From positions 3,547-67,546 of the forward strand of contig JBJMQQ010000121.1 in assembly GCA_045802645.1 (NCBI GenBank): 64,000 bases of DNA. Direction: 5' to 3'. The stretch comes from Polyangia bacterium (GTDB taxonomy: Bacteria > Myxococcota_A > Polyangia > Fen-1088). The translations under genes were made by a program, and so were the position numbers. Under the pieces are notes generated by a model, which had not been told where the DNA came from, did not search any database, and saw nothing but the letters and a program-made list of their open reading frames with translations. Of the stretch, positions 1 through 64,000 are shown piece after piece; position 1 is the stretch's first letter; every line of letters starts with the position of its first letter.

Positions 1-2
1 TC

Positions 3-296
3 GTCGACTACCCGCCCTATCAGTCCTCGACCGCCACATTCGACTACAAGTTTCGGCCGCCCGTCACCGGGACGGTGCACTCTGATAGTTCCCAGCAGCC
101 AATCGACTGCTCGCAGGGGTTCGCGACGGTAACGACGCCTCAAGAGTTCGAGGTTTTCGTGGCCGACCGGCCATTTCTGCCGCGATCGACGGCGACCAAC
201 AACCGGCTCGACCTCGTCGAGACCGGCGGGTACGTCGCAAGGGGCAACTGGACGCTGATTTTCCAGTGCCCTGCCGCCACCACGGTGGGCCCGTGA
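3..296 (+). CDS. 3' end of a gene truncated by the window edge; unknown protein
   Basis: Frame 3 is open from the window edge to TGA 294-296 (VDYPPYQSSTATFDYKFRPPVTGTVH...GNWTLIFQCPAATTVGP). Codons are GC3-rich like the neighbours. The stop overlaps the GTG of the next gene (GTGA). Confidence 0.5.
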   Translation, partial: VDYPPYQSSTATFDYKFRPPVTGTVHSDSSQQPIDCSQGFATVTTPQEFEVFVADRPFLPRSTATNNRLDLVETGGYVARGNWTLIFQCPAATTVGP

Positions 297-2014
297 CGGG
301 TTCGCCTCGATTCGCCCGAACCCTCGCGTTGTGCGCGATGGTGGCGGCGGGGTGCTCGCAGGCCTCCGGCAGCCCGGGTTACGCCGGCACCGGAGCCGGC
401 GGAGCGGTGGGCACCGGCGGCTTCAATAGTGGGATGGGTGGGTCTGTGGGAACGGGCGGCTCCAGCAGCGGCACGTGCCTGACCGACCGGTGCGTCGGTC
501 CGCTGACGGGAAGCGTCGCCTGGGCGGTCGAGGTCGACCCACCGAGCTCGTCCGCGTACGCCCACACCCAGATTGCCAGTCGGAACGTCGCCAGCGACGC
601 ATCCTTCGTCGCCGAAGCAGCCAGTGCGGTCAGCGTCGTCTTCAGCGGCCCCGCAAACGGAGGCTCCGTGCCCACGAGCGCCAACGCCGTACTGACGGTG
701 CCGCCGATCGTGCCGGGCCGGCCCGATCTCGTCTATCAGTCCACGGCCGTCGGCACCGCGAATACCACGACGGCAATGCTGCTCGTGCCGCACGATGCGT
801 TCAGTACGCCGGCCATGCTCTCGTTGATCCCTTTGCCGCCCGCGGACCAACAGACGCCGGTGTACCCGTTTTCCGTTACGGTGTCCTCGAACGTCGCCGT
901 CACCCTGCCCAGCGGAGATCTTCTGCTTTCGGGACAGCTGCTCGATTCCTTGCAGAACCGCCCACCGGCGACGTTCGTCGCCAAGGTCTTCCAAAACGGC
1001 ATTCAGGTGAGCAACGCCCCGTTGACCCAGACCGACGGGACCTTCCAGCTGCAGATTCCGGCCGCAGCGGCGACGAACCCAGTCACGCTGGAGCTGCTGC
1101 CGACCTCATCCGATCCGTGGGTCACCTCCGCCGCTTTCGTCGTCGCTGCGGGGACCAAGCTCGGGACGATCACCTTGCCGGCCTACGTGAAGTCTGATGC
1201 GTTCCGCGTCGCCGTCGACGGCGTCGCGATCAACAACGTCACGACGCCGCTTTCGGGCGTCTCCGTGCGCGCGCAGACGTCGCTCGGCGCGACGGCCGGC
1301 AGCGGCACCGTGATGGGCACGGCCCAGTACGCCGCCAACGGGACGACGGACACAGCCGGCAACGTCACCCTGCAGCTCTTGCCAGGAAGCACGTATTCGA
1401 TCACGGCGACGCCTGGCCCCGGCTCACCATACGCGACCCAGTGCGTGCCCATGATCAAGACGGTTTCGGGCGGCACGTCCAACGGCGGCACGGCCCCGAC
1501 CATCAAGAAGATCGACGCGTCCCTGCGCCCGGTCCTGAGCGGGACGATCAAGACGGCCGGCGCCATGGCCGTTGCCAACGTGTCGGTCTCCGCGGTCGGG
1601 ACTCCCGACCCATCCCCGCCATGCGCGGCCCTGGGGACGGTGACCGCCAGCACCACGACGGACGCGTCCGGAAGGTTTCAGCTCCCCCTGGACCCTGGAA
1701 CGTATCAGCTCGACTACGATCCGCCGGCGGGTTCGGCCGCGCCGCGGCTGACTGAGTGGGCGGTCACCGTATCGGGAACCGGAACGCTCTCGCACGACAT
1801 CACCTTGCCGTTGGGGGCGCTGGTCGTCGGGTCCGTCAGCGGCGGCCGGGGCGAAGCGCTCTCCTCGGCCGTGGTGCGCTTTTTCCAGGTCCGCTGCACC
1901 GGCCCGGCCGACTGTCAGGGACCGAGCCGGATCCCCCCGCTGCTCATCGGGAAAGCGCTGACGGACACCCAGGGACAGTTCCGGATGGTCGTCCCCGCCC
2001 CGGCCGCGCCGTAG
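293..2014 (+). CDS. Lipoprotein with repeated carboxypeptidase-regulatory-like (beta-sandwich) domains
   Basis: ORF 266-2014. The preferred start is GTG 293 (GTGA overlap), which gives a lipoprotein signal ...RFARTLALCAMVAAGC|S. Repeated strand motifs are GTFQLQIPA, GNVTLQLLPGSTYSITATPG, GRFQLPLDPGTYQLDYDPP and GQFRMVVPAP. Confidence 0.7.
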   Translation: MTGSPRFARTLALCAMVAAGCSQASGSPGYAGTGAGGAVGTGGFNSGMGGSVGTGGSSSGTCLTDRCVGPLTGSVAWAVEVDPPSSSAYAHTQIASRNVASDASFVAEAASAVSVVFSGPANGGSVPTSANAVLTVPPIVPGRPDLVYQSTAVGTANTTTAMLLVPHDAFSTPAMLSLIPLPPADQQTPVYPFSVTVSSNVAVTLPSGDLLLSGQLLDSLQNRPPATFVAKVFQNGIQVSNAPLTQTDGTFQLQIPAAAATNPVTLELLPTSSDPWVTSAAFVVAAGTKLGTITLPAYVKSDAFRVAVDGVAINNVTTPLSGVSVRAQTSLGATAGSGTVMGTAQYAANGTTDTAGNVTLQLLPGSTYSITATPGPGSPYATQCVPMIKTVSGGTSNGGTAPTIKKIDASLRPVLSGTIKTAGAMAVANVSVSAVGTPDPSPPCAALGTVTASTTTDASGRFQLPLDPGTYQLDYDPPAGSAAPRLTEWAVTVSGTGTLSHDITLPLGALVVGSVSGGRGEALSSAVVRFFQVRCTGPADCQGPSRIPPLLIGKALTDTQGQFRMVVPAPAAP

Positions 2015-2042
2015 CTGCTTCGTAAGAGCTGGAACGCCGGAT

Positions 2043-2071
2043 TTGACACGGCTGGCGTAGGCCCGTAGGTT
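2043..2071 (+). promoter_or_regulatory. Candidate sigma-70-type promoter for gene 2136-2720
   Basis: TTGACA (2043-2048), 17 nt, TAGGTT (2066-2071), in the 121-nt intergenic gap about 65 nt before ATG 2136. This is a sequence match only. Confidence 0.3.
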
Positions 2072-2135
2072 TCGCAGGCACCCCGGCGCTCCGGGGACCC
2101 TGGCGGGAGCGGCGCTCCGCATCCGCCCGACCGTA

Positions 2136-2720
2136 ATGCCGTCCGACACCTCCGCCTCCCCTCCCGAATATCGCCGCTATCGCCGGTTTCTCTCCTGGTT
2201 TGTGCTGTCGTTCGTTTCGATCGGCAGCCTCTACCTGCTGGTCTCCGTCGGGGTCACGATTTCGCGCCGCCGCAATGCGGAGCCTTGGGGCGCGCCCGTG
2301 ACAGGCTCGGCCGACGACCTCGAGAGCTGTGCCGAGGAGTTGATTGACGTCGAGCAGGGGCTGGAGCGCCACCTGGACAACTTCGACCACCTCATCGCGC
2401 ACTACGACGCGGCGCTGGCACAGCGCTGGTCGGAAGAGCGCGGCTACTGGCTGGGCCAGTGGCGCGTGGCCGGGACCCGCTGTCGCTACGGCGACGCACA
2501 CCGCGGGCCGCTGGCCAAGCAGTGGGAACAGCTGGCCGTGATTCACGGCGAGATGCACGAAACGGAGCAGAGCTACGACACGGAGCTGCTCCGCTTCGGC
2601 GAAAAGGAGGCCCCGCGGCTGGATCGCCTGCGCGACCGCCTGGCTTCCGTCAGCCGCCAAATCGGGGCGAACAACGCCCCGGAAGCGGCCCCTCACGATC
2701 CGAAAGAGAGCACACCATGA
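2136..2720 (+). CDS. Membrane-anchored hypothetical protein (single N-terminal TM helix, helical soluble part)
   Basis: ATG ORF with GC3-rich codons and a TM helix FLSWFVLSFVSIGSLYLLVSVGVTI. The stop overlaps the helicase start (ATGA, 2717-2720). I recognise no family. Confidence 0.6.
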   Translation: MPSDTSASPPEYRRYRRFLSWFVLSFVSIGSLYLLVSVGVTISRRRNAEPWGAPVTGSADDLESCAEELIDVEQGLERHLDNFDHLIAHYDAALAQRWSEERGYWLGQWRVAGTRCRYGDAHRGPLAKQWEQLAVIHGEMHETEQSYDTELLRFGEKEAPRLDRLRDRLASVSRQIGANNAPEAAPHDPKESTP

Positions 2721-4828
2721 ACGACGACGTTTCCTTCCAGATTCCGCCACCGGGCCTCGACGCGCCCGCGGTCGACCCGGTTGCACCTGCCGCGCCGACG
2801 ATGACGTTCGCGCAGCTGGGGCTGCACCCCGACGTGTTGCGCGCCATCGACGAGATGGGCTTCACCGAGCCGATGCCGGTTCAGGCGGCGACGCTGCCGC
2901 TGGTCACCGAGGGACGGGACCTGATGGTCCAGTCGCGAACGGGGTCGGGCAAGACGGCCGCCTTCGGCATCCCCTTCGCGAACGGACTGGTCCGTCCGGA
3001 GGACAAGTTCGTGCAGGCCATCGTCCTCTTGCCGACGCGCGAGCTGGCCCTGCAGGTCGCCTCCGAGCTGGCCAAGATCTGTGCGTATCGCGGGATCACG
3101 GTCGTGCCGGTTTACGGCGGCGCGCCCATGGGACGGCAGGTCGAGCTGCTGCACGCCGGCGGGCAGATCGTCTGCGGAACGCCCGGGCGCGTGCTGGATC
3201 ACCTGGGCCGCGGGACGCTGAAGCTCAATCGCGTCAAGTGCGCGGTCCTGGACGAGTCCGACGAGATGCTGTCGATGGGCTTTCAGGAGGACATCGAGAA
3301 GATCCTGCAGCAGACGCCCGTCGAGCGGCAGACGATGCTGTTCTCGGCCACCCTGCCGGAAGCGATCCAGCGGCTGGCCCGGCGCTACCTGCGCAACCCC
3401 GAGTTCCTGAAGCTCTCGGCCGACTTCGTGGGCGTCCACGAGATCAAGCACATCTACTACTCGATCCCGGCGATCCACCGCGAGAACGAGCTGCTGCAGA
3501 TCCTGGCGTTCGAGGACCCGGAATCGGCGATCATCTTCTGCAACACGCGCGAGGAGACCTCGCGCGTCGCCGAGTTCCTGCGCCAGAAGGGGCACGACGC
3601 CGAGGCGATCTCGTCGGACCTTTCGCAGAGCGACCGCGAGCGCGTGCTGGGAAAGATGCGCGCCAGAGCGATCAAGTTCCTGGTGGCCACCGACGTCGCG
3701 GCGCGCGGCATCGACATCGAGAACCTCTCGCACGTCTTCAACTACACGTTCCCCGAGTCGCCCGAGGTCTACATCCACCGCACGGGCCGTACGGGCCGCG
3801 CGGGCAAGAAGGGGACCGCGATCTCGCTGATCGGGCCGACCGAGGTCGGGTCGTTCTACTACCTGAAGCTGCTCTACAAGATCAAACCCGAGGAGCGAGC
3901 GTTGCCGTCCGAGGCGGAGATCCGGTCGCACCGCGAGGGCGAGCGGGTGCTGCTGCTGCGTCGCGCGCTGGCCAACGAGCCCGGACCGGAGTGGCGTGCT
4001 TTGTCGCGGCGCCTGATGGGCGCCGTCGATGGCGAGCGGCTGGTCGCGGCGTTGCTGGCGCAGTCCTTCGCCAGCGTGGAGACGATGCCCGTGGTTCCCC
4101 CACCCGCCCCTGTCGCGGCGCCGGCAGCCGAGCAGCCGTTCCGGGCCGCGTCACCCGAGCCGCGCGAGCGGCCGCGCGATCGGGACCGCGATCGCGATCG
4201 GCCCGCCCGTCCGGCGTTCGGTGACCGTCCCGACCGCAACTCCCGCGACCGCGGCGCACGCGCACGCCGCCCCGACCGGCCCGAACGCTCCGACCGGCCG
4301 GAACGGCCCCCGCTGGGTGACCGGCCCGAACGTCCCGCGTTGGGTGACCGGCCGCGCCGCCCGGAGCGACGCGACCCGCCGCCGCTGCGGAACGACCCGC
4401 CCCCGGCGGAGCGCGAATTCTGGGAGGTCTGGAGCGAGGAGCGCACGCAGGCCGACGCCCCGGTGCTCGGCGAGGCGGCGCCCCCGCAGCCGAACGAGAT
4501 CGCCGACGGCGGCATCCTGGACACGACCTGGGGCGCGACGCCAGCGCCGGAGCAGCCTGCGCGTTCGGCGCCCGCCGAGACGTCCGAGAACGTCGCCCGG
4601 TTGTACGTGAACCTGGGGCGCAAGGACGGCGCGTCCGAGCGCGAGATCCGGGACCTCATCGCTGCCCACGCGGGCGACGTGGCGCTGTCCGACGTCGATG
4701 TGATGAACACTCACACGTATCTCAACGTTCCCCCGGCGGACGCCGATCGGGTCGTCGCGGCGCTGGCCGGCCGCGAGCTGGCCGGCCGTCAGATCATCTG
4801 CGAGTCCGCCAAGCCCCGCCGGCGCTAA
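2717..4828 (+). CDS. DEAD-box ATP-dependent RNA helicase with C-terminal DbpA-type RNA-binding domain
   Basis: In-frame ATG 2717 lies within ORF 2459-4828; the upstream part is Arg/Pro-rich and overlaps the previous gene. Helicase motifs: Q motif (TFAQLGL..PMPVQ), motif I SRTGSGKTAAF, Ia PTRELA, II DESD, III SAT, VI HRTGRTGRAG. The C-terminus ARLYVNLGRKDGASEREIRDLI... resembles the DbpA RBD. Confidence 0.9.
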   Translation: MNDDVSFQIPPPGLDAPAVDPVAPAAPTMTFAQLGLHPDVLRAIDEMGFTEPMPVQAATLPLVTEGRDLMVQSRTGSGKTAAFGIPFANGLVRPEDKFVQAIVLLPTRELALQVASELAKICAYRGITVVPVYGGAPMGRQVELLHAGGQIVCGTPGRVLDHLGRGTLKLNRVKCAVLDESDEMLSMGFQEDIEKILQQTPVERQTMLFSATLPEAIQRLARRYLRNPEFLKLSADFVGVHEIKHIYYSIPAIHRENELLQILAFEDPESAIIFCNTREETSRVAEFLRQKGHDAEAISSDLSQSDRERVLGKMRARAIKFLVATDVAARGIDIENLSHVFNYTFPESPEVYIHRTGRTGRAGKKGTAISLIGPTEVGSFYYLKLLYKIKPEERALPSEAEIRSHREGERVLLLRRALANEPGPEWRALSRRLMGAVDGERLVAALLAQSFASVETMPVVPPPAPVAAPAAEQPFRAASPEPRERPRDRDRDRDRPARPAFGDRPDRNSRDRGARARRPDRPERSDRPERPPLGDRPERPALGDRPRRPERRDPPPLRNDPPPAEREFWEVWSEERTQADAPVLGEAAPPQPNEIADGGILDTTWGATPAPEQPARSAPAETSENVARLYVNLGRKDGASEREIRDLIAAHAGDVALSDVDVMNTHTYLNVPPADADRVVAALAGRELAGRQIICESAKPRRR

Positions 4829-4831
4829 TCA

Positions 4832-5968
4832 TTAAACCCGCCGGAGCGGGACGAGCTGATCTTCCTGGCCGCCACGACGTGTGGCGGCCAGGGTCCCGCA
4901 CGCCGCCGCAATGTCGGCGCCGCCCGAGTACCGCCGCACGACGGGAACGCCGAGCTCCGCCAGCGCGTCGCGGAACGCCGCCAGCTCTTCCTCGGTGGCG
5001 CGCCGGTACTGGCCGGTCTCGTCGGTGACGTCGATGAGGTTCAGCTTGATCCGCAGGTCGCCGATCAGCGCCCCCAGCGCGCGGGCGTGCGCGGGCGAGC
5101 AGTTGACGCCCCCGATCACGACATAGGCCAGCGTCGCGCGAACACCGGTGGCGGCCGCGTGATCGCGAATGGCCGCCATGACGTCGGCCAGCGGCCAGCG
5201 GTCGTCGATCGGCATGAGCAGGCGCCGCTCTGCCGAGGTCGGCGCGCCCAGCGACAAGATGAGGCGGTAGTGATGCCCCTCGGCGGTGTAGCGCCGGATC
5301 GCCGGCAACACGCCGGCCGTCGAGATCGAGATGGCCTTGGCCGCGATGGCCGGACCCGCCGGGTCGCTCAGGATCCGGGCGGCGCGAATGACGTTCTCGT
5401 AGTTGAGCAGCGGCTCACCCATGCCCATGAAGACGACGCCCCGGATCGGGTGATCGGCTTCCGCCGCGATGGCCCGGTGCTGGGCCAGGATCTCCCAGGT
5501 CTTGAGGCTGCGAATGCCGCCGAGGCGCCCCGTCGCGCAGAAGACACACCCCAGCGCACATCCGACCTGCGAGCTGAGACACAGCGTGTACTTCGCCGCC
5601 GGCAGCGCCTCCAGCGCGCCGGCTTCTCCGCGGCGCCGCCGCTCGCGCAGCTCGCGCGCCGCGGCCGGATCGGGCAGCGGGATTCGCACGGCCTCGACCT
5701 CGTGACCGTCGCTGGTGCGGAACAGGTACTTCACGAAACCGTCGGCGGCCCGGCGGCGTTCGACGATCTCCAGCGCCGGCCAGGTGCAGGCGGCGTCCAG
5801 CGCCGACGCGGTCGCGTTCGACAGCCCGCGCACGGAAGTGGGTGGAAAGCCGATCGCGCCGTGCCCGTGCACGCGCGCGAAAATTCGCGCGGACAGCTCG
5901 CCGGAGACACCGAAAGGCGCCAGCGCCTCGGCCATTTCAGGCCGGTCGAGGCTTCGCAGATTCAACAC
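4832..5968 (-). CDS. rlmN: Radical-SAM 23S rRNA/tRNA adenine-C2 methyltransferase (RlmN/Cfr family)
   Basis: CxxxCxxC cluster motif (GCALGCVFCATG), MGMGEPLLN, and a C-terminal GGADIAAACG region. The length (378 aa) and overall pattern are typical of RlmN. Confidence 0.85.
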   Translation of the reverse strand: MLNLRSLDRPEMAEALAPFGVSGELSARIFARVHGHGAIGFPPTSVRGLSNATASALDAACTWPALEIVERRRAADGFVKYLFRTSDGHEVEAVRIPLPDPAAARELRERRRRGEAGALEALPAAKYTLCLSSQVGCALGCVFCATGRLGGIRSLKTWEILAQHRAIAAEADHPIRGVVFMGMGEPLLNYENVIRAARILSDPAGPAIAAKAISISTAGVLPAIRRYTAEGHHYRLILSLGAPTSAERRLLMPIDDRWPLADVMAAIRDHAAATGVRATLAYVVIGGVNCSPAHARALGALIGDLRIKLNLIDVTDETGQYRRATEEELAAFRDALAELGVPVVRRYSGGADIAAACGTLAATRRGGQEDQLVPLRRV

Positions 5969-6025
5969 GGCGAAACCGTAGCACGCTCCCCCCGTCGTCG
6001 CTGATCGCGCGCGGGAAGGAATCCC

Positions 6026-7618
6026 GTGATATTCGTTGTGTCCTCAGTGACACGTCTTAGACGACCCTTGGGGGAGGGTTTCGCCGCGACGGTTCTGGCA
6101 CTCGCAGCCGGCGTTGGCTGTCATCACGTCGACAGCGCCTTTTGCTCGACGCGCGATTGTGACTGGACCGACCAGGAGTGGGCGCGGGTGAAGACGCTGT
6201 CCCCGCTGGGGCCCCCGCCGGCGGATCCGTCCAATGCGTACGCGGGCAATCCCGACGCGGCGCGGCTGGGGCAGAAGTTCTACTTCGATCCGCGGTTTTC
6301 AGGCGCCGCGACCTGGGTCGATTCCATTCGCCGGCCCGTCGGCACGGCGCGCGCGTGCCTGGGCAAGCCGATCAACGTCTCGTGCGCGACCTGCCACGAT
6401 CCGCGCTTCGCCGGAACGGACGTCACCTCGACGCCGAACATCGTTTCAATCGGGGCCGGGATCTACGACGTCAACGGCCAGCAGACGCTGAACGCGGTCT
6501 ACTTCCCGTTGCTCTACTGGAACGGACGAAGTGACTCCCTGTGGTCGCAGGTGCTGGCCGTGAACACGTCGTTCTTTTCCATGAACAGCACGCCCGCCCA
6601 CGACGTCGACGTCATCAGCGCCAACTACGCGGGCGAGTACACGGCCGTGTTTGGTGAGTCCCCGGCCGCCGAGGAGGTCACCCGCGTGTTCGTCAACTTC
6701 GGTAAGGCGATCGCCGCCTACGAGACCGAGTTGGTGACCCCGGGCTCCGCCTTCGATCGATGGGTGACGGCTGGCCCCGGCTCGGGCTGGATCTCGGCGC
6801 AAGCCGAGCGAGGCGCGCGTCTCTTCGTCGGAAAGGCGTCCTGCATCGACTGCCACAACGGCCCGCTGTTCTCGGACGGCCTCTTTCACAACATCGGCGT
6901 GCCCCAGCGCGGCGACCACGTGCCGACGGTGACCGACTGCCCGGCCGGCAACAAGAACTGCAACTGTGCGCCGGGGGCGGAGGCGTCGACCTGTTTGCCG
7001 TCGGGCGCCTGGGCCGGCGCGCTCAAGCTGAGCGCGGGGAAGTTCAATCGAACCTCGGTCTGGAGTGACGATCCGTACGCGACCGAGCCGGGGGCCACGA
7101 CGCAGATCGGCACGTCGCTCGCCGCTGGCCTGCCGGCTGGCCCCGACTTGAAAGGTGCCTGGCGGACGGCGAGCCTGCGAGACGTCGCCATCACCGCGCC
7201 CTACATGCACGACGGCACGTACCAGACGCTCGAGGACGTCGTGCAGCATTACAACCGCGGCGGCGTCCCAGGGGCGGGCGAAACGTTCCAGCTGCCCACG
7301 TGTCGGTCGCAGCAGGACGCGGCGAGCGACGCCGACGCGGCCGACGCCCGTACACCACCCTGCGCGCCACAGGACGCCGGTCGGGGCGGCCAGCCGCACC
7401 TGGCTGTTCAGCTCAAGCCGCTGGACCTGACCGGCGACGAAGTGGCCGCGCTCGTCGCGTTCCTGCAGACGCTGACCAGCGACCCGCTGCCCGCGACGCT
7501 GGCGTCGCCACCCTGGGGCGACGGCGGGCTTCCCGCCAACGACGCCAGCGTCCCGGCCGCGGCGACGACACCTCTCGGCGAGTGCAACAAGCCGACTGAC
7601 GCAGGCGCGGGCCAGTGA
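6026..7618 (+). CDS. Di-haem cytochrome c peroxidase (BCCP/MauG family), probable lipoprotein
   Basis: Two haem-c motifs CATCH and CIDCH, plus YWNGRSDSLW and APYMHDG contexts. GTG 6026 is preceded by GGAAGGAA. The signal ends ...LALAAGVGC; alternative GTG starts lie at 6038 and 6047. Confidence 0.85.
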   Translation: MIFVVSSVTRLRRPLGEGFAATVLALAAGVGCHHVDSAFCSTRDCDWTDQEWARVKTLSPLGPPPADPSNAYAGNPDAARLGQKFYFDPRFSGAATWVDSIRRPVGTARACLGKPINVSCATCHDPRFAGTDVTSTPNIVSIGAGIYDVNGQQTLNAVYFPLLYWNGRSDSLWSQVLAVNTSFFSMNSTPAHDVDVISANYAGEYTAVFGESPAAEEVTRVFVNFGKAIAAYETELVTPGSAFDRWVTAGPGSGWISAQAERGARLFVGKASCIDCHNGPLFSDGLFHNIGVPQRGDHVPTVTDCPAGNKNCNCAPGAEASTCLPSGAWAGALKLSAGKFNRTSVWSDDPYATEPGATTQIGTSLAAGLPAGPDLKGAWRTASLRDVAITAPYMHDGTYQTLEDVVQHYNRGGVPGAGETFQLPTCRSQQDAASDADAADARTPPCAPQDAGRGGQPHLAVQLKPLDLTGDEVAALVAFLQTLTSDPLPATLASPPWGDGGLPANDASVPAAATTPLGECNKPTDAGAGQ

Positions 7619-9003
7619 GCGTTCGCGGCCGCACCGCCTGCGTCGCCCTGGCCGGTCTCGTGTTGCTGTCCGGCGGCAACGCCCGGGCGCAGGTCGACGG
7701 CGCGCCCGAGGCGCCCCCGGAGGAGCCGTCCATCCAGGATCTCCAGCAACACATGCAGGACCTCGAGGCGCGGCTCGACGAGACGCGAAACATCGCGACC
7801 TTCCGGCGGCCGATCGTGACGGTGGGCGGTTACATCGACCTGGGCTTCTTCGTTCCACAGGGGACGGGCGTCGGCGTCATCCAGGACGTGGGACCGACCC
7901 GCGCGTTCCCGGAGTACGCGAACCAGTACACGTGGGTCTTCCTGGGCGACCTGCTGGCGCCGGCGGTGAACTCCCGTGGCGAGCCGGTGAGCCTGGGGAA
8001 CTTCCCCGGCGTGAACCGCTTCGACAGCATCGATTCGACGGGCGCGCCGAGCTTCATCGTCAACGAGGTGAACCTGCGTCTGGATGCCGCCATCGCGCGC
8101 AACGCGCTGGCGACCGCCAGCGTCGACTTCATGCCGCGCTCGGGGCGCGAGTTCTCGCTGGGCGATTTCATGGAGGTCGACCTGGCCCAGCTCGAGTGGA
8201 TGCCCACCCCGTCGGGGCGCACGTCGATCTTCGTCGGCAAGTTCGACTCGGTCATCGGCATCGAATACCGCGATCGAAAATCCACCGAGCGGTTCGGGGT
8301 CACGCCGTCGCTGATCTCCCGCTACACGACCGGCACGCCGCTGGGTATCAAGGTGCGCAGCAAGCTGGGCGACGCGGAGCGCGTCGTCGTCGCGGCGGCG
8401 ATCACCAACGGGTCGTCGAGCATCGAGCAGTTTCATTTCTACGACGAGATCGACAGCAACGCGGGCAAGACGGTCAGCGGGCGCGTCTCCGTGCGGCCTG
8501 TGCCGATCGACGTCGCCGACCTGGAGGTGGGCCTCTCGGGCGCGTGGGGGCCGCAGGACCACGCGCTCGACAGCAACCAGGCTCTCTGGTTCGCGGGCCT
8601 CGATCTGCTGGCGCACTTTGGCGCGCTGGACGTCAAGGCGCAGTTCCTGAAGGGGGGCGCCCCCGGGCAGATGGGGCCGCCCGCCGATCCAAACCACGAG
8701 CCGTACGGCCTCAAGCTGCACTACGGCGGCTACGTCGAGCTGGACTGGATGGCCACGCCGCTCGTCGGGTTTCTGGCGCGGGGCGAGGTCCGCGCCGCGG
8801 ACGTGTGGCTGGGCGACGTCAACAGCCTGAACGGGGGCGACCGCTTGTACATCACGCGCGCCTGGCGAGCGACGGCCGGTGTGCGCGTCGTCGTCAACCA
8901 GCACATCGCCGCGAAGGCCGAATACCTTCTGAACGGGGAGTACGGCGGGATTCCGCACATCCCCGACGACGTCTTCACGACGTCACTGGTGCTGTCGTAT
9001 TGA
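7615..9003 (+). CDS. Probable outer-membrane beta-barrel (porin-like) protein
   Basis: GTGA overlap with the peroxidase stop. Signal peptide ACVALAGLVLLSGGNARA|Q, alternating strand-like sequence, and an aromatic C-terminal residue (...TTSLVLSY). Family not identified. Confidence 0.6.
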   Translation: MSVRGRTACVALAGLVLLSGGNARAQVDGAPEAPPEEPSIQDLQQHMQDLEARLDETRNIATFRRPIVTVGGYIDLGFFVPQGTGVGVIQDVGPTRAFPEYANQYTWVFLGDLLAPAVNSRGEPVSLGNFPGVNRFDSIDSTGAPSFIVNEVNLRLDAAIARNALATASVDFMPRSGREFSLGDFMEVDLAQLEWMPTPSGRTSIFVGKFDSVIGIEYRDRKSTERFGVTPSLISRYTTGTPLGIKVRSKLGDAERVVVAAAITNGSSSIEQFHFYDEIDSNAGKTVSGRVSVRPVPIDVADLEVGLSGAWGPQDHALDSNQALWFAGLDLLAHFGALDVKAQFLKGGAPGQMGPPADPNHEPYGLKLHYGGYVELDWMATPLVGFLARGEVRAADVWLGDVNSLNGGDRLYITRAWRATAGVRVVVNQHIAAKAEYLLNGEYGGIPHIPDDVFTTSLVLSY

Positions 9004-9016
9004 TCCGGAGGCTGAC

Positions 9017-9937
9017 ATGACCCGCGCGAACCGATCCTTTTCAGCGGTGACACTGGCGCTGGCCCTGGCCACGTCGGTCGCCGGCCGTCCGGGCGCGGCG
9101 CGCGCCGAGAATAGACCGGCGCCCACCGCGGCGGACTTCGCCCGCCTCGAAAAAGAGGTCGCCGACCAGCGACAGCTGATCATCCAGATCATGCAGGCCG
9201 AGCAAGAGCGCTACGACATCCTGCTGAAGCTTCTTCAGGGGAGCACGGCTGGCCGTAGCGCCCCCGCGCTGCCCGCTGTGCCACCGGCGGCAGGCGCGCC
9301 CGCGACCGGCGCCCGCGACGAGGCGGCTTCCAGCGCCGCCCCGTCCAGGGAAGCGGCGACGGTCGGAACGGTGACCGGGCGCGTTCAGGCGCGGTCCGGG
9401 GCCCTCAAGGATGCGTACGTTTACGTCGATCTCATCCGGGGCTCGCCTGCGCGCGGCAAAACCCTGGAGATCAAGCAGAAGGACAAGCAGTTCTCACCCC
9501 GAGCGGCGGTGGTCCTGCGCGGGACCAGCGTCGTATTTCCCAACCTCGACCCCGTGTACCACAACGTGTTTTCGACCTCCGGCCGCAACAGCTTCGACCT
9601 GGGCGCGTACCGCGCGGGCGAGACGCCGCGGTCCGCGGTGCTGACCACGCCGGGCGTGGTGGAGGTCTACTGCAACATCCACTCGCGGATGAGCGCATCG
9701 ATCCTCGTCGCGCCCAGCCCGCTTTACGCCAAGGTGAACGCCGACGGCACGTTCCGGATCGACAACGTCCCGGTCGGCGCCCGCAAGCTGGTCGTCTGGA
9801 GCCCGGGCAGCAAGCCGGCCCAGCAAAAGGTCGACGTCTCGGCGTCGGGCGCCCAGGCCAGCTTCGTGCTGGATGACGAAGCGGCCACGACGCACCTCAA
9901 CAAGACCGGGCAGCCTTACGGGTCGTACAAGGAATAG
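9017..9937 (+). CDS. Secreted cupredoxin-like (type-1 copper site) protein with coiled-coil N-terminus and CarboxypepD_reg-like C-terminus
   Basis: GGAGG lies 5 nt before ATG 9017. Signal peptide [14 protein letters not shown]. Candidate T1Cu ligands: His in PVYHNVF and the C-x2-H-x2-M motif in [10 protein letters not shown]-terminal [23 protein letters not shown]. Confidence 0.7.
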
Positions 9938-9968
9938 ACACACAGGCGCGCAGCGCGAGATCCTGACG

Positions 9969-11870
9969 ATGAGCCGGCGAAACATCCTGGTCCTCTTGGT
10001 GCTCGCAGCGCTGGGCGCTGCGGCCCTGGCGGGCCGTGGGTTGGTGGCCTCGGCACGCCGGTCCGCGGATGCGGCGCCCGTGAAGCTGGAGGCGCGCGCC
10101 GCCGAGACGCGCGCTCACCTGGAGTCCGCGCTGGCCCACCTGACGCAACCGCTGGAAGAGCAGGCGGCGCGCGCGGCGGCGCTGCCCGAGCTCAAGGCGG
10201 CGCTTGCCGATCGCGTGGACGCGCCGACGCTGCTGGACCTGTTCGACACCGAAGACTGGTGGGCACCGTTCCGCGGCCGCGACGCCGCGATCGTGGTCGG
10301 CGGGCAGGTACTGGCCGCACGCGGCGACAAGCATCCGCCCTCGCCCGCCGGACTGGCGCCGTCGCCGTCCACGCCGCACGCCACCGCCGGCCTCCTCGCG
10401 GGTGCCCGCCCGCTGGTCGCGGCGGCGTCCAGCGTCGCGTTGCCGGACAATTCCGCATCGACCACGCTGCTGATCACCGCGCCGTTCGATCCAGCGCCGC
10501 TGGCGGCGAGCGCCGGCGTTCCGATCGCGCTTTCTGACGGGCGGCAGCTCTTGGCGGCGACGGGTGACGACGCACAGCGCGCGACGCTGGCGGGTCTCGC
10601 CGGCAAGGAGTCCAGCGCGGTCATCTCCGACGGCAGCGGTCTGCTCGCCGTCGCGCTGCGTGCCGGCCCCGGCCTGTGGCTCTGGGGGCTCGCCGCCCTG
10701 CCCGCCCCGGCTGCGCCCGTGTCGGCCGATCCCCGGCTCTGGTCGGCGTTGGCCGGTCTCCTGCTGCTGATGGCCGTGCTCGTGTGGACCACGCGGCGAC
10801 CGCGCGCCGCCGGCGAGGCGGCGGCGCCGTCCGAGCCCAGCACGCCACCCGCGATCTCATCACCGACGGTCGAGGCACCGGCTCCCACCTCCGAGCCGCG
10901 CATGCCCGCCACGATGATCCTGGGGCCGACGGGCGGCGGCGACGACGCGACGATGTTCGGGCGCTACCGCCTCTTGCGGCGCCTCGACGGCGGCGGGATG
11001 GCCGACATCTACACCGCCGTGCTGGAGGGGGCCGAGGGTTTCCAGCGCACGTTCGTGATCAAGCGGCTGCGCCCCGAGCTGACGCGCAGCCGCGCCGCCG
11101 TCGAGCAGTTCATCGACGAAGCCCGCCTGGGCTCGGTGCTGGCCCACCCGAACATCGTTCCGGTGTTCGACTTCGGCAAGGTCGGCGACGAGTACTTCAT
11201 GGCCGAAGAGTTCGTGGTCGGGCGCGACATCACGCGCCTGCTGCAGCGGCAGCTCGACATGAACAGCCATCCCCTCGGCGAGCGCTTGATGCTCTACGTG
11301 GCGCACGAGGTGCTGGAGGCGCTGACCTACGCCCACGGATTGGCGGGCGCCGACGGCAAGCCGTTGGGGATCGTCCACCGCGACATCTCCCCCGGCAACG
11401 TCATGGTGACTGCCCGAGGCGACGTGAAGCTCCTGGACTTCGGCATCGTCAAGGCGACGGGTCGCGTCTCGCGGACCGAGGCGGGGGTGGTGAAAGGGAA
11501 CGTGTCGTTCATGTCGCCCGAGCAGGCGCGCGGCGAGAGCGTCGACGCGCGCTCGGACCTGTTTTCGCTGGGGCTCGTCATCTACTACGGCCTGACCAGC
11601 GAGCAGATCTACCGTGCCTCCGGGACATTCGAGCAGCTGCTGCAAGCGGCGGCCGGCCCCAAGCCCGAGGACCTGAGCAAGGTGGCCGCCCTCCCCGCCG
11701 CCTCGCGCATCCTGGCGCGCGCGCAGGCGATCGATCCGGCCCAGCGCTACCAGAGCGCCGCCGATTTCGCCGCGGACCTCGCGCCACACGTGGCGGGCGG
11801 CCGGCTCGACGCCGCGGCCCTGATGCACGGCCTCTTCGGCGACGAGCTCCGCGCCGCCTCGGCCGGCTAA
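9969..11870 (+). CDS. Hanks-type Ser/Thr protein kinase with N-terminal extracytoplasmic sensor region and C-terminal kinase domain
   Basis: In-frame ATG 9969 ([22 protein letters not shown]) within ORF 9873-11870. A second TM helix is [17 protein letters not shown]. Kinase motifs are [24 protein letters not shown] and SPEQ. Confidence 0.85.
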
Positions 11871-11957
11871 CTTCCGACGCCCCTCGAATAAGACGAGTTC
11901 GCGGAAAACATCCGGAACCCGGAGAATGAAGCGCCAGGACGCCACGGACGCCAGGAA

Positions 11958-11978
11958 CCTGAAAGAGCCCTTTTCAGG
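11958..11978. terminator. Weak hairpin between convergent genes
   Basis: CCTGAAA (11958-11964) and TTTCAGG (11972-11978) are reverse complements with a 7-nt loop. The site lies in the 173-nt gap between the kinase (+) and the dipeptidase (-). Confidence 0.25.
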
Positions 11979-12043
11979 ATCGGATCGGAAATTTCCGGGG
12001 TGGTGCCGCCGCGATCGAGGTCCTTATCTGAACGGCATTGGGG

Positions 12044-13054
12044 CTAGGCCGCGGCGAAGTAGCGGAGGGCGTTTTCACCCAGCAGGCGGTCGAGCGCGGG
12101 AGGGCGCCAGCCGCGGCGCCAGAGCAACTCGGTCAGGCGCGGCAGGTCGGCGGCGTCCCGGAGCCCGCGCGGTAACGGCATGAAGCCGTCGAAGTCGGAG
12201 CCCAGCGCGACGCACCCTTCGCCGCCGACGTGGGCGATGTGCTCGATGTGATTGGCGACCGCCTCCAGCGAGCAGAACGCGCCACCCAGATAGGACGCCA
12301 CGAAGATCACGCCCACGACGCCGCCCCTCTGGGCCAGCGCGCGGACCTGGTCGTCGTCCAGGTTGCGGGCATGCGGGTGGACGCCGGCCGCGCCAGAGTG
12401 CGAGGAGAACGGAGGCCGCTCGGCCGCCTCGACGATGTCCCAGAAGGTCTTGCGGCTGGCGTGCGACACGTCGAGACGGATGCCGGCCTGGTCGCACGCC
12501 CGGACCAGCGCCCGCCCGCGATCGGTCAGCCCGCCGTCGCGCGCCGCGGGCGTCCGGCACGACGCGCCGGCCGCGCTGTCCCGCTCCCAGAGCGGCCCCA
12601 GGAACATGACGCCCGCTTCGGCCAGGCGCGCGACACCGGCCTCGGGATCGTCGTCGATCGCGTAGCTCCCCTCGACGCCCAGGAACAGGGCCAGGCGGCC
12701 GGAGGCGCGCGCGGCGCGGATTCCGGCGGCGTCGCGAGCCAGCACCAGCGCATCGGGGTGGGCCGCCGCCAGCGCCCGCGCCTTGTCGAGCTGCCGCCAA
12801 AACCGGCGGTCGCGATCGACGCGAAACCCGGCGAACATGAGGCAGCCGAGGGCGTCGATGCCGCCGCGCCGGATGCGCGGCAGATCCAGGTCCAGGCGCA
12901 GCGGGTTGTAGTACGTGGCCGGCGCGTGCTCCTTGCCGATGTCGTAGCGGCTGTGGGTCAGCTTCGTCAGCAGGTCGTTGTGCAGGTCCAGCACCAGCGC
13001 GTCGGCATGCGCTGCCGCAGCGTCCGCGCTGACCTCCACCGGGTAACCGCGCAT
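12044..13054 (-). CDS. Membrane (renal-type) dipeptidase, peptidase family M19
   Basis: Family-typical motifs LDLHNDLL (HxD zinc ligands), GGIDALG, DVSHAS and ALGSDFDG. It starts 4 nt after the upstream kinase stop. Confidence 0.85.
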   Translation of the reverse strand: MRGYPVEVSADAAAAHADALVLDLHNDLLTKLTHSRYDIGKEHAPATYYNPLRLDLDLPRIRRGGIDALGCLMFAGFRVDRDRRFWRQLDKARALAAAHPDALVLARDAAGIRAARASGRLALFLGVEGSYAIDDDPEAGVARLAEAGVMFLGPLWERDSAAGASCRTPAARDGGLTDRGRALVRACDQAGIRLDVSHASRKTFWDIVEAAERPPFSSHSGAAGVHPHARNLDDDQVRALAQRGGVVGVIFVASYLGGAFCSLEAVANHIEHIAHVGGEGCVALGSDFDGFMPLPRGLRDAADLPRLTELLWRRGWRPPALDRLLGENALRYFAAA

Positions 13055-13058
13055 CGGC

Positions 13059-14507
13059 CTACGGCGCGGCGAACGGGTTCTTGAGCTCGGCGGGCGTTGC
13101 GGGATCGCCGGGCACGTCGATCTTGCGGTGCAGGGGGTCGACCTTGTCGGTCTCGCCGTGATGACGGCGGGCGCGGGCCGGCTGGTCCGCCGACGCCGCC
13201 TCGGGCGCGGGCACCTCCGCCGCGGGTGGATTCGCGGCGGGCGGCGCGACGACCGGCTTTTCGGCGGGCACTGGAACGAGCGACGCCTTTTCGACCGGCG
13301 GCGCCACGGCGGGTTTCTCGGCGACCCCGCGCGTGGGCGCCGGACCGCCGCGCAGCGCGAGCACGGCGACCGAGACGATCACCAGCGCCGCGACCGCGCC
13401 CAGGGCCAGCTTGGCGCGCGCACCCAGCCCGCCGCCCGGCGCTTCGGGGCGTGACGGCCGTTCGTCGTCGAACGTGCCGACGGGCGGCGTCGCCGCGATC
13501 GCCGTCAGCGAATCGCGCACGCCGGCGTTCGCCTCGGCGAGCGACGGGTACTTCAGCGTCGCGCCCGGCAGCGCCGGCGTCGGGATGCGCGTCACCGTCG
13601 AGGGCTCGAACGGCTGCCCGCCCGCCGCCCCGATGGCGCGATAGAACTCGTCCATGTCGGCCCACCGCTTGTCGCGATCCTTCTCGAGCGCGCGCAGGCA
13701 GACGGCCTCGACGTCCGCCGGGATCTGCAGGTCGGGACGCCGCTGGCGCAGCGGGATGACCGGCTCCAGCAGGTGCTTGGTCAGGATGCCCATGAAGCTG
13801 TCGGCGTGGAACGGAACCACGCCCGTCAGCATGTGGTACATGATGCAGCCCACCGCGTAGACGTCCACGCGGTGGTCGGGCGGTTGCCCCTGCGCCTGCT
13901 CGGGCGACATGTACTCGGGCGTTCCGAAGATCATCCCGGTCTGCGTCAGCCGCGGGCCGTCGTTGTTATCGGCGCTGACGACCTTCGCGATGCCGAAGTC
14001 CAGCACCTTCACGAAATCCGGGCGCCCCTCGCGCTGAACCAGGAAGATGTTCTCCGGCTTCATGTCGCGGTGGATGATCCCCTGCCCGTGCGCGGCCCGC
14101 AGCCCCTTGGCGATCTGCATGAGGATGCCGCGCGCGCGTCCCCAGGGCAGCGTGCGCTCGGTTCGCAAAGCGCGCCCCAGGTCCTGCCCCTCCAGGAACT
14201 CCATCGCGATGTAGACCAGACCCTGGCCGGTTTGCCCGAAGTCGGAGATGTCGATGACGTTCTCGTGGCCGATGCGCGAGGCGCTCTTCGCTTCTTGCAG
14301 GAAGCGCGCGACCAGCTCGGGACGGCGGCTCAGATCGGCGAAGAGGACCTTCAGCGCGACGCGCTTGCCGATGACCGCGTGCTCGGCCTGGTACACCGCG
14401 CCCATGCCCCCCTCCCCCACCTTCCGGACGATGCGGTAGCGCTCGGAGACGACCGTCCCGAGCAGCGGATCTTCCGCGGCCGGGGGGTTCGCGTCACCGA
14501 CAGGCAT
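13059..14507 (-). CDS. Membrane-anchored Hanks-type Ser/Thr protein kinase
   Basis: YRIVRKVGEGGMGAVY (Gly loop), VALKVL, HRDMKPENIFL, DFGIAK, SPEQ. TM helix LALGAVAALVIVSVAVLAL is followed by a Pro/Ala-rich tail. Confidence 0.9.
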   Translation of the reverse strand: MPVGDANPPAAEDPLLGTVVSERYRIVRKVGEGGMGAVYQAEHAVIGKRVALKVLFADLSRRPELVARFLQEAKSASRIGHENVIDISDFGQTGQGLVYIAMEFLEGQDLGRALRTERTLPWGRARGILMQIAKGLRAAHGQGIIHRDMKPENIFLVQREGRPDFVKVLDFGIAKVVSADNNDGPRLTQTGMIFGTPEYMSPEQAQGQPPDHRVDVYAVGCIMYHMLTGVVPFHADSFMGILTKHLLEPVIPLRQRRPDLQIPADVEAVCLRALEKDRDKRWADMDEFYRAIGAAGGQPFEPSTVTRIPTPALPGATLKYPSLAEANAGVRDSLTAIAATPPVGTFDDERPSRPEAPGGGLGARAKLALGAVAALVIVSVAVLALRGGPAPTRGVAEKPAVAPPVEKASLVPVPAEKPVVAPPAANPPAAEVPAPEAASADQPARARRHHGETDKVDPLHRKIDVPGDPATPAELKNPFAAP

Positions 14508-14600
14508 CGCGCCAATTTAACACGCGATCGCGTTGATGGAGCTGGGCTTCGCCCATCGGAGTCGTCGCGGGAGGTCCAAGGAACGCTCCCAGGGTTCTAA

Positions 14601-17600
14601 TTAGGCGGAGAGAGCTTGGGCGAGATCGTCGTACGTGTCGGACACCGCGAAGCGCAGCAGCGCCACGGCCTCCGGGTTCACGGCGACGGCCTCCAGCGTC
14701 AGACCTCCGTCGCGCGGCACCAGCGACGGCGAGAGCTCGAGGACCACGGACAGGGCGGCGGGCAGGTCGGAGCACGCCAGCAGACCGGCCACGTTCGCGC
14801 CGTCCCGGGTCGCGGCGAGCAGCGCGGGGAGATCGAAAGAGCCCGCGCTCTCCACCGCGTAGGGCATGGCCACCTGCTTGAGCTTTCGCGACAGCAGCCG
14901 ATCCAGCCGCGCCGCCTCGGCGTCAGCCAGCCCCTCGCGCACCGCCTCGTGCTGATAGTCGTGGACGAACTGCCGGATGATGCCGACCAGCAGCGCGCCG
15001 GCCTCCTCGGCCGGGACGGCCAGTAAGAGGTCCAGATGCGTCGCCGAAAGACGCAGCGTGCGCCCCGCCGCAAAGCGCAGCGCCGCCGGCCCCAGCGTCT
15101 CCAGCGCGTCGCCGACCACGATCGCCGGCGGATCGCCCGGCTCCGCGCGCAACAGGATGGGCCCCGACGCGGCGGCTGCCTGCCGGACGTAAAGGTCGAA
15201 CGAGCCGACGCCCAGCTCCGCGGCGACGACGTCGAACGCCGGTCGGGGCGGGGCGCCGCGCGGGCGCCGGTCGGCGCGCGTGAGCCCGTGGCGCGCGAGC
15301 CGCTGCGCGAGGTCCGCCCCCGTGGGCCGCAGCGAAGCACCCAGCAGCCGCAGGACGTGACGCACGCCCGACGGGAGCTCCGGCGGGAAGGCGCGCTCGT
15401 CGAGCTCCGGCTGGCGCAGCCCCGCCAGGCTGCGGGCGGGCGCCTCGGGGACGCGCTGCCCGGAAATCGCGGCCAGCAGCTGGGCGGCGGCGTGGGCGGC
15501 GTGCGGGCGCTCGCGCAGCACCAGCAGCGTCGCCAGCGCGCGAAGAGTTTCGGCGCGCAAACCGCCCGGGCGCACCAGGTCGTGGCGCAGCAGCCCCAGC
15601 GCCCGATCGAGCACCCCGCGGCGGCCGGCCGGATCGCGCGCCCGCTCGAGCTGCTGCACCAGCGCCGAGACGGCCTCGACGTCGCGCGGGGCCTCGTCGA
15701 ACGCGCGGCGCAGCTCGGCGCCCGCCCGCGACAGGTCACCCACCTGCGTCAGCACCTCGCCCAGGCGGACGCGCGTCCGGTGGCGCCGCGTCGGATCGGG
15801 CTCGCAGGCGACCAGGCGCTCCGTCACGGGCAGCGCCCGCTTGGTCTCACCCTCGCGCAGATAGAGGTCGGACAGCGCGCGTAGCGCCTCCAGGTTCTGC
15901 TCGTCGACGGCCAGCGCGCGTTCGTAGGCCGCCGCGGCGCGCTTGGGATCCGGCACCTGCGTCGAATAGATCTGACCGAGCCGCAAGAAGATCCGGCAGC
16001 GCGTGCCCGCGTCGCGCTCGACGACGGCGCGGCGCAGGAAGATCTCGCCGGCCTCGGCCCACTCTTGCCGGTCCCACAGCAGCTCGGACAGGGCCTCCAG
16101 CGCGCGCGGGTGTTCGGGCTGCTTGCGCAGCACCGCCTCCAGCTCGCGCCGCGCGCCATCCGGATCGCCCAGCGCCCGCGCCAGCAGCTCGGCGCGCGCG
16201 AGCCGCAGCGACGTGACCTCGAACGGGTTCTGCGCCACCTCGATGCGGGCGGCCAGCGCCGCCGCCAGCGCCCGCGCGTCCTCCTGCTCCGCCAGCAGCG
16301 AGCGCAGGCGCTCGAAGGCCGCCTCGTGGGTCGGGTCGGCGGCCAGCGCCGCGCGCAGGTCGGCCAGCGCGCGCGCCTGCGCGGGGGGCTGCGCCTCCAG
16401 CGCCAACGCGGCGGCCAGCAACAGCGCCCGCACGCGATGTTGCGCCAACACCAGGCACGAGGCTTCGACCTCGGCGGCGGCGGCGGTCGCCAGCACGTCG
16501 CCCGAACGCGCGGCCGTCGTCCGCAGCGCCCGCGCCGCCGGCAAGAACGTCGGGTCCGCCCGCAGCGCCGCCCGCCGGCTCTCGGCGGCAGCTTCGGGGT
16601 CGCCCAGCTCCTCCTCGACACGCGCCCGCGCCGTCCAGATCGACGCGGCCGCGCGGCGGTCCGACTCGGCCGCGCCCAGCGTGGTGATGGCCGCGGTCAG
16701 CGCCCAGCGCCGCAAGGCGGGGTCGGTCTGGGCGCTGCCGACGACCTGTCCCAGATCGCGCAGCGTGGCCCGCGGCGCGTTGGCTCCCGTCGTGGCCAGC
16801 CGGGCCGCAGCCGCCGCCAGCTGCTCCGCGCGTTCGGGCTGGTCGTGCGACTCGGCGAGCGCGACGGCCACGGCCAGCGTCGCGGGTCCGGCCGCGCCCT
16901 CATGCGGCGGCGACTCGGCGAGCCCGTCGATGAGCTCGGTCCAGTTGTTTGCCGCGGCCGTCGCCGCGAGGCGTCCCAGCGCAGCGGCGGCGCGGGCCGC
17001 GTCGGCGTCGGCGGGCCCCGCCAGCAGCTCGGGCGGCAGGGGCGGCGTTTTTCCGTTGGACCGCGCGTCGAACCGTCGCGCGTCCGGGGCAAAACGCCCG
17101 GAGGCCAGCGTCCGGAACAGCTCGCGCGCGCCGGCCGCGTCACCCCTGATGAGGCGGGCCTCGGCGACAGCCAGAACCTGCGCGTCATCGCGCTCCGGGT
17201 CGTGCCCGCCGAGCGGCAGCGACGCGGCGGCGGCTGGACCGCGTGGCTCGCCCAGCGCCACCGCGCAGCGCAACGCGATTGCGCGAGCCTCTCGTGTGAC
17301 GGGATTGCCGTCACCACCGGCCAGCAGCTCTTGCGCCGCGCGTAGCGCGGACGTGTGGTCGCCGCTCAGCGCTTGCAGGCTGACCGCCGCCAGCGAGGCC
17401 AGCCGCGCGAGCGCCGGAATGGCCCCGTCGTGCCCTGCGCGCGCCAGCGCGGCGGCGGCACCCGCCGTGTCGACCGACCGCTCGGACAAGTAGATGGGGA
17501 GCGCCAGCGGATGCGCCGGGGCGATCCGCAGCGCCTCCTGGAACGCGATCGCGCGCGCGCCGCTGTCCGACGCAGGCATCGACGACGCGTGCCGCAGCTC

Positions 17601-19466
17601 GACCCAGGCTCGCAGCGACGGATCGCGCGCGGCCGTCGTGGCGGCGTCCAGCGCGGCGCTCAACGCCTCGCGCTGGCCGGCCCGCTCGGCCAGTCGGCCG
17701 ACCGCTTCCGCGCCCAGCGCGCGCGCCGCCGGCGACAGCTTGCGGTCGCCGGGAAGCTCCAGCGCTTCCAGTGCGCGCGCCGGATCCGCGGGCGCCAGCT
17801 TGGCGGCGGCGCACGCGCGCAACGGCGCCTCCAGCGCGCCGCCGCGCCAGATCTCGGCGCCGTACGCCAGCACCGCCGACGCATCGGCGCGCCGGCCGGC
17901 GCGTGCGTCTTCACCCGCGACCTCCCAGAAGACGGCGGACGTCGGCGCCGCCTCCAGCGCCGTTTGCAGCGCGGCGCGCGCGGTCAGCTCGCTGCCGGCC
18001 TGCCCGCGCGCCTCGGCCAGCAACAACGCCGCAGCCGCGCGCCGGCCGTCGTCACCCCGGAGCCAGGTTTCCAGCGCCAGCGCGCGCGCGGCGGGATCGC
18101 GTCCGTCGGCGGCCATCGCTTCGGCGATCAGGGCCAGCGGCGTCGCGTCCGGCGCGGCCTCGACCGCGGCGGACAGCAGCGCGGAGGCGGCGCCGTCCTG
18201 CCCCTGGCGCCGCAACGACTGCGCCTCGACCCAGGTCAGCGTCGCCGCCGCGGCCGGTGAGCCGGCGCCGGCCCGCGCCCGTTCCAGCGCCGCCGGGTCC
18301 AGCGGCACCCCCAGCGCGGCATCCAGCTCGATCACGTCGCGAGCCGCCGCGAGCGAAGCCGGCTGCTGGTCCAGGAAGGCCCGGGCGGCGGCGAAATCTC
18401 CGCGCGCGCGCGCCAGGCTGGCACCCCAGCGACGGACGGCCTCGGTGACGGCCGAAAACACGGGCAACGCGGGGAGCACCTCGGCCAGCTTCTTTTCGGC
18501 GTCGCGCCCCGTCGCGCGCGCCGCGCCGCCCAGGGCAGCCAGCGGAATCCCCGGCTCGGCCGGCGCCAGGCGGCGCGCCGCTGCCAGGTACGCCGCCGCC
18601 GCGTTCGCGTCGCGCGCCGTCAGCGCGACGCGTGCCGCCTGTTCGATGAACGCCGCGCCAATCGCGACAGGCGTCCCCGCGCCGGCGCTGCCGGCGCTTG
18701 GCTCGCGGCCGGGGCTGAGCGCACGGCCTGCAGCCCCCAGCGCGCCGGCCGCGGCCCCCGCGCCCTCGCGCAGCGCCGCCTCCGCGAGAGCGATGGCGCG
18801 TGCGGGTCCAGGTGGAATCGCGTCGACCGCAGCGGCGGGCAAGCTCCCGCCGCGGGCCAGCGTCCATTCGGCCGACAGCCCGCCATAGAACGCGCGCTCC
18901 TCCGGGTTGCCGGCCGCCGACGCGAGGCGCGCCCAGAGCGCGTGGGCTTCGTCGAGCTCGCCCAGGCTCTCGGCCAGCCGCGCGCGGGCCCGCAGCGCCT
19001 CGGGCGCATGGGGCGACCGGGCCAGCGCCTCGTCGTAGCCGCGCGCCGCTCCCGCCGCGTCGCCCGCTGCTTCCGTCGCGCGGCCGGCCGCCACCAGCAA
19101 GGCCGCCGCCTCGTCAGGTGTCGCCGCCAGCGCGCTCTCGTCCCGATAAAGATGCGCATCCGCCCGCCACTCCTCGGGCGCGGGTGGACCGGCCAGCGCC
19201 TGCTCCGGCACGCTGACCAGCGCCTCCATCCCCGCCAGCCAGATGTCGGCCTCCATCTCGGGCAGCGTCGGCGCGAACAGCACCACGGGCTCGCTCGACG
19301 CGCTCGCCTGCGGATCCAGATCCGCCAGCGCCGGCACGTTGGGATCCGTGGGCGGCGCGTCGTCGGAGAACTCCTCCTCGAAGAACTCCTCCTCGAAATC
19401 GTCCTCGATCTCGATCGTGGTCACTTCACCGGGGTCGCCCGGGCGGCGGGGTCCGCGTTCGCTCAC
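14601..19466 (-). CDS. Giant (1,621 aa) TPR-like repeat protein, acidic N-terminus, conserved non-TPR C-terminal domain (paralogue B)
   Basis: Single uninterrupted ORF whose start overlaps the upstream stop by 4 nt. TPR units include AAAAYERALAVDEQNLEALRALSDLYLREG. N-terminus EVTTIEIEDDFEEEFFEEEFSDD. C-terminal motifs DRLLSRKLKQ and ALLRFAVSDTY. Confidence 0.85.
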   Translation of the reverse strand: MSERGPRRPGDPGEVTTIEIEDDFEEEFFEEEFSDDAPPTDPNVPALADLDPQASASSEPVVLFAPTLPEMEADIWLAGMEALVSVPEQALAGPPAPEEWRADAHLYRDESALAATPDEAAALLVAAGRATEAAGDAAGAARGYDEALARSPHAPEALRARARLAESLGELDEAHALWARLASAAGNPEERAFYGGLSAEWTLARGGSLPAAAVDAIPPGPARAIALAEAALREGAGAAAGALGAAGRALSPGREPSAGSAGAGTPVAIGAAFIEQAARVALTARDANAAAAYLAAARRLAPAEPGIPLAALGGAARATGRDAEKKLAEVLPALPVFSAVTEAVRRWGASLARARGDFAAARAFLDQQPASLAAARDVIELDAALGVPLDPAALERARAGAGSPAAAATLTWVEAQSLRRQGQDGAASALLSAAVEAAPDATPLALIAEAMAADGRDPAARALALETWLRGDDGRRAAAALLLAEARGQAGSELTARAALQTALEAAPTSAVFWEVAGEDARAGRRADASAVLAYGAEIWRGGALEAPLRACAAAKLAPADPARALEALELPGDRKLSPAARALGAEAVGRLAERAGQREALSAALDAATTAARDPSLRAWVELRHASSMPASDSGARAIAFQEALRIAPAHPLALPIYLSERSVDTAGAAAALARAGHDGAIPALARLASLAAVSLQALSGDHTSALRAAQELLAGGDGNPVTREARAIALRCAVALGEPRGPAAAASLPLGGHDPERDDAQVLAVAEARLIRGDAAGARELFRTLASGRFAPDARRFDARSNGKTPPLPPELLAGPADADAARAAAALGRLAATAAANNWTELIDGLAESPPHEGAAGPATLAVAVALAESHDQPERAEQLAAAAARLATTGANAPRATLRDLGQVVGSAQTDPALRRWALTAAITTLGAAESDRRAAASIWTARARVEEELGDPEAAAESRRAALRADPTFLPAARALRTTAARSGDVLATAAAAEVEASCLVLAQHRVRALLLAAALALEAQPPAQARALADLRAALAADPTHEAAFERLRSLLAEQEDARALAAALAARIEVAQNPFEVTSLRLARAELLARALGDPDGARRELEAVLRKQPEHPRALEALSELLWDRQEWAEAGEIFLRRAVVERDAGTRCRIFLRLGQIYSTQVPDPKRAAAAYERALAVDEQNLEALRALSDLYLREGETKRALPVTERLVACEPDPTRRHRTRVRLGEVLTQVGDLSRAGAELRRAFDEAPRDVEAVSALVQQLERARDPAGRRGVLDRALGLLRHDLVRPGGLRAETLRALATLLVLRERPHAAHAAAQLLAAISGQRVPEAPARSLAGLRQPELDERAFPPELPSGVRHVLRLLGASLRPTGADLAQRLARHGLTRADRRPRGAPPRPAFDVVAAELGVGSFDLYVRQAAAASGPILLRAEPGDPPAIVVGDALETLGPAALRFAAGRTLRLSATHLDLLLAVPAEEAGALLVGIIRQFVHDYQHEAVREGLADAEAARLDRLLSRKLKQVAMPYAVESAGSFDLPALLAATRDGANVAGLLACSDLPAALSVVLELSPSLVPRDGGLTLEAVAVNPEAVALLRFAVSDTYDDLAQALSA

Positions 19467-22400
19467 GTCCCCTCCCCTCGGCCCGCGGCGCGGCGGACGG
19501 TCACGTAGGTTTCGCTCAGCGCAAACGCCAGCAGCTCACGGGCTGCCGCGTCGCCGGCGACGGCGGCCACACCACCAGCCCGCGCGATCGCCGCGCGCGC
19601 CGGATCGTCGATGACCAGCAGCGCAAACCGATCGGCGACCCGAAGGACCGCGGCGCGCCAGGCGTCCAGATCCAGCGGTTCGAACCCGAACCGCGAGACC
19701 TGCAGCGCCAGCGCCTTGCGATCCTTTCGGCTCAAGAGCCGACCCACATCGCGCAGCATCGCCTCGCCGGGCTTCGACAAACGCTTGGGGACCGTTCCAC
19801 CCGCCAGCACGGCTGCGCACGAAAACAGCGGGGCCAGATCGGCCGCGGGTTTCCGATCGAGGGCCCCCGCCCGCAACGCGAGCAGCGCCACCGCGCGGCT
19901 GGCCCAGAACGCCAGGTCTTCGGGGGCCGCCTTCACGTCGACCAGCAGCGCCGGCGGCGTGCGGTCGACCGGCGCGCACACAGGACCGGCCGACGCGCGG
20001 GCGAGCAGGTCCAGGCGCGGGATCTCCAGAGCCGCGGCGACCGGCCGCAACCACGCCAGCCGCGCGTCGGCGGCGGCCGGCAGCGGCTCTCCGGCGGGCG
20101 GCGGAAACAGCGCCTCCGCGACCTCCGCCAGCTGCGGCCAGATTTCGGCCGCGAAGCCACCGGCGTCCGGATCGGCCAGCGCTGCGAGCAGCGCCCGCGC
20201 CTGCTGCGGGGCGGCCGGGGGCGCCGATTCACCTCGCGGCGCAGCGACGCCCGTGGCCAGCGCGTGCACGCTGGCGACCGCTGCGTCGCCGCCGGCCTGT
20301 CCACCCCGGCGGCGCGCCTCGAGCAGCCACTCGCCGAGGCGCGCGAGCCGGCTGGCGTCCAGCGGGTTCGCCGCCAGAGCCTGTCGCAGGTCGGCGATCT
20401 CGCGCTCGATGATCTGCAGGGCCCCCCGCGCGTCCTGTCCCGCGTCGTAAAGGCCGGTCAGCAGCGCCACACCCGGTCCGAGCGGCGCCAGGTCGGCTGC
20501 CTGCCGGAAAGCAGCCGCAGACCCGGCCGCATCGGCCGCGCGGTCCCGCAGGATCTCCCCGATGCGGATCCAGCGCGACGCCTGCCCGGACGGGTCGGGC
20601 ACGCGCGCGGCGGCCGCCCGCAGCGCCTCGACGGCGCCCGCGACGTCTCCGACGGCGGACAGCACCTCCGCCAGGTGGTCCAGCGGGCGGGGATCGGCGG
20701 CCGAAACGTCGGCGGCGCGGCGCAGCGTGGTCACCGCACGCGCGACGTCGCCGCGGGCCGCGTAGCTGGACGCCAGCGCCAGGCGGGCGCCGCGGATCGC
20801 CTCTGACGTCTCGCCCGGATCCACCCCCAGCATCCCGCGGGACGCGGCGGCGTCCAACGCCAGCAGGTAGCGCTCGAGCCACTCCGACGCCGCGACCGCC
20901 TCACCGGCGGCCGTGGTGGCCTGCGCCAGCTCCCGAAGCGCGTCCAGGCTTTCTGGCTCGAACTTCAAGATCTGCTTGAAGTCTTCGAGAGCCCCCGCCA
21001 GCCCCCCTTCCACCGTGAGGCGGTGGCGGCCGCGCTCGAACAGCAGGGCCAGGCGCTCGCCCCGCGACAGCCGCGCGGCGGCCAGGCGGTACGACAGCAA
21101 TCCGTCCAGGATCTCCGCGCGCCCGGGCGCCTGCAGGTCGGAGCGCAGCAGCCGGTGGGCCTGCTCGTACGCGGGTGTGCTATCCGGATCCAGCTCGACG
21201 GCGCGCGACAGCGCCGCGATCGCGTCGTCGGCGCGGCCTGCCTGCTCGTACGCCGCGCCCGCGTCCACCAGCAGGCCGGCGGCCCGGTGTGGATCCCGCA
21301 CCAGCGCTCCCAAACGGGCCAGCGCCCGCGCCTCGCCCAGGGTGTCGCCCCCCGCCCGCGCGACCCGGCGCACGCCGCTCCACGCCTCGAGCCGCTGAGG
21401 ATCGGCGCCAATCACGCTTCCGTAGGCAGCCAGCGCCCCGGCCAGATCACCGGCCCGTTCGGCGTCCATCGCCGCCTCCAGGTGCAGGCCGATCGCCAGC
21501 GGCCCGCCGATCCGGCGGGCGCGCGCGCGACGGGGATCCGGGCGTGTCGCGGGCCAGGCGCTGCCCGCGGCGACCGGCAGGTCGGCGACGGCGGCCGCCA
21601 GACCGGGGGCGCGCGTCCGCTGCCACAGCGCCACCGCGACACGCTCGGCGATTTCGGGCCCTGCCAACCGGGCCCGCGCCACTGCGCGCGCGTAAAGCGC
21701 CAGCACCTCCGGCGTCGCTGATCCTGACGCCTCCTCCAGCGCCGTCGCCATTGCCGACAGGGCCTCGGCCGCGGCCCCGGCGTCCTGCCCACGCACGCCG
21801 GCCAGGAATTGCCAGAGGACGGCGTCCGCCCGCGCCGACGGCGTGTCGCCATCCGTGCTGGCGGGCGAAGGAACGGCGACGCCGGCCGCCAAGCTGCTGA
21901 GCGCCGCTTCGCGCGCGGCGGCCGCGGCGATAGCCGGCTCCTCGGCGCAGGCCTGCGCCAGCGCCGAGAGCGCCTGGCCGAGCGCACCGCGCTCCGCCGC
22001 CCGGTCGCCGGCAGCCAGGCGGAACAACGCCAGCGCGGCGGCGGGCGCCGTCTCGCCCAGCGGAGACTCGACGATGGCGCGCCGGAACGCGTCCGCGGCG
22101 CCCGCCGGATCGCCGGCCCGGGACAACGCCTCGCCGTAAGCCAGCAGCACGTTGGCGGGCTCCGCGATCGTGCCGTCGCCGAGGCGCGCCTCCTCGGAAA
22201 GGACCGCGATCTCCAGGATCGCGTCGCCCGAGCGCCGCGCCAGCTGGTCACTCCAGGCGCGCGCGACGGGGTCCCCCTCCGCGCGCAGCGGCGTCAGCGC
22301 GGCCACCGCTTCCGGGTACGCGCCCGCCTCGGCGTGGTGATGCGCCAGCCGAAGCCGCAGCGCGCGCACGCGTTCAGGCGACGCGTCGGTCTGCGCGGCG

Positions 22401-24511
22401 AGCTCGGCGGCAACCACCGCGGCACGCGCCTGAGGCGTCGCAGCGGCCCGCTCGAGCGCGGAGCCCGCCAACCCGGCTGCGTCCGCCGGGATCAGCTCGG
22501 TCAAAAGCGCGCTCCCCCGCGCGACCGCGGACGGGTCGGGGCTGGCGGCCAGCGTGCGCCCCGCAGCCAACCGGAGCGCAATCGCCGCGTCGGGGTCCTT
22601 GGCCAGGTCCGCCATCGCCAGCAGGTTGCCGGCGCGATCGACGGTGCTGAGGCGCGCGTCTGCCGCCGCTTCCAGATCGAAGTCGTGCAGGCGAGCGCGC
22701 GCGGCCAGGCTTCGCGGCCGCAACACGACCAGGCGCCGCTGGTGCGGGATGGCGCGGCCAGGCTGGCCCATCTGATCGGCGTAAAGGGCCACCAGCGTCT
22801 CCCGCGCCCAGCGCTCCAGCTCGCGGTCGGCGTCCGTCGCGCCTTGCGTGTCGGCTTGTGTTTGCGACTGGGCCAGCACCCCCAGCGTGTGCTCGAGGAT
22901 CCCTGCGGCTTCTTCGATTCGCCCGGCCGCGATGGAGAGCGCGGCCAATGCCTGCGCGGCGGGACGAGCGTGTCGCAACGTGGGGTCCAGCGCCATCGCG
23001 CGGCGATACAGCTCGGCGGCCGCGTCGGCCTGCCCCAGCGCGGCAGCCCGCACGGCGCCGGCGGCGATCAGCGCGTGCACGCGCGCCGGTCCATCGTCGG
23101 CGGCCACGGCCTCCGCTTCGCCGGCCAGCGCCTCCGCCAGCGCAACCGGGTCGTGGTTGCGCACGGCGATCGCGAGCTGGGCGGCCCGCAGATCGACGCG
23201 CGATGGGCGGCAGGCCAGCACGCGTGGCTCTTCCAGCAGCGCGGCTGCCTCGGTCGCCTCGGCCGGGCCGGAGATCTCGGCGAACAGCAGCGCGACGTCG
23301 ACAGCATCGTCATCGCGCGCCGCAGCCGCGATGAAGTCCCGCACGATCTCGGCGGCCGCCCCGCCCCGATCGAGCGCCAGCGACAGCTCGACTCGTTCGG
23401 CGGCGACCGACGGGTGGGCCGGGTCGAGGCGCGCCGCTTCGTCGAGCGCCTCGAGGGCCGCTTGCGGCCGCGACTGCGTCCGCCGCAGCAGGTACGCGCG
23501 CTCGCGCCACAGCGCGACCGCCAGACCACGGTCCGCGGCGGCGACTCTTTCGCCCAGGACCGCCAGTGCCCGATCGGCGACGTCCGGTGGCGCCGCGTCG
23601 CGGGTCAACCCGTCCAGCTCCGCCAGCAACGTGGCGAGCGGGCTGCCCTCGTCGCCGCGCGCGAGCTCCCCTTCGAGCGCGGCCAGCGCCCGTGCGGCGC
23701 CGTCGGCCCGGGCGGCCTGCCAGGCCCGCGCCTCTTCGACGACCAGCGCGCCGCGCCGCGGCGCCGCGTCGGCGATGCGCGACAGCCCGCCCAGCGCCTC
23801 GGCGCGTAGCCCCGCGTCGTTGCGCCTGACGCCCGCCAGCCACAGCGCGAGCAGCGCGCCGGGGTGGTCCGCGACGACCGCCAGCGCCTCACGGTAGGCG
23901 GCCAGCGCCTCGTCGGCCCGGTCTAACCGGTCTTCCAGTAACCGCCCGCGTGCGACCAGCAGATCGGCGCGGCCAGTCGGGTCGCTGCCGGTCGGGCGCG
24001 CGCGCGCCGCCTCGGCGTGGACCTCGGCCAGCTCCGCCCAGCGCCGGGCCCGACCCAAGAGGCGCCGCAGCGTCCAGAACGCCACCACCGAGGCGGGGTC
24101 GCCCGCGAAAGCCGCCCGCGCGGAGGTCAGGGCCAGATCATCGCCGGCGGGGTTGTTCTCCTGACGGCCCAGCCGCTCTTCGAGCTCGGCCACCTCGACC
24201 AGCAGCCCGGCCCGGCGTGCGCCGTCGCCCGCGGCCGCTTCCGCGCGAAACAGCTCGATCTCGGCCCGCGGATCCTCCTCGGCCGCCTCGACGATCGGCG
24301 GCCGCAGCTCGACGACGTCGACGATGTCCAGCAGCTCGGAGGCGCCGGCGTCGCCGATCAGCCCGGGCTGTGTGCGGTCCGTGTCCTCACGGCGGACTGT
24401 CTGGGGAACAGCGCCGCGCAGATCGGTATCGGCAGGAGCCGGGGGCGGCCCTTCCACGTCGAATTCGATCTCGACCACCTCTTCGTCATCGCCGTCCGGT
24501 GCTGGTGGCAT
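19463..24511 (-). CDS. Giant (1,682 aa) TPR-like repeat protein, acidic N-terminus, conserved non-TPR C-terminal domain (paralogue A)
   Basis: Single uninterrupted ORF. TPR units include AIAALSRAVELDPDSTPAYEQAHRLL. N-terminus DDEEVVEIEFDVEGPP. C-terminal motifs GRLLSRKDRK and ELLAFALSETY. A strong promoter match lies just upstream. Confidence 0.85.
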   Translation of the reverse strand: MPPAPDGDDEEVVEIEFDVEGPPPAPADTDLRGAVPQTVRREDTDRTQPGLIGDAGASELLDIVDVVELRPPIVEAAEEDPRAEIELFRAEAAAGDGARRAGLLVEVAELEERLGRQENNPAGDDLALTSARAAFAGDPASVVAFWTLRRLLGRARRWAELAEVHAEAARARPTGSDPTGRADLLVARGRLLEDRLDRADEALAAYREALAVVADHPGALLALWLAGVRRNDAGLRAEALGGLSRIADAAPRRGALVVEEARAWQAARADGAARALAALEGELARGDEGSPLATLLAELDGLTRDAAPPDVADRALAVLGERVAAADRGLAVALWRERAYLLRRTQSRPQAALEALDEAARLDPAHPSVAAERVELSLALDRGGAAAEIVRDFIAAAARDDDAVDVALLFAEISGPAEATEAAALLEEPRVLACRPSRVDLRAAQLAIAVRNHDPVALAEALAGEAEAVAADDGPARVHALIAAGAVRAAALGQADAAAELYRRAMALDPTLRHARPAAQALAALSIAAGRIEEAAGILEHTLGVLAQSQTQADTQGATDADRELERWARETLVALYADQMGQPGRAIPHQRRLVVLRPRSLAARARLHDFDLEAAADARLSTVDRAGNLLAMADLAKDPDAAIALRLAAGRTLAASPDPSAVARGSALLTELIPADAAGLAGSALERAAATPQARAAVVAAELAAQTDASPERVRALRLRLAHHHAEAGAYPEAVAALTPLRAEGDPVARAWSDQLARRSGDAILEIAVLSEEARLGDGTIAEPANVLLAYGEALSRAGDPAGAADAFRRAIVESPLGETAPAAALALFRLAAGDRAAERGALGQALSALAQACAEEPAIAAAAAREAALSSLAAGVAVPSPASTDGDTPSARADAVLWQFLAGVRGQDAGAAAEALSAMATALEEASGSATPEVLALYARAVARARLAGPEIAERVAVALWQRTRAPGLAAAVADLPVAAGSAWPATRPDPRRARARRIGGPLAIGLHLEAAMDAERAGDLAGALAAYGSVIGADPQRLEAWSGVRRVARAGGDTLGEARALARLGALVRDPHRAAGLLVDAGAAYEQAGRADDAIAALSRAVELDPDSTPAYEQAHRLLRSDLQAPGRAEILDGLLSYRLAAARLSRGERLALLFERGRHRLTVEGGLAGALEDFKQILKFEPESLDALRELAQATTAAGEAVAASEWLERYLLALDAAASRGMLGVDPGETSEAIRGARLALASSYAARGDVARAVTTLRRAADVSAADPRPLDHLAEVLSAVGDVAGAVEALRAAAARVPDPSGQASRWIRIGEILRDRAADAAGSAAAFRQAADLAPLGPGVALLTGLYDAGQDARGALQIIEREIADLRQALAANPLDASRLARLGEWLLEARRRGGQAGGDAAVASVHALATGVAAPRGESAPPAAPQQARALLAALADPDAGGFAAEIWPQLAEVAEALFPPPAGEPLPAAADARLAWLRPVAAALEIPRLDLLARASAGPVCAPVDRTPPALLVDVKAAPEDLAFWASRAVALLALRAGALDRKPAADLAPLFSCAAVLAGGTVPKRLSKPGEAMLRDVGRLLSRKDRKALALQVSRFGFEPLDLDAWRAAVLRVADRFALLVIDDPARAAIARAGGVAAVAGDAAARELLAFALSETYVTVRRAAGRGEGT

Positions 24512-24535
24512 GCCGCGGGTATTCCGGCTGAGCGC

Positions 24536-24565
24536 ATTATCACGGCCGCCGGATCAGCATGTCAA
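24536..24565 (-). promoter_or_regulatory. Near-consensus sigma-70-type promoter for the giant TPR operon
   Basis: On the minus strand: TTGACA (24565-24560), 18 nt, GATAAT (24541-24536), ending 24 nt before ATG 24511. It sits in the 78-nt divergent intergenic region. Confidence 0.5.
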
Positions 24566-24589
24566 TGGACAGCTCCGAATGCCGTGGGC

Positions 24590-25633
24590 ATGATAGGTCG
24601 CGCCTCCGGCGGCCGGCGATCGCGGCGGCTGGGAGCCAGAACCGAGAGGCCCGACCTGCCGAACCTGCTCGTCCCCATCGACCTGCGCGACGGCGTGCCG
24701 ACGCCGCCGTCACTGTTTGCGCTCGCGGAGACGCGGCGGGTGGCGCGCGTGGCGGGCGCCACCGTCTACGCGATCGTGCTGGCGGAACGTGACCTGTCAG
24801 CCGAAACGATCGCGCAGCTCGGGCGGGCGGGCGCGGACAAGGTGCTGCTGTGTGAGGGCTCCTCGCTGGGGGCGCCTCCTCTGGAGGCGACCCACGGGAC
24901 GGCGTTGCTGGCCGCCGTCGAGCGGGTCTCGCCGCTGCTGGTCCTGTTCCCGGCGGGCGGGGCCGGCGTTTCCCTGGGCCCCAGTCTGGCCGCCCGACTG
25001 GGTGCGGCGTTCGCTGGCCCCGCGGATCTGGAGGTCAGCGAGGTCGAAGACGCCCTCCCCGACGGCATTGGACGGGTTTTCGTGCGTTTCTGGAGCGCCG
25101 GACGCACCGCGTACCGGCGACTCGACCCCGTCGACGTCGAGCGTCCGATCGTCGCCATCTTGCCGGCTGGCGGCGCGGCGGCGGCCATCGGGAGCCCGTC
25201 GATCGACCACGACGTCATCACCTGTACGCCACCGCTGGCGCCGGGCGTCGACACGTTGGCGTCGGACGCCGACGACCGGGCAGCGATCGCGCTGGCTCGC
25301 GTTCTGGTCGTCGTCGATCCCGCGTTCGGCGGCGGCGCGGTCGAGACTTTGCGCGCGGCGGCTCCGGCCGGTGTGGCCGTGGCCGACGGGGTGGCCGACG
25401 CCTCGTCCGTCGCCGCCGCCACGCCGGAGATGATGATCGTGGTCGGCGGGTCGCCGCCGCCCATCGGGACACCCCGGGCGCGGGTCGCGCTGGTCGCGAC
25501 CGACGCCGGCGCAGAGGAGAGCGGCCGGGGGGTCGACGTCGTGTGGCGCGTGCCGCCAGAAATGAGCGCCGACGTGATGATCCAGCAGCTCGCCGACGCT
25601 CTGCCGGGCCTGGCCGTGGAGACGGCGTCATGA
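24590..25633 (+). CDS. Electron-transfer-flavoprotein alpha-subunit-like protein with degenerate FAD-binding region
   Basis: In-frame ATG 24590 within ORF 24017-25633. The N-terminal domain pattern (LLVPIDLRDG...SLFALAETRRVA...VYAIVL...GADKVLL) is ETF-alpha-like. The C-terminal segment MMIVVGGSPPPIGTP replaces the canonical ...YIAxGISGxxQH... signature. Confidence 0.65.
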   Translation: MIGRASGGRRSRRLGARTERPDLPNLLVPIDLRDGVPTPPSLFALAETRRVARVAGATVYAIVLAERDLSAETIAQLGRAGADKVLLCEGSSLGAPPLEATHGTALLAAVERVSPLLVLFPAGGAGVSLGPSLAARLGAAFAGPADLEVSEVEDALPDGIGRVFVRFWSAGRTAYRRLDPVDVERPIVAILPAGGAAAAIGSPSIDHDVITCTPPLAPGVDTLASDADDRAAIALARVLVVVDPAFGGGAVETLRAAAPAGVAVADGVADASSVAAATPEMMIVVGGSPPPIGTPRARVALVATDAGAEESGRGVDVVWRVPPEMSADVMIQQLADALPGLAVETAS

Positions 25634-26307
25634 ACGTGCTCGTCTGCTTGCGTACGACCGCGCGCACGACCTCAGAGTTGCTCGACGCCGCGGACGCGCG
25701 GGCGCTGGCCCACGCGCTGCCGCTGCGGGGCGCCGGCCACACCTTGACCGCGCTCTACGTGGCCAGCGCCGCCGAGGCGGCCCCCGTCGCCGCGCGCCTG
25801 TCGCCGCACGTCGACCGTGCCGTGCGCGTCGTCAGCGACGAGGTTGCGGCGGCCGACTTTCACACGTGCGGCCAGATGCTGGCGATGGCGATCCGGCGCC
25901 TTGGCGCCGACGTCGTGCTGGCGCCCATTCAGGGCGAAAACGAAGCCGCCGGCGGAACACCCGCCGCGATCGCGCGTCACCTGGGCGCGCGCTACGTTCC
26001 GTTCGTCGAGGAGATCGCAGGCCTGGACGACGCCAACGCGGAGGTGCTCGTCCGCGGCGGCGGTCGCAAGCGCCGGCTGCGTGTGGCGTTTCCGGCCGTG
26101 ATCGGCACCGCCCCTGGCGCCGCGACGCTCCCGCCTGCGTCCGCCGGCGCCGACCCCACGCCCGTCGAGACGATCGCGCTCAACGATCCGGAGGCGACGG
26201 TCGTCCGGCGTCGCACCGAGCTCCTGGGCCGCCCCGAAAACGCCTCACGCGGAACGCAAACGGTGACTTCGGCCGCCGCACTGATCGCCGCGCTCAAGCG
26301 CGCCTAG
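25630..26307 (+). CDS. Electron-transfer-flavoprotein beta-subunit-like protein
   Basis: ATGA overlap with the previous stop. MNVLVCLR..., DRAVRVVSDE..., ADFHTCGQMLAMAIRRLGADVVLAPIQGENEAAGGTPAAIARHLGARYVPFVEEI and RLRVAFPAVIGT follow the ETF-beta fold pattern. Confidence 0.65.
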   Translation: MNVLVCLRTTARTTSELLDAADARALAHALPLRGAGHTLTALYVASAAEAAPVAARLSPHVDRAVRVVSDEVAAADFHTCGQMLAMAIRRLGADVVLAPIQGENEAAGGTPAAIARHLGARYVPFVEEIAGLDDANAEVLVRGGGRKRRLRVAFPAVIGTAPGAATLPPASAGADPTPVETIALNDPEATVVRRRTELLGRPENASRGTQTVTSAAALIAALKRA

Positions 26308-26315
26308 ACGCTCTT

Positions 26316-26416
26316 CCCCGTCCTCGTCCTCGTCCTCGTCCTCGTCGCCGTCCTCGATACTCCGACGACGACCTGCGCCAGAGCCGGAGACGAGGACGAG
26401 GACGAGGACGAGGAAG
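26316..26416. repeat. Hexanucleotide-arm inverted repeat (long perfect hairpin), copy 1
   Basis: 26321-26346 (TCCTCG x4 + TC) is the exact reverse complement of 26389-26414 (GACGAG x4 + GA), with a 42-nt loop. It fills the gap between convergent stops (TAG 26305-26307 and the cca stop 26419-26421). The 41-nt block 26316-26356 is identical to 61979-62019. Confidence 0.9.
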
Positions 26417-26418
26417 AT

Positions 26419-27828
26419 TTACTTGGGCGCTTCCGCTCGAACTTCGGGCAGCAGCGCTTCCAGCTTGTCCCGGTCGTTCAGCGACGGGTCGTCCAGCACG
26501 CGCTCGAGGAGGCGCTCGAGAATGACGCCGATTTCTCGACCAGGCGGCACACCGAGAACCCGCATCACGTCGCGGCCGTCGATGGCCAGGTCGGTCACGC
26601 GGAGTGCGGCGTCGGCGTCCGCGACCGCGCCGATGCGCCGGCGCAGCTCGCCGATCTCTACCTCCGGATCCTCGCCGAAGCCGCGCCCGCGCACGTCGCC
26701 CTCCCGCAGCGCGAACAGATCGGCCAGCCCTTCGTTGCCGCCCACGCGCCGAACGAAGCGGCGGATCGTGCCGTCGCTCCAGTCGGGCGTGTAGAAGAAC
26801 ATGTGGTTCTTGACCATCGCCACGACACGATCGCGGTCGGCGTTGGCCAGCTTCAGCCGCCGGCAGATCTCCTCGGCCATGTCGGCGCCGACGTACTCGT
26901 GCTTGAAGAAGCTGAATTCACCGGGCGCTTCCTCGCGCGGCTGGCGCGCGCGCGGTTTGCCAACGTCGTGCAGCAGCGCCCCCAGCCGGGCCACCACATC
27001 GCCGCGGGTCACGTCCACCACCGACAGCGTGTGTCCGAAGACGTCGTGCTTGTGAAACCGGTTTTGCGTGCACCCCACCCCTTCCAGCAGCTCCGGGATG
27101 ACCACGCCCAGGAGACCCGTCTCGCGCATCAGCTCCAACCCGCGTGACGGCCGCGGCGCCGCCAGCATCTTGAACAGCTCGTCGCGAATCCGCTCGGCCG
27201 AGACCTTGCGGACGACGTCCAGCGTCTGCGGGATCGCCGCCTTGGTGGGCGCGTCGATGTCGAACTCCAGCTGGGCGGCTTGCCGCACGGCGCGCATGGG
27301 CCGCAGGCCGTCCTCGCGAAAACGCATCACGGGATCGCCCACCGCGCGAATCAAGCGCCGCCCCAGATCGCCGCGACCGTCGAACGGGTCCGTGAGCCGT
27401 CCGTCGACCGGGTCGAACCCGATGGCGTTCATCGTGAAGTCGCGCCGGCTCAGATCCTCTTCCAGCGTTTGCACGTAGCTGACGGACGACGGCCGCCGCC
27501 CGTCCAGGTAGTCGCCCTCGCCGCGAAAGGTCGTCACCTCGACGGGGCGGCGCGGGCTGGCGTCGGTCAGGACCGTGACGGTCCCGTGCTTGAGGCCGGT
27601 CGGTATCGCGAACGTGTGCCCGAACAGCGCCAGCACCGCCTCCGGCACGGCGTCCGTCGCGACGTCGAAGTCCGCGGGCGGCCGACCGAGCAGCATGTCG
27701 CGCACGCCGCCGCCGACCAGGTGCGCCTGGTGGCCGGCGCCGCGCAGCCGCTGGCAAAGCCCCAGGACGTCGCCCGGGATCTGCGCCCGCAGCGCCGCGA
27801 CGGTCTGCTCGTTGGCTGGCTCGGTCAT
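26419..27828 (-). CDS. cca: CCA-adding tRNA nucleotidyltransferase (class II, HD domain)
   Basis: In-frame ATG 27828 (MTEPANEQ...) has an ATGA overlap with the rnc stop. Head-domain motif GGGVRDMLLGRPPADFDVAT and HD motif LLHDVGKP. The upstream part of ORF 26419-28443 is Arg-rich junk that overlaps rnc. Confidence 0.8.
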   Translation of the reverse strand: MTEPANEQTVAALRAQIPGDVLGLCQRLRGAGHQAHLVGGGVRDMLLGRPPADFDVATDAVPEAVLALFGHTFAIPTGLKHGTVTVLTDASPRRPVEVTTFRGEGDYLDGRRPSSVSYVQTLEEDLSRRDFTMNAIGFDPVDGRLTDPFDGRGDLGRRLIRAVGDPVMRFREDGLRPMRAVRQAAQLEFDIDAPTKAAIPQTLDVVRKVSAERIRDELFKMLAAPRPSRGLELMRETGLLGVVIPELLEGVGCTQNRFHKHDVFGHTLSVVDVTRGDVVARLGALLHDVGKPRARQPREEAPGEFSFFKHEYVGADMAEEICRRLKLANADRDRVVAMVKNHMFFYTPDWSDGTIRRFVRRVGGNEGLADLFALREGDVRGRGFGEDPEVEIGELRRRIGAVADADAALRVTDLAIDGRDVMRVLGVPPGREIGVILERLLERVLDDPSLNDRDKLEALLPEVRAEAPK

Positions 27829-28547
27829 TCGCCCTCCGCCTCGCCGCGATCGATCGCGTCCAGCGCCGCCGCCGCCGCGCTCTGCTCGGCCTCTTTCTTC
27901 GAGCGACCGGTGGCGCGTCCCAGGGCGCGGCCAGCAATGGTGAGCGCGACCTCGAACCGCTTGTCGTGATCGGGTCCGCTCGCGCCCACGACCTCGTAGA
28001 CGGGCGCCACCTGCCACAGCGCCTGCGCCCGCTCTTGCAGCCGCGACTTGAAGTCCAGGCGCGCGTGTCGCGGTAGGTCCCGGAGCTCGGGCTGGAACAG
28101 GCGCGCCGCGATCCCCCGGGCTGCCTCGAGGCCGGCGTCGAGATAGACGGCGCCGACCAGCGCCTCCAGTGCGTTGGCCAGGATCGACGGCCGCGTGCGC
28201 CCGCCTGTTTTTTCTTCGCCACGCCCCAGCAGCACGAACCGCCCCAGGTCCAGCAGCGCCGCGGCTCGCGCCAGGCCGCCCTCGCTGACCAGCGCGGCCC
28301 GCGCCCGACTGAGCTCGCCTTCGGGCGCGTCGGGGAGCTGCGCCATCAGCAGATCGCTGGTCACCAGCGCGAGCACCGCGTCGCCCAGGAACTCGAGACG
28401 CTCGTTGTCGGCGCGCCCGGCGAGCGCGGCCTCGTTGAGCCACGACGTGTGCGTCAGCGCCGTGTCCAGCAAGCTGCGGTCGCGGAAACGGTGCCCCAGC
28501 CGCTGCTCCAGCTCGGCGGCCTCGGCGGCTTGTTCTGCTCTCTCCAT
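27825..28547 (-). CDS. rnc: Ribonuclease III
   Basis: In-frame ATG 28547 (MERAEQ...). RNase III signature NERLEFLGDAVL and a C-terminal dsRBD (GPDHDKRFEV...GRSKKEAEQSAA). 240 aa. Confidence 0.9.
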   Translation of the reverse strand: MERAEQAAEAAELEQRLGHRFRDRSLLDTALTHTSWLNEAALAGRADNERLEFLGDAVLALVTSDLLMAQLPDAPEGELSRARAALVSEGGLARAAALLDLGRFVLLGRGEEKTGGRTRPSILANALEALVGAVYLDAGLEAARGIAARLFQPELRDLPRHARLDFKSRLQERAQALWQVAPVYEVVGASGPDHDKRFEVALTIAGRALGRATGRSKKEAEQSAAAAALDAIDRGEAEGE

Positions 28548-28551
28548 GTCT

Positions 28552-30768
28552 TCAGCCGGCGATCCAGCCGCCACCGAGAACGCGGTCGTCGCCGTCGTAG
28601 AACACTGCCGCCTGGCCCGGGGCGACACCGAAGGCGGGCGCGTCCAGACGCACCAGCGCGATCCCCTCCTCGCCCGGTTCAATCCAGCCGGGCGCCGGCG
28701 GCGCGTGGTGGCGAATCTGCACCGCGCAGCGACGCTTGGCGCCGGCGGCTGTCCGGTCCAACCAGCGGACGTCGGCGACCCGCAGATGGTCTTGCCCGAG
28801 GCGCGTGCGCGGCCCGACGCGGACCTCGCCCGTCGCCGCGTCGATGCGCAGCACGAAGCGCCGCTCGCCGGCGCCGCCCGGGAGGCCGCGCCGCTGGCCA
28901 ATCGTGAAGCTGTGCGTGCCGCCGTGCCCGGACAGAGGCGCGCCCGTCTCGTCGTCGACGATCACGCCGGCCGGCCCGGCGCCTCCGCGCGCCGCCACAA
29001 AGGCCTGATGATCGCCGTCGGGGATGAAGCAGATCTGCTGGGAGTCCGGCTTGTCCGCATTCGGCAGACCGTGGCGGCGGGCCAGCGCCCGGACTTCGTC
29101 CTTGGTCAGCTCGCCGAGGGGGAACGAGACCCGGGCCAGGACCTCTGGCCGAACGCCGAACAGAAAATACGACTGGTCCTTGCTGGCGTCGCGCGCCCGG
29201 GCCAGCGCCGGACCGCCGGCCTGCGGGACGAGGCGGGCGTAGTGGCCGGTGGCCAGGACGTCTGCGCGGACGGCGTCCGCGAACGCCAGCAGCGGGCCGA
29301 ACTTGATCTTCTCGTTGCAGCGCACGCACGGGTTGGGCGTGCGCCCGGCGCGGTGCTCGGCCACGAAGTCGTCGATCACCGCGGCTGAAAACGCCGCGCT
29401 CTCGTCGATGACGTGATGGGGAATGCCCAGCCGGGCGGCGGTCGCGCGCGCGTCCTCGATGTCGCGCGGCCCGCAGCAACGCCCACCCACGCTGGCCGCC
29501 GTGCCGCTGGCGTCGTAGAGGCGCAGCGTGACGCCGACGACCTGGTGTCCCGCTTCGACGAGAAGCGCGGCGGCAGTCGACGAATCGACGCCACCGGACA
29601 TCGCGACGACTACGCGGGGCTTCGCAGTCACGACCACCGACGGGCCAGCGCCCTGGCCGCGGGCCCGGACGCGCGCGACGATGTCGGTCGTCAGGGCGGC
29701 GGCCCGGTCGACGTCGGCCTCCGTCGTGCCGCGGCCGAGTCCGAAACGCACCGCGGACGCCGCCTCTTCTCGCGAACGGCCCAGCGCCAGCAGAACGGGT
29801 GACGGCTCCAGCGACGCCGAGCTGCAGGCCGCGCCGGTCGACACGCACACGCCCTCCAGATCCAGCGCCGCCGCGATCAGCTGGCCCGGCGCCCCGGCGA
29901 ACGCGACGTTCAGCGTACCGGGCAGCGCGTGCGCGGCGTTGCCGTTGCGGCGTGCACCGGTGATCGCCAGCAGCCGCTGAGCCAGACGGTCGCGCAATCC
30001 TGCGACGCGCGCCGCGTCGGCGGTCAGCGCGTCGCGCGCGAGCCGCGCCGCGACGCCGAAGCCGACGATCCCGGCGACGTTCTCGGTGCCCGCGCGCCGT
30101 TCGCGCTCCTGATGGCCACCCCGCAGCATCGGCTCGAACGGCAGCCCGCGCCGGATGAACAGCGCTCCGACTCCCTTCGGCCCGTGAATCTTGTGGGCGG
30201 AGACCGCCAGCGTGTCGACGCCCAGCCGCCGGACGTCGACCGGGACCTTGCCCGCCGCCTGAACGGCGTCGCTGTGAACCGCCGCGCCCGCCGCCCGCGC
30301 GATGGCCGCGCAAGCCGCGACGTCGGTGACGTTGCCCAGCTCGTGGTTCGCCAGCGCCAGCGCGACAAGGGCAGTGGCCTGTCCGACCAGCGGCCCCAGC
30401 GCGGCCGGATCGATCTCCCCCTCGGGACCAACGGGCGCCCAGATGACGTCGGCCTCACCCAGCGCGCCCAGCACCGAGGGGTGCTCGATCGGCGACGTGA
30501 TCGCCTGACCGCCGCCGCGCGCGCGCATGGTTCCGCGAATCGCGAGATCGTTGCTCTCGGTGCCGCCCGACGTGAAGACGAGCTCCTCGGGCGATGCGCC
30601 GATCAGCGCCGCGACCTCCGCCCGGGCCTGCTCGACCGCCTCGCGCGCCGCCCGCCCGGCCGCGTGTGTGCTGGAGGCGTTGCCGGGCAGATCGCGCAGA
30701 GCCTCCGTCATCGCCTCCAGAACCTCCGGGGCAAGCGGCGTCGTCGCGTTGTGGTCCAGGTCGATCAT
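28552..30768 (-). CDS. mnmA: Continuous ORF encoding cysteine desulfurase (NifS/IscS class V) fused in frame to tRNA 2-thiouridine synthase MnmA
   Basis: The start ATG 30768 (MIDLDHNATTP) has an ATGA overlap with the ferredoxin stop. Desulfurase motifs are SAHKIHGPKG (PLP Lys) and STGAACSS (active Cys). With no stop in between, the MnmA part follows: PRVVVAMSGGVDSS (PP-loop) and RCNEKIKF. In-frame GTG codons at the junction (VVVTAKPR) could also start a separate MnmA. Confidence 0.8.
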   Translation of the reverse strand: MIDLDHNATTPLAPEVLEAMTEALRDLPGNASSTHAAGRAAREAVEQARAEVAALIGASPEELVFTSGGTESNDLAIRGTMRARGGGQAITSPIEHPSVLGALGEADVIWAPVGPEGEIDPAALGPLVGQATALVALALANHELGNVTDVAACAAIARAAGAAVHSDAVQAAGKVPVDVRRLGVDTLAVSAHKIHGPKGVGALFIRRGLPFEPMLRGGHQERERRAGTENVAGIVGFGVAARLARDALTADAARVAGLRDRLAQRLLAITGARRNGNAAHALPGTLNVAFAGAPGQLIAAALDLEGVCVSTGAACSSASLEPSPVLLALGRSREEAASAVRFGLGRGTTEADVDRAAALTTDIVARVRARGQGAGPSVVVTAKPRVVVAMSGGVDSSTAAALLVEAGHQVVGVTLRLYDASGTAASVGGRCCGPRDIEDARATAARLGIPHHVIDESAAFSAAVIDDFVAEHRAGRTPNPCVRCNEKIKFGPLLAFADAVRADVLATGHYARLVPQAGGPALARARDASKDQSYFLFGVRPEVLARVSFPLGELTKDEVRALARRHGLPNADKPDSQQICFIPDGDHQAFVAARGGAGPAGVIVDDETGAPLSGHGGTHSFTIGQRRGLPGGAGERRFVLRIDAATGEVRVGPRTRLGQDHLRVADVRWLDRTAAGAKRRCAVQIRHHAPPAPGWIEPGEEGIALVRLDAPAFGVAPGQAAVFYDGDDRVLGGGWIAG

Positions 30769-31121
30769 CGCGGGGGTTTCTTGTGTGAGCCGATCGGGAT
30801 GGGCGGCAGGTTGGTCAGCGCGCGAACCGCCATGCCGCCCACCAGGTGCCGCTCGACCACCCGATCGACGTCCTCGAGAGTCATGTGATTGTAAAGGACG
30901 CCGCCCCCCGACGCTCCCCCGAGCCCCGCCAGGGCCGCGTCCCCCTCCGCGACCAGGATGTTCGGACCGCGCAAGCAGTGACCCAGGCAGATCTCTTCGC
31001 GCACCGACACCCGGTCCCCCAGCCCCTCCGCCGCGACGCGCGCGGCAAGGTGCTCCAGCAATTGCGTCGCGCCGCGCCGGTCGCCGCAAACGGGCCCCCG
31101 GCAGACGATGACGTTCAGCAT
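30765..31121 (-). CDS. Thioredoxin-like [2Fe-2S] ferredoxin
   Basis: Cys pattern C-x4-C (VCRGPVCGD) ... C-x3-C (CLGHCLRGP). ATG 31121 overlaps the upstream TGA (TGATG); an alternative GTG lies at 31124. Confidence 0.7.
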   Translation of the reverse strand: MLNVIVCRGPVCGDRRGATQLLEHLAARVAAEGLGDRVSVREEICLGHCLRGPNILVAEGDAALAGLGGASGGGVLYNHMTLEDVDRVVERHLVGGMAVRALTNLPPIPIGSHKKPPR

Positions 31122-32950
31122 CACCGCCGCGCGTCGACTCGCGGCGCAGTCTCGTTCAGGGCGCGCGTCAGGTGCGTCCGCAGGCCGGCGACGGTGTGCG
31201 GTTCCTCGGCGACGAACAGCAGCAGCTCCCGGTCCTCGGTCCCGCCCAACCGCAGCAACGCCTCGGACGCGGCGATCAGCGCCGCGGGGTCCCGGTCGTA
31301 GACCGGGTCGGAACGGTACATGCTCAGGAAATCGCGCAGCGCGCCGGTCGAGTCGGTCGCACCCGTCTGCACCAGCGCCCGCGCAATCTCGGCGGCGGCC
31401 GCGGGCGGCGTCTCCGGCAACGCCAGGTGCGCCTCGAGATCGGGCGTCACCGACCGTCCGATGGGTCCCAGCGCGCCGATGGCCCGGGCCAGGACCTCGA
31501 CCGGGGGCGGCGAGCGCTTCTCGCAGTAATCGGCGTGCGCGCGCAGCGCCGCCTTGTAGAGGTCCAACGCGCCGGCGTCACGGCGGCCGATCAGCATCTC
31601 GCCGGCCTTCTGCTGCGCCATCGACGCCGTCTTCGGGTCCGTTAGAAGCTCGAGCAGCTTGGTCGTGACCGACCGCCCCGACTGGCGCCCCAGCTCCTCG
31701 ACGGCGAACAGCTTCAACGCCGGGAAGCGCTGGTCCGGGTCCGCGATGATCCCGGTCAGCGTCGCCGTCACGTCCGGCGCGTGCGCGGCCTGCGCCATCG
31801 CGGGACTGGGCGTGAACGCTTCCGCGTCGAACGACGCGCCCCGGACCACCTCGCCCGGCAGCGACGCCTCGTAGACGCGCGCACCCGTCAGAGGATCCAG
31901 CGCCGCCAGCTCGCCGGCGACGGTGGCGTACAGGATCACCTTGCCGGTGTCCGCCGACGCGACGGCGTCCGTGGGGCTGGAATACGCCCATCGCAGCGCG
32001 CCCGACGTGGCGTCGAACGCGAAGAAAAATCGGTAGTCGTGGACGAAGGCCAGCCCGTCGCGGAACTGCGGCCGCCCGCCGTCCAGGGTCACCCGCCACA
32101 GCACGCGGTTGCGATCGATGGCCGAGTACTCGGTCTGTTCGGGCCGGTAGAAGTCGTAGTCGTACGTCGGGCGCACGAAGGCCGGCAGGTGCGCGGTCAA
32201 GTACCCGGGCGAGCGGCGTGAGCCGCGCGCGGTGTCACGACCCATCAGGAACACGCCGCGCGAGCCGTAGAACAGGCCCTCGGGCAGCGCGCGCACGAAC
32301 GTCGCGGCCTCTTCCGTCGACAGCACCTGTCCGACGGGCGCGCCGGTCGCGCCGTCATAGAGCAGGACGTACTGGGACTCCGCCGGCACCGCCACCAGGC
32401 CGCCGCGCGCGGCGGGCGCCGCGACCCGCGCCGACGGCAGCGCCTGCTCCCAGCGACGCGCACCCGTGCGGCCGTCCAGGGCGGTGAGGCGCCCGGCCGG
32501 CTTGCCGCCAGAGGTCGCGACCCGCTCGACGACGTAGACCTGATCGCCGTCCAGGGCGTACCCGAACAGCTCTTCCGACGACGCGATCGGGTGCTGCCAC
32601 AGGACTGCGCCGGAGCCGAGGTCGCGTCCGACGATCTGCCCGTTGGGCGACGCCGGCGGCGTGGCCTTGCTGCCGTGCACCAGCACGCTGGCGCCGGACA
32701 CCACGCGAACGGTCACGTCGGCCGGCTGCGTCCACAGCACGCGCGAGGCACTCAGGTCGTAGGCCGCCAGCCGCGGTCCGGCCGCCCCGCCCAGAACCAG
32801 GAACGCCAGGCTGCGCGGACCCGTCTGGGGTGGTCGCGAGCGTGACACCGCGGCGGCGACGTCATCGCCGTTACCCGCGCGCTGGTAGGGGCTGCCCGCG
32901 CAGCCCGCCGCGACCAGCGCCGCCACGAAGGTCAGCTGGCCGCGCGTCAC
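31121..32950 (-). CDS. Lipoprotein with PQQ-like/BamB-like beta-propeller N-domain and HEAT-like C-domain
   Basis: Lipobox FVAALVAAGC|A. Repeated propeller-blade motifs are SRVLWTQP, GAVLWQHP, GARRWEQA, RVLWRVT and GALRWAYS. The helical C-terminus (LLELLTDPK..., ARAIGALG...) looks HEAT-like. Confidence 0.65.
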   Translation of the reverse strand: MTRGQLTFVAALVAAGCAGSPYQRAGNGDDVAAAVSRSRPPQTGPRSLAFLVLGGAAGPRLAAYDLSASRVLWTQPADVTVRVVSGASVLVHGSKATPPASPNGQIVGRDLGSGAVLWQHPIASSEELFGYALDGDQVYVVERVATSGGKPAGRLTALDGRTGARRWEQALPSARVAAPAARGGLVAVPAESQYVLLYDGATGAPVGQVLSTEEAATFVRALPEGLFYGSRGVFLMGRDTARGSRRSPGYLTAHLPAFVRPTYDYDFYRPEQTEYSAIDRNRVLWRVTLDGGRPQFRDGLAFVHDYRFFFAFDATSGALRWAYSSPTDAVASADTGKVILYATVAGELAALDPLTGARVYEASLPGEVVRGASFDAEAFTPSPAMAQAAHAPDVTATLTGIIADPDQRFPALKLFAVEELGRQSGRSVTTKLLELLTDPKTASMAQQKAGEMLIGRRDAGALDLYKAALRAHADYCEKRSPPPVEVLARAIGALGPIGRSVTPDLEAHLALPETPPAAAAEIARALVQTGATDSTGALRDFLSMYRSDPVYDRDPAALIAASEALLRLGGTEDRELLLFVAEEPHTVAGLRTHLTRALNETAPRVDARR

Positions 32951-33858
32951 GGCGTCGTCCCCCGCTCTTGCAGCAACTTCTGCGCTTCCTTCTTCGAGGC
33001 GCGGTCCTCCTTGGCGGGGACCGACGCGAGGTACTCGGCCAGCGCGGTCGTGGCCACGGCGCCTGAAAGCCGGCCAATCGTGCGCAGCACGTCGATGCGC
33101 AGCTTCTCCGGGACGTCGGAACGCTTCACGTACTCACCCAGCGTGTTGGCGACGATCTCGTCGTCGATCGTCCCGGCCAGCTCGGCGATGCGCGGCACCA
33201 GGTCCGGGCTCGCCAGCGCGGCCAGCGCGGCGCCGACGCCGGCGTCCCCGCGCGACAGGAGCGCGAACAGCCGAGGGACCGCCTTGGTGTCGCGGCGCGC
33301 CGCCAGGGCGTCGGCGGCTGCCGCGCGCACGTCCGGCGCCGCGTCGCCCAGCCGCTCGAGCAACGTGGCGGTCACGTGCGGGTCGGGTACGCTGGCCAGC
33401 GCCTTGACGGCCCGCCGCCGGATGTCCGGCGACCGGTGTCCCGCATACAGCGTCAGCGCGTCGATGACGGCCTGGTCCGCGCGCAGCGCGTGGGCCTCGC
33501 CCAGCTTCGCGAACGCGTCCAGCACCGCCTGGACGCGCACGGCGCGCCCCCCTTCTGCCAGGACCTCCAGCAGCGGCTCGGCCGCACGCGGCGTTTTCGC
33601 CTCGCCCAGCTTGGCGGCCGCCTCGGTCGCGGCCTCGTCGTCGGCGCCGATCAGCGCCTGGCGCAGCGATTCAATCTGGGCGGCCGGCAAACCCGCCGCT
33701 TCGGCAGCCGCCGACCCGCTGTCCGTCGGCTTTTCCGTCGACTTCTCCGTCGACTTCTCCTTCTTGCCCGCGCGCGCGGCCCAGGCGGGCGCCGCGCACA
33801 CCAGAGCGCAGACCACGACCAGCGCCACGCCGCCACGACGAATGCGCGGCGCTCTCAC
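32947..33858 (-). CDS. Secreted HEAT-repeat protein
   Basis: Signal peptide VALVVVCALVCAAPAWA, a short EKSTEKSTEKPT tandem, and repeated PRAAEPLLEVLAEG / RRRAVKALASV / VRAAAADALAAR HEAT-type units. The stop overlaps the next start. Confidence 0.65.
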   Translation of the reverse strand: MRAPRIRRGGVALVVVCALVCAAPAWAARAGKKEKSTEKSTEKPTDSGSAAAEAAGLPAAQIESLRQALIGADDEAATEAAAKLGEAKTPRAAEPLLEVLAEGGRAVRVQAVLDAFAKLGEAHALRADQAVIDALTLYAGHRSPDIRRRAVKALASVPDPHVTATLLERLGDAAPDVRAAAADALAARRDTKAVPRLFALLSRGDAGVGAALAALASPDLVPRIAELAGTIDDEIVANTLGEYVKRSDVPEKLRIDVLRTIGRLSGAVATTALAEYLASVPAKEDRASKKEAQKLLQERGTTP

Positions 33859-33871
33859 GGGCAGCGTCGCC

Positions 33872-34420
33872 TCACTTACCGCGGGCCTCCGAGTCCGAGA
33901 ACTCGACCTTGCCGCTGTAGTTGGCGCCCTTGCCCAGCAACCAGAAGCTGGTCGTCGCGATCACGCGGCCGCGCGACTCGATCGTCATCATGTAGCGCTT
34001 GCGGACGTCGAACTCCGGCTTGGCCAGCGTGATGCTGGACCCGAAGATGCGTGAGCCGCGCTCGCGCGTGTACTGCGGATCGCCGGCGACGAACTTCTTG
34101 CCGCCCGCGGTGATGTCGTAGAACTTCACCTGGATCTCGCTGTCGTCGAGCGGCTGCGAGAAGAACGCCAGGTACTCGAGGTTCCAGCTCCCCTTGTCGG
34201 CGCCGCTCTCTTCGGTGGGCCAGATCTTGTCGATCTTGTTCTTCTGCAGCGCGCTGACGAAGGCGCCCGACGACGAGAAGCGCATGGGCAACCGGTTCTT
34301 CGTGATGATGATCTTGCCCTTGAAGACGTCCTCGGGCTTACCGGCCGCGCTGGGGCGCGCGACAGCCATGAGGACGAGGGCCAGAACGGTTCCGAACCGG
34401 AGCGCAAATCTCTTGTGCAT
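33872..34420 (-). CDS. Secreted hypothetical protein (Lys-rich, lower-GC codons)
   Basis: GGGAG lies 9 nt upstream of ATG 34420. Signal peptide FGTVLALVLMAVARPSAA|G. No family recognised. Confidence 0.65.
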   Translation of the reverse strand: MHKRFALRFGTVLALVLMAVARPSAAGKPEDVFKGKIIITKNRLPMRFSSSGAFVSALQKNKIDKIWPTEESGADKGSWNLEYLAFFSQPLDDSEIQVKFYDITAGGKKFVAGDPQYTRERGSRIFGSSITLAKPEFDVRKRYMMTIESRGRVIATTSFWLLGKGANYSGKVEFSDSEARGK

Positions 34421-34492
34421 CTAAGGGAGCTCCCGCGCCGTCGGCGCTGTGGTGAAACGGGGCCCGATATTAGGCGAAGACCGCCGCGGATT

Positions 34493-34528
34493 GCCAGCCC
34501 GAGAGCCTCTGACCTGGCTCTGGCTGGC
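34493..34528 (-). terminator. Hairpin immediately after the stop of gene 34532-35503
   Basis: GCCAGCCCGAGAGCC (34493-34507) pairs with GGCTCTGGCTGGC (34516-34528) with a 2-nt bulge and an 8-nt loop, 3 nt from the stop codon. There is no U-tract. Confidence 0.35.
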
Positions 34529-34531
34529 GGT

Positions 34532-35503
34532 TCAGGCGCCCGGCTTGCCGTTGCTGGCCGCCGCCGCCCCACCCTTGAACAGCGCCTCGAGCTTCGCGGC
34601 CTGCGCCGCGTCCATGTCGCTCTTTTCCTTGGCCAGCCGCAGAACGTCGCGGCCGACCAGCTTGTACAGCTCCAGCATCTCGGGCGCGCGCGCCTGCAGC
34701 GTCTTGAGGTGCCGCTCGACGGACGCGACGTCCCCCCGCTCGACCGGCCCGGTCAGGGCGCCCGGCAGGCCGACGTGGGCCAGGTTCTGGACCACGCTGG
34801 ACAGCAGCGGAATCAGCACGGGCAGCGCCTGGTCGGCGGGGACGCCCGCCTTCATCAGCAGCGACTGCGCCATGTCGGCCAGCGCCACGACGTAGTTCGA
34901 CGCCATCACCGCGCCCGCATGGTAGAGCGTCAGGTTCTCGGCCTCCAGGAACACCGCGCGCGCGCCCAGGGAGCGGACGATCTTCTTGGCCGTCGCGCGC
35001 GCCAGCTCGTCGCCCTCGATGCCGAACGCGACCTCGCGCAGCCCCTCGACGGCGACGCGCGCGTCGGCGAACGACACCAGCGGGTGCAGCGTCCCGACGG
35101 CCCGGACGTGCCCCACCGCCGGCGCCAGGATCGTGCGCGCCGGGTAGGCGCCCGAGGTGTGCAGAAGGATCTGCTCGCGGCGCAGGCGCTTTTCGCGAAC
35201 CAGCCGCTCGGCGACCTCGGGCACGCGCTCGTCGCGGACCGAGATGATGATGACGTCGGACTGCGAGAGGATCTCGGGGATCTCGTCGGAGGTCGCTACC
35301 ACGCCCGAGATGGCGCGGGCGGCGTCGCTCAGCTCTCGCTGGCGGCCGTGAAGCCCCGTCACCGGGAGCCCGGCCCGCACGAGGCGGGCGGCCAGCGCGG
35401 TGCCGACGACTCCGGCGCCCATCACGAACACCGACGGCGTCGGCTCGGCAGGGCCTTCGGCGGCTGCCCGGGCGTTCACTTCAGCTTCGGACATGTAGCT
35501 CAT
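34532..35503 (-). CDS. Rossmann-fold NAD(P)-binding protein (DUF2520 / ProC-like oxidoreductase family)
   Basis: N-terminal dinucleotide-binding motif VFVMGAGVVGTALA. The overall pattern resembles DUF2520-type proteins. The start overlaps the nadD stop. Confidence 0.55.
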   Translation of the reverse strand: MSYMSEAEVNARAAAEGPAEPTPSVFVMGAGVVGTALAARLVRAGLPVTGLHGRQRELSDAARAISGVVATSDEIPEILSQSDVIIISVRDERVPEVAERLVREKRLRREQILLHTSGAYPARTILAPAVGHVRAVGTLHPLVSFADARVAVEGLREVAFGIEGDELARATAKKIVRSLGARAVFLEAENLTLYHAGAVMASNYVVALADMAQSLLMKAGVPADQALPVLIPLLSSVVQNLAHVGLPGALTGPVERGDVASVERHLKTLQARAPEMLELYKLVGRDVLRLAKEKSDMDAAQAAKLEALFKGGAAAASNGKPGA

Positions 35504-36069
35504 GCGAATTCCTCGCCAGCCTTATACAGGTTGTGCGTCGAGATGTAATCGAGAACCGCGCGCGGAACCAACCCGCGCACATCGCCACCGGCGGCCAGAG
35601 CCGCCCGCACCTGCCGCGAGCTCACCGCCGGTAACGCGACGGGCGCGACCTGCGCGTCCGGGCTGGCGAAGCCCGCCCGCCCGACGACGATGAACGGCAC
35701 GGTGCGCTGCAGCTCGGCGCCACCCAACCAGGACGGAACCTCGGCCAGCAGGTCGGCGCCGATCACCAGGGAGAAGGTCGTGCCGGGGTGGTCCTGCTGC
35801 AGGCGCCGGATCGTCCGGAGTGTGCGGCTCTCTTCGCCAAGGTCGCGCTCGATCGCGCTCACCCGGACGCGCGGCCCCAGCGCCGCCGCCGCCGCCTCGC
35901 ACATCGCCAGCCGATCCGCGAAGGGGGCCAGCGTCTTGCCGAACGCATGTCGCACCGCGGGCACCAGCCAGAGCTCGTCGACGGGCGCCGTCTCTAGGAC
36001 GTAGAGCGCCGCCATCTGATGCGCGACGTGGGGCGGGTTGAAGCTGCCGCCGAAGATCGCGACCCGCAT
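35500..36069 (-). CDS. nadD: Nicotinate-nucleotide adenylyltransferase
   Basis: MRVAIFGGSFNPPHVAH (GxFxPxHxxH nucleotidyltransferase motif), 189 aa. It lies 2 nt downstream of the preceding gene. Confidence 0.85.
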   Translation of the reverse strand: MRVAIFGGSFNPPHVAHQMAALYVLETAPVDELWLVPAVRHAFGKTLAPFADRLAMCEAAAAALGPRVRVSAIERDLGEESRTLRTIRRLQQDHPGTTFSLVIGADLLAEVPSWLGGAELQRTVPFIVVGRAGFASPDAQVAPVALPAVSSRQVRAALAAGGDVRGLVPRAVLDYISTHNLYKAGEEFA

Positions 36070-36071
36070 CG

Positions 36072-37271
36072 TCAGGCGTAGTCGGCGACCAAAGCCGGCC
36101 GCCGGACCTCCGCGAACGTCCGCTCGAAGTTGGCATCCTCAGCCAGGACCTCGGCCAGCGGCGTGCCGCTGTCGATGGCGCGCCGCACCCGGTCGTCGCC
36201 CGTCAGAAGGTCGATGGCGGGCGGGTCGGTCACGAACTCGTACGGCTCGGTTCGCCACCGGAAGTCCCCCGGCGACAGCCGGCGCGCGGCCGCGATCAGC
36301 GCCAGCCCGGTGGCATAGGGCCGGAACGCCGCCGGGTCGGTCACATGTAGCTGGACACCGCCGCAGGACCGCCCCGCGAACTTGTGAAACGTGGGCCGGA
36401 ACGAGAGCGGCCGCAGGCGCAACCCCGGCGACGCCGCGGCGTCGGCCCAGGCGTAGCCGTCCAGGAACGGCGCCCCGACCAGCTCGAACGGGCGCGTGGT
36501 GCCCCGCCCCTCCGACAGATTCGTGGCTTCGAAGAGGCACTGCCCCGGATAGACCAGCGCCGTGTCGGGCGTCGGCATGTTGGGCGACGGCATCACCCAG
36601 GGGAGGCCAGTCTCGGCGAACTTCATCGGGCGCCGCCAACCGCGCATCGGGATCACCGTCAGATCGCCGTCCAGGGGGCGGGCGAACCGCGCGTCGCCGG
36701 CCCACGTCATCCCGGCGGCGCGCAGGCGCGCAATCTCGGCGATCGTGAGGCCGTGGCGGACCGGCACGGGGCACAGGCCGACGAAAGAACGGAAGCGCTC
36801 GCCGACGGAACCGCCTTCGATGGCGACGCCGCCCAGCGGGTTCGGGCGGTCGAGCACGACCACCGCCACGCCGGCCGCGAACGCGGCCTCCAGCGACAGC
36901 ACCATCGTCCAGACGTAGGTGTAGTAGCGGCTGCCGACGTCCTGCAGGTCGATGACCAGCACGTCGATCTCCGCCAGGTGCTCGGGCCGGGGCGCCAGTG
37001 ATTCGAACGTCGAGCCATAGAGACTGGCCACGGGAATGCCGGTGCGACTGTCCTCGTCGTCGCCGACCCCGATCATGTCCTGCGCCTCGCCGCGGACGCC
37101 GTGCTCGGGCCCGAACAGACGCGCCGGGCGCACGCCGGCCTGGATCAGCCGGTCGACCGCGTGCGTGAGATCGCCCGCGATGCTGGCCGGATGACAGAGC
37201 ACCCCCACCCTCCGGCCGCGCAGCAGCGCCAGCCGCTCCCGGCACAGCACATCGAGACCACTCTCGACCAT
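36072..37271 (-). CDS. DUF1343 family protein (exo-beta-N-acetylmuramidase NamZ-like)
   Basis: GLDVLCRERLALLRGRRVGVLCHPAS...LFGPEHG is typical of DUF1343. I prefer ATG 37271 (AAGGAC 3 nt upstream). The longest ORF start, 37367, would overlap the divergent gene. Confidence 0.7.
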   Translation of the reverse strand: MVESGLDVLCRERLALLRGRRVGVLCHPASIAGDLTHAVDRLIQAGVRPARLFGPEHGVRGEAQDMIGVGDDEDSRTGIPVASLYGSTFESLAPRPEHLAEIDVLVIDLQDVGSRYYTYVWTMVLSLEAAFAAGVAVVVLDRPNPLGGVAIEGGSVGERFRSFVGLCPVPVRHGLTIAEIARLRAAGMTWAGDARFARPLDGDLTVIPMRGWRRPMKFAETGLPWVMPSPNMPTPDTALVYPGQCLFEATNLSEGRGTTRPFELVGAPFLDGYAWADAAASPGLRLRPLSFRPTFHKFAGRSCGGVQLHVTDPAAFRPYATGLALIAAARRLSPGDFRWRTEPYEFVTDPPAIDLLTGDDRVRRAIDSGTPLAEVLAEDANFERTFAEVRRPALVADYA

Positions 37272-37335
37272 CCCGTCCTTATACAGCGCGGACGGGACCA
37301 CCGGGAAGATCTCCCCCGGCGGTCGTTCTCGGCGC

Positions 37336-38169
37336 ATGGAAGTCAGCTCCGTATGTAGAGCGTTCATCGACTACGCGAACAAGCGCGACTGGAAGAAGGC
37401 GGCGTTGAACCTGAACGGGCTCTCGATGTACGAGATGTTGCGTTCATTGAAGGCGCTGGACGTCGTCGACATCACCGGGTTGCGCGCCGCCTTGACCGCG
37501 GTGGGCGGTGCCGTGAACGGCCCGCGGATCGAGTACGCGCTGGCGGTCGTCGTGAACAAGGCGCTTCCCGCCACCGCCCCCGGCGATCTCGCCGCGACGG
37601 GCCAGGTCGACGATGCGCGCCGTTTCCACGCCCATCCCAAATCGATCCTGGTCGAGTTGATTCCGAAAGCGAAGATCACCGGCTATAACGTCGGGCTCCG
37701 ATCGGCGAACAACGCCATCATGCAGGCCCGGTTGGGGGCGCCCCGAACCACCTACAGCCAGCAATGCCAGGCGGTCACGAACACGAAGCTCGCCGGCCGG
37801 ATCGTCACGCGCAGCGTCGGGCCGTTTCGAGTCACCGGTCTCGACTCGGCCCTGACCAGCCTGACGACGATCATGGCTTCGATCGCCGCCAATCAGCGGC
37901 TGGTCTATCGCGTGCTGGGGACAGCCGGCATGCACTGCGCCCGGAACGTCCGGGGCTCGACCACCAACATCTCGAACCACTCGTGGGGCACGGCCATCGA
38001 TCTCACGATCGACCGCAACCTGGATCCCCGGGGAGACCGGCAGATCCAGTTCGGGTTGCACCTCATCTCGAACATCTTCAACCGCGCCGGCTGGTACTGG
38101 GGAGCGGGCTTTCCGACGGAGGACGCCCAGCACTTCGAGGCGGGCGCGGCGCTGGTTCAGAGCTGGTGA
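37336..38169 (+). CDS. Peptidase M15 (VanY / endolysin-like LAS metallopeptidase) with an unrecognised N-terminal helical domain and no signal peptide
   Basis: SNHSWGTAIDL (SxHxxGxAxD) and GWYWGAGFPTEDAQHFE (..WGG....D.xHFE) are M15 signatures. The N-terminus MEVSSVCRAFIDYANKRDWKKAALNLNGLSMYEML has no hydrophobic signal. A/T-containing codons are visibly more frequent than in the neighbours. Confidence 0.75.
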   Translation: MEVSSVCRAFIDYANKRDWKKAALNLNGLSMYEMLRSLKALDVVDITGLRAALTAVGGAVNGPRIEYALAVVVNKALPATAPGDLAATGQVDDARRFHAHPKSILVELIPKAKITGYNVGLRSANNAIMQARLGAPRTTYSQQCQAVTNTKLAGRIVTRSVGPFRVTGLDSALTSLTTIMASIAANQRLVYRVLGTAGMHCARNVRGSTTNISNHSWGTAIDLTIDRNLDPRGDRQIQFGLHLISNIFNRAGWYWGAGFPTEDAQHFEAGAALVQSW

Positions 38170-38180
38170 GGCCCGCGGCG

Positions 38181-38735
38181 ATGCGCGTGCCGTTCCTGGC
38201 CTTGGCCGCCTGGCTCGCCTGCGATTCAAACGCCGGGAGACAGGTCGCGGCGGCGCCCGCCAGCACGCCGGCGGCCGCGCCGGGCCCGGTCAAGACTGCG
38301 CCGCCTCCGCCCACGGCCCGCGACAATCGTACGGACGGGGCGCCCGACTGCCGTTTCCAGCGCCCGGCGGCATGGACGGGCGGTCAGGTCTCCTGGCTCG
38401 GCGCTTGCCGTGAAGGGTTCGCCCAGGGTAGCGGTGTCCTGCTCGATGCGGTCGAGGGTGAAGAGCCGGAACGCTTCTACGGATTGCTCGAGGAAGGTCG
38501 CCTGAAACTGGGCGTCCTGCAGACCGGCGGCGGGTACGTCGCCGGTCACTGGGACCAGGGAGCGCCGGCCGCGGAGCTACCGGACGACGTCGCCCAACGC
38601 AACACGGTGCTCGATGCTTTTCGGGCGGGCGCCGGCGCCGCCGCGTCCGTCGGCAAGTCCTTCGCCAAGAAGGACGCGAAATCCAGCCGGTTCTACGCCA
38701 AGCAGGCGCGACTCCTGCGCGAGCAGATGGACTAG
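38181..38735 (+). CDS. Lipoprotein with MORN-like repeats
   Basis: In-frame ATG 38181 lies 11 nt after the M15 stop. Lipobox FLALAAWLAC|D, a Pro/Ala linker, then W.G.C.EG.AQGSG ... FYGLLEEGRLKLGV ... YVAGHWDQG. Confidence 0.65.
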   Translation: MRVPFLALAAWLACDSNAGRQVAAAPASTPAAAPGPVKTAPPPPTARDNRTDGAPDCRFQRPAAWTGGQVSWLGACREGFAQGSGVLLDAVEGEEPERFYGLLEEGRLKLGVLQTGGGYVAGHWDQGAPAAELPDDVAQRNTVLDAFRAGAGAAASVGKSFAKKDAKSSRFYAKQARLLREQMD

Positions 38736-38761
38736 CTCGCGCAGGGTCGGAGGCGAGCTAG
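38732..38761. terminator. Bidirectional hairpin whose arms contain both convergent stop codons
   Basis: CTAGCTCGC (38732-38740) is the exact reverse complement of GCGAGCTAG (38753-38761), with a 12-nt loop. TAG 38733-38735 ends the + gene and CTA 38758-38760 ends the - gene. Confidence 0.4.
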
Positions 38762-40230
38762 TTGATGGCGATCGGCTTCAGCGTGACCTGCTCGCCCTGG
38801 GTGTTGACCTTGAAGCGCACCATGCGGCACTTCCACTTCTGCTTCAGGCCACCTTCGATGAGGCGCAGCTTGGCGGTGAACGCCTGGACGGTGATCCCCT
38901 TGGTCGGCTTGCCCTGGCTCTTCAGCGCCGCGACGTACTCGTTGAAGATGCGCGTGAAGTAGACCGGCTCGGCCTCCTGGCTGAGGGTCGACGCGTCGGG
39001 CGACGCGGCCGCCGAAGGACCCGAGCCTTCCTCGACCAGCATCTGGTCCGACCGCCAGCGCGAGGTCTCGTCCTGCTCTTCTTCCGGCTCGTCCTCGTTC
39101 GGCTCCTCGCGTCCAAGCAGACGCGCCAGCATGACGTTGAGGCCGTTCGACAGACCCTCGAAGTCGGGGCCCACCGGCTTGAACTGGTAGTCGATGTTCC
39201 CGTTGATGATCTCGGCGACGCCGAGCTCGATCTTGTCGAGCGGACGGATGAACCGGGACGCAGTCAGCATCGTCGCGCCCAGCATCACCAGGATGGCCAG
39301 CACGCCGAACCCGATGATCTTCATGCCGACCGACGACACGGACTCCAGCGCGTCGGAGACCGACATCAGCGTGACGACGCCGCTGGTCTTGTCGAAGGCG
39401 TTGCCGTGCAGCGGCGCCGCGACGGCCACGAACTCACGTCCGTCCAGGGTCAGGTGGAAGACCTCCGTCGGCGCGTTCTTCTGCAGCGCCTGCTGCCCCC
39501 ACGCCTCGGGCGACTGGAACAGGATGGCGTTCAGCGCCTGGGTCTTGTTCCCGTCCTCCTTGGCGTTGTCGCCCGTCCCTTCGGACACGAAGCTGGAGGT
39601 GTGAACCTTGCCGTTGTGGAAGTACGCGACCTCGGCCCCCAGCAGGTCTCGCTTGGCCTGGGCGTCACGCGCGGTGACCACGTAGCCGACCATCAGCGCC
39701 CCGCGGATGGTCCCGTCGGGGTGGATGATCGGCGCGACGGCGACGCGCGTCATGCGGCCAGCCAGCGTCCAGATGTCCTTGGTCGCCTCACCACGCAGGG
39801 CGGTGCCGACGGCCGGGAACTTGGACCTCAGGTCCTCGCCGTACATGGCGTTGACGTTCAGGTCGCGGGCGATGACTTTCCCCTCGGCGTCCAGGATCGC
39901 GACGATGTCGGCTTTCCGGGCGCCGCCGGTCTGCAGGAGACCGTTCAGCTGCTCGGCCTGCTCGAACGCGGACTGCCGCCGGCCGGTCTCGTCGGATTTG
40001 GAGAAAATGCCCACGACGCCCGCTCGATGGGCGAGCCCAGCGACCAGGTTGGCGAACTCAAGCGCTTCGAGGCGCGTGATATCGCTGTGCATGCGCTGGG
40101 CGCGGGAAACGTCGAATTCAATTGTGCGGATGGTCGCGTCCCGCATCTCGTGGGTGACGGCGGAATACACACCTGCCGTGACCACGACTAGGATGATGGC
40201 GGCGACAAGACCGATCTTCATGCGGTGCAT
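38758..40230 (-). CDS. Membrane sensor: periplasmic Cache-like region, HAMP, acidic linker and a myxobacteria-type C-terminal domain; no enzymatic output domain
   Basis: GAGGAG lies 6 nt before ATG 40230. TM1 is IGLVAAIILVVVTAGVY and TM2 is IIGFGVLAILVMLGATML, followed by a HAMP-like FIRPLDKIELGVAEIINGN. The C-terminus EPVYFTRIFNEYVAALKSQGKP...CRMVRFKVNTQGEQVTLKPIAIN resembles what RefSeq calls the 'MXAN_5187 C-terminal domain' (from memory). Confidence 0.7.
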   Translation of the reverse strand: MHRMKIGLVAAIILVVVTAGVYSAVTHEMRDATIRTIEFDVSRAQRMHSDITRLEALEFANLVAGLAHRAGVVGIFSKSDETGRRQSAFEQAEQLNGLLQTGGARKADIVAILDAEGKVIARDLNVNAMYGEDLRSKFPAVGTALRGEATKDIWTLAGRMTRVAVAPIIHPDGTIRGALMVGYVVTARDAQAKRDLLGAEVAYFHNGKVHTSSFVSEGTGDNAKEDGNKTQALNAILFQSPEAWGQQALQKNAPTEVFHLTLDGREFVAVAAPLHGNAFDKTSGVVTLMSVSDALESVSSVGMKIIGFGVLAILVMLGATMLTASRFIRPLDKIELGVAEIINGNIDYQFKPVGPDFEGLSNGLNVMLARLLGREEPNEDEPEEEQDETSRWRSDQMLVEEGSGPSAAASPDASTLSQEAEPVYFTRIFNEYVAALKSQGKPTKGITVQAFTAKLRLIEGGLKQKWKCRMVRFKVNTQGEQVTLKPIAIN

Positions 40231-40487
40231 GCCTGGCTCCTCTGCTCGGCTTTGGGGATGGTTGGGGACGGTTTCGACGTTTGTCCCGCAGGACTAAAGT
40301 CGGCGCGCGCAATGCGGCAAAAACAGGCGCCGTAGTCGGGTGAGCGGACCGGATTATCGGCAGCACCGCAGCAAGAGTCAATGTTTCCACCCGAAGTCGA
40401 CGCCATGGAAGTGTGCCGAATCGGACAAAAATTTGACCACAATCTCACCTGGGCTTACATGTAGGACAACACCCTCAGGAGGGGCCG

Positions 40488-40922
40488 ATGCTGAAGACGA
40501 AAAGCTCGCCACGACGCCAGGGCAGGGCCGCAACGAAGGTCGACGCGAAGGCGGAGGGTACGGGGGTCCTGCCCCAAACCATCGACCGTCGGTCGCGGCG
40601 CCGCTCGCACGGGCCCGATCGCCGCAGCGGCAAGCGCGTCAGTGTCGATCTGTTCATCAACAGGTTCATCGACGGGCAGCCGTTTACCTGTCGCATGCTG
40701 GACATCAGCCGCACGGGCGCGCGGCTGGCCCCCATCCTCGAGCCCGATTCGGAGCGCGCGCCGCGCTACATGGGGCTGCAGTTCCAGTTGCCCGATCGAG
40801 AGGACGTGCTGACCGCTTCGGGTGAGGCGGTTCGCCAAGGCAGCAACACGGTGGGGATTCGGTTCACCAACTTGCCCCCCGATTCGGCCTGGGCAATCGA
40901 ATCATTCTTGAGCTTCGTTTAA
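40488..40922 (+). CDS. PilZ domain protein (putative c-di-GMP receptor)
   Basis: AGGAGG lies 5 nt before the ATG. Arg-rich switch RRSRRRSHGPDRRSGKRV and the DISRTG (D/NxSxxG) motif. Confidence 0.75.
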   Translation: MLKTKSSPRRQGRAATKVDAKAEGTGVLPQTIDRRSRRRSHGPDRRSGKRVSVDLFINRFIDGQPFTCRMLDISRTGARLAPILEPDSERAPRYMGLQFQLPDREDVLTASGEAVRQGSNTVGIRFTNLPPDSAWAIESFLSFV

Positions 40923-40947
40923 TTCGCCTGACGCACTCCGGACTGAC

Positions 40948-41000
40948 GGTTGCGCAACAGCGAACACGACCATTGGCGCAACCCAGGTCTTGTTTCATTT
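40948..41000 (+). terminator. Rho-independent-type terminator after the PilZ gene
   Basis: GGTTGCGC (40948-40955) pairs with GCGCAACC (40976-40983), extendable to 10 bp with one bulge. It is followed by the T-rich tract CAGGTCTTGTTTCATTT. Confidence 0.45.
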
Positions 41001-41015
41001 GGCGGGTTTGGTCGC

Positions 41016-41044
41016 TTGACAGGCTGTGAGGGCGCCAGTATGGT
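41016..41044 (+). promoter_or_regulatory. Candidate sigma-70-type promoter for gene 41132-42340
   Basis: TTGACA (41016-41021), 17 nt, TATGGT (41039-41044). The downstream gene has GGAGGAG 4 nt before GTG 41132. Confidence 0.45.
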
Positions 41045-41131
41045 CCGCCTCTGTCCGTTTCCTTGCTCGCTTTAATCCCGCCCACCGCCGACCAGTCAAG
41101 CGCGTGAAGGCCCCCGCGCCGGAGGAGCTCA

Positions 41132-42340
41132 GTGGATCAGAACCGGAAACCAGGCGTCGCCCCGACCAAGGACATCAGTGACCTCAAGGCCCGCCTGGGT
41201 CTGAAGGCTCCTGCCGGAGCGCCTGGCGCGCCGGCACCGGGCGCGCCCTTGCCCCCCAACGCACGGCCCCCCGCGGGCGGTGCTCCGTTCCCGCCGCAGG
41301 CACCGCGCGGCGTTGCGCCCCAGCCGGGCGCCGCCAACCGCCCCACCCCCGCCCCGGGCACCCCGGTCGTGGGTGCGCCGCCGCCGGCCGGGATGAATCC
41401 GTACGCCAACATGAAGGCCCCGCAGGGCGGCTTCGACCTGCGTTCCATCGATGACGGCGCGCCCGTCCAGAACGTCCGGTCGGGCCGTGGCAAGGCAGTC
41501 CTCGTCGCGTCGGTGGTCGTCGGCATCGGCGGCTTCGCGCTGGGCGCCGGCATGGGCATCGCCAGCGTCGGCCGCGCCAACATGAACACCGCGAACCACG
41601 CGGCCAAGGCGGTCAAGACCGAGCTCGACAACATGCAGAAGACGCTGAGCCAGATCGGCACGGCGGTGGCGCGCAGCCAGCAGCGGCTTGCAGCGGCCAA
41701 GAAAGAGCCGGTCGCGTACGACCCGCAGTTCGTCGCCGACCTGAAGGCGATCAAGCTCGACCCGCGTCCCAACACGGCGACCATCTTCCGCGTCGACTAC
41801 TACCGCTTGCCGGACGCCGACGTAGACAAGCTGTTCAACTACTATTACGACAGCATCGCCCTCTACAACGAGGTCGAGCGGCACATTCGCCGGTCCGAAA
41901 ACGACTCCGACGCGCTGAAGTCGTACGCCGAGAAGTCGGCGGGCGCGACGACCAAGAACTACGGCGTCGTGTTCGACAACGGTGGCAAGATCGTCGTCGC
42001 CAACCTGGTCGAGGTCGGTGATCAGGTCTGTAAGAACGGCGGCAAGGATTGCGGCGCCGACAACCTGGTCGGCTTCAAGATCCGGTCAGGCTCGGGCGCG
42101 CCGTGGGTCGATCGCAAGACGGGCAACAAGGTGGACGCGAGCCTCCTGGTGCCGCTGAAGCCGACGCCGTTCATGGACGCGGTCATGACGGGCTCGCCCG
42201 ATCAGGCCCGCCAGGAGAGCTACAAGCAGCGCGTCGCCAACATCCGGACCCTGCTGGCGCAGATCACCGCCAACGGCAAGGACCTGATGGAAGGCATCAG
42301 CAAGGACGCCGCCCGCCCAGATATGTTCGCTCCGCTGTAA
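41132..42340 (+). CDS. Bitopic membrane protein: Pro-rich cytoplasmic N-terminus, one TM helix, ~240-aa extracytoplasmic domain; unknown function
   Basis: GTG start with a strong RBS. Pro/Ala/Gly-rich residues ~25-95 and TM helix AVLVASVVVGIGGFALGAGMGIA. The C-terminal domain contains LFNYYYDSIALYNEVERH. No family recognised. Confidence 0.7.
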   Translation: MDQNRKPGVAPTKDISDLKARLGLKAPAGAPGAPAPGAPLPPNARPPAGGAPFPPQAPRGVAPQPGAANRPTPAPGTPVVGAPPPAGMNPYANMKAPQGGFDLRSIDDGAPVQNVRSGRGKAVLVASVVVGIGGFALGAGMGIASVGRANMNTANHAAKAVKTELDNMQKTLSQIGTAVARSQQRLAAAKKEPVAYDPQFVADLKAIKLDPRPNTATIFRVDYYRLPDADVDKLFNYYYDSIALYNEVERHIRRSENDSDALKSYAEKSAGATTKNYGVVFDNGGKIVVANLVEVGDQVCKNGGKDCGADNLVGFKIRSGSGAPWVDRKTGNKVDASLLVPLKPTPFMDAVMTGSPDQARQESYKQRVANIRTLLAQITANGKDLMEGISKDAARPDMFAPL

Positions 42341-42502
42341 GGCGGGCGTTGCTGGACGGTTGGGCGCCGGCCGACGATCCGGCCCGCTGGCTGCGCCGGG
42401 CCTGCGCTTCCGGTCCTCACTTACGCGAGCAAGCTCCGGGCCGGTTCTCGGCCCAGCTTCGCCAGCGGACCGGCTTGTCGGCCGCTGTTCGGTTGGGCCG
42501 GA

Positions 42503-44206
42503 TTATTGGCGTTGCGTCAGCGTTCGGAGAGCCTGGCGGACCAGGGCTCTCGCGACGTCGGATCGTGCGATGGCGGCGGCGAAGGGCGGCGAGGAGCGGT
42601 AGTAGAGATCGACGGCCAGCGTGGCCAGCGTGCTGCGTGAGGTCGCGAGGTCGCGGGCCTTTCGGAGGGCGGCGACCTCGGGGGCCAGGTCGGAGCCGAA
42701 GGCGGCGGTCGCGACGAAGCAGCCGGACAGCTGCTTGAACTTGATGGCTGGCGTCTCGAAGCGCTGGTAGGTCGTGGGCGACGGGCCGCAAACACCGACG
42801 GCGCGGACACCGGCCGCGTAGTCGGTCAGCGGCGCGAGGCCGTCGACCTGCACGGTCGTCTCGGAGCCTGGCGCGGCGACGGGAACGGCGCCCGCCGCGC
42901 TCCACGCGGCGAACGATGCAGGATCGATCGGCTGCTGAAGGCCCATGGCCGCGTAGCGGACCTCGTACCCGACGACGGGCTGGCCACCGCTCTCGCTGGA
43001 TTGCCGCAACGTGATCGCCACGGATGTCCCCGACGGCGTCGGCACGGCCGTGAATGACACCGGCAGCGGTACCGGCGGGTTGGGGCCACTGCAATCGACG
43101 ACCGGGCAGGCGCCTTGCGCGACCTGGACGCGCGCCGGGCCGTCCGCGCCGGTGAAGGTCAGCAGCCGACCTGCCCCGCTGCCGGGCGCGTCACTGATCG
43201 TCGCGTCCCGTGCCCAAACTTGCCCGGTGGCGCCGGTCCAGTCACCGTAGCCCGCGATGGCGGCCGTGCTGGCCGTCGCCGGGGCGCCTGGCCCCAGCCG
43301 GATCGGCACGCGGTAAAGGACCGACGGCTGGCCGACGTTTCCCGGTTGCCCATAGCCAGCGAAGTACCTGGCGTCATAGGCGCTGACCTCGCTCGGGTGC
43401 TGGTGGTCGGCGTTGGTGTCGAACTCCTTCGCGACCTCCACGGCCAGGCGGTAGTCGCCCGGCGCGACACCCCCCGGGACGATCCAGCGCCCCGTGAACG
43501 GCGCACCGTAGGGCGGCGTGGCCGCGGCGACCACGTCGACGTCGTTCAGCGCGAAGTACTGCGCCGAGTCCCCGGGATCGCACGACCCTGGGTAGCCGAT
43601 GCGCGGCAGACACAGCGTACCGTCGAAGTTGAACAGATCGGCGCGCGGCGGGTAATACGACGCCGGCTGCCCCGCTTGAAGCAGCCCTTTGACGCTGCGG
43701 AACTTTCCACTCGCGCAGGTGACGGCATCGACGACCTCGTCGATCAGCATGGGGCGGCAAAAGTAGGGTTCGGGGGACGAGCTGTTCTCGTGATTCGTGA
43801 GCTGGTCGTCCATCCCGTCGTTCATGACGACCGGCGCGTAGAGCTTGCCTCGCGTGTGCGCCCAGATCGGCAGCGCCATCGCCCGGCGGCCGTACGGGAA
43901 TCGCGGTCCGGACTGCATGTCCCAGGTGCCCGGGCGGTTGCCGATCCCGTGCACGGCGACCGCGTTCGTCACCATCAACGTCTCGACGAAGCTGGTGCCG
44001 TCGGCGCTCTCCAGCCAGACCGCGATCTGCGGACCGAGGTCGGGGTGCTGCGGATCGAACACGCAGGCGCCGTCGGCCGGCGCCCGGAAGCAGTCAGGCT
44101 GGAACGTGTAGTCGAGGACGGTGCAATCGCCGAAGGCCGGCCGCGGAGACACCGCGACCAGCGCGAGCAGGCCCAGGCCGAGACCGCTGCCCAGGGTCCG
44201 CTTCAC
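42503..44206 (-). CDS. Secreted protein: Cys-rich N-domain, FN3-like domain, C-terminal CFVATAAFGS...YY..SPP module
   Basis: Signal peptide LGLGLLALVAVSPRPAFG|D. The middle has an Ig/FN3-like segment (PVPLPVSFTAVPTPSGTSVAITLRQ...VVGYEVRY). The C-terminus is SGCFVATAAFGSDLAPEVAALRKARD...DLYYRSSPPFAAAI. Confidence 0.7.
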   Translation of the reverse strand: MKRTLGSGLGLGLLALVAVSPRPAFGDCTVLDYTFQPDCFRAPADGACVFDPQHPDLGPQIAVWLESADGTSFVETLMVTNAVAVHGIGNRPGTWDMQSGPRFPYGRRAMALPIWAHTRGKLYAPVVMNDGMDDQLTNHENSSSPEPYFCRPMLIDEVVDAVTCASGKFRSVKGLLQAGQPASYYPPRADLFNFDGTLCLPRIGYPGSCDPGDSAQYFALNDVDVVAAATPPYGAPFTGRWIVPGGVAPGDYRLAVEVAKEFDTNADHQHPSEVSAYDARYFAGYGQPGNVGQPSVLYRVPIRLGPGAPATASTAAIAGYGDWTGATGQVWARDATISDAPGSGAGRLLTFTGADGPARVQVAQGACPVVDCSGPNPPVPLPVSFTAVPTPSGTSVAITLRQSSESGGQPVVGYEVRYAAMGLQQPIDPASFAAWSAAGAVPVAAPGSETTVQVDGLAPLTDYAAGVRAVGVCGPSPTTYQRFETPAIKFKQLSGCFVATAAFGSDLAPEVAALRKARDLATSRSTLATLAVDLYYRSSPPFAAAIARSDVARALVRQALRTLTQRQ

Positions 44207-44213
44207 ACGCGCT

Positions 44214-45275
44214 TTACAGCTCCAGACCGTCCAGGGCGTCGTTCTTCTTGCCGCCCTTCTTCTTGGCGCTGTCGGAGGCCGCCGAGGATGACGACGACGG
44301 CTTCGCGGCCGCCTTCTTCTTGTCGTCGTCGGGGACGAAGCCCGCGTTGGGATTGCTCGGCGACGGGACCACGATGTCGGCGTGCTGCTCGGTGCCGGGC
44401 TTCTTCACCTCGTGCCCGGTGACGCGGTCGATGATGTCGTCGTTCTCGTCATTGCCGTCCTTGCCGCGCGTCGAGACCGCCTCGACGAGGGCGTCCTTCT
44501 CGACGTTGCCCGGGTTGACGACCTTGCGGCGCTCTTGCACCCGCTCGTCGGTGGACGCGTCGTAAAGAACGAGGCAGTAGACGCCGTAGAACTCGGACCG
44601 GTCGACCAGCTTCAACTTGTCGCCGCCCGCGTTCCACGTGTAGTGGTCCAGCGTGCGGTGCACGCCGCCCTTGGTCTTTTCGTCGCGGAAGACCGGCTTG
44701 GCGTTGCCGTAGCGCGCCTCCATGCTCTTGCCGAAATCCTGAAACGACTTGCCCTGAAGGGCGTCGCGGTTGAACGCCAGGTACATCTTGTAGAGGCCGT
44801 CCTCGAAGAAGAAGAAGTACCGCGTCCACTGATCTTCCTTGGTGACCAGCACGGCCTCGGACGTTCCCTGCTGGAACTCCGGACCGATGATCGACACGTC
44901 CCAGCCGCTCTTCTGGCCTTCGAACTTCGTGAAGCTCTTCTTCACGGCGCTGATCTCGCGCTCCATCTCGCCGCGGATGCGTTGCTGCTTGCCGGGATCG
45001 GCGGACGCCTCGGTGATCCGCTTCTGGTACTTTCCCTCGATCGCCGTGCGAACGGCGGCCATCACCTCTTCGGGCTTCATCCCCCACTTGAAGGTTCCGG
45101 CGTTCGTGTCGCCCAGGCGCACCGCTTTGAGCTTGTTGACCTCGGCGGGGCTGGCCGTCGGCGCTGCCCCTTCGCCGGCCCCCTTCTTCTTCGCCTTGGC
45201 GTAGCTCGGAGCGCTGGTTGCGGAGACCGCAACGCCGAGCGACAGAGCCAGCACGAAAGCACCACTAATTCTCAT
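44214..45275 (-). CDS. Secreted hypothetical protein with Lys/Asp-rich C-terminal tail
   Basis: Internal ATG 45275 is preceded by GAGGAGG (5 nt). Signal peptide GAFVLALSLGVAVSATSAPSYA|K. The longer ORF start at 45350 lacks these features. Confidence 0.65.
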   Translation of the reverse strand: MRISGAFVLALSLGVAVSATSAPSYAKAKKKGAGEGAAPTASPAEVNKLKAVRLGDTNAGTFKWGMKPEEVMAAVRTAIEGKYQKRITEASADPGKQQRIRGEMEREISAVKKSFTKFEGQKSGWDVSIIGPEFQQGTSEAVLVTKEDQWTRYFFFFEDGLYKMYLAFNRDALQGKSFQDFGKSMEARYGNAKPVFRDEKTKGGVHRTLDHYTWNAGGDKLKLVDRSEFYGVYCLVLYDASTDERVQERRKVVNPGNVEKDALVEAVSTRGKDGNDENDDIIDRVTGHEVKKPGTEQHADIVVPSPSNPNAGFVPDDDKKKAAAKPSSSSSAASDSAKKKGGKKNDALDGLEL

Positions 45276-45385
45276 CGAGGCCTCCTCAAAGTCCGTTGGG
45301 GCGCGGCGGGCCGAGACGGGCCGGCCGTCAGGGAACCCGGACGTTAGCACAGAATTTCCGGCGTTAATCCCGGAGTTTCTGGCGT

Positions 45386-46168
45386 TTACTGGTCGTCTGA
45401 TTGGTTTTCGGACGGCGCCGGAGCTCGGCCGTCCGGGTCGGGCGGCGGAGGCGGTGCGTCGGCCCAGGACGTGTCGATCTTGGTCGGGTGATAGCTGTCC
45501 GCCCGCCCGTTCTTGAGGTCCTGATCGGGCGTCGCCGAGTAGATGGAGCGCTCACCCGGACCGGAGTAATCGATCCAGAACGCCGACTTGTCCTTGCGGA
45601 CGTCGAGGTGCACGAAGCTCGAGTTCGGGTAATAGCCGACGCCGACCTTTTCGAAATTCCGCCGCAGGTAGTCGCGCAGCTCGGCCGTCTTCACCCCTTC
45701 GACGCGGAAGTCGCAAGCCAGTCCCTGCATGTGCGGACTGTGCGGGTTCTTGGCGACGGTGGGATTGCGGTAGCCCGAAACGATCTCCAGCCGCCGCCCC
45801 GGCCAGTGGTGGCCGGTCGTGTAGAGAAGGCGCATGAGGCGCGGATCCATCTTGTGCTGCGTGTTGGTGTGGTGGCAGCGCAGCAGGTGATCGAACCGTC
45901 GCTGGAGCCCCTTCACCGGCCGCCCGTGCGCGTCGCGCAGCTTGAGCGGCATCGTCTCACGCCAGTTCACGTGATAGAGGACGACCGGCGCGTTCTTCGG
46001 CACCTTCGCCTTCGCGACCTTGGCGGGCTTGGCGCCGGTGCGCGGCTTGCCACCCTGGGTCGCCGGCCGCGCGGTTGCCGGCTTCGTCGACGCGCCGGCC
46101 GGCTGCGCCACGAGGGCCAGCAGACAGGTCGGGAGCGCCAGAAGCGCCAGGATCGCCAGCTTTCTCAT
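45386..46168 (-). CDS. Peptidase M15A / DUF882 (YcbK/MepK-like murein peptidase)
   Basis: Signal peptide LAILALLALPTCLLALVAQPAGA. Motifs SPHMQGLACDFRV (HxxGxAxD) and VGVGYYPNSSFVHLDVR. Confidence 0.8.
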   Translation of the reverse strand: MRKLAILALLALPTCLLALVAQPAGASTKPATARPATQGGKPRTGAKPAKVAKAKVPKNAPVVLYHVNWRETMPLKLRDAHGRPVKGLQRRFDHLLRCHHTNTQHKMDPRLMRLLYTTGHHWPGRRLEIVSGYRNPTVAKNPHSPHMQGLACDFRVEGVKTAELRDYLRRNFEKVGVGYYPNSSFVHLDVRKDKSAFWIDYSGPGERSIYSATPDQDLKNGRADSYHPTKIDTSWADAPPPPPDPDGRAPAPSENQSDDQ

Positions 46169-46204
46169 GCGAAGAAGGGGGGCCTGAGGTAATTGTGACC
46201 GGAC

Positions 46205-48820
46205 CTAGGGGGAGGGAGTCAACTTTCTCTTCAGCTCGACCAGCAGCTGGTGGGCGGCGCGGGGCGACAAATCGTCCGGATCGACGGCCTGCAGCGCGTC
46301 GGCGATCTCGGCCAGGGGCTGCGGCGGTGGCAACGGTTCGGCCTCCCGGGGCGGGGTCGCCGGGGCCGCCCCCCACAACCCCAGCTGAGCAGGTCCAGAG
46401 CGGCCGCCCGCCGCTGGCTGCGCTTCCAGCGCGCGCAGGATGGCCCCGGCGCGGGCCACCACCTCGGGAGGCAGGCCGGCCAGCTTGGCGACCTCGACGC
46501 CGAACGAGCGGTTGGCGCCGCCGGGCACCAGCTTGCGCAGGAACACCACCTCCCCCTTCCACTCGCGCGCGGCGACGCTGACGTTGCGCACGCGCGGCCG
46601 ATCGGCGGCCAGCGCCGCCAGCTCGTGGTAGTGGGTCGCGAACAGCGTCTTCGCGCCCAGGTGGTCGTGGAGGTGCTCCGCCACCGCCCAGGCGATCGAC
46701 ACGCCGTCGTAGGTCGACGTGCCGCGGCCGATCTCGTCGAGGACGATGAGACTCTGCGCCGTCGCGTGCCGGAGGATCTGGGCGGTCTCGCGCATCTCGA
46801 CCATGAACGTCGATTCGCCCCGGGCCAGGTTGTCGCCGGCGCCGACGCGCGTGAACACCCGATCGCAAAGCCCGATGCGCGCCGTGCGGGCCGCGACGAA
46901 CCCGCCCATCTGCGCCTGGATGACCGCCAGGGCGACCTGGCGCATCAGCGTCGACTTACCGGCCATGTTCGGGCCGCTCACGATCAGAATCTGCTCGGCC
47001 GCGGGGTCCAGCCGGACGTCGTTGGGAACGAAGCTGCCGGCGGCGGCCAGCTGCTCGACGACGGGATGGCGCGAGTCGCAGAGCTCGATGACGCCGCTCT
47101 CGTCGACCTCGGGGCGGCAGTAGCCGTTGCGGTGCGCGACCTCGGCCAACCCGGCCAGTGCGTCGGCCGCCGCGACCCTAGCCGCGACCGCCAGAAGGCG
47201 CTCCGCGTCGGCGGCCACCTGCGCGCGCAGCTTCGTGAAGAGCTCCAGCTCCAGCGCGACGCGACGCTCGTCAGCGGTCAGCACCGTGGCCTCGAACTCC
47301 GCCAGCTCGGGCGTGACGAACCGCTCTGCGTTGGCCACCGTCTGCTTGCGGCGATAGTCGGCCGGCACCGACGCCAGGTTCGAGCGCGTGACCTCGATGT
47401 AGTAGCCGAACACGCTGTTCAGCTTGATCTTCAACGACGGGATGCCCGTTCGCTCGCGCTCGCGGGTCTCGATCGCGGCGATGCGGTCGCGGCCGCCGTT
47501 CGCGATGTCGCGCAGCTCGTCCAGCTCGGGCGAGACCCCAGCGTTGACGTAGCCGCCGTCCTTCGTTAGCGCCGGCGCATCGGGGCGCAGCACACGCGTC
47601 AGCTCGGACGCCAGGTCCGTCGCCAGATCGTCGCCCAGCGCCAACCAGTCCGCCTCACCGCCCGCGGGCGCGCCGATCTCGCCGCGATGCGCTTCGTCCA
47701 GCTCGGCGGCCAGCGCGGGCAGCTCGCCCAGGGACCGCCCGAGCACGGCGAGATCGCGCGGCGTCGCCACGCCCAGGCGGGCCCGCCCGACCAGCCGTTC
47801 GAGATCCGCGATGTCGCCCAGCCGCTTGCGCGCCTTGTCGCGGGCGGCGTGCGCGCCGATCAGCCGTTCGACAGCGTCCTGCCGCCGCCGGATCGTGGCC
47901 AGATCCCGCGACGGGAACAGCAGCCACCGGCGTAGCATCCGGCCGCCCATCGCCGTGCGCGTTCGATCCAGGAGGTCGATGAGCGACCCGGCGCGCCGCC
48001 GCTCCTGCAGCGACTCGACCAGCTCCAGGTGGGCGCGCGCCTGCTCGTCGATGACCAGCGTGTCGGCGCGACGAACGACCTCCAGGCCGCCCAGGGCCAG
48101 CTCGGCGCCGGGCTGCGTCGCGCGGGCGTAGCGCAGGACCGCCGCCGCCGCGCGCGCGGCTTGCGGCACGCGTTCCAGCAGCGTCGCGTCGAACCGGGCG
48201 CCCAGCGCGCGCGACAGCTCGGGCGCGGTCTCGCCATCGTTGACGACGGCGCGCGGCAGGCGCGGAAACGCCGTCCGGATCCGCTCGGCCAGCAGCCCTT
48301 CCCGCTCGCCGCGCCCCAGCACCAGCTCGCGCGGGGCGGCGCGGCCGATCTCCTCGACCAGCAGATCCAGCGTGGGCGCCTCCGTGATCCGAAAATCGCC
48401 CGTCGTCACGTCCAGCAGCGCCAGGCCGTAGCCGGCGCGCGCCTCGCCCACGGCGGCGGCCACGTAGCTGGGCGCCCGCGGGTCCAGCGCCTCCTCGTCC
48501 AGGACCACGCCGGGCGTGATGACCCGGACGACGTCGCGCTTGACGATGCCGCGCGCGACCTTGGGGTCCTCGAGCTGCTCACACAGCGCGACCCGGTGTC
48601 CCAGCTCCGTGAGCTTGACCAGGTACGTGCGCACCGCGTGGTGCGGCACGCCGCACATCGGGACCGGGTCTTCCTTGCCCTTGTCCCGCGTCGTCAGCGT
48701 CAGGTCGAGGACACGCGCCGCGTAGACGGCGTCTTCATAGAAGAGCTCGTAGAAGTCCCCCAACCGGAACAGCACGAGGGCGTCCGGATACCTCGCCTTG
48801 ACGTCGAGGTACTGCCGCAT
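46205..48820 (-). CDS. mutS: DNA mismatch repair protein MutS
   Basis: N-terminal MRQYLDVKARYPDALVLFRLGDFYELFYEDA (mismatch-binding domain), Walker A GPNMAGKST, ILDEIGRGTSTYDG. 871 aa. Confidence 0.95.
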   Translation of the reverse strand: MRQYLDVKARYPDALVLFRLGDFYELFYEDAVYAARVLDLTLTTRDKGKEDPVPMCGVPHHAVRTYLVKLTELGHRVALCEQLEDPKVARGIVKRDVVRVITPGVVLDEEALDPRAPSYVAAAVGEARAGYGLALLDVTTGDFRITEAPTLDLLVEEIGRAAPRELVLGRGEREGLLAERIRTAFPRLPRAVVNDGETAPELSRALGARFDATLLERVPQAARAAAAVLRYARATQPGAELALGGLEVVRRADTLVIDEQARAHLELVESLQERRRAGSLIDLLDRTRTAMGGRMLRRWLLFPSRDLATIRRRQDAVERLIGAHAARDKARKRLGDIADLERLVGRARLGVATPRDLAVLGRSLGELPALAAELDEAHRGEIGAPAGGEADWLALGDDLATDLASELTRVLRPDAPALTKDGGYVNAGVSPELDELRDIANGGRDRIAAIETRERERTGIPSLKIKLNSVFGYYIEVTRSNLASVPADYRRKQTVANAERFVTPELAEFEATVLTADERRVALELELFTKLRAQVAADAERLLAVAARVAAADALAGLAEVAHRNGYCRPEVDESGVIELCDSRHPVVEQLAAAGSFVPNDVRLDPAAEQILIVSGPNMAGKSTLMRQVALAVIQAQMGGFVAARTARIGLCDRVFTRVGAGDNLARGESTFMVEMRETAQILRHATAQSLIVLDEIGRGTSTYDGVSIAWAVAEHLHDHLGAKTLFATHYHELAALAADRPRVRNVSVAAREWKGEVVFLRKLVPGGANRSFGVEVAKLAGLPPEVVARAGAILRALEAQPAAGGRSGPAQLGLWGAAPATPPREAEPLPPPQPLAEIADALQAVDPDDLSPRAAHQLLVELKRKLTPSP

Positions 48821-48891
48821 CAGCGCCGTGGGCGCCGCGGCCGGTGCGGGAGCCCGGGAGGGGTTCCCGCCTGCGTCGACCTCGGGGGCCG

Positions 48892-49053
48892 TTACTTCGC
48901 CTTGGGCGCGGCGGCCTTCTTCTTGGCCGGCTTGGCGCCGGCGGCGGCCTTCTCGCGGCCTGCCACCCGCTTCTTGGTGAGGCGCGCCTTCAGCTTCTTC
49001 TGGCGCACCTTGCGGCGCATCTTCATCGATCGGCGATTGTCCCGTCGTCCCAT
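48892..49053 (-). CDS. Candidate small (53 aa) highly basic protein, bS22/AURKAIP1-like core plus Lys/Ala-rich tail
   Basis: Internal ATG 49053 of ORF 48892-49104 gives MGRRDNRRSMKMRRKVRQKKLKARLTKKRVAGREKAAAGAKPAKKKAAAPKAK. A promoter-like element lies directly upstream. The stop is 71 nt before the mutS start. The low-complexity composition limits confidence. Confidence 0.4.
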   Translation of the reverse strand: MGRRDNRRSMKMRRKVRQKKLKARLTKKRVAGREKAAAGAKPAKKKAAAPKAK

Positions 49054-49063
49054 TTCGCCCGCC

Positions 49064-49091
49064 AGTATCCCGATTCGGCCGCGCCCGTCAA
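49064..49091 (-). promoter_or_regulatory. Candidate promoter giving a near-leaderless transcript of the small basic ORF (and possibly mutS)
   Basis: On the minus strand: TTGACG (49091-49086), 16 nt, GATACT (49069-49064). The -10 element ends 10 nt before ATG 49053. Confidence 0.35.
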
Positions 49092-49151
49092 GCGCGGCAA
49101 CCACTGGATTCCAAAGTTGTGCCCAAACGCGGCGCGTGTTAGCTGCGTACG

Positions 49152-51341
49152 ATGCAGCTTCCCAGCCTGCGGCGTCCGGTTGGCGCCTCGGTCCTGGCTG
49201 GCGTCGCGGGCGCCGGCCTCATCGACCTGCTGGCGACGGCGCCGCACGGCGGCGGAATGGGCGTCGCGGCGCTGGCGGTCGGCCTCTACGGGGCGACCGC
49301 GATCGTGGCCGGCCTGGCCGCCGACCTCGTGGCGCGGGCCATCGACGGCGCACGCCCCGCTGAATGGGGCGCGCTTCGCGAAGACCCCGACCGCGACCGC
49401 GCGGTGGCGGCGGGGATCCTCGCCGCGCTGACCGGCGCGCTGGTGATCGCGGTGGTGGCGGCCGCCGGGCAGCTCGCGCTCATCGGCAAGATGCAAAGCC
49501 AGCGGCTGGCCGTCATCGGCGCGGCCGGGATGGCGCTGATCGGCGCGCTACCGGGCGGCGTGGTGGCCGTGGCGTCGCTGCCGTTGTGGCGGCGCCTGTC
49601 GCGCGCCCTGCCCCGCCCGCGCGCGCTGGGCGCGACGGGGCTGTTGCTGGTCGCGCTGGCCGCGGCCGGCGCCCTCGCGTTCGTCGTGGCGCTGTCGCGC
49701 GCCGACTGGCGAGTGCTGGACCTTGGTCCGCTTTACGCGCTGGGCCTGGCGATCGTGCTCGGTGGCGCCCACGCCGTCTTCTGGTTTGGTTCGCGTGCCG
49801 GGCGCGGCGTTCGGGCGCGCTTGCCAGGCGTCGTCGGGATAGCGATTCCGGGCGCGCTGGCGCTGGTGGCGGCGGTGGCCCTGACGCTGGGGTCGCGCCT
49901 GCCCGAAGGCGATCCGGCGTTCGCGTCGGTCGACGACCACGCGCTCGGCCTGCGCGCTCTGGTCGGAGCCGCGCGCCGCCTGACGGACCACGACGGCGAC
50001 GGCTTCTCGGCCCGGTTCGGCGGCGGCGACTGCGACGACCACCGCGCCGACGTTTACCCGGGCGCCGAGGACATCCCCGGCGACGGCATCGATCAGAACT
50101 GCGAAGGCGGCGACGCGAAACCGGTGACCGCGGAGGCGCCCGCCGCCGCCGAGGCGCCGCCCGCGCCGGTCGAGCCGCGCGCCGGCGCGTTCAAGGGGAA
50201 CATCCTCATCGTCACCATCGACGCGTTCCGGGGCGATCGGTTGGGCGTCGCGGGATATGGGCGCCCGGCTGGGCGCTCCCTGACGCCGACGCTGGACGCG
50301 CTGGCCCGGCGCGGCGCCTACTTCAAGCGCGTCTGGTCGCAGGCCCCCAACACGCCCCGCAGCTTCCCGTCGATCCTGACCGGCCGCTACCCGACCGACA
50401 TCGCCTGGGACAAGCCCACGGTCAACTACCCGAACGTGCTGCCCAGCAACCACACCTTCTTCGAGTCGCTGCGCGCGGTGGGCCTCACGCCGATCGGGAT
50501 CTTCTCGCACTTCTACTTCACCGCCGACCGCGGGATCAGCCGCGGGTTCACCGAGTGGTCCGACGACGGCGCGCTCAGCATCGCGGAGTCGAACAAGGAC
50601 AGCGCCTCGCCGCGCATCGTGCCGCGCGTGATCGCGCGCTTGCAGCAGGCGGCGGCCCGCAAGCAGCGCTTCGTGATGTGGACGCACCTCTTCGAGCCGC
50701 ACTCCTCGTACATGGCGCACAAGGAGTTCCCCACGTCGCTGAGCGGCGTGCCGGGGCTGGTCGAGAAGTACGACTACGAGATCGCCTTCGCAGACCTCTG
50801 GGTGAAGAAGCTGTTCGACGCGCTCCACACGGCCGGCCTGGACAAGGACACCGCGATCGTCGTGATGGCCGACCACGGCGAGGCGTGGGGCGAGCACAAG
50901 GCCTACTTCCACGGGACCGACCTCTACGACGAGCAGACGCGGGTGCCGCTGATCATCGCCATCCCCGGCCAGACCCCGCGTGTGATCGATCAAGACGCCA
51001 AGCTGGTCGACGTCGCGCCGACCCTGCTGGACCTGGTGGGCGCGCCCGTGCCGGCCAACATGCGCGGCCGCAGCCTGCTGCCGGCGATCGAAGGCAAGCC
51101 GCTGGCGGCAGCGCCCGTCTATGCCGAGCTGATGCCGGCCACCGCCTGGCCCCACCAGGCGTCGATGATGGTCTCCGACGGACACAAGCTCATTCACCGC
51201 ATCACGGAGCGGCGCTGGGAGATGTACGACCTGCGCCGCGACCCGGGCGAGAAGAACAACCTCGCCGATCAGCCGGCCCAGGCTGCCCAGTTCGCGCAGC
51301 TCAAAGCCAAGCTGCTCGCGTTCGAGGAACGGCCGCGCTAG
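49152..51341 (+). CDS. Polytopic membrane protein with C-terminal sulfatase-like (alkaline-phosphatase superfamily) domain and a MopE-type metal-binding motif
   Basis: About 270 aa of TM helices, then DHDGDGFSARFGGGDCDDHRADVYPGAEDIPGDGIDQNCEGGD. The sulfatase fold follows: NILIVTIDAFRGD, QAPNTPRSFPSILTGRYP, MADHGEAWGEH. Confidence 0.8.
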   Translation: MQLPSLRRPVGASVLAGVAGAGLIDLLATAPHGGGMGVAALAVGLYGATAIVAGLAADLVARAIDGARPAEWGALREDPDRDRAVAAGILAALTGALVIAVVAAAGQLALIGKMQSQRLAVIGAAGMALIGALPGGVVAVASLPLWRRLSRALPRPRALGATGLLLVALAAAGALAFVVALSRADWRVLDLGPLYALGLAIVLGGAHAVFWFGSRAGRGVRARLPGVVGIAIPGALALVAAVALTLGSRLPEGDPAFASVDDHALGLRALVGAARRLTDHDGDGFSARFGGGDCDDHRADVYPGAEDIPGDGIDQNCEGGDAKPVTAEAPAAAEAPPAPVEPRAGAFKGNILIVTIDAFRGDRLGVAGYGRPAGRSLTPTLDALARRGAYFKRVWSQAPNTPRSFPSILTGRYPTDIAWDKPTVNYPNVLPSNHTFFESLRAVGLTPIGIFSHFYFTADRGISRGFTEWSDDGALSIAESNKDSASPRIVPRVIARLQQAAARKQRFVMWTHLFEPHSSYMAHKEFPTSLSGVPGLVEKYDYEIAFADLWVKKLFDALHTAGLDKDTAIVVMADHGEAWGEHKAYFHGTDLYDEQTRVPLIIAIPGQTPRVIDQDAKLVDVAPTLLDLVGAPVPANMRGRSLLPAIEGKPLAAAPVYAELMPATAWPHQASMMVSDGHKLIHRITERRWEMYDLRRDPGEKNNLADQPAQAAQFAQLKAKLLAFEERPR

Positions 51342-51354
51342 CGGCTCGCCTGAG

Positions 51355-52443
51355 TTAGCCGCCGCCCGCTGCGGCGTCCAGCCGGGCGGCCGCGTCGTCG
51401 CGCTCGCCGGGCGGCGTGCGGTCGAGGACGTACGCGCGGATCTCGCGCCAGTCGCCGGCACCCGGATCGCGACGCGCGCAGGCGATGGCCTTCAGCCACA
51501 GCGGATCCTCGGGCTCGTCGCGCCACCGCGCGGCGCGGATCCATTGCGCGCAGGCTTCGCGCGTGCGGCCGACCTGCTCCCAGACCTGCGCCCCGCGCGC
51601 CAGGCCGGACGCGCGGTCGGGCGTGTAGAAGGTCAGGTCCGTGAGCATCCGCTCGGTGCCGCCGAAGCGGCCGGCGCGGCCGAAGATCAGCGCGACCAGC
51701 GCCAGCACGTCAGGCGAGCTCGGGTCCTCGTCCAGCAGCAGCTCGGCCCAGGTCAGCGCGCGCGGCTGGTCGTCCAGCACCCAGGGGGCGGCGACGGCCA
51801 GCGGCAGCACGCGCGTCGACAGCGCAGGGCTCTGCAGAACCCAGTTCCCCAGGTCCTGCGGCAGCGGTGACGGCAACGGCGCCGGTGTTGCCGCGGCCCC
51901 GCCCGCGCCCGGCGCGACGCCTCCCAGCGCCGCCGCCAGCGCGAAGGCGGCGCGCGCGTCGTCGACGGCGTGTACCGACTTCCAGAAGTCGCCGGCCCGC
52001 GCGGCGGCGGCCGCGCGCAGCGGGATCAAGCGCTGTCCGCCGGCCGGATCGAGCCGGGCCACCGCTTCCAGGTCCCGGCTCTCCGGAACCGCCCGGCCCA
52101 GGGCTCGAAACGCCGCGGCACGCGCCTCCAGAAGCTCCGCGAGGCGCGCCGTCTCGGCCGCCGTTGGTCGGGCGCGCAGCACCGCGTCCAGGCGATAGGA
52201 GTGATCCAGGACCTGCAACGCGCGGAGCTCCAGGACCGGCTCGCCCGCCCCCCGCGCGGCGACGGCAGCCGCCCGCGCCTCGCGCGGCGACGGGATCGCC
52301 GGCAGCGGCGGGATCGAGGGGCGGCCGTCCAGCGGCGCGCCAAACCGCCAGGGCGGCCAGCTGCACCCGCCCGAAACCGCGACGCTGATCGCCGCGGCGA
52401 CGAGCGCGACACGAGACCACCGCCGCGTCACGACCGCCGCCAC
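51355..52443 (-). CDS. Ala-rich lipoprotein, unknown function
   Basis: Lipobox AAAISVAVSGGC|S. The start overlaps the upstream gene's end by 16 nt. Helical repeat-like sequence with no family recognised. Confidence 0.5.
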   Translation of the reverse strand: MAAVVTRRWSRVALVAAAISVAVSGGCSWPPWRFGAPLDGRPSIPPLPAIPSPREARAAAVAARGAGEPVLELRALQVLDHSYRLDAVLRARPTAAETARLAELLEARAAAFRALGRAVPESRDLEAVARLDPAGGQRLIPLRAAAAARAGDFWKSVHAVDDARAAFALAAALGGVAPGAGGAAATPAPLPSPLPQDLGNWVLQSPALSTRVLPLAVAAPWVLDDQPRALTWAELLLDEDPSSPDVLALVALIFGRAGRFGGTERMLTDLTFYTPDRASGLARGAQVWEQVGRTREACAQWIRAARWRDEPEDPLWLKAIACARRDPGAGDWREIRAYVLDRTPPGERDDAAARLDAAAGGG

Positions 52444-54707
52444 TCCCGCCGTCCGGGGATCGCGACGATGGCCAGGAAGGCGCCACCGGCGAACGCGCCG
52501 CCGAAGAAGGCCAGCATGGGCAAGCCGATCGGCTCCCGCAGCAGCGCCGCCGGTAACGTTGCCGCGGCCAACGGCGCCAGCGCCAGCGGCAAGCCCACCA
52601 GGCCCCGCAGGCCGCCCGCCAGCACCAGCAGGATCGCGATCGTCGCCGACGCCGCAATCAGCCCCGGCCGCAGCGCGCGGCTCCAGACTTCGGAAAGCGC
52701 CCGGTCGCAGGGGACGCCGCCGATCGACTGCGCGTCCAGGTGCAGCGCGCCGGCGGCGTCGGCGGCGACGGGGAGCCCGACCAGCGGCCCGATCGCCTCC
52801 AGCGTCGCGCTGCGGACCTCGTCCGCCAGCACGCCTTCGGTCGGCAGGTTCGCGCCGTACAACATCTCGCGAAAATCGATGCGCGCCGTGTGACGCCGCC
52901 GCAGCGCCGCCAGCCGCCGCGCCAGCGACGCGGCGGTCGCGTTGACGACCGCCGGGGGCATGCGCGGCCCGTAGACCGCCTCGACGACGGTGCGAACGTC
53001 ATCGGTGCTGGCTCCCGTCGCCAGCGCGCGCGCGCCCAGCACCAGCCGCTCGACCTGCCCCTCGGTCAGCGGAAACGGGTGGTGCGCCGCGAAGTTTCGG
53101 ACCGCGTCGCCAATCTCAGCGTCGAGTCGCGACGGCTCCGCGATGGGGATGAGGGCGACCGCCCGCGCCGTGCGCCGCACCGACAGCGCCTCAGCCGGCG
53201 TCAACGGCCGTCCCGAGCGCGCGCAGATCCGCGCCACCCGCTGCGCGAGGTCCCCCGCCAGAATGCCCTCGCCCACGAGCCGCGCCGTGGGATCCGTCGC
53301 GGGCGCCGTCAGATCGATCCGGGCCAGCGCGTGCCGCAGCTCGCGGTCCGCGTAACGCTGGGCGTGGGCGACGATCGCGGCGTGGTCGACCGTCGGATCG
53401 TCGTCGAAGCGCACGCCGATGAGCGCCTCCCGGTGATCGGCCGAAAGCTCGAGACGAACCGCCGGGTCGGTGCGGGTCTGAACCAGGATCCGCCGCAGCT
53501 CCTCGGGGTCCTCGGGGATGCCGCTGGCCTCCTTGCCGGCGAATGTGATCCCCAGGAACAGGTCGGCGATCGACCAGGCGTTGGCGACGCCGGGCTGCGC
53601 GCGCAGGTCGTCGGCCATCCGGCGGAGCTCACGCAGAACGACCGGCTCGTCGAGATCTCCGCGCACGCTGACGAAGAACATGGGCGCCGCGCTCCACTGC
53701 CGCGTCTGGACGCGAACCCGCGGCGCCAGCGCCGCCGTCTCCAGCACCAGCGCCGCCGACAGCCCCAGGATCCAGGGCAGGCCCGTGGGGCGCGCCGAGA
53801 CCACCGCTGCCGCGTCGCGGGCGCGGGATCCGAACAGCGCGACGGCGGCGGCAGCCAGCGCGGCGGCCGCCCCCATCCACCGCACGCCCGGCACCGGCAC
53901 CAGCACGAACGGCGCGGCCGCGGCGGCTGCCGTCGCCAGCGCCCGGCTGACACGCCGCCGGCCCAGTGGGAAACGCGCCCGTCGAACGGCCACCAGCACG
54001 AAGAAGACCCACGCCGCCGCGAACGCAGGCGGCAACAGCCGCGCCCGGTGGTGGCGCGGGTCGGGCCAAAGGGGCCGCGCTTCCAGCGCGCCCGTGGACG
54101 GCACGATCGACAGGCCCGAGTCCTGGATGGCCGTCGCCAGCGCCGGCTCGCTTCGTTCCCAGTCGTCGACGTCGACCAGGAATCGGACCCGGCGGCCGTT
54201 TTCGGTGAGAAACCAGCCCAGCGCGTCGGCGCGACGCACGATGCGCTGCCGCGCCTCCTCGTTCTCGCGCTCTTCCTGGGCCGCCGCGCCGGCCAGCGTT
54301 CGGCTAGCGCCCGGCCCGCGCGCGATTCGCCCCAGGTCGACGATCGCCCCGCGCCCGCGGCCCAGGACCCGCTGGGCGCTGGGTTTCCCGCTGGCGTCGA
54401 CGGTGATGTCCAGCAGGCCAGCCGGGCCAAACACCGCGCGCACGCCCGGGACCGCCGCCAGCCGCTGCTCGGCCAGCTCGACGGCGTGTCGGTTGGCGGC
54501 GTCGTAGACGTCGTCGACCTCCACCTCCACCTCGGTCAGCGCCGCAATCCCGAAACGGACGCCCGTTTCGCGCCCGCGGCTGACGGCGGGCGCCCGCGGA
54601 GGCGCCCACGCGAACGGATCCGGCGCGGCCTGTGCCGGGCGCGCGGCCGTCAGGCCCAGCGCGACGGCGGCCGTCGCCGCGAGGTTCGCCAGCTTGGCGC
54701 GATCCAC
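52428..54707 (-). CDS. Large multi-pass membrane protein (possibly RND/MMPL-superfamily-like exporter)
   Basis: Signal-like N-terminus ATAAVALGLTAARPAQA. Two soluble regions are each followed by clusters of hydrophobic helices (..AAAWVFFVLVAV.., ..LPWILGLSAALVLE.., ..IAILLVLAGGL.., ..MLAFFGGAFAGGAFLAIV). The family assignment is tentative. Confidence 0.45.
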   Translation of the reverse strand: MDRAKLANLAATAAVALGLTAARPAQAAPDPFAWAPPRAPAVSRGRETGVRFGIAALTEVEVEVDDVYDAANRHAVELAEQRLAAVPGVRAVFGPAGLLDITVDASGKPSAQRVLGRGRGAIVDLGRIARGPGASRTLAGAAAQEERENEEARQRIVRRADALGWFLTENGRRVRFLVDVDDWERSEPALATAIQDSGLSIVPSTGALEARPLWPDPRHHRARLLPPAFAAAWVFFVLVAVRRARFPLGRRRVSRALATAAAAAAPFVLVPVPGVRWMGAAAALAAAAVALFGSRARDAAAVVSARPTGLPWILGLSAALVLETAALAPRVRVQTRQWSAAPMFFVSVRGDLDEPVVLRELRRMADDLRAQPGVANAWSIADLFLGITFAGKEASGIPEDPEELRRILVQTRTDPAVRLELSADHREALIGVRFDDDPTVDHAAIVAHAQRYADRELRHALARIDLTAPATDPTARLVGEGILAGDLAQRVARICARSGRPLTPAEALSVRRTARAVALIPIAEPSRLDAEIGDAVRNFAAHHPFPLTEGQVERLVLGARALATGASTDDVRTVVEAVYGPRMPPAVVNATAASLARRLAALRRRHTARIDFREMLYGANLPTEGVLADEVRSATLEAIGPLVGLPVAADAAGALHLDAQSIGGVPCDRALSEVWSRALRPGLIAASATIAILLVLAGGLRGLVGLPLALAPLAAATLPAALLREPIGLPMLAFFGGAFAGGAFLAIVAIPGRREWRRS

Positions 54708-54741
54708 CCCCGAAAGGTACCACCGGCCGGTTGGTGGGCTC

Positions 54742-55740
54742 TCATCGAATGAAGGTCGCGGCGCGGGCCACCGCGACGCTGCGCTCGGCCTGCGCGTCGG
54801 TGATGAGCTGCGCGTCCAGCAACATCTGGTACTCGCGCCGCAGGTGCGTGTTCAGCAGGTAAGGGCCGTCGGTGTTGATCGTGTAGCGGACGCCGGCCTC
54901 CTCGAAGATGCGCAGCGCCGTCCCCAGCTCCTGCAAATCCTCGACGGCGTGCGTGCGCAGGTTCGAGCTGGGGCAGATCTCCAGCACCGTTCCCGTCTCG
55001 GCGATCTTGCGGACCGCCTCCTCGCTCTTGGCGGCCGCGATGCCGTGGCCGATCCGCGTCGGCGCCAGCTCTCGGAGGACGGCCAGTACGCCGGCCGCGG
55101 CGGTGTACGTCGTCTCGCCCGTGTGGACGGTGGTCCCCAGCGACGCCGCGCGCGCCCGCGCGAACAGATCCCGGTATCCGGCAACCTCGTCGCGCAGCTC
55201 CAGCGTGTGCACCTCGGGGCCGGCCAGGTCGATCCCGACCACGCCGCGCGCCCGATACTTCACCGCCTTCTTGACGATGATCTCGTTCAGCTCCAGCGTG
55301 AATTCGCGGGCCAGACAGAAAATCAGCCCGGCGCGCACGCCGTACTCGAGGCAGGCCCGATCCATCCCGCGCAGGGCCGCGTGGATGATGTGGTCCAGGT
55401 CGCGCTCGCCGCCCAGGTTGCGCTTCATCGGGTTGAAGCGCAGCTCGATCAGCGACACGCCGCTCGACCGGAACTCTTTTCCGATGATCTCGTAGACCGA
55501 ACGCTCAATCGCGGCAGGCGACGACTGAATCTTCTCCGTCCAGTGGTGCAGGATCGCCAGGTAGTCGTCCAGCGAGGCGATGTTCTCGGGCTTGGCCGTG
55601 ACCAGGTCCCGGAACTCCCAGTAAGTCGACACCGGCAGCTTGAAGCCCTGCTCGTGCGCGATTGACCAGAGGACGTGAGGCGCGACTGCGCCACCGACGT
55701 GGATGTGCAGGTCGCAGAGCTCGAGGCCCGGATCGAGCAT
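54742..55740 (-). CDS. Adenosine/adenine deaminase family amidohydrolase
   Basis: Metal-binding CDLHIHVGG (HxH), TVHTGE, and the INTDGP (..TDD/G..) motif. 332 aa. Confidence 0.75.
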   Translation of the reverse strand: MLDPGLELCDLHIHVGGAVAPHVLWSIAHEQGFKLPVSTYWEFRDLVTAKPENIASLDDYLAILHHWTEKIQSSPAAIERSVYEIIGKEFRSSGVSLIELRFNPMKRNLGGERDLDHIIHAALRGMDRACLEYGVRAGLIFCLAREFTLELNEIIVKKAVKYRARGVVGIDLAGPEVHTLELRDEVAGYRDLFARARAASLGTTVHTGETTYTAAAGVLAVLRELAPTRIGHGIAAAKSEEAVRKIAETGTVLEICPSSNLRTHAVEDLQELGTALRIFEEAGVRYTINTDGPYLLNTHLRREYQMLLDAQLITDAQAERSVAVARAATFIR

Positions 55741-55814
55741 TCGTATCGTCTATGTTAGCGCGCCCGAGGCCGCTCCGGGAGGTGCGACCGTCGACGCGCA
55801 GGTGCGATAAACGC

Positions 55815-56210
55815 CTAGCGGGCCGTGGCGGCGGCCTTGACGGCCGGGACCTTGGCGGCGGCGACCGCAGCGTCAGCGGTCTTGGCGTGGCCGTTGGCGC
55901 CGTTCCGGTTCAGCAGCGAGCGCAGCTCTTGCCCGGGCGAAAAGATGATCGTCTCTTGCTGCGGGATCGTGATCGGCGCGCCCGTGGCGGGGTTCTTCAC
56001 CATGCGCGGCGGACGCCGGCGCTTCGAAAACGTTCCGAATCCAGGGTAGGTCAGCCGCGCGGTCTGGTTCCGGGTCACGCGGGAGCGAATGAAGTAGTCG
56101 CCCATCTCGGTGAAAACGGCGTCGACGATCTGAGCCACTGCCTTCTTCGTCAACCCGCGCGGGAGATTCTTCCCCGCATACACACGCTCGATGAGCTCCG
56201 CCTTCGTCAT
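55815..56210 (-). CDS. HU/IHF-family DNA-binding protein with Ala/Lys-rich C-terminal extension
   Basis: MTKAELIERV...LTKKAVAQIVDAVF...YPGFGTFSKRRRPPRMVKNPATGAPITIP (beta-arm). GGGAGAG lies before the ATG. Confidence 0.85.
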   Translation of the reverse strand: MTKAELIERVYAGKNLPRGLTKKAVAQIVDAVFTEMGDYFIRSRVTRNQTARLTYPGFGTFSKRRRPPRMVKNPATGAPITIPQQETIIFSPGQELRSLLNRNGANGHAKTADAAVAAAKVPAVKAAATAR

Positions 56211-56248
56211 GTCGTCTCTCCCGTTCCCCAGCTCACGGGGGGCGCGCC

Positions 56249-56277
56249 AGAGTACGGATTCGAAATTGCGGTGTCAA
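56249..56277 (-). promoter_or_regulatory. Candidate sigma-70-type promoter for the HU-like gene
   Basis: On the minus strand: TTGACA (56277-56272), 17 nt, TACTCT (56254-56249), about 38 nt before ATG 56210. Confidence 0.4.
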
Positions 56278-56359
56278 CGACCAGACAGGTCCAATCCGCA
56301 CATCGAGCAGGATGGATTTTTTTGGCTTATTCTAAAGGGGCAACGGGAGTGCATTTGTC

Positions 56360-57934
56360 ATGACGGCGCCCACCAAAGTGACATACGTCAGCCTCTCCGC
56401 CGACGATCCGGAGATTGACGCCGGGTTCCACGCCGCCATTGGCGTGGCGCGCGCGGCGCTCGGTCAAATGTTTCCGGCTCGCGTAGCCGGCGAGGATCGG
56501 CCGGGCGACGGGATCATCGAGAGCCGCAACCCCGCCGACGCGCGCCAAATCGTGGCACGCGTCGCCAGCGCGACCGCCGCCGACCTGCGCGACGCAGTCG
56601 CCGCCGCCCGGGCCGCGTTCCCGGCCTGGAGCGCCCGACCGTGGGAAGAGCGCGCCGCGATCATCGAGAAGGCCGCCGAGCTCGTGCGCGCCCGTCGCTT
56701 CGAGCTGTCCGTCTGGATGATCCTCGAGATGGGGAAGAACCGCATCGAGGCGCTGGGCGAGATCGAAGAGACGGCCGACCTCCTGACGTACTACGCCGGC
56801 CAGATGCGAGACAATCACGGCTACGTCCGTGAGATGGGTCGACTCGCGCCCACCGACCGGAACACCAGTGTGCTGCGCCCGTACGGCGTCTGGGCGGTCA
56901 TCGCTCCCTGGAACTTCCCGTATGCGCTGATGGGGGCCCCGATCGCGGCAGCGTTGGTCACCGGCAACACCGTGGTCTGCAAGCCTTCGTCCGAGACGCC
57001 GCTTTCGGCGCTGAAGCTGACCGAGATCTTCGAAGCGGCGGGCGTGCCGCGCGGGGCGCTGTCTTGCCTGCCCGGCAGCGGGCGCGTGATCGGCGACGGC
57101 CTGGTCGAGCACCCCGGCGTCGACGGCGTCACCTTCACGGGCTCGTTCGAGGTCGGGTTCAACCGCATCTATAAACGGTTCGCCGGCACCTTCCCGAAGC
57201 CCGCCATCATCGAGATGGGCGGCAAGAACCCGGCCCTGGTGATGCCCAGCGCCGACCTGGCTCAGGCGGCGCAAGGGATCTACCGATCCGCGTTCGGGAT
57301 GAACGGCCACAAATGCTCGGCCTGCTCGCGCGTGTACGTGCACCGCGACGTCGCCGACAAGCTGGTCGCCGAGCTGGCTCGCCTGGCGGACGCCGTGAAC
57401 CCGGCCGATCCGCTGAACAAGGGCGTGTTCGTCGGGCCAGTCGCGACGAAGCAGAGCTACGAGGACTATCAGCGTTTCGTCGCCACGGCGCGGGCAGCCG
57501 GCCACGGCGTGGTGCGCGCGGGCGGCGCGGTCCTGACGGACGGCGACCGAGCCCATGGCTACTACGTGCGACCGACCGTGCTGGCCGGGCTGCCGGCCGG
57601 GCACGAGCTGTTGCGCGAGGAGCTTTTCGTGCCGATCGTCGCCGTCGAGGCGGTGGCCAGCCTGGACGAGGCGCTCGACCGCGCGAACGACACGAAGTTC
57701 GGGCTGACCGCGGGCCTGTTCGCGCGCGACCAGCGCGAGATCGACAGCTTCTTCGACCGGATCCAGGCGGGCGTCGTCTACGTGAACCGCGCCGCCGGCG
57801 CGACCACGGGCGCCTGGCCGGGCGTGCAGCCCTTCGGTGGCTGGAAGGGCAGCGGGTCGACGGGGAAGAACATCGGCGGCGTCTACACCCTGCCCTGCTA
57901 CCTGCGCGAGCAGAGCCGGACGGTGTGCACGTGA
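56360..57934 (+). CDS. Aldehyde dehydrogenase, 1-pyrroline-5-carboxylate (glutamate semialdehyde) dehydrogenase-like (RocA/PruA type)
   Basis: EMGKNRIEALGEIEETADLLTYYA (P5CDH-type), catalytic IIEMGGKNP and GHKCSACSR. 524 aa. Confidence 0.8.
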   Translation: MTAPTKVTYVSLSADDPEIDAGFHAAIGVARAALGQMFPARVAGEDRPGDGIIESRNPADARQIVARVASATAADLRDAVAAARAAFPAWSARPWEERAAIIEKAAELVRARRFELSVWMILEMGKNRIEALGEIEETADLLTYYAGQMRDNHGYVREMGRLAPTDRNTSVLRPYGVWAVIAPWNFPYALMGAPIAAALVTGNTVVCKPSSETPLSALKLTEIFEAAGVPRGALSCLPGSGRVIGDGLVEHPGVDGVTFTGSFEVGFNRIYKRFAGTFPKPAIIEMGGKNPALVMPSADLAQAAQGIYRSAFGMNGHKCSACSRVYVHRDVADKLVAELARLADAVNPADPLNKGVFVGPVATKQSYEDYQRFVATARAAGHGVVRAGGAVLTDGDRAHGYYVRPTVLAGLPAGHELLREELFVPIVAVEAVASLDEALDRANDTKFGLTAGLFARDQREIDSFFDRIQAGVVYVNRAAGATTGAWPGVQPFGGWKGSGSTGKNIGGVYTLPCYLREQSRTVCT

Positions 57935-59244
57935 CCGCCAAGCCCGCGCCGGACGTGACGTCGCTGGCGTCGCAGCCGATCCGGATCGTGACCGACCCAC
58001 CGGGTCCGCGCGCCAGGGAGATGATCGCGCGCGCGATGCCGCACATGTCGCCGTCGCTGATTCACTGCTACCCCTTGATGGTCGGGCGCGCGGCCGGATG
58101 CATGGTCGAGGACGTCGACGGCAACGTCTACCTGGACGCCGAAGCCGGCGTGGCGACCGCGTCGACGGGTCACTCCCACCCGGCGGTCGCGGCGGCGATC
58201 GCGGCGCAGGCACAGACGCTGATCCACATCTGCGGCACCGACTTTCACTACCCGGGATATGGCGAGATCTGCGCGCGGCTAGGCCAGCTCGCCCAGCGAA
58301 TCGGGCCCAACACCCACCACTGGCAGACGTTCCTGACGAACTCGGGGACGGAGGCGGTCGAGGCGTCGCTGAAGCTGGCGCGGCAGCACACGAAGCGGCC
58401 CAACGTCATCGCGTTCCGGGGCGGCTTCCACGGCCGGACGATGGGCTCGCTGTCGCTGACGGCCAGCAAGGCCAAGTACCGGCGCGGGTTCGGACCGCTC
58501 TTGCCCGGCGTCTACCACGCCACCTACGGTGAGGCCGCCAGCGTCGCCGAGCTGTTCGCGACGACCTGTCCCGCTGAAGACGTGGCGGCGATCGTCGTCG
58601 AGCCGGTGCTGGGGGAAGGCGGCTACATCGTGCCGCCCGCCGAGTTCCTGCCCGGGCTGCGGGCGCTGTGCGATCGCCACGGCATCCTGCTGGTCTTCGA
58701 CGAGGTGCAAAGCGGCATGGGGCGGACCGGGAAGATGTTCGCCGCCGAGCACACCGGCGTGGTCCCGGACGTTCTGTTGCTGGCCAAGGGGATCGCCTCC
58801 GGGATGCCGCTGGGCGCGATGATGGCCCGCCGCGAGGTCATGACCTGGGGCCCGGGGACGCACGGCTCGACGATCGCCGGCAACCCGGTCGCCATCGCCG
58901 CCGGGATGGCCACGCTGGACCTGCTGGAAAACACGCTGGTCGACAACTCGGCGCGCGTCGGAGCGCTGCTGAAGGCCCGGCTCGGCGAGCGGCTGGCCGG
59001 TGCGCCCACCGTGACGGAGGTCCGCGGCATCGGCCTCATGATCGGGGTCGAATTCACGTCGCACGCGCTCGCCGAGGCGGTCGCCCAGCTCTGCTTCCGC
59101 CGCGGCCTCCTGGTGCTGGAGTGCGGGCAGAAGGCGATCCGGATCTCGCCGCCGCTCATCCTGACCGACGGACAGGCCGATACGATTGCCGAGGTGTTCG
59201 CGCGCGCCATCGCCGATACGGGGCGTGCGGCCGTCCCCGCATGA
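57931..59244 (+). CDS. Class III (omega) aminotransferase, GABA/ornithine-aminotransferase-like
   Basis: GTG 57931 (GTGA overlap). SGTEAVEASLKLAR, FDEVQSGMGRTGKMFA, PLP-Lys region LLAKGIASGMPLG. Confidence 0.85.
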   Translation: MTAKPAPDVTSLASQPIRIVTDPPGPRAREMIARAMPHMSPSLIHCYPLMVGRAAGCMVEDVDGNVYLDAEAGVATASTGHSHPAVAAAIAAQAQTLIHICGTDFHYPGYGEICARLGQLAQRIGPNTHHWQTFLTNSGTEAVEASLKLARQHTKRPNVIAFRGGFHGRTMGSLSLTASKAKYRRGFGPLLPGVYHATYGEAASVAELFATTCPAEDVAAIVVEPVLGEGGYIVPPAEFLPGLRALCDRHGILLVFDEVQSGMGRTGKMFAAEHTGVVPDVLLLAKGIASGMPLGAMMARREVMTWGPGTHGSTIAGNPVAIAAGMATLDLLENTLVDNSARVGALLKARLGERLAGAPTVTEVRGIGLMIGVEFTSHALAEAVAQLCFRRGLLVLECGQKAIRISPPLILTDGQADTIAEVFARAIADTGRAAVPA

Positions 59245-60539
59245 GCGACCTGACCCAGCAGCAAGCCGCCCGCGTCTTTTACACCTGGACCGCCCAGGCG
59301 GCCGCCACGCCGCTGGAGATCGTCGGTGGCGAGGGGGCGCGCTTCGTCACCGCCGACGGCGCCCGCTGGTGGGACCTGGGCAGCATGACGTGGAACGCGC
59401 CGCTGGGACACGGCCACCCGCGCATGAAGGCGGCGCTGGCCGAGGCCGCCGGGCGCGGCCTGCTGACGATCCCGTCCGGCGTCTTTCCGGACAAGGTGCG
59501 CGCCGCCGAGTTGCTGGCGGAAGTCACGCCGCCCGGGCTCGAGAAGACCTTCTTCTGCCTCTCGGGCGCCGAAGCCAACGAGAACGCCGTCAAGATGGCC
59601 CGGTTGGTCACACGCCGGCAGAAGATCGTCGCGCGCACGCGCAGCTACCACGGCGCGACGCTGGCGATGCTGTCGCTGTCCGGCGACCCGCGGCGCGAGC
59701 CGTTCGAGCCGGGCCTGCCCGGCGTCGTCCGCATGGGCGACCCCTATTGCTTTCGCTGCCCGTGGGGCAAGGAACCCACCAGCTGCGCGCACGAGTGCGC
59801 GGGCGACCTGGAGGTCGTCCTGCAGCGCGAGGGGCCCGAGACCGTCGCCGCAGTCATCCTGGAGGGGGTCGTGGGCGCGAACGGCGTGTTCACGCCGCCG
59901 CTCGGTTACTGGCGAAAGGTCCGCGACATCTGCGATCGTCACGGCATCTTGCTGATTGCCGACGAGGTTCTGTCCGGTTTCGGGCGCACCGGCCGCTGGT
60001 TCGCCGTCGACCACGAAGGGGTCACGCCTGACCTGCTGACGATGGCCAAGGGGATCACGGGCGGGTACGCGCCCGGCGGTGCGGTCATCGTCACGAACCG
60101 GGTCGCGCGGCATTTCGACGATCACGTGCTGGTCTGCGGGTTGACCAGCTACGCGCACCCGCTGGTGTGCGCGGCGATCGTCGCCGCGGTCGAGACGCTG
60201 CGGGACGAGCAGCTCGTTGCGCGCGCGGCGGCGCTGGAGCCCGTCATGCGCGCGCGGCTGGGCGCGCTGGCGGCCCAACGCCCCGTCGTCGCCGACGTAC
60301 GCGGCCTGGGACTGTTGTGGGCGCTGGAGCTGTGCGTGCCCGTCAACGGCGCGCGCGGACGCGAGCCGCTGCCACCGGCCGCCATGAGCAAGCTGGCCGG
60401 CGCACTGCGCCGCCGACACATCCACCTGCACAAGCGTGACAACCTGGTCTACCTGGCGCCGCCCCTGGTGATCACCGACGGCGAGCTGGACGAAGCCGTC
60501 GCCGAGCTGGGGCGCGCCCTCGACGAGGGACTGTCGTGA
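59241..60539 (+). CDS. Class III (omega) aminotransferase, second paralogue
   Basis: ATG 59241 (ATGA overlap). SGAEANENAVKMAR, ADEVLSGFGRTGRWFA, TMAKGITGGYAPGG. Confidence 0.85.
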   Translation: MSDLTQQQAARVFYTWTAQAAATPLEIVGGEGARFVTADGARWWDLGSMTWNAPLGHGHPRMKAALAEAAGRGLLTIPSGVFPDKVRAAELLAEVTPPGLEKTFFCLSGAEANENAVKMARLVTRRQKIVARTRSYHGATLAMLSLSGDPRREPFEPGLPGVVRMGDPYCFRCPWGKEPTSCAHECAGDLEVVLQREGPETVAAVILEGVVGANGVFTPPLGYWRKVRDICDRHGILLIADEVLSGFGRTGRWFAVDHEGVTPDLLTMAKGITGGYAPGGAVIVTNRVARHFDDHVLVCGLTSYAHPLVCAAIVAAVETLRDEQLVARAAALEPVMRARLGALAAQRPVVADVRGLGLLWALELCVPVNGARGREPLPPAAMSKLAGALRRRHIHLHKRDNLVYLAPPLVITDGELDEAVAELGRALDEGLS

Positions 60540-61306
60540 GCCGGGGCCGGGCCACCGGGGACAAGCTCTACGCCAGCGTCGCTGACGCGCTGGCGGGCCT
60601 GCTGCGCGACGGGATGTCGATCATGTCGGGCGGCTTCGGCCTCTGCGGGAACGCCGAGGCCTGCATCGACGCGATCGCCGCCAGCGGCGTGAAGAACCTG
60701 ACCATCATCAGCAACAACTGCGGCAACCAGGGCCAGGGGCTGGCGGTGCTGCTGAAGAACCGTCAGGTCGCGAAGGTGATCTGCAGCTTCGTGGGCGGCA
60801 ACCCGGACCTGGCCGACCAGTACATGTCCGGCAAGGTGCAGGTCGAGCTGGTTCCCCAGGGGACGTTCGCGGAGCGGATCCGGGCCGGCGGCGCCGGGAT
60901 CGCGGGCTTCTATACGCCGACCGGGGTGGGCACGATCGTCGCGGAAGGCAAGGAGGTCCGCGAGATCGACGGCCGCCGCTATCTCTTCGAGCGCCCGTTG
61001 CGGGCTGACCTGGCGATCGTGCGCGCGGCGGTCACGGACCGCTTCGGCAACCTACGGTTTTACAAGACGGCGCGGAACTTCAACCCGCTCATGGCGACGG
61101 CCGCGGGCGTGACGGTGGTCGAGGCCGACCGGATCGTCCCCAAGGGCGCGATCGACCCGGACGACGTCCACCTCCCTGGCCTTTACGTGAAACGAATCGT
61201 CGTCGTCGCCGAGCACCGCGATGTCATCGAGCACCGCAAGATCCGGACCGCCGGGACGACGCGGGCGATGTCCGAGGCCGAGCGCACGCGCCCGGGGCGG
61301 GCATGA
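60536..61306 (+). CDS. 3-oxoacid/acyl CoA-transferase subunit A
   Basis: GTG 60536 (GTGA overlap). MSGGFGLCGNAEA..., LTIISNNCG, QGTFAERIRAGGAGI. Confidence 0.85.
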   Translation: MSRGRATGDKLYASVADALAGLLRDGMSIMSGGFGLCGNAEACIDAIAASGVKNLTIISNNCGNQGQGLAVLLKNRQVAKVICSFVGGNPDLADQYMSGKVQVELVPQGTFAERIRAGGAGIAGFYTPTGVGTIVAEGKEVREIDGRRYLFERPLRADLAIVRAAVTDRFGNLRFYKTARNFNPLMATAAGVTVVEADRIVPKGAIDPDDVHLPGLYVKRIVVVAEHRDVIEHRKIRTAGTTRAMSEAERTRPGRA

Positions 61307-61953
61307 GCTGGACGCGCGAGCAGATGCTGCTGCGAGCGGCCGCCGAAGTGCAGCCCGGAGAGATCGTGAACCTGGGGATCGGCATGCCGACCGAGGTCGC
61401 CAACTTCATCCCGCCCGACCTGGGGATCATGCTGCAGTCGGAGAACGGCCTGCTGGGGATGGGCCCCTACCCCAGCGAGGAAGAGGTCGACGCGCGCCTC
61501 ATCAACGCCGGCAAGGAGACCGTCACCGCGGTGGCGGGGGCCAGCCTGTTCGATTCGGCGGCCTCGTTCGCGATGATCCGCGGCGGCCACGTCGACCTGG
61601 CGATTCTTGGCGGGCTGGAGGTGGCGTGCAACGGAGACCTCGCCAACTGGACGGTCCCGGGGCGCCTCATCACCGGGATGGGCGGCGCGATGGACCTGGC
61701 CGCGGGCGCGCGGCGGCTGGTGGTCCTGCAAAGCCACGCCTCGAAGGACGGCCAACCCAAGCTGGTCACCCGCCTCACCCTGCCCGCGACCGCCCTGGGC
61801 TGCGTGAACCGCGTGATCACCGACATGGGCGTCTTCGACGTCGGCGGCGACTGCTTCATCTGCGTCGCCAAAGCCGATGGCGTTCACCGGCAAACGATCG
61901 TAGCCGCGACGGGCGCGCCGGTTCTGTTCACGACAGCGACTTCGGGCGGCTAG
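61303..61953 (+). CDS. 3-oxoacid/acyl CoA-transferase subunit B
   Basis: ATGA overlap. VNLGIGMPT and the QSENGLLGMGP motif (catalytic Glu in SENG). Confidence 0.85.
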   Translation: MSWTREQMLLRAAAEVQPGEIVNLGIGMPTEVANFIPPDLGIMLQSENGLLGMGPYPSEEEVDARLINAGKETVTAVAGASLFDSAASFAMIRGGHVDLAILGGLEVACNGDLANWTVPGRLITGMGGAMDLAAGARRLVVLQSHASKDGQPKLVTRLTLPATALGCVNRVITDMGVFDVGGDCFICVAKADGVHRQTIVAATGAPVLFTTATSGG

Positions 61954-61978
61954 CGCCACTCCTCGGCTCCGTCTCTGC

Positions 61979-62092
<114 letters not shown>

Positions 62093-62160
62093 TAAAGCGG
62101 AGCCCCCACACCGACGCTTGACCCGTCAGTTTCGTCGCATAGGCTCACCGTCGGTCTTTA

Positions 62161-64000
62161 ATGTGGATCGTTCGACTTGCGCTGCGGCGGCCGTACACCG
62201 TCGCAGTGATGTGTGTGCTCATCTTGGTGATGGGCGTTTTGTCTTTGACCCGGATGGTGGTCGACATCTTTCCGGCGATCGACATCCCGGTCGTCGCGGT
62301 CATCTGGAACTACCCGGGGCTCTCGGCGCAGGACATGGAGCGGCGGGTCGTGCTCATCAGCGAGCGCGCCTTCTCGACGACGGTGAACGGGATCGAGCGG
62401 ATCGAGTCGCAGTCGATCCCCGGCATCGGGATGCTGAAGATCTACTTCCAGCCCGGGGCCGAGATCGGCGCTGCCATTGCGCAGATCTCGTCGGTGACCA
62501 GCACGATTCTGCGCATCGCGCCCCCCGGCATGACACCGCCCACGGTCATCCAGTTCAACGCCTCGAACGTGCCGGTGGCGCAGGTGACGCTGTCCAGCGA
62601 GACGTTGCCCGAACAGCAGATCTTCGACTACGGCCTCAACTTCATCCGGGTTCGCCTGTTCACGATCCCCGGGCTGTCGACGCCGGCGCCGTTCGGCGGC
62701 AAGCAGCGGCAGATCAACGTCGACATCGACCCGCGCGCGCTGTCCAGCAAGGGTCTCTCGCCGTTTGACGTCGTCAATGCGCTGAACACGTCGAACGTGA
62801 TCTTGCCCGCCGGCACCGCCCGCATCGGCAGCCGTGAGTACAACGTCCTCATGAACTCCAGCCCGTCGGAGGTGGCGGAGTTCGCGCGCATTCCGGTCAA
62901 GATCGTCGATGGGGCGCCGGTGACGCTGGGAGACGTCGCGCGCATCTCTGACTCGTTCGCCGATCAGACCAACCTGGTTCGCGTCAACGGCCGGCGGGCG
63001 ACGTACCTGGCCATCCTCAAGCACTCGGACGCGTCGACGCTGGCGGTCGTCGACGCCGTGCGGGACGCCCTTCCCCAGATCAAGGCGGCGGCCCCCAACG
63101 GCCTCGAGCTGAACATCGACTTCGATCAGTCGGTCTTCGTGCGCGGGGCGATCGGCGGCGTCGTGCGCGAGGCGGTCATCTCGTCGATCCTCGTGTCGCT
63201 GATGGTGGGGCTCTTCCTGGGCAGCTGGCGGAGCATGGTGATCGTCTGCACGTCGATCCCGCTGGCCATCTTCTCGGCCATCGTCGGTCTCAAGCTGACC
63301 GGCAACACGGTCAACATCATGACGCTGGGCGGCCTGGCGCTGGCGATCGGCATGCTGGTCGACGACGCCACCGTCGAGGTCGAGAACATTCACCGCAACC
63401 GGAACATGGGAAAGCCGCTGACGCGCGCGATCCTGGACGGCGCCCAGCAGATCGCGGTGCCCGCCATCGTCGCGACGTTGTCGATCTGCATCGTGTTCTT
63501 TCCGGTGGTGCTGCTGGTCGGCCCGGCGCGGTTCTTGTTCACGCCGCTGGCCATCGCGGTCGTCCTCGCCATGCTGGCGTCGTACTTGCTGTCCCGGACG
63601 CTGGTCCCGGCGCTGGCGCGCATGCTGATGCGCAGCGAGCACCACCACCTGCCGGGGACCGACCCCGGCCCGCCGCCGCGCGGCTGGGCGGGGGTCGCCC
63701 GCCGGTTCAACGACTGGCGCGACGCCAGGTTCGACCGGTTCCAGAACGGCTACGCGCGCCTCCTGGGCGTGGCGCTGGCGCACCGGCGGTTCACGATCGG
63801 CATCGCCGGCGCGATCGCGCTCGCCAGTTTCGGCCTCGTGCTGGTGGTCGGGACCGACTTCTTTCCGTCCGTGGACGCCGGGCTGATGAAGCTGCACTTC
63901 CGGGCACCGGTCGGCGCCCGGATCGAAAAGACCGAAGAGCTGATCATCCAGGTCGAAAATGGGCTGCGGGAGATCATCCCGGCGCGCGAGATCTCGACGA
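62161..64000 (+). CDS. RND efflux transporter inner-membrane subunit (AcrB/HAE family), 3' truncated by the window edge
   Basis: My own translation from ATG 62161 gives MWIVRLALRRPYTVAVMCVLILVMGVLSLTRMVVDIFPAIDIPVVAVIWNYPGLSAQDMERRV... and the in-frame LVDDATVEVENIHRN at ~63355. The frame is open to the window end. It is absent from the ORF track because it has no stop. Confidence 0.9.
   Translation, partial: MWIVRLALRRPYTVAVMCVLILVMGVLSLTRMVVDIFPAIDIPVVAVIWNYPGLSAQDMERRVVLISERAFSTTVNGIERIESQSIPGIGMLKIYFQPGAEIGAAIAQISSVTSTILRIAPPGMTPPTVIQFNASNVPVAQVTLSSETLPEQQIFDYGLNFIRVRLFTIPGLSTPAPFGGKQRQINVDIDPRALSSKGLSPFDVVNALNTSNVILPAGTARIGSREYNVLMNSSPSEVAEFARIPVKIVDGAPVTLGDVARISDSFADQTNLVRVNGRRATYLAILKHSDASTLAVVDAVRDALPQIKAAAPNGLELNIDFDQSVFVRGAIGGVVREAVISSILVSLMVGLFLGSWRSMVIVCTSIPLAIFSAIVGLKLTGNTVNIMTLGGLALAIGMLVDDATVEVENIHRNRNMGKPLTRAILDGAQQIAVPAIVATLSICIVFFPVVLLVGPARFLFTPLAIAVVLAMLASYLLSRTLVPALARMLMRSEHHHLPGTDPGPPPRGWAGVARRFNDWRDARFDRFQNGYARLLGVALAHRRFTIGIAGAIALASFGLVLVVGTDFFPSVDAGLMKLHFRAPVGARIEKTEELIIQVENGLREIIPAREIST

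Follow-up and report, generated by a model that had tools for sequence, protein, structure and literature searches.

The six adjacent genes analysed here, coding for two giant proteins (A and B), a Ser/Thr kinase, an M19 dipeptidase and an ETF-like pair, are best read as a clade-specific syntenic block in which three separately promoted units were accreted stepwise on an older backbone, and not as one six-gene system; we put the probability of this reading at roughly 0.6. The window, a stretch of 64,000 nucleotides, comes from a metagenome-assembled genome of Polyangia (Myxococcota). The older backbone would run from a DEAD helicase gene through the kinase and the divergent ETF-like pair to the genes for a CCA enzyme and RNase III. 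In the first unit, promoter P_A would drive giants A and B; in the second, P_ETF would drive a leader of ~55 nt and then the ETF-alpha-like (ETFa) and ETF-beta-like (ETFb) genes; in the third, an extended -10-like element would drive a kinase mRNA, which in this lineage would run 4 nt on into the M19 gene. As the units are gained and lost independently and appear to be separately promoted, the evidence does not support one pathway of six genes. The features are listed in Table 1.

Table 1. Features of the block and its surroundings, in window coordinates.
Feature	Position	Strand	Description
M19 (renal-type) dipeptidase	12044..13054	-	336 aa; PF01244 E 2e-78, profile positions 3-317 of 319
Hanks-type Ser/Thr kinase	13059..14507	-	482 aa; PF00069 (Pkinase) E 2.9e-48; domain residues 24-282
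Extended -10-like element TGTTAAATT (TGnTAAATT)	14514..14522	-	6 nt upstream of kinase ATG
12-bp palindrome ACGCGATCGCGT	14522..14533	.	flagged by the sequence-only reading; not conserved
Giant B	14601..19466	-	1621 aa; acidic N-terminus, TPR/alpha-solenoid, C-terminal 250-270-aa domain (~14604-15410)
Giant A	19463..24511	-	1682 aa; acidic N-terminus (EEVVEIEFDVE), TPR/alpha-solenoid, C-terminal alpha/beta domain 19466-20221
P_A (giants)	24536..24565	-	TTGACA 24565-24560, 18 nt, GATAAT 24541-24536
P_ETF	24566..24594	+	TGGACA 24566-24571, 17 nt, CATGAT 24589-24594
ETF-alpha-like gene	24590..25633	+	347 aa annotated, ~325 aa from CTG; PF01012 E 3.4e-12, residues 33-141
SD-like GAGAGG and CTG	24644..24658	+	GAGAGG 24644-24649, CTG 24656-24658; putative true start of ETF-alpha-like gene
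ETF-beta-like gene	25630..26307	+	225 aa; PF01012 E 1.2e-11; 1o94_C E 1.4e-5
Long hairpin	26312..26417	.	(GTCCTC)n / (GAGGAC)n hexamer repeats; between convergent ETFb and CCA-enzyme genes

Gene order in relatives

All six open reading frames, the 93-nt gap between B and the kinase and the 4-nt gap between the kinase and M19 were located where the sequence-only reading had put them. The same order, with ETFb-ETFa divergent from A-B-kinase-M19, was found again in ~20 GTDB species loci and ~45 metagenome contigs. The block is thus kept in relatives and, within the clade, is not a random juxtaposition.

Obligate co-occurrence of the six genes was not observed: for each of kinase, M19, giants and ETF-like pair there are lineages that lack it. 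The kinase is absent from four loci (L025, L026, L028 and L031), where B is followed directly by M19. At locus L112, whose A protein is 29% identical, A-B-kinase is followed by the DEAD helicase gene, with neither M19 nor a radical SAM gene; the core of ETFb-ETFa divergent from A-B-kinase is kept there although both outer flanks differ. An outgroup clade (clade II; L098, L100, L101 and L103) carries the kinase directly divergent from ETFa-ETFb at a distance of ~46 nt, as L110 probably does too, and has no giants or M19 within the 17 kb available per contig, so that giants may lie elsewhere in those genomes. Its orthologous kinase, 67% identical and of equal length, terminates in ELKPF, which resembles the ELKNPF of the kinase analysed here. 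In Sorangium So ce1024 and two further Myxococcota, all of them distant, A-B stands alone, with no ETF-like pair, kinase or M19 alongside.

The flanking housekeeping genes, coding for the CCA-adding enzyme, RNase III and the DEAD helicase, are conserved to the same degree as the block, so inherited synteny accounts for most of this pattern. The ETFa/A junction is unbroken throughout clade I and, together with the core retained in L112, amounts to more persistence than neutral synteny strictly needs.

The sequence-only reading had joined all six genes in one signalling or processing system, in which the giants scaffold the kinase, the dipeptidase and the ETF-like pair under co-regulation from the shared region. 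Such a module would fit the adjacency of the genes in many species, the persistence of the L112 core at so low an A identity, the conserved back-to-back promoters described below and the 4-nt spacing between the kinase and M19. We nevertheless consider it unlikely: there is no partner that every lineage keeps (some lack the kinase, some M19, some the giants together with M19), A-B stands apart from the other genes in distant Myxococcota, the kinase carries a conserved promoter element of its own, and the three housekeeping genes are just as conserved. A literature search found no described system that combines giants, kinase, M19 and ETF-like pair.

A second alternative takes the kinase and the ETF-like heterodimer as the functional pair, for example as a nucleotide- or redox-sensing pseudo-ETF that is read or controlled by the kinase, with the giants and M19 inserted later. 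Such a pair is favoured by their close divergent arrangement in the outgroup clade and by clade I and L112, where both stay within one block. Yet the four loci that lost the kinase retain the ETF-like pair, no biochemical link between the two is known, and DEAD helicase and CCA-enzyme genes flank them in both clades, so that backbone synteny is enough to explain their adjacency. This alternative is doubtful, and stepwise accretion on an inherited backbone remains our preferred explanation.

Promoters and start sites

Comparison of relatives showed the region between giant A and ETFa to be a conserved shared control region, as had been proposed from the window. The promoter reported for the giants, TTGACA-18-GATAAT, was confirmed; 14.5 kb of sequence hold only one other site that resembles a promoter, where 0.1 such sites would be expected in total. 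The P_A hexamers and spacing are invariant while the spacer bases vary, among relatives whose A proteins are 42-55% identical. Transcription from P_A would start near 24529, leaving a 5' UTR of ~18 nt. The statement that almost no room is left for an ETF promoter proved wrong, as a second conserved promoter, with the form TGGACA-17/18-CATGAT across loci, faces the ETF-like genes. The complete signature is present in 51 of 112 loci, among which the spacer differs in sequence. TGGACA...TGC was also considered as a sigma54 promoter and discarded, the spacing from GG to GC being 12 nt and not the required 10 nt.

Back-to-back divergent sigma70 promoters are an established general class. The control region shares with this class a near-consensus -35/-10 pair on each strand, and its predicted transcription starts lie ~72 bp apart. 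Unlike the general class, the -35 hexamers of P_A and P_ETF are directly adjacent (TGTCAA/TGGACA) and form an imperfect inverted repeat. Abutting -35 boxes kept in 51 loci could mean that the giants and the ETF-like pair are truly co-regulated.

The 78 nt originally given as the distance between the divergent genes depend on the annotated ETFa ATG at 24590. This ATG falls within the -10 of P_ETF and is part of a conserved promoter element, not a conserved start codon; only 9 of 45 loci have it in frame and open. A CTG lies 66 nt downstream of it. All 45 non-redundant loci have CTG as this codon, with GAGGC ~4-8 nt upstream, and L022 has ATG. Judged by this conservation, translation of ETFa probably starts at the CTG preceded by GAGG.

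Upstream of the kinase, the extended -10-like element recurs as GTG(A/T)TAAATT at the same distance from the kinase ATG in 14 relatives, with the variants TGGTAAAGT in L098 and L100 and TGATACAGT in L112, and is absent from kinase-less loci. The kinase is thus probably transcribed from a promoter of its own, separately from the giants, into an mRNA that would be leaderless or nearly so. The 93-nt gap between B and the kinase showed no terminator, so transcription from B may read through. The gap was also considered as a structured RNA, a reading that was dropped because its fold is not significant (z -1.95).

The palindrome noted in this gap is present at the reported position, 14 nt from the kinase ATG and not 15 nt. 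It falls in an insert of ~60 nt that is common to the closest relative only, and its lack of conservation elsewhere led us to reject a role as operator. Exact or one-mismatch copies of the motif number 5 against 1.44 expected, which is weakly above chance (3 of 100 shuffles reach 5). The palindrome is probably incidental.

The hairpin at the far end of the ETF-like pair has a minimum free energy of -73.1 kcal/mol (z -7.3; none of 200 shuffles as stable) and probably either acts as a terminator in both directions or is an insert specific to the lineage. Searches against Rfam returned no family in any intergenic region, the hairpin giving sub-threshold miRNA-hairpin matches only.

Proteins of the block

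The translated kinase has intact catalytic motifs (VALK, HRD within HRDMKPEN, and DFG). As proposed, a transmembrane helix at residues 367-385 (19-mer, mean Kyte-Doolittle 2.85) is followed by a Pro/Ala-rich tail of 96 aa with 22% Pro. Ten overlapping windows exceed a hydrophobicity of 1.8, all in one region with 367-385 the strongest, and a single-pass anchor is predicted. The tail ends in ELKNPF, and a C-terminal ELK(N)PF is kept in relatives.

The M19 protein contains the metal-ligand motifs HND, GVEG, DVSH, SSHS and GSDFDG, and no strong hydrophobic segment was detected in its 336 aa. These motifs line up with those of Sco3058 (3id7, E 1e-35), where HND, xEG, SH, SHS and DxDG match, and with those of human renal dipeptidase (DPEP1, 1itq). 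The M19 protein thus shares with these renal-type enzymes a full-length PF01244 domain and the binuclear-metal ligand motifs, and differs from them in lying 4 nt downstream of a Ser/Thr kinase gene, in this clade only. Among NCBIfam models it has no equivalog match.

Like canonical EtfA/EtfB (PDB 5ol2, 4kpu, 1o94), the ETF-like proteins are encoded by two translationally coupled genes, each with PF01012; the ETFb start overlaps the ETFa stop by 4 nt (ATGA), and the best solved-structure matches are the large and small subunits of ETF. In contrast to the canonical pair, the alpha-like protein has no PF00766 FAD-binding C-terminal domain (Pfam, E <= 0.01), and no dehydrogenase or ETF-QO gene is adjacent. 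5ol2_A aligned with domain I only (E 3e-5 with a single sequence, 5.6e-8 with a 20-sequence profile), and the region equivalent to the FAD domain scored -3.2 bits when the ETF-alpha-like profile was compared with the PDB. NCBIfam equivalog cut-offs were not reached by the alpha-like protein (best score 36.9 bits against 600) or by the beta-like protein (19.2 against 445), which does pass the threshold of PF01012. The best 120 of 272 ETF-like homologues all have identities of 52% or more, and those with a named source are from Polyangia MAGs; a branch at 36-39% identity occurs in metagenome contigs.

From these comparisons, the alpha-like protein appears to have lost any recognisable FAD domain and may no longer bind FAD. 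With no such domain, the two proteins would less likely carry electrons than form a heterodimer that binds nucleotides or has a structural role. A bolder proposal, to which we assign quite a low likelihood, is that the FAD-less heterodimer, the membrane Hanks kinase and the giants with their new C-terminal domain make up a signalling platform specific to a lineage of uncultured Polyangia. Nucleotide or redox state would be sensed by the pseudo-ETF, whose expression, through the abutting promoters, would keep a fixed ratio to that of the scaffolds or compete with it.

Giants A and B are ancient, cytoplasmic paralogues and one of the two firm pairs among the six genes, the other being the ETF-like proteins. 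The GTG start of B overlaps the TGA stop of A by 4 nt (GTGA), which allows translational coupling, and a stop/start overlap was also seen in L005 and L006. Pfam TPRs score above the gathering threshold in A (TPR_1 with 39.9 bits, TPR_8, TPR_11 and TPR_2) and in B (TPR_16 and TPR_19); they cover part of each giant, and the rest is Ala/Leu/Arg-rich and helical. In the AF2 model, which covers the final 419 aa, helical hairpins match TPR structures, and this TPR part dominates the Foldseek matches. Most likely, A and B act together as a hetero-oligomeric scaffold.

The paralogy of A and B is clear from a multi-sequence alignment in which their C-terminal domains prove homologous, and not from full-length BLASTP, which gave a weak TPR match alone (E 0.023). 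A natural A-B fusion of 3,850 aa has the domain twice, and the domain family comprises 3,786 clusters at 50% identity. Contigs were searched with a 5-sequence alignment, as a single A C-terminal sequence gave no matches and a 12-sequence alignment was too diverse. The domain matched no Pfam family even at E <= 10, its profile homology search returned fragments only, and the sole match of the profile to PDB sequences, 6jdd (E 0.02), was judged spurious. Foldseek gave no significant structural match for the trimmed 252-aa domain.

PknG is an example of TPR-kinase coupling among bacterial TPR scaffolds. The giants resemble this group in that a TPR/alpha-solenoid adjoins a Hanks kinase gene. They differ in being two separate proteins of 1,600-1,700 aa with no TPR domain fused to the kinase, in both ending in an unannotated 250-aa domain, and in that the kinase adjacency is dispensable.

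It is very improbable that the C-terminal domain is a degenerate zincin-type (pseudo)peptidase making the giants peptide- or protein-handling platforms tied to M19: its predicted fold, in which a long helix comes after a three-strand sheet, and the zinc metallopeptidase-type identity of the top, non-significant Foldseek matches (IrrE/PprI, M61, MATCAP, M1 and an HExxH domain) would suit this reading, but those matches all have E > 1 (best 1.8), probability <= 0.10 and TM <= 0.25, the alignment of relatives has neither HExxH nor conserved His/Glu, its invariant residues being Arg109 and Arg165, and M19 is not beside A-B in L112 or in distant Myxococcota.

Implications for uncultured Polyangia

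The idea of a six-gene pathway fails in the comparison with relatives, which spares effort on a speculative system. Four concrete items that can be tested emerge in its place. The first is a large uncharacterised family of paired, sometimes fused, TPR proteins of 1,600-2,000 aa, whose 250-aa C-terminal domain is confidently folded and has neither a Pfam family nor a significant structural match. The divergent ETF-like heterodimer with no recognisable FAD domain and the conserved, probably leaderless, kinase promoter are two more. The fourth, the clear footprint of the back-to-back promoters, corrects the annotated ETFa start and indicates a conserved CUG initiation codon. All of this comes from uncultured soil Polyangia, in which very few regulatory signals are known.

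Gene layout and conservation of the neighbourhood

The window has a G+C content of about 72%. Its ORF map matched the gene order, strands and 93-nt (giant B to kinase) and 4-nt (kinase to M19) gaps of the sequence-only reading, whose domain calls were all backed by Pfam; as an observation, that reading was largely correct. Giants A and B, two long TPR/alpha-solenoid proteins, overlap by GTGA, and the ETF-alpha-like and ETF-beta-like genes (ETFa, ETFb) by ATGA.

Features of the locus, with the evidence for each
Feature	Position	Strand	Evidence
M19 dipeptidase	12044-13054	-	ORF map; Pfam Peptidase_M19, E 2e-78
Kinase	13059-14507	-	ORF map; Pfam Pkinase, E 2.9e-48
Giant B	14601-19466	-	ORF map; Pfam TPR families
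Giant A	19463-24511	-	ORF map; Pfam TPR families
Promoter toward giants, TTGACA-18-GATAAT		-	promoter scan and relatives
Promoter toward ETF genes, TGGACA-17-CATGAT		+	promoter scan and relatives
ETF-alpha-like gene, annotated	24590-25633	+	ORF map; PF01012
GAGG and CTG start of ETF-alpha-like gene (inferred)	24644-24658		conserved in 45 related loci
ETF-beta-like gene	25630-26307	+	ORF map; PF01012

The kinase contains VALK, HRD and DFG motifs and a single hydrophobic 19-mer at residues 367-385; the 96-aa tail after it is 22% proline. At the kinase C-terminus (13059-13100), this otherwise low-complexity, Pro/Ala-rich extracytoplasmic tail closes with ELK(N)PF, which is kept across clades (L098, L112 and others) and may serve as a short linear motif for binding or sorting. 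As in Sco3058 and human renal dipeptidase, to which it was aligned, the M19 protein has its metal-ligand motifs in place.

Full-length homologues of giant A (1,640-1,760 aa) reach down to about 30% identity, and those with a named source are almost all from Polyangia MAGs. Gene-context look-ups in relatives with A 55%, 49% and 42% identical gave the full order IscS-MnmA / RNase III / CCA enzyme / ETFb-ETFa <-> A-B-kinase-M19 / radical SAM / DEAD helicase (<->, divergent). A scan of GTDB species genomes returned 26 loci, and tblastn with 16 window proteins placed the genes in this same order on every contig of sufficient length. A metagenome scan for the ETFa family contributed another 79 loci; in about 45 of them A, along with B if the contig reached it, is divergent from ETFa. 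The synteny that the sequence-only reading called for was thus found in gene context and in both scans. Since the housekeeping neighbours are conserved as well as the six genes, inherited synteny explains most of this signal.

Divergent promoters and the start of the ETF-like pair

A promoter scan of 14.5 kb detected two promoter-like sites against 0.1 expected, both in the A/ETF intergenic region, with their -35 hexamers directly adjacent (TGTCAA/TGGACA, 24560-24571). In an alignment of relatives with A 42-55% identical, the hexamers are invariant and the spacing is fixed at 17-18 nt, while the spacer bases vary; all four hexamers occur together in 51 of 112 loci. The invariance, fixed spacing and four-hexamer signature make a strong phylogenetic footprint of two back-to-back promoters. 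The proposed shared control region is therefore real and conserved in relatives, but the idea that it leaves almost no room for an ETF-like promoter fails, as one conserved promoter faces these genes.

The annotated ETFa ATG (24590) falls within the CATGAT -10 box. In a comparison of 45 non-redundant loci, only nine have the ATG at this position in frame and open relative to the conserved protein core, its distance to the core ranges from 22 to 96 nt, and the N-terminal 20-40 residues are unconserved as protein. In 45/45, the first conserved residue is encoded by a codon with GAGGC about 4-8 nt 5' of it; that codon is CTG in all 45 loci (ATG in L022). We place the probable ETFa start at CTG 24656, behind a leader of about 55 nt. 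The divergent coding regions would then be separated by about 144 nt instead of the 78 nt first read, and the ETF genes do have their own promoter.

In the ETF-alpha-like protein, which is 100% identical to the NCBI protein P0121 (locus tag ACJ8F1_10870, 'Polyangia bacterium' MAG), the N-terminal ETF domain alone was recognisable by Pfam, a single-sequence PDB search and a 20-sequence profile; with the profile, the stretch whose topological counterpart is the FAD domain scored -3.2 bits. The ETF-beta-like protein matches ETF beta weakly, and NCBIfam scores of the ETF-like proteins were an order of magnitude under the equivalog cut-offs. The pair is probably a degenerate ETF whose alpha subunit no longer carries FAD. 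Of 272 ETF-alpha-like homologues found, the 120 listed are all at least 52% identical, the named ones from Polyangia MAGs; the metagenome scan added a branch at 36-39%.

Upstream of the kinase, all 14 relatives examined that have this gene carry GTG(A/T)TAAATT 6-9 nt 5' of its ATG, with variants in clade II (L098, L100, L101, L103 and probably L110) and L112; it is absent before M19 in kinase-less loci. The element reads as an extended -10 (TGnTAAATT), a position that would make the kinase mRNA leaderless or near-leaderless. Because a site scan found no terminator-like site in the B-kinase gap, transcription may also read through from B. The window and its closest relative, L007, share an insert of about 60 nt upstream of the kinase that other relatives lack; the palindrome previously noted there is not conserved in relatives.

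Between the convergent ETFb and CCA-enzyme genes lies a hairpin of >22 bp (26312-26417; arms (GTCCTC)n and (GAGGAC)n; MFE -73.1 kcal/mol, z -7.3), whose Rfam matches were sub-threshold and to miRNA-precursor models only. At this position the gene ends overlap or are closely spaced in relatives L001 and L007, so the hairpin has the look of a lineage-specific insert or terminator. The longest CCA/poly(A) polymerase ORF (26419-28443, minus strand) spans 674 aa, about 200 aa over the 454-478-aa genes called in relatives, and its first 240 codons cover, in a different reading frame, the site of RNase III in relatives. It is probably a high-GC long-ORF artefact hiding a separate RNase III gene.

The giant proteins and their shared C-terminal domain

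Full-length BLASTP showed little similarity between A and B. Aligning the last 420 residues of A with ten homologues and B nevertheless revealed a common non-TPR C-terminal domain, with the motifs RFxxGRALxLL, LSRKxRKAL, WRxxxxRxAxRxGLLxxGD and LLxFALSDxY and invariant Arg276 and Arg332 (419-aa numbering). AlphaFold2 confidently predicted a small sheet of three strands with about a dozen helices packed on it (pLDDT 92.6, pTM 0.90). The domain matched no Pfam family at E <= 10, had no meaningful sequence match in the PDB and no significant Foldseek match (best E 1.8); the top non-significant ones were of zinc metallopeptidase type, and the domain has neither HExxH nor conserved His/Glu.

Of 1.84 billion cluster representatives, 3,786 matched a profile of the domain at E <= 1e-3, and 2,098 did so at E <= 1e-10. 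Within the best 150 of the 3,786, the long proteins (about 1,450-2,100 aa) have the domain at their very C-terminal end, and many of the shorter matches look like fragments. P0348, a 3,850-aa protein in the representative library, carries the domain twice (residues 1642-1909 and 3558-3842) and is thus a natural A-B fusion. The shared domain and the fusion mark A and B as ancient paralogues that travel together and are sometimes fused.

The first 40 residues of A and B are strongly acidic (net charge -9 and -12), and neither giant has a hydrophobic segment. Because the C-terminal domain has basic invariant residues (Arg, Lys), a head-to-tail contact with the acidic N-termini is suggested as possible. 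The acidic peptides are DGDDEEVVEIEFDVE in A (24452-24511) and EVTTIEIEDDFEEEFFEEEF in B (19367-19466); homologues as little as about 48% identical still show the A motif EE(L/V)VEI(D/E).

In two long-read MAGs, L001 (15079-20023; 902+709 aa) and L002 (14929-19811; 1217+410 aa), gene calling divides giant B in two, which could reflect frameshifts, assembly errors or a real split. Sorangium sp. So ce1024 (L005, 3705-8192) has a third giant TPR protein (1,495 aa, N-terminal Zn-ribbon), divergent and just upstream of A-B.

Modularity and history of the block

Four loci with A 33-40% identical (L025, L026, L028, L031) have no kinase, and M19 follows B after about 50-60 nt. L112 (A 29%) reads RNase III-CCA-ETFb-ETFa <-> A-B-kinase with the DEAD helicase directly next, without M19 or radical SAM, and its far flank on the ETF side differs. 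In clade II (ETFa 36-39%, G+C 63%), giants and M19 are absent and the kinase faces the ETF-like pair across about 46 nt, between unchanged DEAD helicase and CCA/RNase III flanks; this kinase has 486 aa, is 67% identical over the kinase domain and ends in GELKPFPKL. In distant Myxococcota, including So ce1024, the A-B pair is intact and coupled, with the other four genes not nearby.

The simplest history would start from an ancestral backbone, DEAD / kinase <-> ETFa-ETFb / ... / CCA / RNase III, into which A-B inserted, followed later by M19 with the radical SAM gene; the kinase would have been lost secondarily in one branch. The M19/radical SAM junction is the block's most often rearranged boundary: adjacent or near-adjacent in many relatives, the two genes are parted here by about 6 kb (6026-11870) encoding a di-haem cytochrome c peroxidase, a 462-aa protein without Pfam match, a CarboxypepD_reg-domain protein and a second kinase-domain protein.

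A literature search found no description of this gene combination. The sequence-only reading holds for the synteny and the control region, but goes too far in taking six genes as one system, as the block is modular across loci. A weaker functional link, between the kinase and the ETF-like pair or between that pair and the giants by way of the abutting promoters, is unlikely. The reading with the best support has three units, each bearing a promoter, on a syntenic backbone; A+B and ETFa+ETFb are its two robust pairs. The A-B pairing is the sole strongly supported functional coupling involving the giants, which together would most economically form a hetero-oligomeric scaffold.

Follow-up and report, generated by a model that had tools for sequence, protein, structure and literature searches.

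The window analyzed here, a 64,000-nt stretch of a Polyangia bacterium contig, carries on its minus strand two adjacent genes, A and B, which together occupy ~10 kb and are followed in the same orientation by a kinase gene and a dipeptidase gene. The genes and candidate signals of this co-oriented run lie at the following positions of the window:

24536..24565, minus strand: promoter-like site, TTGACA-18 nt-GATAAT, with 11/12 consensus matches, ~25 nt upstream of the ATG of A
19463..24511, minus strand: gene A, an A-type giant protein of predicted helical repeats, 1,682 aa; one coding frame throughout, with orthologues
19463..19466, minus strand: GTGA overlap of the A stop and the B start, with GGGGAGGGG upstream; equivalent junctions occur in other pairs
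14601..19466, minus strand: gene B, a B-type giant protein of predicted helical repeats, 1,621 aa; one coding frame throughout, with orthologues
13059..14507, minus strand: Hanks-type Ser/Thr kinase with one TM helix (~aa 366-385); Pfam Pkinase, 2.9e-48
12044..13054, minus strand: M19 membrane dipeptidase, the last gene of the run; Pfam Peptidase_M19, 2e-78, in conserved synteny
11911..11923, minus strand: weak terminator-like hairpin after the M19 gene

GC3/GC2 periodicity follows a single frame from end to end of each ORF, with the change of frame exactly at the junction, and conservation profiles show that both proteins are conserved along their entire length. This frame periodicity and conservation rule out that A and B are artefactual long ORFs of GC-rich DNA. 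At the junction (acGTGAgc) the stop codon of A overlaps the GTG start of B by 4 nt, with GGGGAGGGG 5 nt upstream and GGAGG preceding the overlap. The first-pass annotation of the window had described two adjacent minus-strand ORFs of these lengths with a 4-nt overlap; its coordinates and lengths hold, and both ORFs are coding throughout. The promoter-like site (11/12 matches, with 0.1 expected per region shuffle) is a consensus match only, and the hairpin is only suggestive as a terminator, the number of such sites being equal to the shuffle expectation.

A motif scan of both proteins returned no P-loop/Walker A and no HExxH, neither protein has a signal peptide or a convincing TM helix, and Cys residues number only 4 and 6, in agreement with the initial reading. 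The cytoplasmic, non-enzymatic look that had been attributed to A and B is supported by these absences and by the lack of a catalytic-type residue set (see below). Three parts can be distinguished in each protein, namely an acidic N-terminal segment, a long body with TPR signatures, and a C-terminal domain:

24332..24511, minus strand: A N-terminal acidic segment, aa 1-60, MPPAPDGDDEEVVEIEFDVEGPPP
20708..21274, minus strand: A region with Pfam-significant TPR units, aa 1080-1268 (TPR_1, TPR_8, TPR_11, TPR_2, TPR_14)
19463..20050, minus strand: A C-terminal domain, the A-type version of the shared alpha/beta domain, ~aa 1488-1682 (hhalign to the B domain; AF2 model)
19332..19430, minus strand: B N-terminal acidic aromatic motif, aa 13-45, EVTTIEIEDDFEEEFFEEEFSDDAPPTDPNVP (motif enrichment among B-type representatives)
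15447..16646, minus strand: B region with TPR signatures, aa 941-1340 (TPR_16, TPR_19, TPR_8, TPR_14)
14601..15236, minus strand: B C-terminal domain, ~aa 1411-1621 (AF2 model; profile matches)

A and B are both members of the TPR repeat superfamily, with at least one Pfam TPR model above its gathering cut-off in each, in limited stretches only. The best-scoring models are TPR_1 (39.9 bits, cut-off 27.8) and TPR_8 (39.2, cut-off 25.7) in A, and TPR_16 (39.2, cut-off 32.7) and TPR_19 (38.7, cut-off 25) in B, where the Pfam stretches cover aa 144-176, 941-973, and 1087-1266. A partial match to NCBIfam PEP_TPR_lipo spans aa 1100-1340 of B, and aa 941-1340 form the best-conserved section of its repeat body as judged by the conservation profile. 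More than 1,000 aa of helical repeats with TPR-type units had been claimed for each protein: TPR units are indeed present in both, but the significant matches span ~200-400 aa per protein. In the other ~1,000 aa, Ala makes up 25% and Leu, Arg, and Glu are abundant, and this composition, together with the partial Pfam matches, suggests that they too are helical repeats.

The last ~200-290 aa of A and B match each other in profile–profile comparison (hhalign probability 97.9%, E = 4.7e-13), as against E = 0.35 for a reversed control; plain BLASTP misses this domain and returns a weak TPR-region match alone (E = 0.023). The motifs RLLSRK and LLxFAxS(D/E)xY, quoted in the first-pass annotation as marks of a shared ~250-aa C-terminal region, sit in aligned columns of the A/B profile alignment, and both the region and its motifs are confirmed. 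AF2 models of the two domains have a pLDDT of 91.2 and a pTM of 0.91 for B, and a pLDDT of 89.4 and a pTM of 0.88 for A. The B model consists of a helix, three short strands, and a long helix, followed by a helical bundle; the order of secondary-structure elements is identical in the A model, and the two domains are predicted to have one fold in common. The domain has no match in Pfam, NCBIfam, PADLOC, or the PDB: a Pfam scan of 24 diverse C-terminal domains gave nothing at E ≤ 5, PDB sequence searches were empty both for the individual A and B C-termini and for a family profile, and Foldseek found nothing in the PDB at E < 0.67 for either model. Its initial description as uncharacterized thus stands. 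Among 92 B-type domains, near-invariance of polar residues is limited to a few Arg, one Asp, and one Ser, with no catalytic-type constellation.

Aligned at full length, A and B are colinear over 1,508 columns (hhalign probability 99.8%, E = 8.5e-29) at an identity of only ~25%. By this profile comparison they are full-length paralogues, as had been proposed, and the similarity, which had been expected at the termini, is not confined to them. The two genes descend from an ancient tandem duplication of a giant TPR-type gene ending in a ~200-290-aa alpha/beta domain. The N-termini of A and B had been described as acidic and as sharing a similar strand-like motif. Their acidity is evident (16 D+E vs 4 K+R in the first 60 aa of A, 19 D+E vs 3 K+R in those of B), but comparison of the first 60-70 aa gives a profile E of 0.22, which is not above background, and the similarity anticipated in the first ~60 aa is not found. 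Close A orthologues keep the motif MPPxxDGDDEElVEIdvEieGPPP at their N-terminus. The B-type family has the motif W-x3-4-phi-x1-2-W-[DE]-xx-[LF], of which the B protein of the window carries a Phe version; its core is present in 71 of 91 B-type representatives, compared with 2/91 and 9/91 for control windows, and in 2 of 21 A-type proteins. The acidic N-termini of A and B are not homologous motifs, and the B-type proteins have a conserved aromatic-acidic motif of their own.

A profile of the B-type domain, seeded with the B protein of the window, matches 614 clusters at 50% identity (E ≤ 1e-3). The domain ends no more than 10 aa from the C-terminus in 163 of 167 cases, and the proteins that carry it are 1,600-2,500 aa long; B of the window, with a matching domain at the extreme C-terminus of a protein longer than 1,500 aa, belongs to this family. 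As sampled, the members with a named source all come from uncultured Myxococcota MAGs (names checked for 30 clusters), and no named Myxococcus protein occurs among the matches or among these 30 clusters. The member names that were traced read "hypothetical" or "TPR repeat protein", with a single IMG label of "predicted Zn-dependent protease". Pfam finds TPR models alone in four distant full-length members, and a word-indexed protein search with a diverse alignment returned fragments from MAGs and metagenomes only.

B orthologues are present at 40 species-representative MAG loci, and related loci carry A orthologues (28-86% identity) upstream of B. The A-B pair is present in every related locus with sufficient flanking sequence, and none has one member alone; orthologues occurring singly would have counted against the pair as first annotated, and there are none among the sampled relatives. 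When A and B are assigned by profile scores, the A-type gene comes first and the B-type gene second in all 21 intact pairs. The junction measures −4 nt in 5 of these, −1 nt in 10, 0 to +2 nt in 4, and +15 or +19 nt in 2, so that 19 of the 21 fall between −4 and +2 nt; the coupling signature read from the stop/start overlap in the window is thus kept far beyond it. The A and B genes of the window form a pair in the same sense (A-type directly upstream of B-type, with a junction of at most 2 nt or an overlap), and further pairs are found in distant members of about 30% identity or less (loci L043-L047 and further metagenome loci). One contig encodes A and B as a single in-frame fusion protein of 3,850 aa, without any trace of a frameshift, at a locus syntenic with the window (DUF2520, HEAT, PQQ, IscS, MnmA, CCA, then the fusion, then M19), and in this protein the B N-terminal motif sits directly behind the A C-terminal domain. 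The combined length of A and B is about 3,300-4,300 aa across the family. Because remote homologues of ~1,790 aa and ~2,700 aa exist as singletons, the domain family has no intrinsic need of a partner.

The kinase gene lies 93 nt downstream of B. Most close loci have it after B, but 5 related loci lack it in the interval from B to M19, and it does not adjoin the distant A-B pairs; it is not a constant partner of the pair. Linkage of the kinase and the M19 dipeptidase to A-B is found within the window's clade only; A-B alone is constant. The neighbors of A-B in the window are ETF, CCA-adding enzyme, IscS-MnmA, the kinase, and M19, and similar housekeeping genes stand at related loci. The phrase "undescribed system" applied to the locus at first is fair for the protein family but not for a larger multi-gene system, the core being a two-gene pair among housekeeping genes.

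A and B are kept together, stop against start, across many uncultured myxobacteria, and therefore they probably make up one large two-part scaffold. From the gene arrangement and the single fusion contig, we lean modestly toward A and B being subunits of one obligate heteromeric cytoplasmic mega-scaffold. The tight A-B junction would lead to coupled, roughly equimolar synthesis of the subunits, their two ~1,300-aa solenoids would offer long arrays of peptide-binding grooves, and the C-terminal domains would act as binding or assembly modules, not as enzymes. One candidate ligand of these domains is the acidic-aromatic motif conserved at the N-terminus of the B subunit; the position of the motif and a weak charge complementarity make its docking to the domain possible. 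The membrane-anchored Hanks kinase encoded beside the pair in the window's clade may tether the scaffold to the inner membrane or regulate it there. The great abundance of kinases in Myxococcota, along with the clade-limited kinase link, was counted against the model. The mode of working may be similar in kind to that of other giant bacterial TPR organizers, e.g., M. xanthus GltI. A bolder and rather improbable extension is that A-B is an unrecognized lineage-wide super-scaffold or cytoskeleton-like polymer of uncultured Polyangia-type myxobacteria, and not simply a split GltI; the new-fold C-terminal domains would capture the N-terminal acidic W/F motif of the next subunit, yielding head-to-tail chains of ~100 nm that organize membrane-proximal machinery under Ser/Thr-kinase control.

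The proteins might instead be independent, their adjacency a relic of the tandem duplication, and act as separate scaffolds or adaptors with different clients, as the singleton homologues, the ~25% identity, and the differing N-terminal motifs would allow. We consider this unlikely, given that order and near-zero spacing are kept over divergence down to about 28-33% identity, that an in-frame fusion is known, and that no locus with sufficient flank has one member only. Another alternative is that A-B represents a split orthologue of GltI (AgmK, MXAN_4863), the scaffold of the Agl-Glt focal-adhesion machinery in gliding motility, and would bind Glt proteins at their FHA or GYF domains. GltI is 3,822 aa long, cytoplasmic, and built of TPRs, and its C-terminal domain is large and mostly helical (PMC11761067); gltI homologues are reported across Myxococcales, Polyangia genera included, with M. 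xanthus gltI placed in the G1 glt cluster adjoining gltJ (PMC3169522). That length is close to the A+B sum and to the 3,850 aa of the natural fusion, and by its published description GltI shares with A/B a giant, cytoplasmic, TPR-rich build, a distinct C-terminal domain, and an origin in Myxococcota (PMC11761067). However, GltI is encoded by one gene in a glt neighborhood, whereas A-B comprises two genes outside one, with no GltG-FHA or GltJ-GYF partners identified: the A-B locus lacks the G1 setting beside gltJ, gltG, and gltH, and the window and about 15 related loci have housekeeping genes in place of glt-like neighbors, with no FHA or TonB_C domains and no GltJ-sized protein with recognizable domains. 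These gaps, and the lack of a named Myxococcus protein among the family matches, leave a split GltI doubtful.

We also considered whether the C-terminal domain could be a degenerate zincin-like (M48/BepA-type) protease or pseudoprotease, in which case the giants would cooperate with M19, whose gene lies downstream, as TPR-protease-like chaperones or proteolysis regulators. The order of helix, three strands, and long helix in the B model is one that we take to resemble a minimal zincin core, and Foldseek gives weak matches to anthrax lethal factor, Ste24/ZMPSTE24, BepA, and CapP; yet all of these have E ≥ 0.67, probability ≤ 0.16, and TM ≤ 0.21 (best zincin matches of the B model, E 1.1-3.9, probability ≤ 0.16), and the A model repeats none of these families, matching an M32 metallocarboxypeptidase alone (E 1.8, probability 0.06). 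HExxH is absent from the equivalent position in 92 of 92 family members (an unaligned, non-conserved H[ED]xxH occurs in the last 330 aa of 2 of the 92), no invariant residue is of metal-ligand type, and neither Pfam nor PDB profile searches point to a peptidase family. The IMG protease label of one family member, which would favor a zincin, probably derives from the TPR part of that protein. BepA resembles A/B in that it joins a compact alpha/beta module to an array of TPRs, the Foldseek neighbors being non-significant, but it is periplasmic, about 490 aa long, and has HExxH, whereas A and B have neither signal peptide nor HExxH nor a significant fold match. With no HExxH, no conserved metal ligands, and no consistent support from the A model, the zincin reading was dropped as highly improbable. 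Even harder to credit is an anti-phage defense or other accessory island composed of a Ser/Thr kinase and large TPR sensors. The kinase does match PADLOC PD-T4-6 kinase models (E = 9e-92) and, more weakly, those of mad6/PglW type, but these matches are of generic Hanks type and fall under every NCBIfam family cut-off, and PADLOC detects no system-specific protein at the locus beyond this generic kinase. The only PADLOC match of A/B is a 21-bit partial PrimPol, presumably via a TPR segment; neither protein has a Walker A or an AAA or NACHT Pfam match, as a STAND/NLR-like (Avs-type) protein would, and no NTPase or nuclease effector domain is found. Moreover, vertical conservation of the locus, housekeeping synteny included, extends over 40 species representatives; the locus also has the GC content and codon usage of its surroundings and is free of mobile-element genes nearby.

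Among bacteria, myxobacteria serve as the model of cell polarity, motility, and multicellularity, with giant TPR scaffolds such as GltI and SgmX as central organizers. The A-B pair keeps its order and stop-start junction in uncultured Myxococcota of at least 40 species-level lineages, and a giant scaffold of two conserved subunits with a new domain would be a reasonable candidate for the organizer of a large cytoplasmic or envelope-associated machine in Polyangia lineages. It is not a new principle, and its function is hard to reach without a cultured host, but two objects are open to direct study: a confident model of a new-fold domain and a B-specific short linear motif.

Other TPR systems offer partial parallels to the proposed two-part scaffold. 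SgmX and other Myxococcus TPR adaptors of polarity or motility are described as cytoplasmic all-TPR proteins that are pure recruitment platforms (PMC7519303, PMC9811614). SgmX is single and without a paralogous partner, whereas A-B is paired, and no sequence relationship was seen between them. SgmX is ~1,060 aa long, and we know of no equivalent in it of the A/B C-terminal alpha/beta domain. In the TPR lobe of the eukaryotic APC/C, the superhelices of the paralogues Cdc16, Cdc23, and Cdc27 stand side by side and bind short linear motifs; paralogous TPR superhelices in one scaffold recall A-B as a functional analogy only, the APC/C proteins being eukaryotic, homodimers of each paralogue, much shorter, and without such a C-terminal domain. 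Finally, the small Mkap (multikinase-associated) TPR proteins of Myxococcus scaffold Hanks-type Ser/Thr kinases, and, although the linkage is not family-wide, a membrane-anchored kinase of this type directly downstream of A-B in the window's clade suggests a likeness to them.

Genes A and B form a real, well-delimited feature and belong to a new, widespread, and uncharacterized family. The pair and its immediate neighbors are arranged as follows.

Features of the A-B locus
12044-13054, minus strand: M19 dipeptidase (M19), same strand as B and downstream of it
13059-14507, minus strand: Hanks-type Ser/Thr kinase with a single TM helix, 93 nt downstream of B
14601-19466, minus strand: B, 1,621 aa, GTG start
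19463-24511, minus strand: A, 1,682 aa, ATG start
24620-26307, plus strand: ETF beta/alpha gene pair, between the CCA-adding enzyme gene and A, opposite strand to A

The two adjacent giant ORFs overlap by 4 nt, as the first-pass annotation had described: A's TGA and B's GTG share the sequence GTGA, and GGGGAGGGG lies 5 nt upstream of the overlap. Sliding GC3/GC2 analysis across the window (66-78% GC) resolves each gene as a single uninterrupted coding frame, with the frame change falling exactly at the junction; A and B are therefore real genes rather than chance open frames in GC-rich DNA. A near-consensus TTGACA-18-GATAAT site lies ~25 nt upstream of A's ATG (11/12 matches versus 0.1 expected per shuffle), and a weak terminator-like hairpin stands on the same strand at the end of the B-kinase-M19 run.

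BLASTP detects only weak, colinear similarity between A and B, in the TPR region (E = 0.023). Profile-profile comparison, built on orthologue alignments recovered from related loci, aligned the full-length proteins over 1,508 colinear columns (A 2-1678 with B 9-1621; probability 99.8%, E = 8.5e-29) and matched their last ~290 aa, which contain no TPR, with a probability of 97.9% (E = 4.7e-13, versus 0.35 for the reversed-profile control), whereas the first 60-70 aa are unrelated (E = 0.22). Similarity had been anticipated at both ends; it exists in the common C-terminal domain and along the full length but not at the N-termini, where the “similar strand-like motif” proved to be a likeness of composition only. 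Given this comparison by region, the paralogy covers the whole protein minus the acidic N-terminal tails. The A-B pair is the product of an ancient tandem duplication.

Both proteins are ~25% Ala, rich in Leu, Arg, and Glu, and negative in net charge, with 4 Cys in A and 6 in B. Several first-pass observations hold: the first 60 residues of each are strongly acidic, and neither sequence contains a Walker A motif (P-loop) or a convincing TM segment; HExxH is also absent from both. Judged from sequence, A and B are predicted to be cytoplasmic and non-enzymatic. More than 1,000 aa of helical repeats with clear TPR-type units had been claimed for each; Pfam does match TPR models, and these alone, in both proteins, but confines them to limited stretches (A aa 1080-1270; B aa 144-176, 941-973, and 1087-1266), and the NCBIfam matches are TPR families, all sub-threshold.

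We modeled the last 339 aa of each protein with AlphaFold2. The models of B (pLDDT 91.2, pTM 0.91) and A (pLDDT 89.4, pTM 0.88) display an identical order of elements, consisting of capping helices, a helix, three short strands, a long helix, and about eight further helices. Foldseek found no match better than E = 0.67 in the PDB for either model; PDB chains searched by sequence and by profile, NCBIfam, PADLOC, and Pfam (queried with 24 diverse domain sequences and with distant full-length members) all gave nothing for this domain, which the first pass had not recognized as a characterized family. The C-terminal domain is new and, in the models, confidently folded. Across 92 B-type domains (family members are assigned to the A or B side by profile scores), residues conserved at 90% or above are mostly hydrophobic or Gly/Pro, the remainder being three Arg, one Asp, and one Ser, a pattern more in keeping with a module for binding or structure than with an enzyme. 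A protease-like reading, suggested by a few zincin proteases among the insignificant Foldseek matches of the B model, is less likely: the corresponding helix carries HExxH in none of the family members, and the A model gives the idea no consistent backing, its sole zincin match being an M32 metallocarboxypeptidase (E = 1.8, probability 0.06).

When related loci were searched by tblastn with the window proteins, A was followed directly by B wherever the flank allows, usually in the order A, B, kinase, M19. B is followed directly by M19 in five loci with no kinase in between, a group with identity of about 33% has its kinases at a distance of several kb, and the much more distant B-type members (L043-L047) also have a 1,600-1,900-aa giant before them. 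The upstream gene is of A type and the downstream gene of B type in every case by profile scores. Junction spacing in 21 intact A-B pairs is -1 nt in 10, -4 nt in five, 0 to +2 nt in four, and +15 or +19 nt in two. Gene order and the coupling-type junction are strictly retained. The genes around the pair vary between loci; the kinase and M19 are parts of a clade-level synteny block, and the kinase is no universal partner. Three distant pairs (L044, L046, and L047) have, upstream of the A-type gene and on the other strand, a histidine/phenylalanine ammonia-lyase-type gene (Pfam Lyase_aromatic); it adjoins the A-type gene in the first two and stands two genes off in L047.

One metagenome contig (L048) carries a single 3,850-aa ORF in which an internal A-type domain is joined, through a linker bearing the B-type N-terminal motif, to a full B-type protein. 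This fusion was observed once; its junction is a clean in-frame read-through, and the genes around it keep the window's synteny (DUF2520, HEAT, PQQ, IscS, MnmA, RNase III, CCA, fusion, M19). A metagenome scan with distant domains yielded further pairs and also remote singletons. Close and moderately distant orthologues are thus always paired, but the wider domain family is not, and the first-pass concern that orthologues might occur singly applies to remote homologues. One singleton group (L083, L086, L088, L092, L096, L104, L107, L111, and L114) consists of ~2,700-aa giants that have the family's C-terminal domain but lack both an acidic tail (N-terminus MPTVREYEAAL...) and a partner giant; it lies among RluD-like, Vut_1, Lon, RecA, and CinA genes and may represent the unduplicated form of the family; a second kind comprises ~1,790-aa giants.

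B-type proteins carry a conserved acidic-aromatic N-terminal motif, roughly W-x3-4-phi-x1-2-W-[DE]-xx-[LF] (for example, DDWAAAIDEWDANL). Its core occurs in the first 130 aa of 71/91 B-type representatives, versus 2/91 and 9/91 in control windows, and its double-W version in 52/91 versus 0/91; just 2 of 21 A-type proteins have the core. In the window's clade the motif takes a Phe form (DDFEEEFFEEEF in the window itself, LFDELFEDAPPTDP in relatives), and the A-type proteins start MPPxxDGDDEElVEIdvEieGPPP.

An exhaustive search of 1.84 billion representative proteins with the B-type domain profile recovered 614 clusters at E ≤ 1e-3 (341 at E ≤ 1e-10), essentially all B-type because A-type domains score too low on this profile to count. 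In 163/167 cases no more than 10 residues separate the domain from the C-terminus, and the complete host proteins measure 1,500-2,500 aa. The source names recovered are “hypothetical protein,” “TPR repeat protein,” and, once, “predicted Zn-dependent protease,” and all come from metagenomes or MAGs labeled Polyangia, Kofleriaceae, Myxococcales, or Deltaproteobacteria. Scanning one genome per GTDB species gave 40 loci, all in uncultured MAGs, the nearest with 93-94% identity to the window's B; 39 bear Myxococcota-type labels or just “uncultured proteobacterium.” The exception, L042 (CAVOHB010000004.1), is a frameshifted A-B-kinase arrangement typical of Polyangia MAGs in an Actinomycetota-labeled bin, probably a binning or labeling error. 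Frameshifts also split the giants into 2-8 called genes in L001, L002, and several ENA/MFD MAG contigs. Database matches consequently look like 200-600-aa proteins, and protein-family statistics will give too low a count of giant genes in these lineages. The comparative evidence for a conserved A-B family is solid and rests on sequences of uncultured hosts.

The tandem duplication, the retained order and junction, the one fusion, and the cytoplasmic, non-enzymatic character with a new C-terminal domain lead us to infer that A and B form an obligate heteromeric scaffold made in matched amounts. Independent functions for A and B are less likely, as is a defense system. In the proposed scaffold, the long solenoids would provide binding grooves, the C-terminal domains would be modules for assembly or for binding ligands, and the kinase may anchor the scaffold or regulate it. 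More speculatively, a C-terminal domain may be where the B motif docks: in the fusion the motif follows immediately after A's domain, and that domain is mildly basic versus B's acidic tail.

The described system nearest in kind is GltI (AgmK) of M. xanthus, a cytoplasmic TPR protein of 3,822 aa that has a large C-terminal domain and is the proposed scaffold of gliding motors (PMC11761067; PMC3169522). Its size is notably close to the A+B sum and to the fusion, but none of the ~15 loci examined has glt-type neighbors, and on such a comparison the pair is unlikely to be the GltI counterpart. From its sequences, the A-B family appears to vary the giant TPR scaffold theme, with two subunits and a new C-terminal domain.

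Upstream of A lie the divergent ETF beta and alpha genes and, beyond them, genes for the CCA-adding enzyme, IscS-MnmA, a PQQ/BamB-like protein, a HEAT-repeat protein, DUF2520, NamZ, and MutS, all of them housekeeping genes. The ETF pair is present in L001, L002, L004, and L005 and missing from L048. A second Ser/Thr kinase (9873-11870, plus strand), convergent with M19, has its kinase domain at aa 367-587 and no Pfam match in its ~360-aa N-terminal region; many related loci have a weakly similar kinase in this position and orientation. Pfam, at the thresholds applied, matched nothing in four sizeable ORFs with coding-type GC3.

ORFs with coding-type GC3
7615-9003, plus strand: 462 aa
38758-40293, minus strand: 511 aa
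41108-42340, plus strand: 410 aa
52428-54851, minus strand: 807 aa

At 28552-31089 (minus strand), one 845-aa ORF in a single frame joins a class-V aminotransferase (IscS/NifS-like, aa 111-462) to a complete MnmA tRNA 2-thiouridylase (aa 492-843). The two are separate genes with a 4-nt overlap in the syntenic locus L048, and the ORF may be a sulfur-donor/thiouridylase gene fusion.

What the first reader, a model, noticed from the sequence alone, without database searches (positions are those of the whole stretch)
26316..26416. Long perfect hairpin built from (CTCGTC)n / (GACGAG)n hexanucleotide arms, filling the gap between convergent genes (copy 1)
Positions 26321-26346 are the exact reverse complement of 26389-26414, giving a 26-bp GC-rich stem with a 42-nt loop. 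Each arm is a tandem hexanucleotide microsatellite, so several slipped pairing registers are possible.

The element starts 9 nt after the ETF-beta-like stop and ends 3 nt before the cca stop on the other strand. That placement would suit a bidirectional terminator or RNA-stability element.

Its left arm plus 10 nt of loop (41 nt, 26316-26356) is identical to a second copy 35.7 kb away, so this is a dispersed repeat family rather than a chance palindrome. It is neither CRISPR-like nor a classical short REP, and I do not recognise it as a described element.
Basis: seen in the sequence. Interest (0 to 1): 0.6.

Follow-up and report, generated by a model that had tools for sequence, protein, structure and literature searches.

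The report
Microsatellite-armed palindromic intergenic repeat element
The hairpin is real and is one of about 23 copies of a small non-coding palindromic repeat, with stems made of 6-base tandem units, that this uncultured myxobacterial lineage recently gained in the tiny gaps after gene ends; it is an unusual variant of known bacterial intergenic repeats, and no terminator role has been shown.

Summary
Window 26311-26418 is a long palindrome, CTCTTCCCC-(GTCCTC)4-GTCGCCGTCCTCGAT-centre-(GACGAG)4-GAAGAT. It fills the 111-nt gap between the convergent ETF-like and cca genes. It folds at -82/-90 kcal/mol (z about -8.4), and 41 nt are identical to a second copy at 61979-62019.

It belongs to a family of 23 paired elements, plus about 10 single arms, in this 5.9-Mb, 70% GC Myxococcota MAG. 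Copies share terminal motifs (TCTKHCCC / GGGDMAGA) and an inner module (19 of 23). Centres and unit numbers vary.

Twenty-one of 23 lie within 31 nt of a stop codon, 11 fill convergent gaps and none lies in a divergent gap.

In 21 congeners the same ETF/cca gap is usually 0-11 nt, so copy 1 is a lineage-specific gain. Presence/absence polymorphism runs in both directions among close relatives.

No copy has a U-tract, and there is no Rfam family, no coding potential, no target-site duplication and no linked transposase.

Best reading: a REP/MITE-like palindromic element whose arms evolve by 6-nt slippage. Selection appears to confine it to gene 3' sides. An RNA 3' stem-loop is a likely consequence, not a demonstrated function.

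The closest published analogue is the inverted heptamer arrays of Xanthomonas. Identical, orientation-locked hexamer arms also occur in PVC phyla, and this is unexplained.

The parts
25543..26307 (+). ETF-beta-like gene. Its stop TAG is at 26305-26307, 3 nt before the element's terminal motif.
   Evidence: ORF list. Pfam PF01012 ETF, E = 1.7e-11.
26311..26319 (.). Left terminal motif CTCTTCCCC (family consensus TCTKHCCC).
   Evidence: Sequence. Termini of all 23 copies are listed.
26320..26343 (.). Left arm, (GTCCTC)4, the pyrimidine-rich array.
26344..26358 (.). Left inner module GTCGCC-GTCCTC-GAT. This non-repeat signature is shared by most copies, and it accounts for the part of the 41-nt identity with copy 2 that extends beyond the array.
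   Evidence: The module is present on at least one side in 19 of 23 copies.
26359..26388 (.). Locus-specific centre (the loop). It contains GCGCCAGAGCCGGA, a sequence module also seen in the centres of copies C54 and C135b.
26389..26412 (.). Right arm, (GACGAG)4, which is the (GAGGAC)n register, the purine-rich array.
26413..26418 (.). Degenerate right terminus GAAGAT (family consensus GGGGAAGAG), abutting the cca stop.
26419..28443 (-). cca / poly(A)-polymerase-family gene (674 aa). Its stop codon is at 26419-26421.
   Evidence: ORF list. Pfam PolyA_pol, PolyA_pol_RNAbd, HD and tRNA_NucTran2_2.
61972..62092 (.). Copy 2 of the family: TCTCTGCCCCC-(GTCCTC)4-GTCGCCGTCCTCG-centre-(GAGGAC)5-GG. 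It lies between the CoA-transferase stop (61951-61953) and the AcrB-family start (62161), which is a tandem gap.
   Evidence: MFE -96/-102 kcal/mol.

Best explanation
Copy 1 is a member of a young, lineage-restricted family of non-coding palindromic repeat elements, here called microsatellite-armed hairpins.

Anatomy (shown):
- An 8-9-nt terminal inverted motif, TCTKHCCC ... GGGDMAGA.
- Arms of 2-10 GTCCTC / GAGGAC units.
- An inner inverted module, GTCGCC-GTCCTC-GATCCG ... CGGATC-GAGGAC-GGCGAC.
- A variable centre.

History (shown): the element is absent from the orthologous, ancestrally almost empty gap in congeners. Copies differ in unit number between the two arms and between species. Centres differ between loci.

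Mechanism (inferred):
- The element multiplies by copy-and-insert in the manner of MITEs/REPINs, using an enzyme supplied in trans that is not identified.
- After insertion the arms change by 6-nt replication slippage.
- The palindrome centre is repeatedly broken, deleted or replaced, which leaves one-sided inner modules and single-arm remnants.
- Survivors are confined to the 3' sides of genes, above all convergent gaps, because insertions into genes and promoter regions are removed by selection.
- The termini carry TGA/TAA or their complements, so an insertion that lands on a stop codon still ends the gene.

Consequence (inferred, not tested): read-through transcripts from either side would carry a stem-loop of -44 to -129 kcal/mol. 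This could block 3' exonucleases or insulate convergent transcripts. It is not a canonical intrinsic terminator.
For: Family: 13 perfect pairs and 23 paired elements with fuzzy arms, plus about 10 intergenic single arms. The shared non-repeat inner module is in 19 of 23 copies and the terminus consensus is shared. Copy 1 and copy 2 share 41 identical nt.

Gain:
- The ETF/cca gap is 0-11 nt in 13 of 21 congeners. It is 7 nt in the near relative G011 (94% cca identity), which has none of the strict-pattern elements.
- Joined-flank BLAST and alignments show empty sites in G011, G007, G012 or G008 for at least 11 of the G000 elements.
- The converse also occurs: G007 and G012 share an element at a site that is empty in G000.
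- Only 3 of 25 same-genus genomes (G000, G007, G012), and none of the 16 sampled from other families of the class, have the strict pattern.

Slippage: arm unit numbers are unequal in 18 of 23 copies. They differ between orthologous G000/G007 elements at the C154 and C194 sites.

Position:
- 21 of 23 copies lie within 31 nt of a stop codon, and 11 of 23 fill convergent gaps.
- Among gaps of 60-600 nt, the family occupies 11 of 159 convergent, 8 of 533 tandem and 0 of 332 divergent gaps. Fisher P = 3e-6 for convergent against divergent.

Stops inside termini are used by flanking genes at C193 (TGA), C147 and C231 (TCA), C265 (TAG) and the half-element at C56:5511 (TAA).

Not a canonical terminator: no copy has a U-tract and the terminator scan found 0 sites.

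Other palindromic repeat families sit at the same kinds of site, and sometimes at the very same sites, in this genome and its relatives.
Against: - No target-site duplication is visible at any filled/empty pair.
- No autonomous partner was found. The one RAYT-like Y1 gene in G000 is not flanked by the element, and a similar gene is also present in G011, which lacks the family.
- Termini vary at two positions, which is loose for a transposase recognition site.
- Centres are mostly unrelated between copies, unlike typical MITEs.
- Mini-palindromes or single units at 'empty' sites could be seeds of local growth. Examples are CCCCTAACCCGTCCT|AGGACGGGGTTAGGGG in G012, GTCCTCC-GACGAGGACGGGG in G011, and TCCCCCG / TCTCCCG in G011.
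- The same sites are reused by different elements in different genomes. This could mean targeting of gene ends and not selection alone.
- Gene calls used for the position statistics are my own crude codon-bias calls.
Confidence: 0.6

Rival explanations
1. It is a selected bidirectional transcription terminator or mRNA 3'-end stabiliser. The hairpin is kept because it ends or protects the two convergent transcripts. The family exists because many gene ends need such a signal.
For: - Very stable, symmetric stem-loops lie directly after stop codons, and convergent gaps are enriched.
- The arms stay free of substitutions while the centres diverge in the orthologous G007/G012 pair.
- REP elements are known to stabilise upstream mRNA (established knowledge; reviewed in PMC3733652).
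Against: - No copy has a U-tract.
- At the same ETF/cca junction 13 of 21 congeners have 0-11 nt. The median convergent gap genome-wide is about 16 nt. The lineage therefore does without such hairpins.
- Only about 7% of convergent gaps of 60-600 nt carry the element.
- Arm purity is equally well explained by microsatellite slippage.
- Relatives carry an element in an apparently divergent gap. Elements with the same arms in other phyla sit mostly in tandem or divergent gaps, on crude calls.
Confidence: 0.2
2. Each hairpin arises in place, without transposition. A short seed palindrome or a single hexamer array at a gene end expands by slippage. The second arm is made by template switching (inverted duplication). 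Similarity between loci would reflect a shared mutational bias plus ectopic gene conversion.
For: - Mini-palindromes and single units occur at orthologous 'empty' sites. Single-arm states in G007 occur where G000 has a full pair, at the copy-2 and C155 sites.
- There is no TSD and no transposase.
- Centres are locus-specific.
- The same arrangement (inverted arrays of a short unit) recurs in unrelated bacteria with other units: Xanthomonas (PMC4692102) and earlier notes of this scan.
- G012 has a hairpin built of different hexamers at the C155 site.
Against: - Non-repeat modules are shared between loci (the inner module in 19 of 23 copies, the termini, and the 41-nt identity), which independent local growth does not predict.
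- Several empty sites show no seed at all, for example TAA-GCC-TTA at the C193 site.
- Subfamilies with the same variant unit, GTGATC/GATCAC, at the same position occur at five to six dispersed loci (C56, C69, C125, C147, C231, C265).
Confidence: 0.15
3. The hexamer arrays are a binding platform or signal for a host factor, on DNA or on nascent RNA, that is shared by Myxococcota and the PVC phyla. This would be why the same unit and the same arm order recur across phyla.
For: - The exact pattern (GTCCTC)3-N30-60-(GAGGAC)3 was found in 47 loci of about 25 species-level genomes out of 185,579. All are labelled Myxococcota or PVC (Verrucomicrobiota, Planctomycetota, Lentisphaerota), apart from one contig in a bin labelled Bifidobacterium whose flanks resemble a Verrucomicrobia locus (L051/L052). 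Flanks and centres are lineage-specific, and only the arrays are shared.
- The reverse arm order gave 0 hits in the 26 genomes that carry the forward order.
Against: - The forward-order scan was designed around this unit, so other units were not counted.
- Within one genome the orientation is simply inherited from the founder copy, and horizontal transfer cannot be excluded.
- G000 itself has a second hairpin family with other hexamers.
- No candidate factor was identified.
- Positions relative to genes differ between phyla.
Confidence: 0.05

Closest known systems
Inverted (convergent) pairs of intergenic heptamer arrays, GGGAATC in Xanthomonas and GGGGA(C/T)T in Nostoc (Rehm et al. 2015, PMC4692102)
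   Same: - Tandem arrays of a 6-9-nt unit lie in intergenic DNA.
- 70-75 cases per Xanthomonas genome are two arrays on opposite strands in one fixed relative orientation, able to form stem-loops.
- The arrays are enriched within 50 bp of stop codons and under-represented between divergent ORFs.
- Unit number is variable, with a mode of four. In G000 perfect arrays of 4 units are also the commonest.
- Function is unknown.
   Different: - The unit here is a hexamer without G3 tracts, so no 3-tetrad G-quadruplex can form.
- The pyrimidine-rich arm is 5' here, whereas the G-rich arm is 5' in Xanthomonas.
- Copies here share non-repeat termini and an inner module, so they look like copies of one element and not free microsatellites.
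- The copy number is much lower (about 23 against about 190 arrays).
REP / REPIN / BIME elements mobilised by RAYT transposases
   Same: - They are short GC-rich extragenic palindromes, often inverted doublets that fold into a larger hairpin.
- They are concentrated after gene ends and between convergent genes.
- They are lineage-specific families.
- Proposed roles are mRNA stabilisation, termination and supercoiling.
   Different: - REP stems are 8-15 bp with an unpaired GTAG or CGTC tag (PMC3733652). Here stems are 20-54 bp of tandem hexamers with no tag.
- REPs usually number in the hundreds of copies.
- The RAYT-like gene in this genome is not flanked by the element.
MITEs (miniature inverted-repeat transposable elements), such as Correia or ERIC
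   Same: - Size is 70-160 nt.
- The ends are terminal inverted repeats.
- They are non-coding and dispersed.
- Insertion polymorphism occurs between close relatives.
- The ends can supply stop codons to neighbouring genes.
   Different: - No target-site duplication is seen.
- No parent IS with the same ends was found.
- Interiors are not conserved between copies.
- The arms are microsatellites whose length changes.
Intrinsic (Rho-independent) terminators, including 'I-shaped' hairpins proposed for high-GC bacteria
   Same: A GC-rich hairpin lies directly downstream of stop codons and is symmetric, so it could act on both convergent transcripts.
   Different: There is no U-tract on either strand in any copy. 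Stems are several times longer than terminator stems. The hairpin is absent from orthologous junctions in relatives.

Membership tests
REP/REPIN (RAYT-associated) | A short (8-15 bp) imperfect stem with a conserved unpaired GTAG or CGTC tag at one end | tested here: not met
   Stems are 20-54 bp of hexamer repeats. The termini are TCTKHCCC and are themselves paired. Definition taken from PMC3733652.
REP/REPIN (RAYT-associated) | A single-copy RAYT (Y1 HUH transposase) gene flanked by the repeats (a REPtron) | tested here: not met
   One weak PF01797 hit (34.6 bits) lies at G000 C4:5924-6748. There are no GTCCTC/GAGGAC dimers anywhere on that contig. A similar gene is also present in G011, which lacks the family. 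The draft genome is 85% complete, so a missed gene is possible.
REP/REPIN (RAYT-associated) | Extragenic location with a bias to gene 3' ends and convergent gaps | tested here: met
MITE | Terminal inverted repeats | tested here: met
   The whole element is a palindrome, including the 8-9-nt termini.
MITE | A target-site duplication flanking the insertion | tested here: not met
   Filled/empty alignments at the C193, C119, C56, C154, C194 and copy-1 sites show no direct repeat.
MITE | A related autonomous IS with the same ends | tested here: inconclusive
   No left/right arm pair encloses 0.2-5 kb in G000. The genome is incomplete and only one transposase family was searched.
Intrinsic terminator | A GC-rich hairpin followed by a U-rich tract | tested here: not met
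   The scan found 0 terminator-like sites in 26000-26800. The 25 nt after all 23 copies are G/A-rich on both strands.
Intrinsic terminator | Transcript 3' ends map at the hairpin | not testable with these tools
Inverted intergenic SSR pairs (Rehm et al. 2015 type) | Two tandem arrays of one 6-9-nt unit on opposite strands, close together, in one fixed orientation | tested here: met
   There are 23 pairs, all with (GTCCTC)n 5' of (GAGGAC)n. The opposite order gave 0 hits in G000 and in 25 other carrier genomes.
Inverted intergenic SSR pairs (Rehm et al. 2015 type) | A G-tract unit able to form a G-quadruplex (GGGNATC) | tested here: not met
   The unit GAGGAC has only GG runs.
CRISPR array | Regularly spaced direct repeats with unique spacers | tested here: not met
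   The repeats are head-to-tail 6-mers and inverted arms. There are no spaced direct repeats.
Known structured RNA (Rfam) | A match at the gathering score to an Rfam model | tested here: not met
   There were 0 hits in the window at gathering score. In E-value mode only sub-threshold matches appeared, mostly to miRNA precursors, consistent with a generic long hairpin.

The most novel reading that the evidence does not exclude
The (GTCCTC)n-then-(GAGGAC)n hairpin may be an orientation-locked module that recurs, by horizontal spread or by constraint from a shared host factor, only in Myxococcota and the PVC superphylum.

On this reading the array itself is the functional part. It could be a co-transcriptional signal in which the G-poor, C-rich arm emerges first and the SD-like GAGGA arm is never exposed unpaired. 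It could also be a periodic protein-binding platform. The variable flanks and centres would be passengers.
Probability: 0.1. Interest if true: 0.75.

Novelty: new variant of a known kind. Interest (0 to 1): 0.45.

Why it matters
Tandem arrays of 6-9-nt units and their inverted pairs are among the commonest unexplained features of bacterial intergenic DNA. This family is a clean, young case. It has an ancestral empty site, gains and absences in both directions among near relatives, half-elements and mini-palindromes. That makes it suitable for working out how such hairpins are born, copied and lost, and whether they do anything for the flanking genes.

If the cross-phylum identity of the unit and the fixed arm order reflect a constraint and not descent, they would point to an unrecognised 3'-end or DNA-structure mechanism in Myxococcota and PVC bacteria.

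Practically, the elements inflate intergenic gaps and can replace native stop codons. They probably also break short-read assemblies, since orthologous sites fall on contig ends in G007 and G012.

Tried and rejected
- Coding sequence: rejected. A 219-aa + strand ORF (25866-26525) spans the element, but it overlaps both real genes out of frame, and the orthologous gap is 0-11 nt in most congeners. Loop lengths are not consistently multiples of 3.
- Assembly artefact: rejected. Copies are internal to contigs, orthologous copies occur in independent MAGs, and the same arrangement occurs in megabase-scale contigs of other MAGs.
- Rfam: nothing at gathering score. In E-value mode only generic hairpin matches, mostly to miRNA precursors.
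- CGTC-tagged REP membership: rejected, although CGTC recurs in the arms. The published CGTC REPs have 8-9-bp stems and 4-5-nt loops.
- REPtron: the RAYT-like gene is not flanked by the element.
- A long element with a gene in the loop: the one candidate, C56:5187/5511, is a coding-region coincidence plus a half-element.
- Centre derived from the ancestral spacer: there are weak resemblances at the C54 and C154 sites only, so this is not general.
- Fixed reading-frame phase between the stop codon and the array: none found (distances).
- Sequence-string literature search: returned only primers and unrelated genes.
- Viral contigs: 0 hits in either arm order.
- Metagenome scan for strain variants of the ETF/cca junction: only 3 distant loci and no same-species contig.
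- Intrastrand-triplex repeats (PMC4666352): only the abstract and outline were read. It was not pursued.

Full report
**1. The observation**

The sequence is as described. From the ETF-like stop (TAG, 26305-26307) to the cca stop (TTA on the + strand, 26419-26421), the 111-nt gap reads ACG-CTCTTCCCC-(GTCCTC)4-GTCGCC-GTCCTC-GAT-[centre]-(GACGAG)4-GAAGAT.

The repeat finder gives arms 26321-26350 / 26385-26414 (30 nt, 97% complementary). Slipped registers are possible, as expected for tandem units. As RNA the region folds at -81.9 kcal/mol (+ strand) and -90.3 kcal/mol (- strand). Both have z = -8.4, and 0 of 200 shuffles did as well.

A 21-nt arm word occurs 13 times in the window against 0.00 expected, and all hits lie in two places. 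The second place, 61972-62092, is copy 2. It shares 41 identical nt with copy 1 and then diverges in the centre.

An ETF-domain gene lies upstream. A PolyA_pol/HD (cca-type) gene converges on copy 1. A CoA-transferase subunit and an AcrB-family gene flank copy 2.

**2. A genome-wide family**

The window lies in a 5.89-Mb, 70% GC, 290-contig draft genome. Relatives carry the NCBI label 'uncultured Myxococcales'.

The genome holds 13 perfect pairs of at least 3 units. With two substitutions allowed per arm word it holds 23 paired elements. About ten further single arms lie in intergenic DNA, and a few Asp/Glu-coding look-alikes also turn up.

The common anatomy is:
- A terminal inverted motif, TCTKHCCC ... 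GGGDMAGA.
- Arrays of 2-10 units.
- An inner inverted module, GTCGCC-GTCCTC-GATCCG ... CGGATC-GAGGAC-GGCGAC. It is present on at least one side in 19 of 23 copies.
- A centre that is mostly locus-specific.

A subfamily carries the variant unit GTGATC/GATCAC at the same position in both arms at five to six dispersed loci.

Predicted RNA folds range from -44 to -129 kcal/mol, with a median of -88. Unit numbers differ between the two arms in 18 of 23 copies.

These shared non-repeat parts mean the copies are related to each other. They are not independent microsatellites.

**3. Position relative to genes**

I used my own codon-bias gene calls.
- 21 of 23 elements lie within 31 nt of the stop codon of a coding-like ORF.
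- 11 fill the gap between convergent genes.
- None lies between divergent genes.

Among gaps of 60-600 nt the family occupies 11 of 159 convergent, 8 of 533 tandem and 0 of 332 divergent gaps. Fisher P = 3e-6 for convergent against divergent and 9e-4 for convergent against tandem.

In several cases the flanking gene's stop codon lies inside the terminal motif. Examples are C193 (TGA in TCTGACCC), C147 and C231 (TCA in GGGTCAGA), C265 (TAG), and the half-element at C56:5511 (TAA).

**4. Copy 1 is a lineage-specific gain**

Synteny of ETF-like and cca is kept in 21 congeners. The gap between the two stops is 0 nt in nine of them and 11 nt or less in 13. It is 7 nt (TCCCCCG) in G011, a near relative (94% cca identity) that has none of the strict-pattern elements. 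Only G000 has the hexamer hairpin.

Other genomes have other things at this site:
- G007 has a different 427-nt palindromic insert, also seen on a metagenome contig.
- G010 has four 17-nt tandem repeats.
- G005 has a small hairpin.

A BLAST of joined flanks against four close relatives, followed by alignments, shows empty sites for at least eleven further G000 elements.

Three sites (C154, C194, C147) are occupied in both G000 and G007, but with different unit numbers and unrelated centres. In contrast, G007 and G012 share an element with a clearly homologous centre at a site that is empty in G000. That site looks like a divergent gap.

At some orthologous sites relatives carry something else:
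- A single right arm in G007, at the copy-2 and C155 sites.
- A mini-palindrome made of the termini and one unit in G012, at the C154 site.
- A hairpin built of other hexamers (GTCTAC/GACTAC ... GTAGTC/GTAGAC) in G012, at the C155 site.
- A different 240-490-nt repeat in G011, at three sites.

The strict pattern is present in only 3 of 25 same-genus genomes and in 0 of 16 genomes sampled from other families of the class.

**5. What it is not**

- It is not coding (section 4).
- It is not an artefact. Orthologous copies occur in independent MAGs, and the same arrangement occurs in megabase-scale contigs of other MAGs.
- It is not CRISPR.
- It matches no Rfam family.
- It is not a canonical intrinsic terminator. 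The 25 nt after every copy are G/A-rich on both strands, and the scan finds no terminator-like site.
- It is not a classical REP. Published GTAG and CGTC REPs have 8-15-bp stems and an unpaired tag.
- It has no REPtron. The only RAYT-like gene (C4:5924-6748) is not flanked by the element, and a similar gene is also present in G011.
- No target-site duplication is visible.

**6. Most likely mechanism**

Shown: a related family, recent gain and loss, 6-nt length changes, centre turnover, a strong bias to gene 3' sides, and stop codons in the termini.

Inferred:
- The element is copied to new sites like a MITE/REPIN, by an unidentified activity supplied in trans.
- The arrays then evolve by slippage, which also keeps them free of substitutions.
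- The palindrome centre is unstable, as long palindromes generally are in bacteria. This gives one-sided inner modules, unrelated centres and single-arm remnants.
- Selection leaves only insertions that do not hit genes or promoters.

The median convergent gap in this genome is about 16 nt. Surviving insertions in such gaps therefore inevitably abut, or replace, stop codons. Termini that carry TGA/TAA make that harmless.

The reuse of the same gaps by different repeat families in different genomes suggests one of two things. These gaps may be the few permissive sites. Alternatively, existing palindromes may attract new ones. I cannot tell which.

A 3' stem-loop on both convergent mRNAs is a certain structural consequence if the region is transcribed. 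Whether it stabilises or ends transcripts is untested.

**7. Wider context**

G000 has at least two more hairpin families with periodic arms.
- The first has about 25-30 copies and the form CTCTGAGCCAGAGGGCTCGC-(GTGAGC/GAGTTC/GTGTTC)n ... The copies I examined lie about 30-50 nt after stop codons.
- The second is a small family with octamer (GACGCCAG) arms.

A scan of one genome per species (185,579 species) for (GTCCTC)3-N30-60-(GAGGAC)3 found 47 loci in about 25 genomes. All are labelled Myxococcota or PVC (Verrucomicrobiota, Planctomycetota, Lentisphaerota), apart from one contig in a bin labelled Bifidobacterium whose flanks resemble a Verrucomicrobia locus, so it is probably mis-binned. 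Flanks and centres there are lineage-specific, and only the arrays are shared.

The reverse arm order gave no hit in any of the 26 carrier genomes. Neither order was found in viral contigs.

In those other phyla the elements sit mostly in tandem or divergent gaps by crude ORF calls. The 3' bias is therefore not universal.

I cannot separate horizontal spread, common constraint and ascertainment (only this unit was searched).

**8. Comparison with what is known**

The closest published description is Rehm et al. 2015 (PMC4692102). It reports GGGAATC heptamer arrays in Xanthomonas, of which 70-75 per genome are two arrays in convergent orientation able to form stem-loops. They are enriched within 50 bp of stop codons, rare between divergent ORFs, and most often have four units. 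Their function is unknown.

Earlier notes of this scan report the same class, with other units, in Acidobacteriota, Clostridia, a betaproteobacterium and a Sandaracinus-like myxobacterium. The Sandaracinus-like case includes ends that supply stop codons. I treated these as leads. I checked the stop-codon and orientation points on this genome only.

Relative to all of these, the present family differs in four ways. The unit is a hexamer without G-tracts. The pyrimidine arm is always 5'. Conserved termini and an inner module make it look like a copied element. The identical unit also occurs in PVC phyla.

**9. Verdict**

The element is a new variant of a known kind (REP/MITE-like palindromic repeats; inverted short-tandem-repeat pairs). 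Interest is moderate.

Limits:
- The genome is a draft MAG (85% complete).
- The gene calls are my own.
- No strain-level comparison was possible.

Noticed in passing
G000 contigs, e.g. C256:11228-11475, C169:22903-23028, C118:1590-1763, C161:4132-4221. The nearest copy is C107:~70140-70260, just beyond the window's end.: A second, larger palindromic repeat family of about 25-30 copies. Its form is CTCTGAGCCAGAGGGCTCGC-(GTGAGC/GAGTTC/GTGTTC)n-GAGGG ... with centres of about 36-140 nt. The arms again have 6-nt periodicity, and TGA occurs in the termini and arm units. The copies examined lie about 30-50 nt after gene ends.
   Followed up: partly
G000 C122:4204-4303, C149:26811-26874, C164:15350-15403, C69:335-472: A third small hairpin family. 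Its arms are built of an 8-nt unit (GACGCCAG / GGACGCCA).
   Followed up: no
L056 (G007 C389), the gap between the ETF-like and cca stops; also L123:1060-1191: In G007 the gap that holds copy 1 in G000 carries a different 427-nt insert with long inverted ends (CGCGCGCGACCGAGTCGGGGCTGCTTCGGGG ...). Similar sequence follows the ETF-like gene on a metagenome contig.
   Followed up: no
L096, L115, L117 (G011 C3): G011 lacks the hexamer family. It has a 240-490-nt repeat (CGCTCCGCTCAACTCTTCGGCGGGGGCGAGAGGACGGGTATTTGGTC ...) at three of the sites that hold hexamer hairpins in G000 (copy 2, C54, C155). The same gene-end gaps are therefore reused by different elements.
   Followed up: partly
L114 (G012 C621:~800-1000): At the site orthologous to G000 C155, G012 has a hairpin whose arms are built of other hexamers (GTCTAC/GACTAC ... 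GTAGTC/GTAGAC/GTGGAC).
   Followed up: no
L075 (G010), ETF/cca gap: Four tandem copies of a 17-nt unit (CCTTCGGGCGTCGCTGG) fill the gap in G010.
   Followed up: no
G000 C135:~19606-19635: A (GCCCCC)5 array lies directly 5' of the left arm of one element. Several other copies have 12-nt tandem duplications of terminus plus one unit (C25, C209, C252, C194).
   Followed up: no
window 26419-28443 (-): The cca/poly(A)-polymerase-family protein is 674 aa. Its PolyA_pol head domain starts only at residue 241, so about 240 N-terminal residues have no Pfam match.
   Followed up: no
G000 C4:5924-6748: A RAYT-like / IS200-type Y1 transposase homologue (PF01797, 34.6 bits; HVH and YVLHN motifs). It is not flanked by any of the hairpin repeats. 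Similar genes occur in 11 of 26 congeners, with 15 matches in G009.
   Followed up: partly
G000 genome-wide: By my crude gene calls the median convergent gap is about 16 nt. Stop codons of convergent genes often abut, as at the ETF/cca junction in nine congeners. Most convergent pairs therefore have no room for any terminator.
   Followed up: partly
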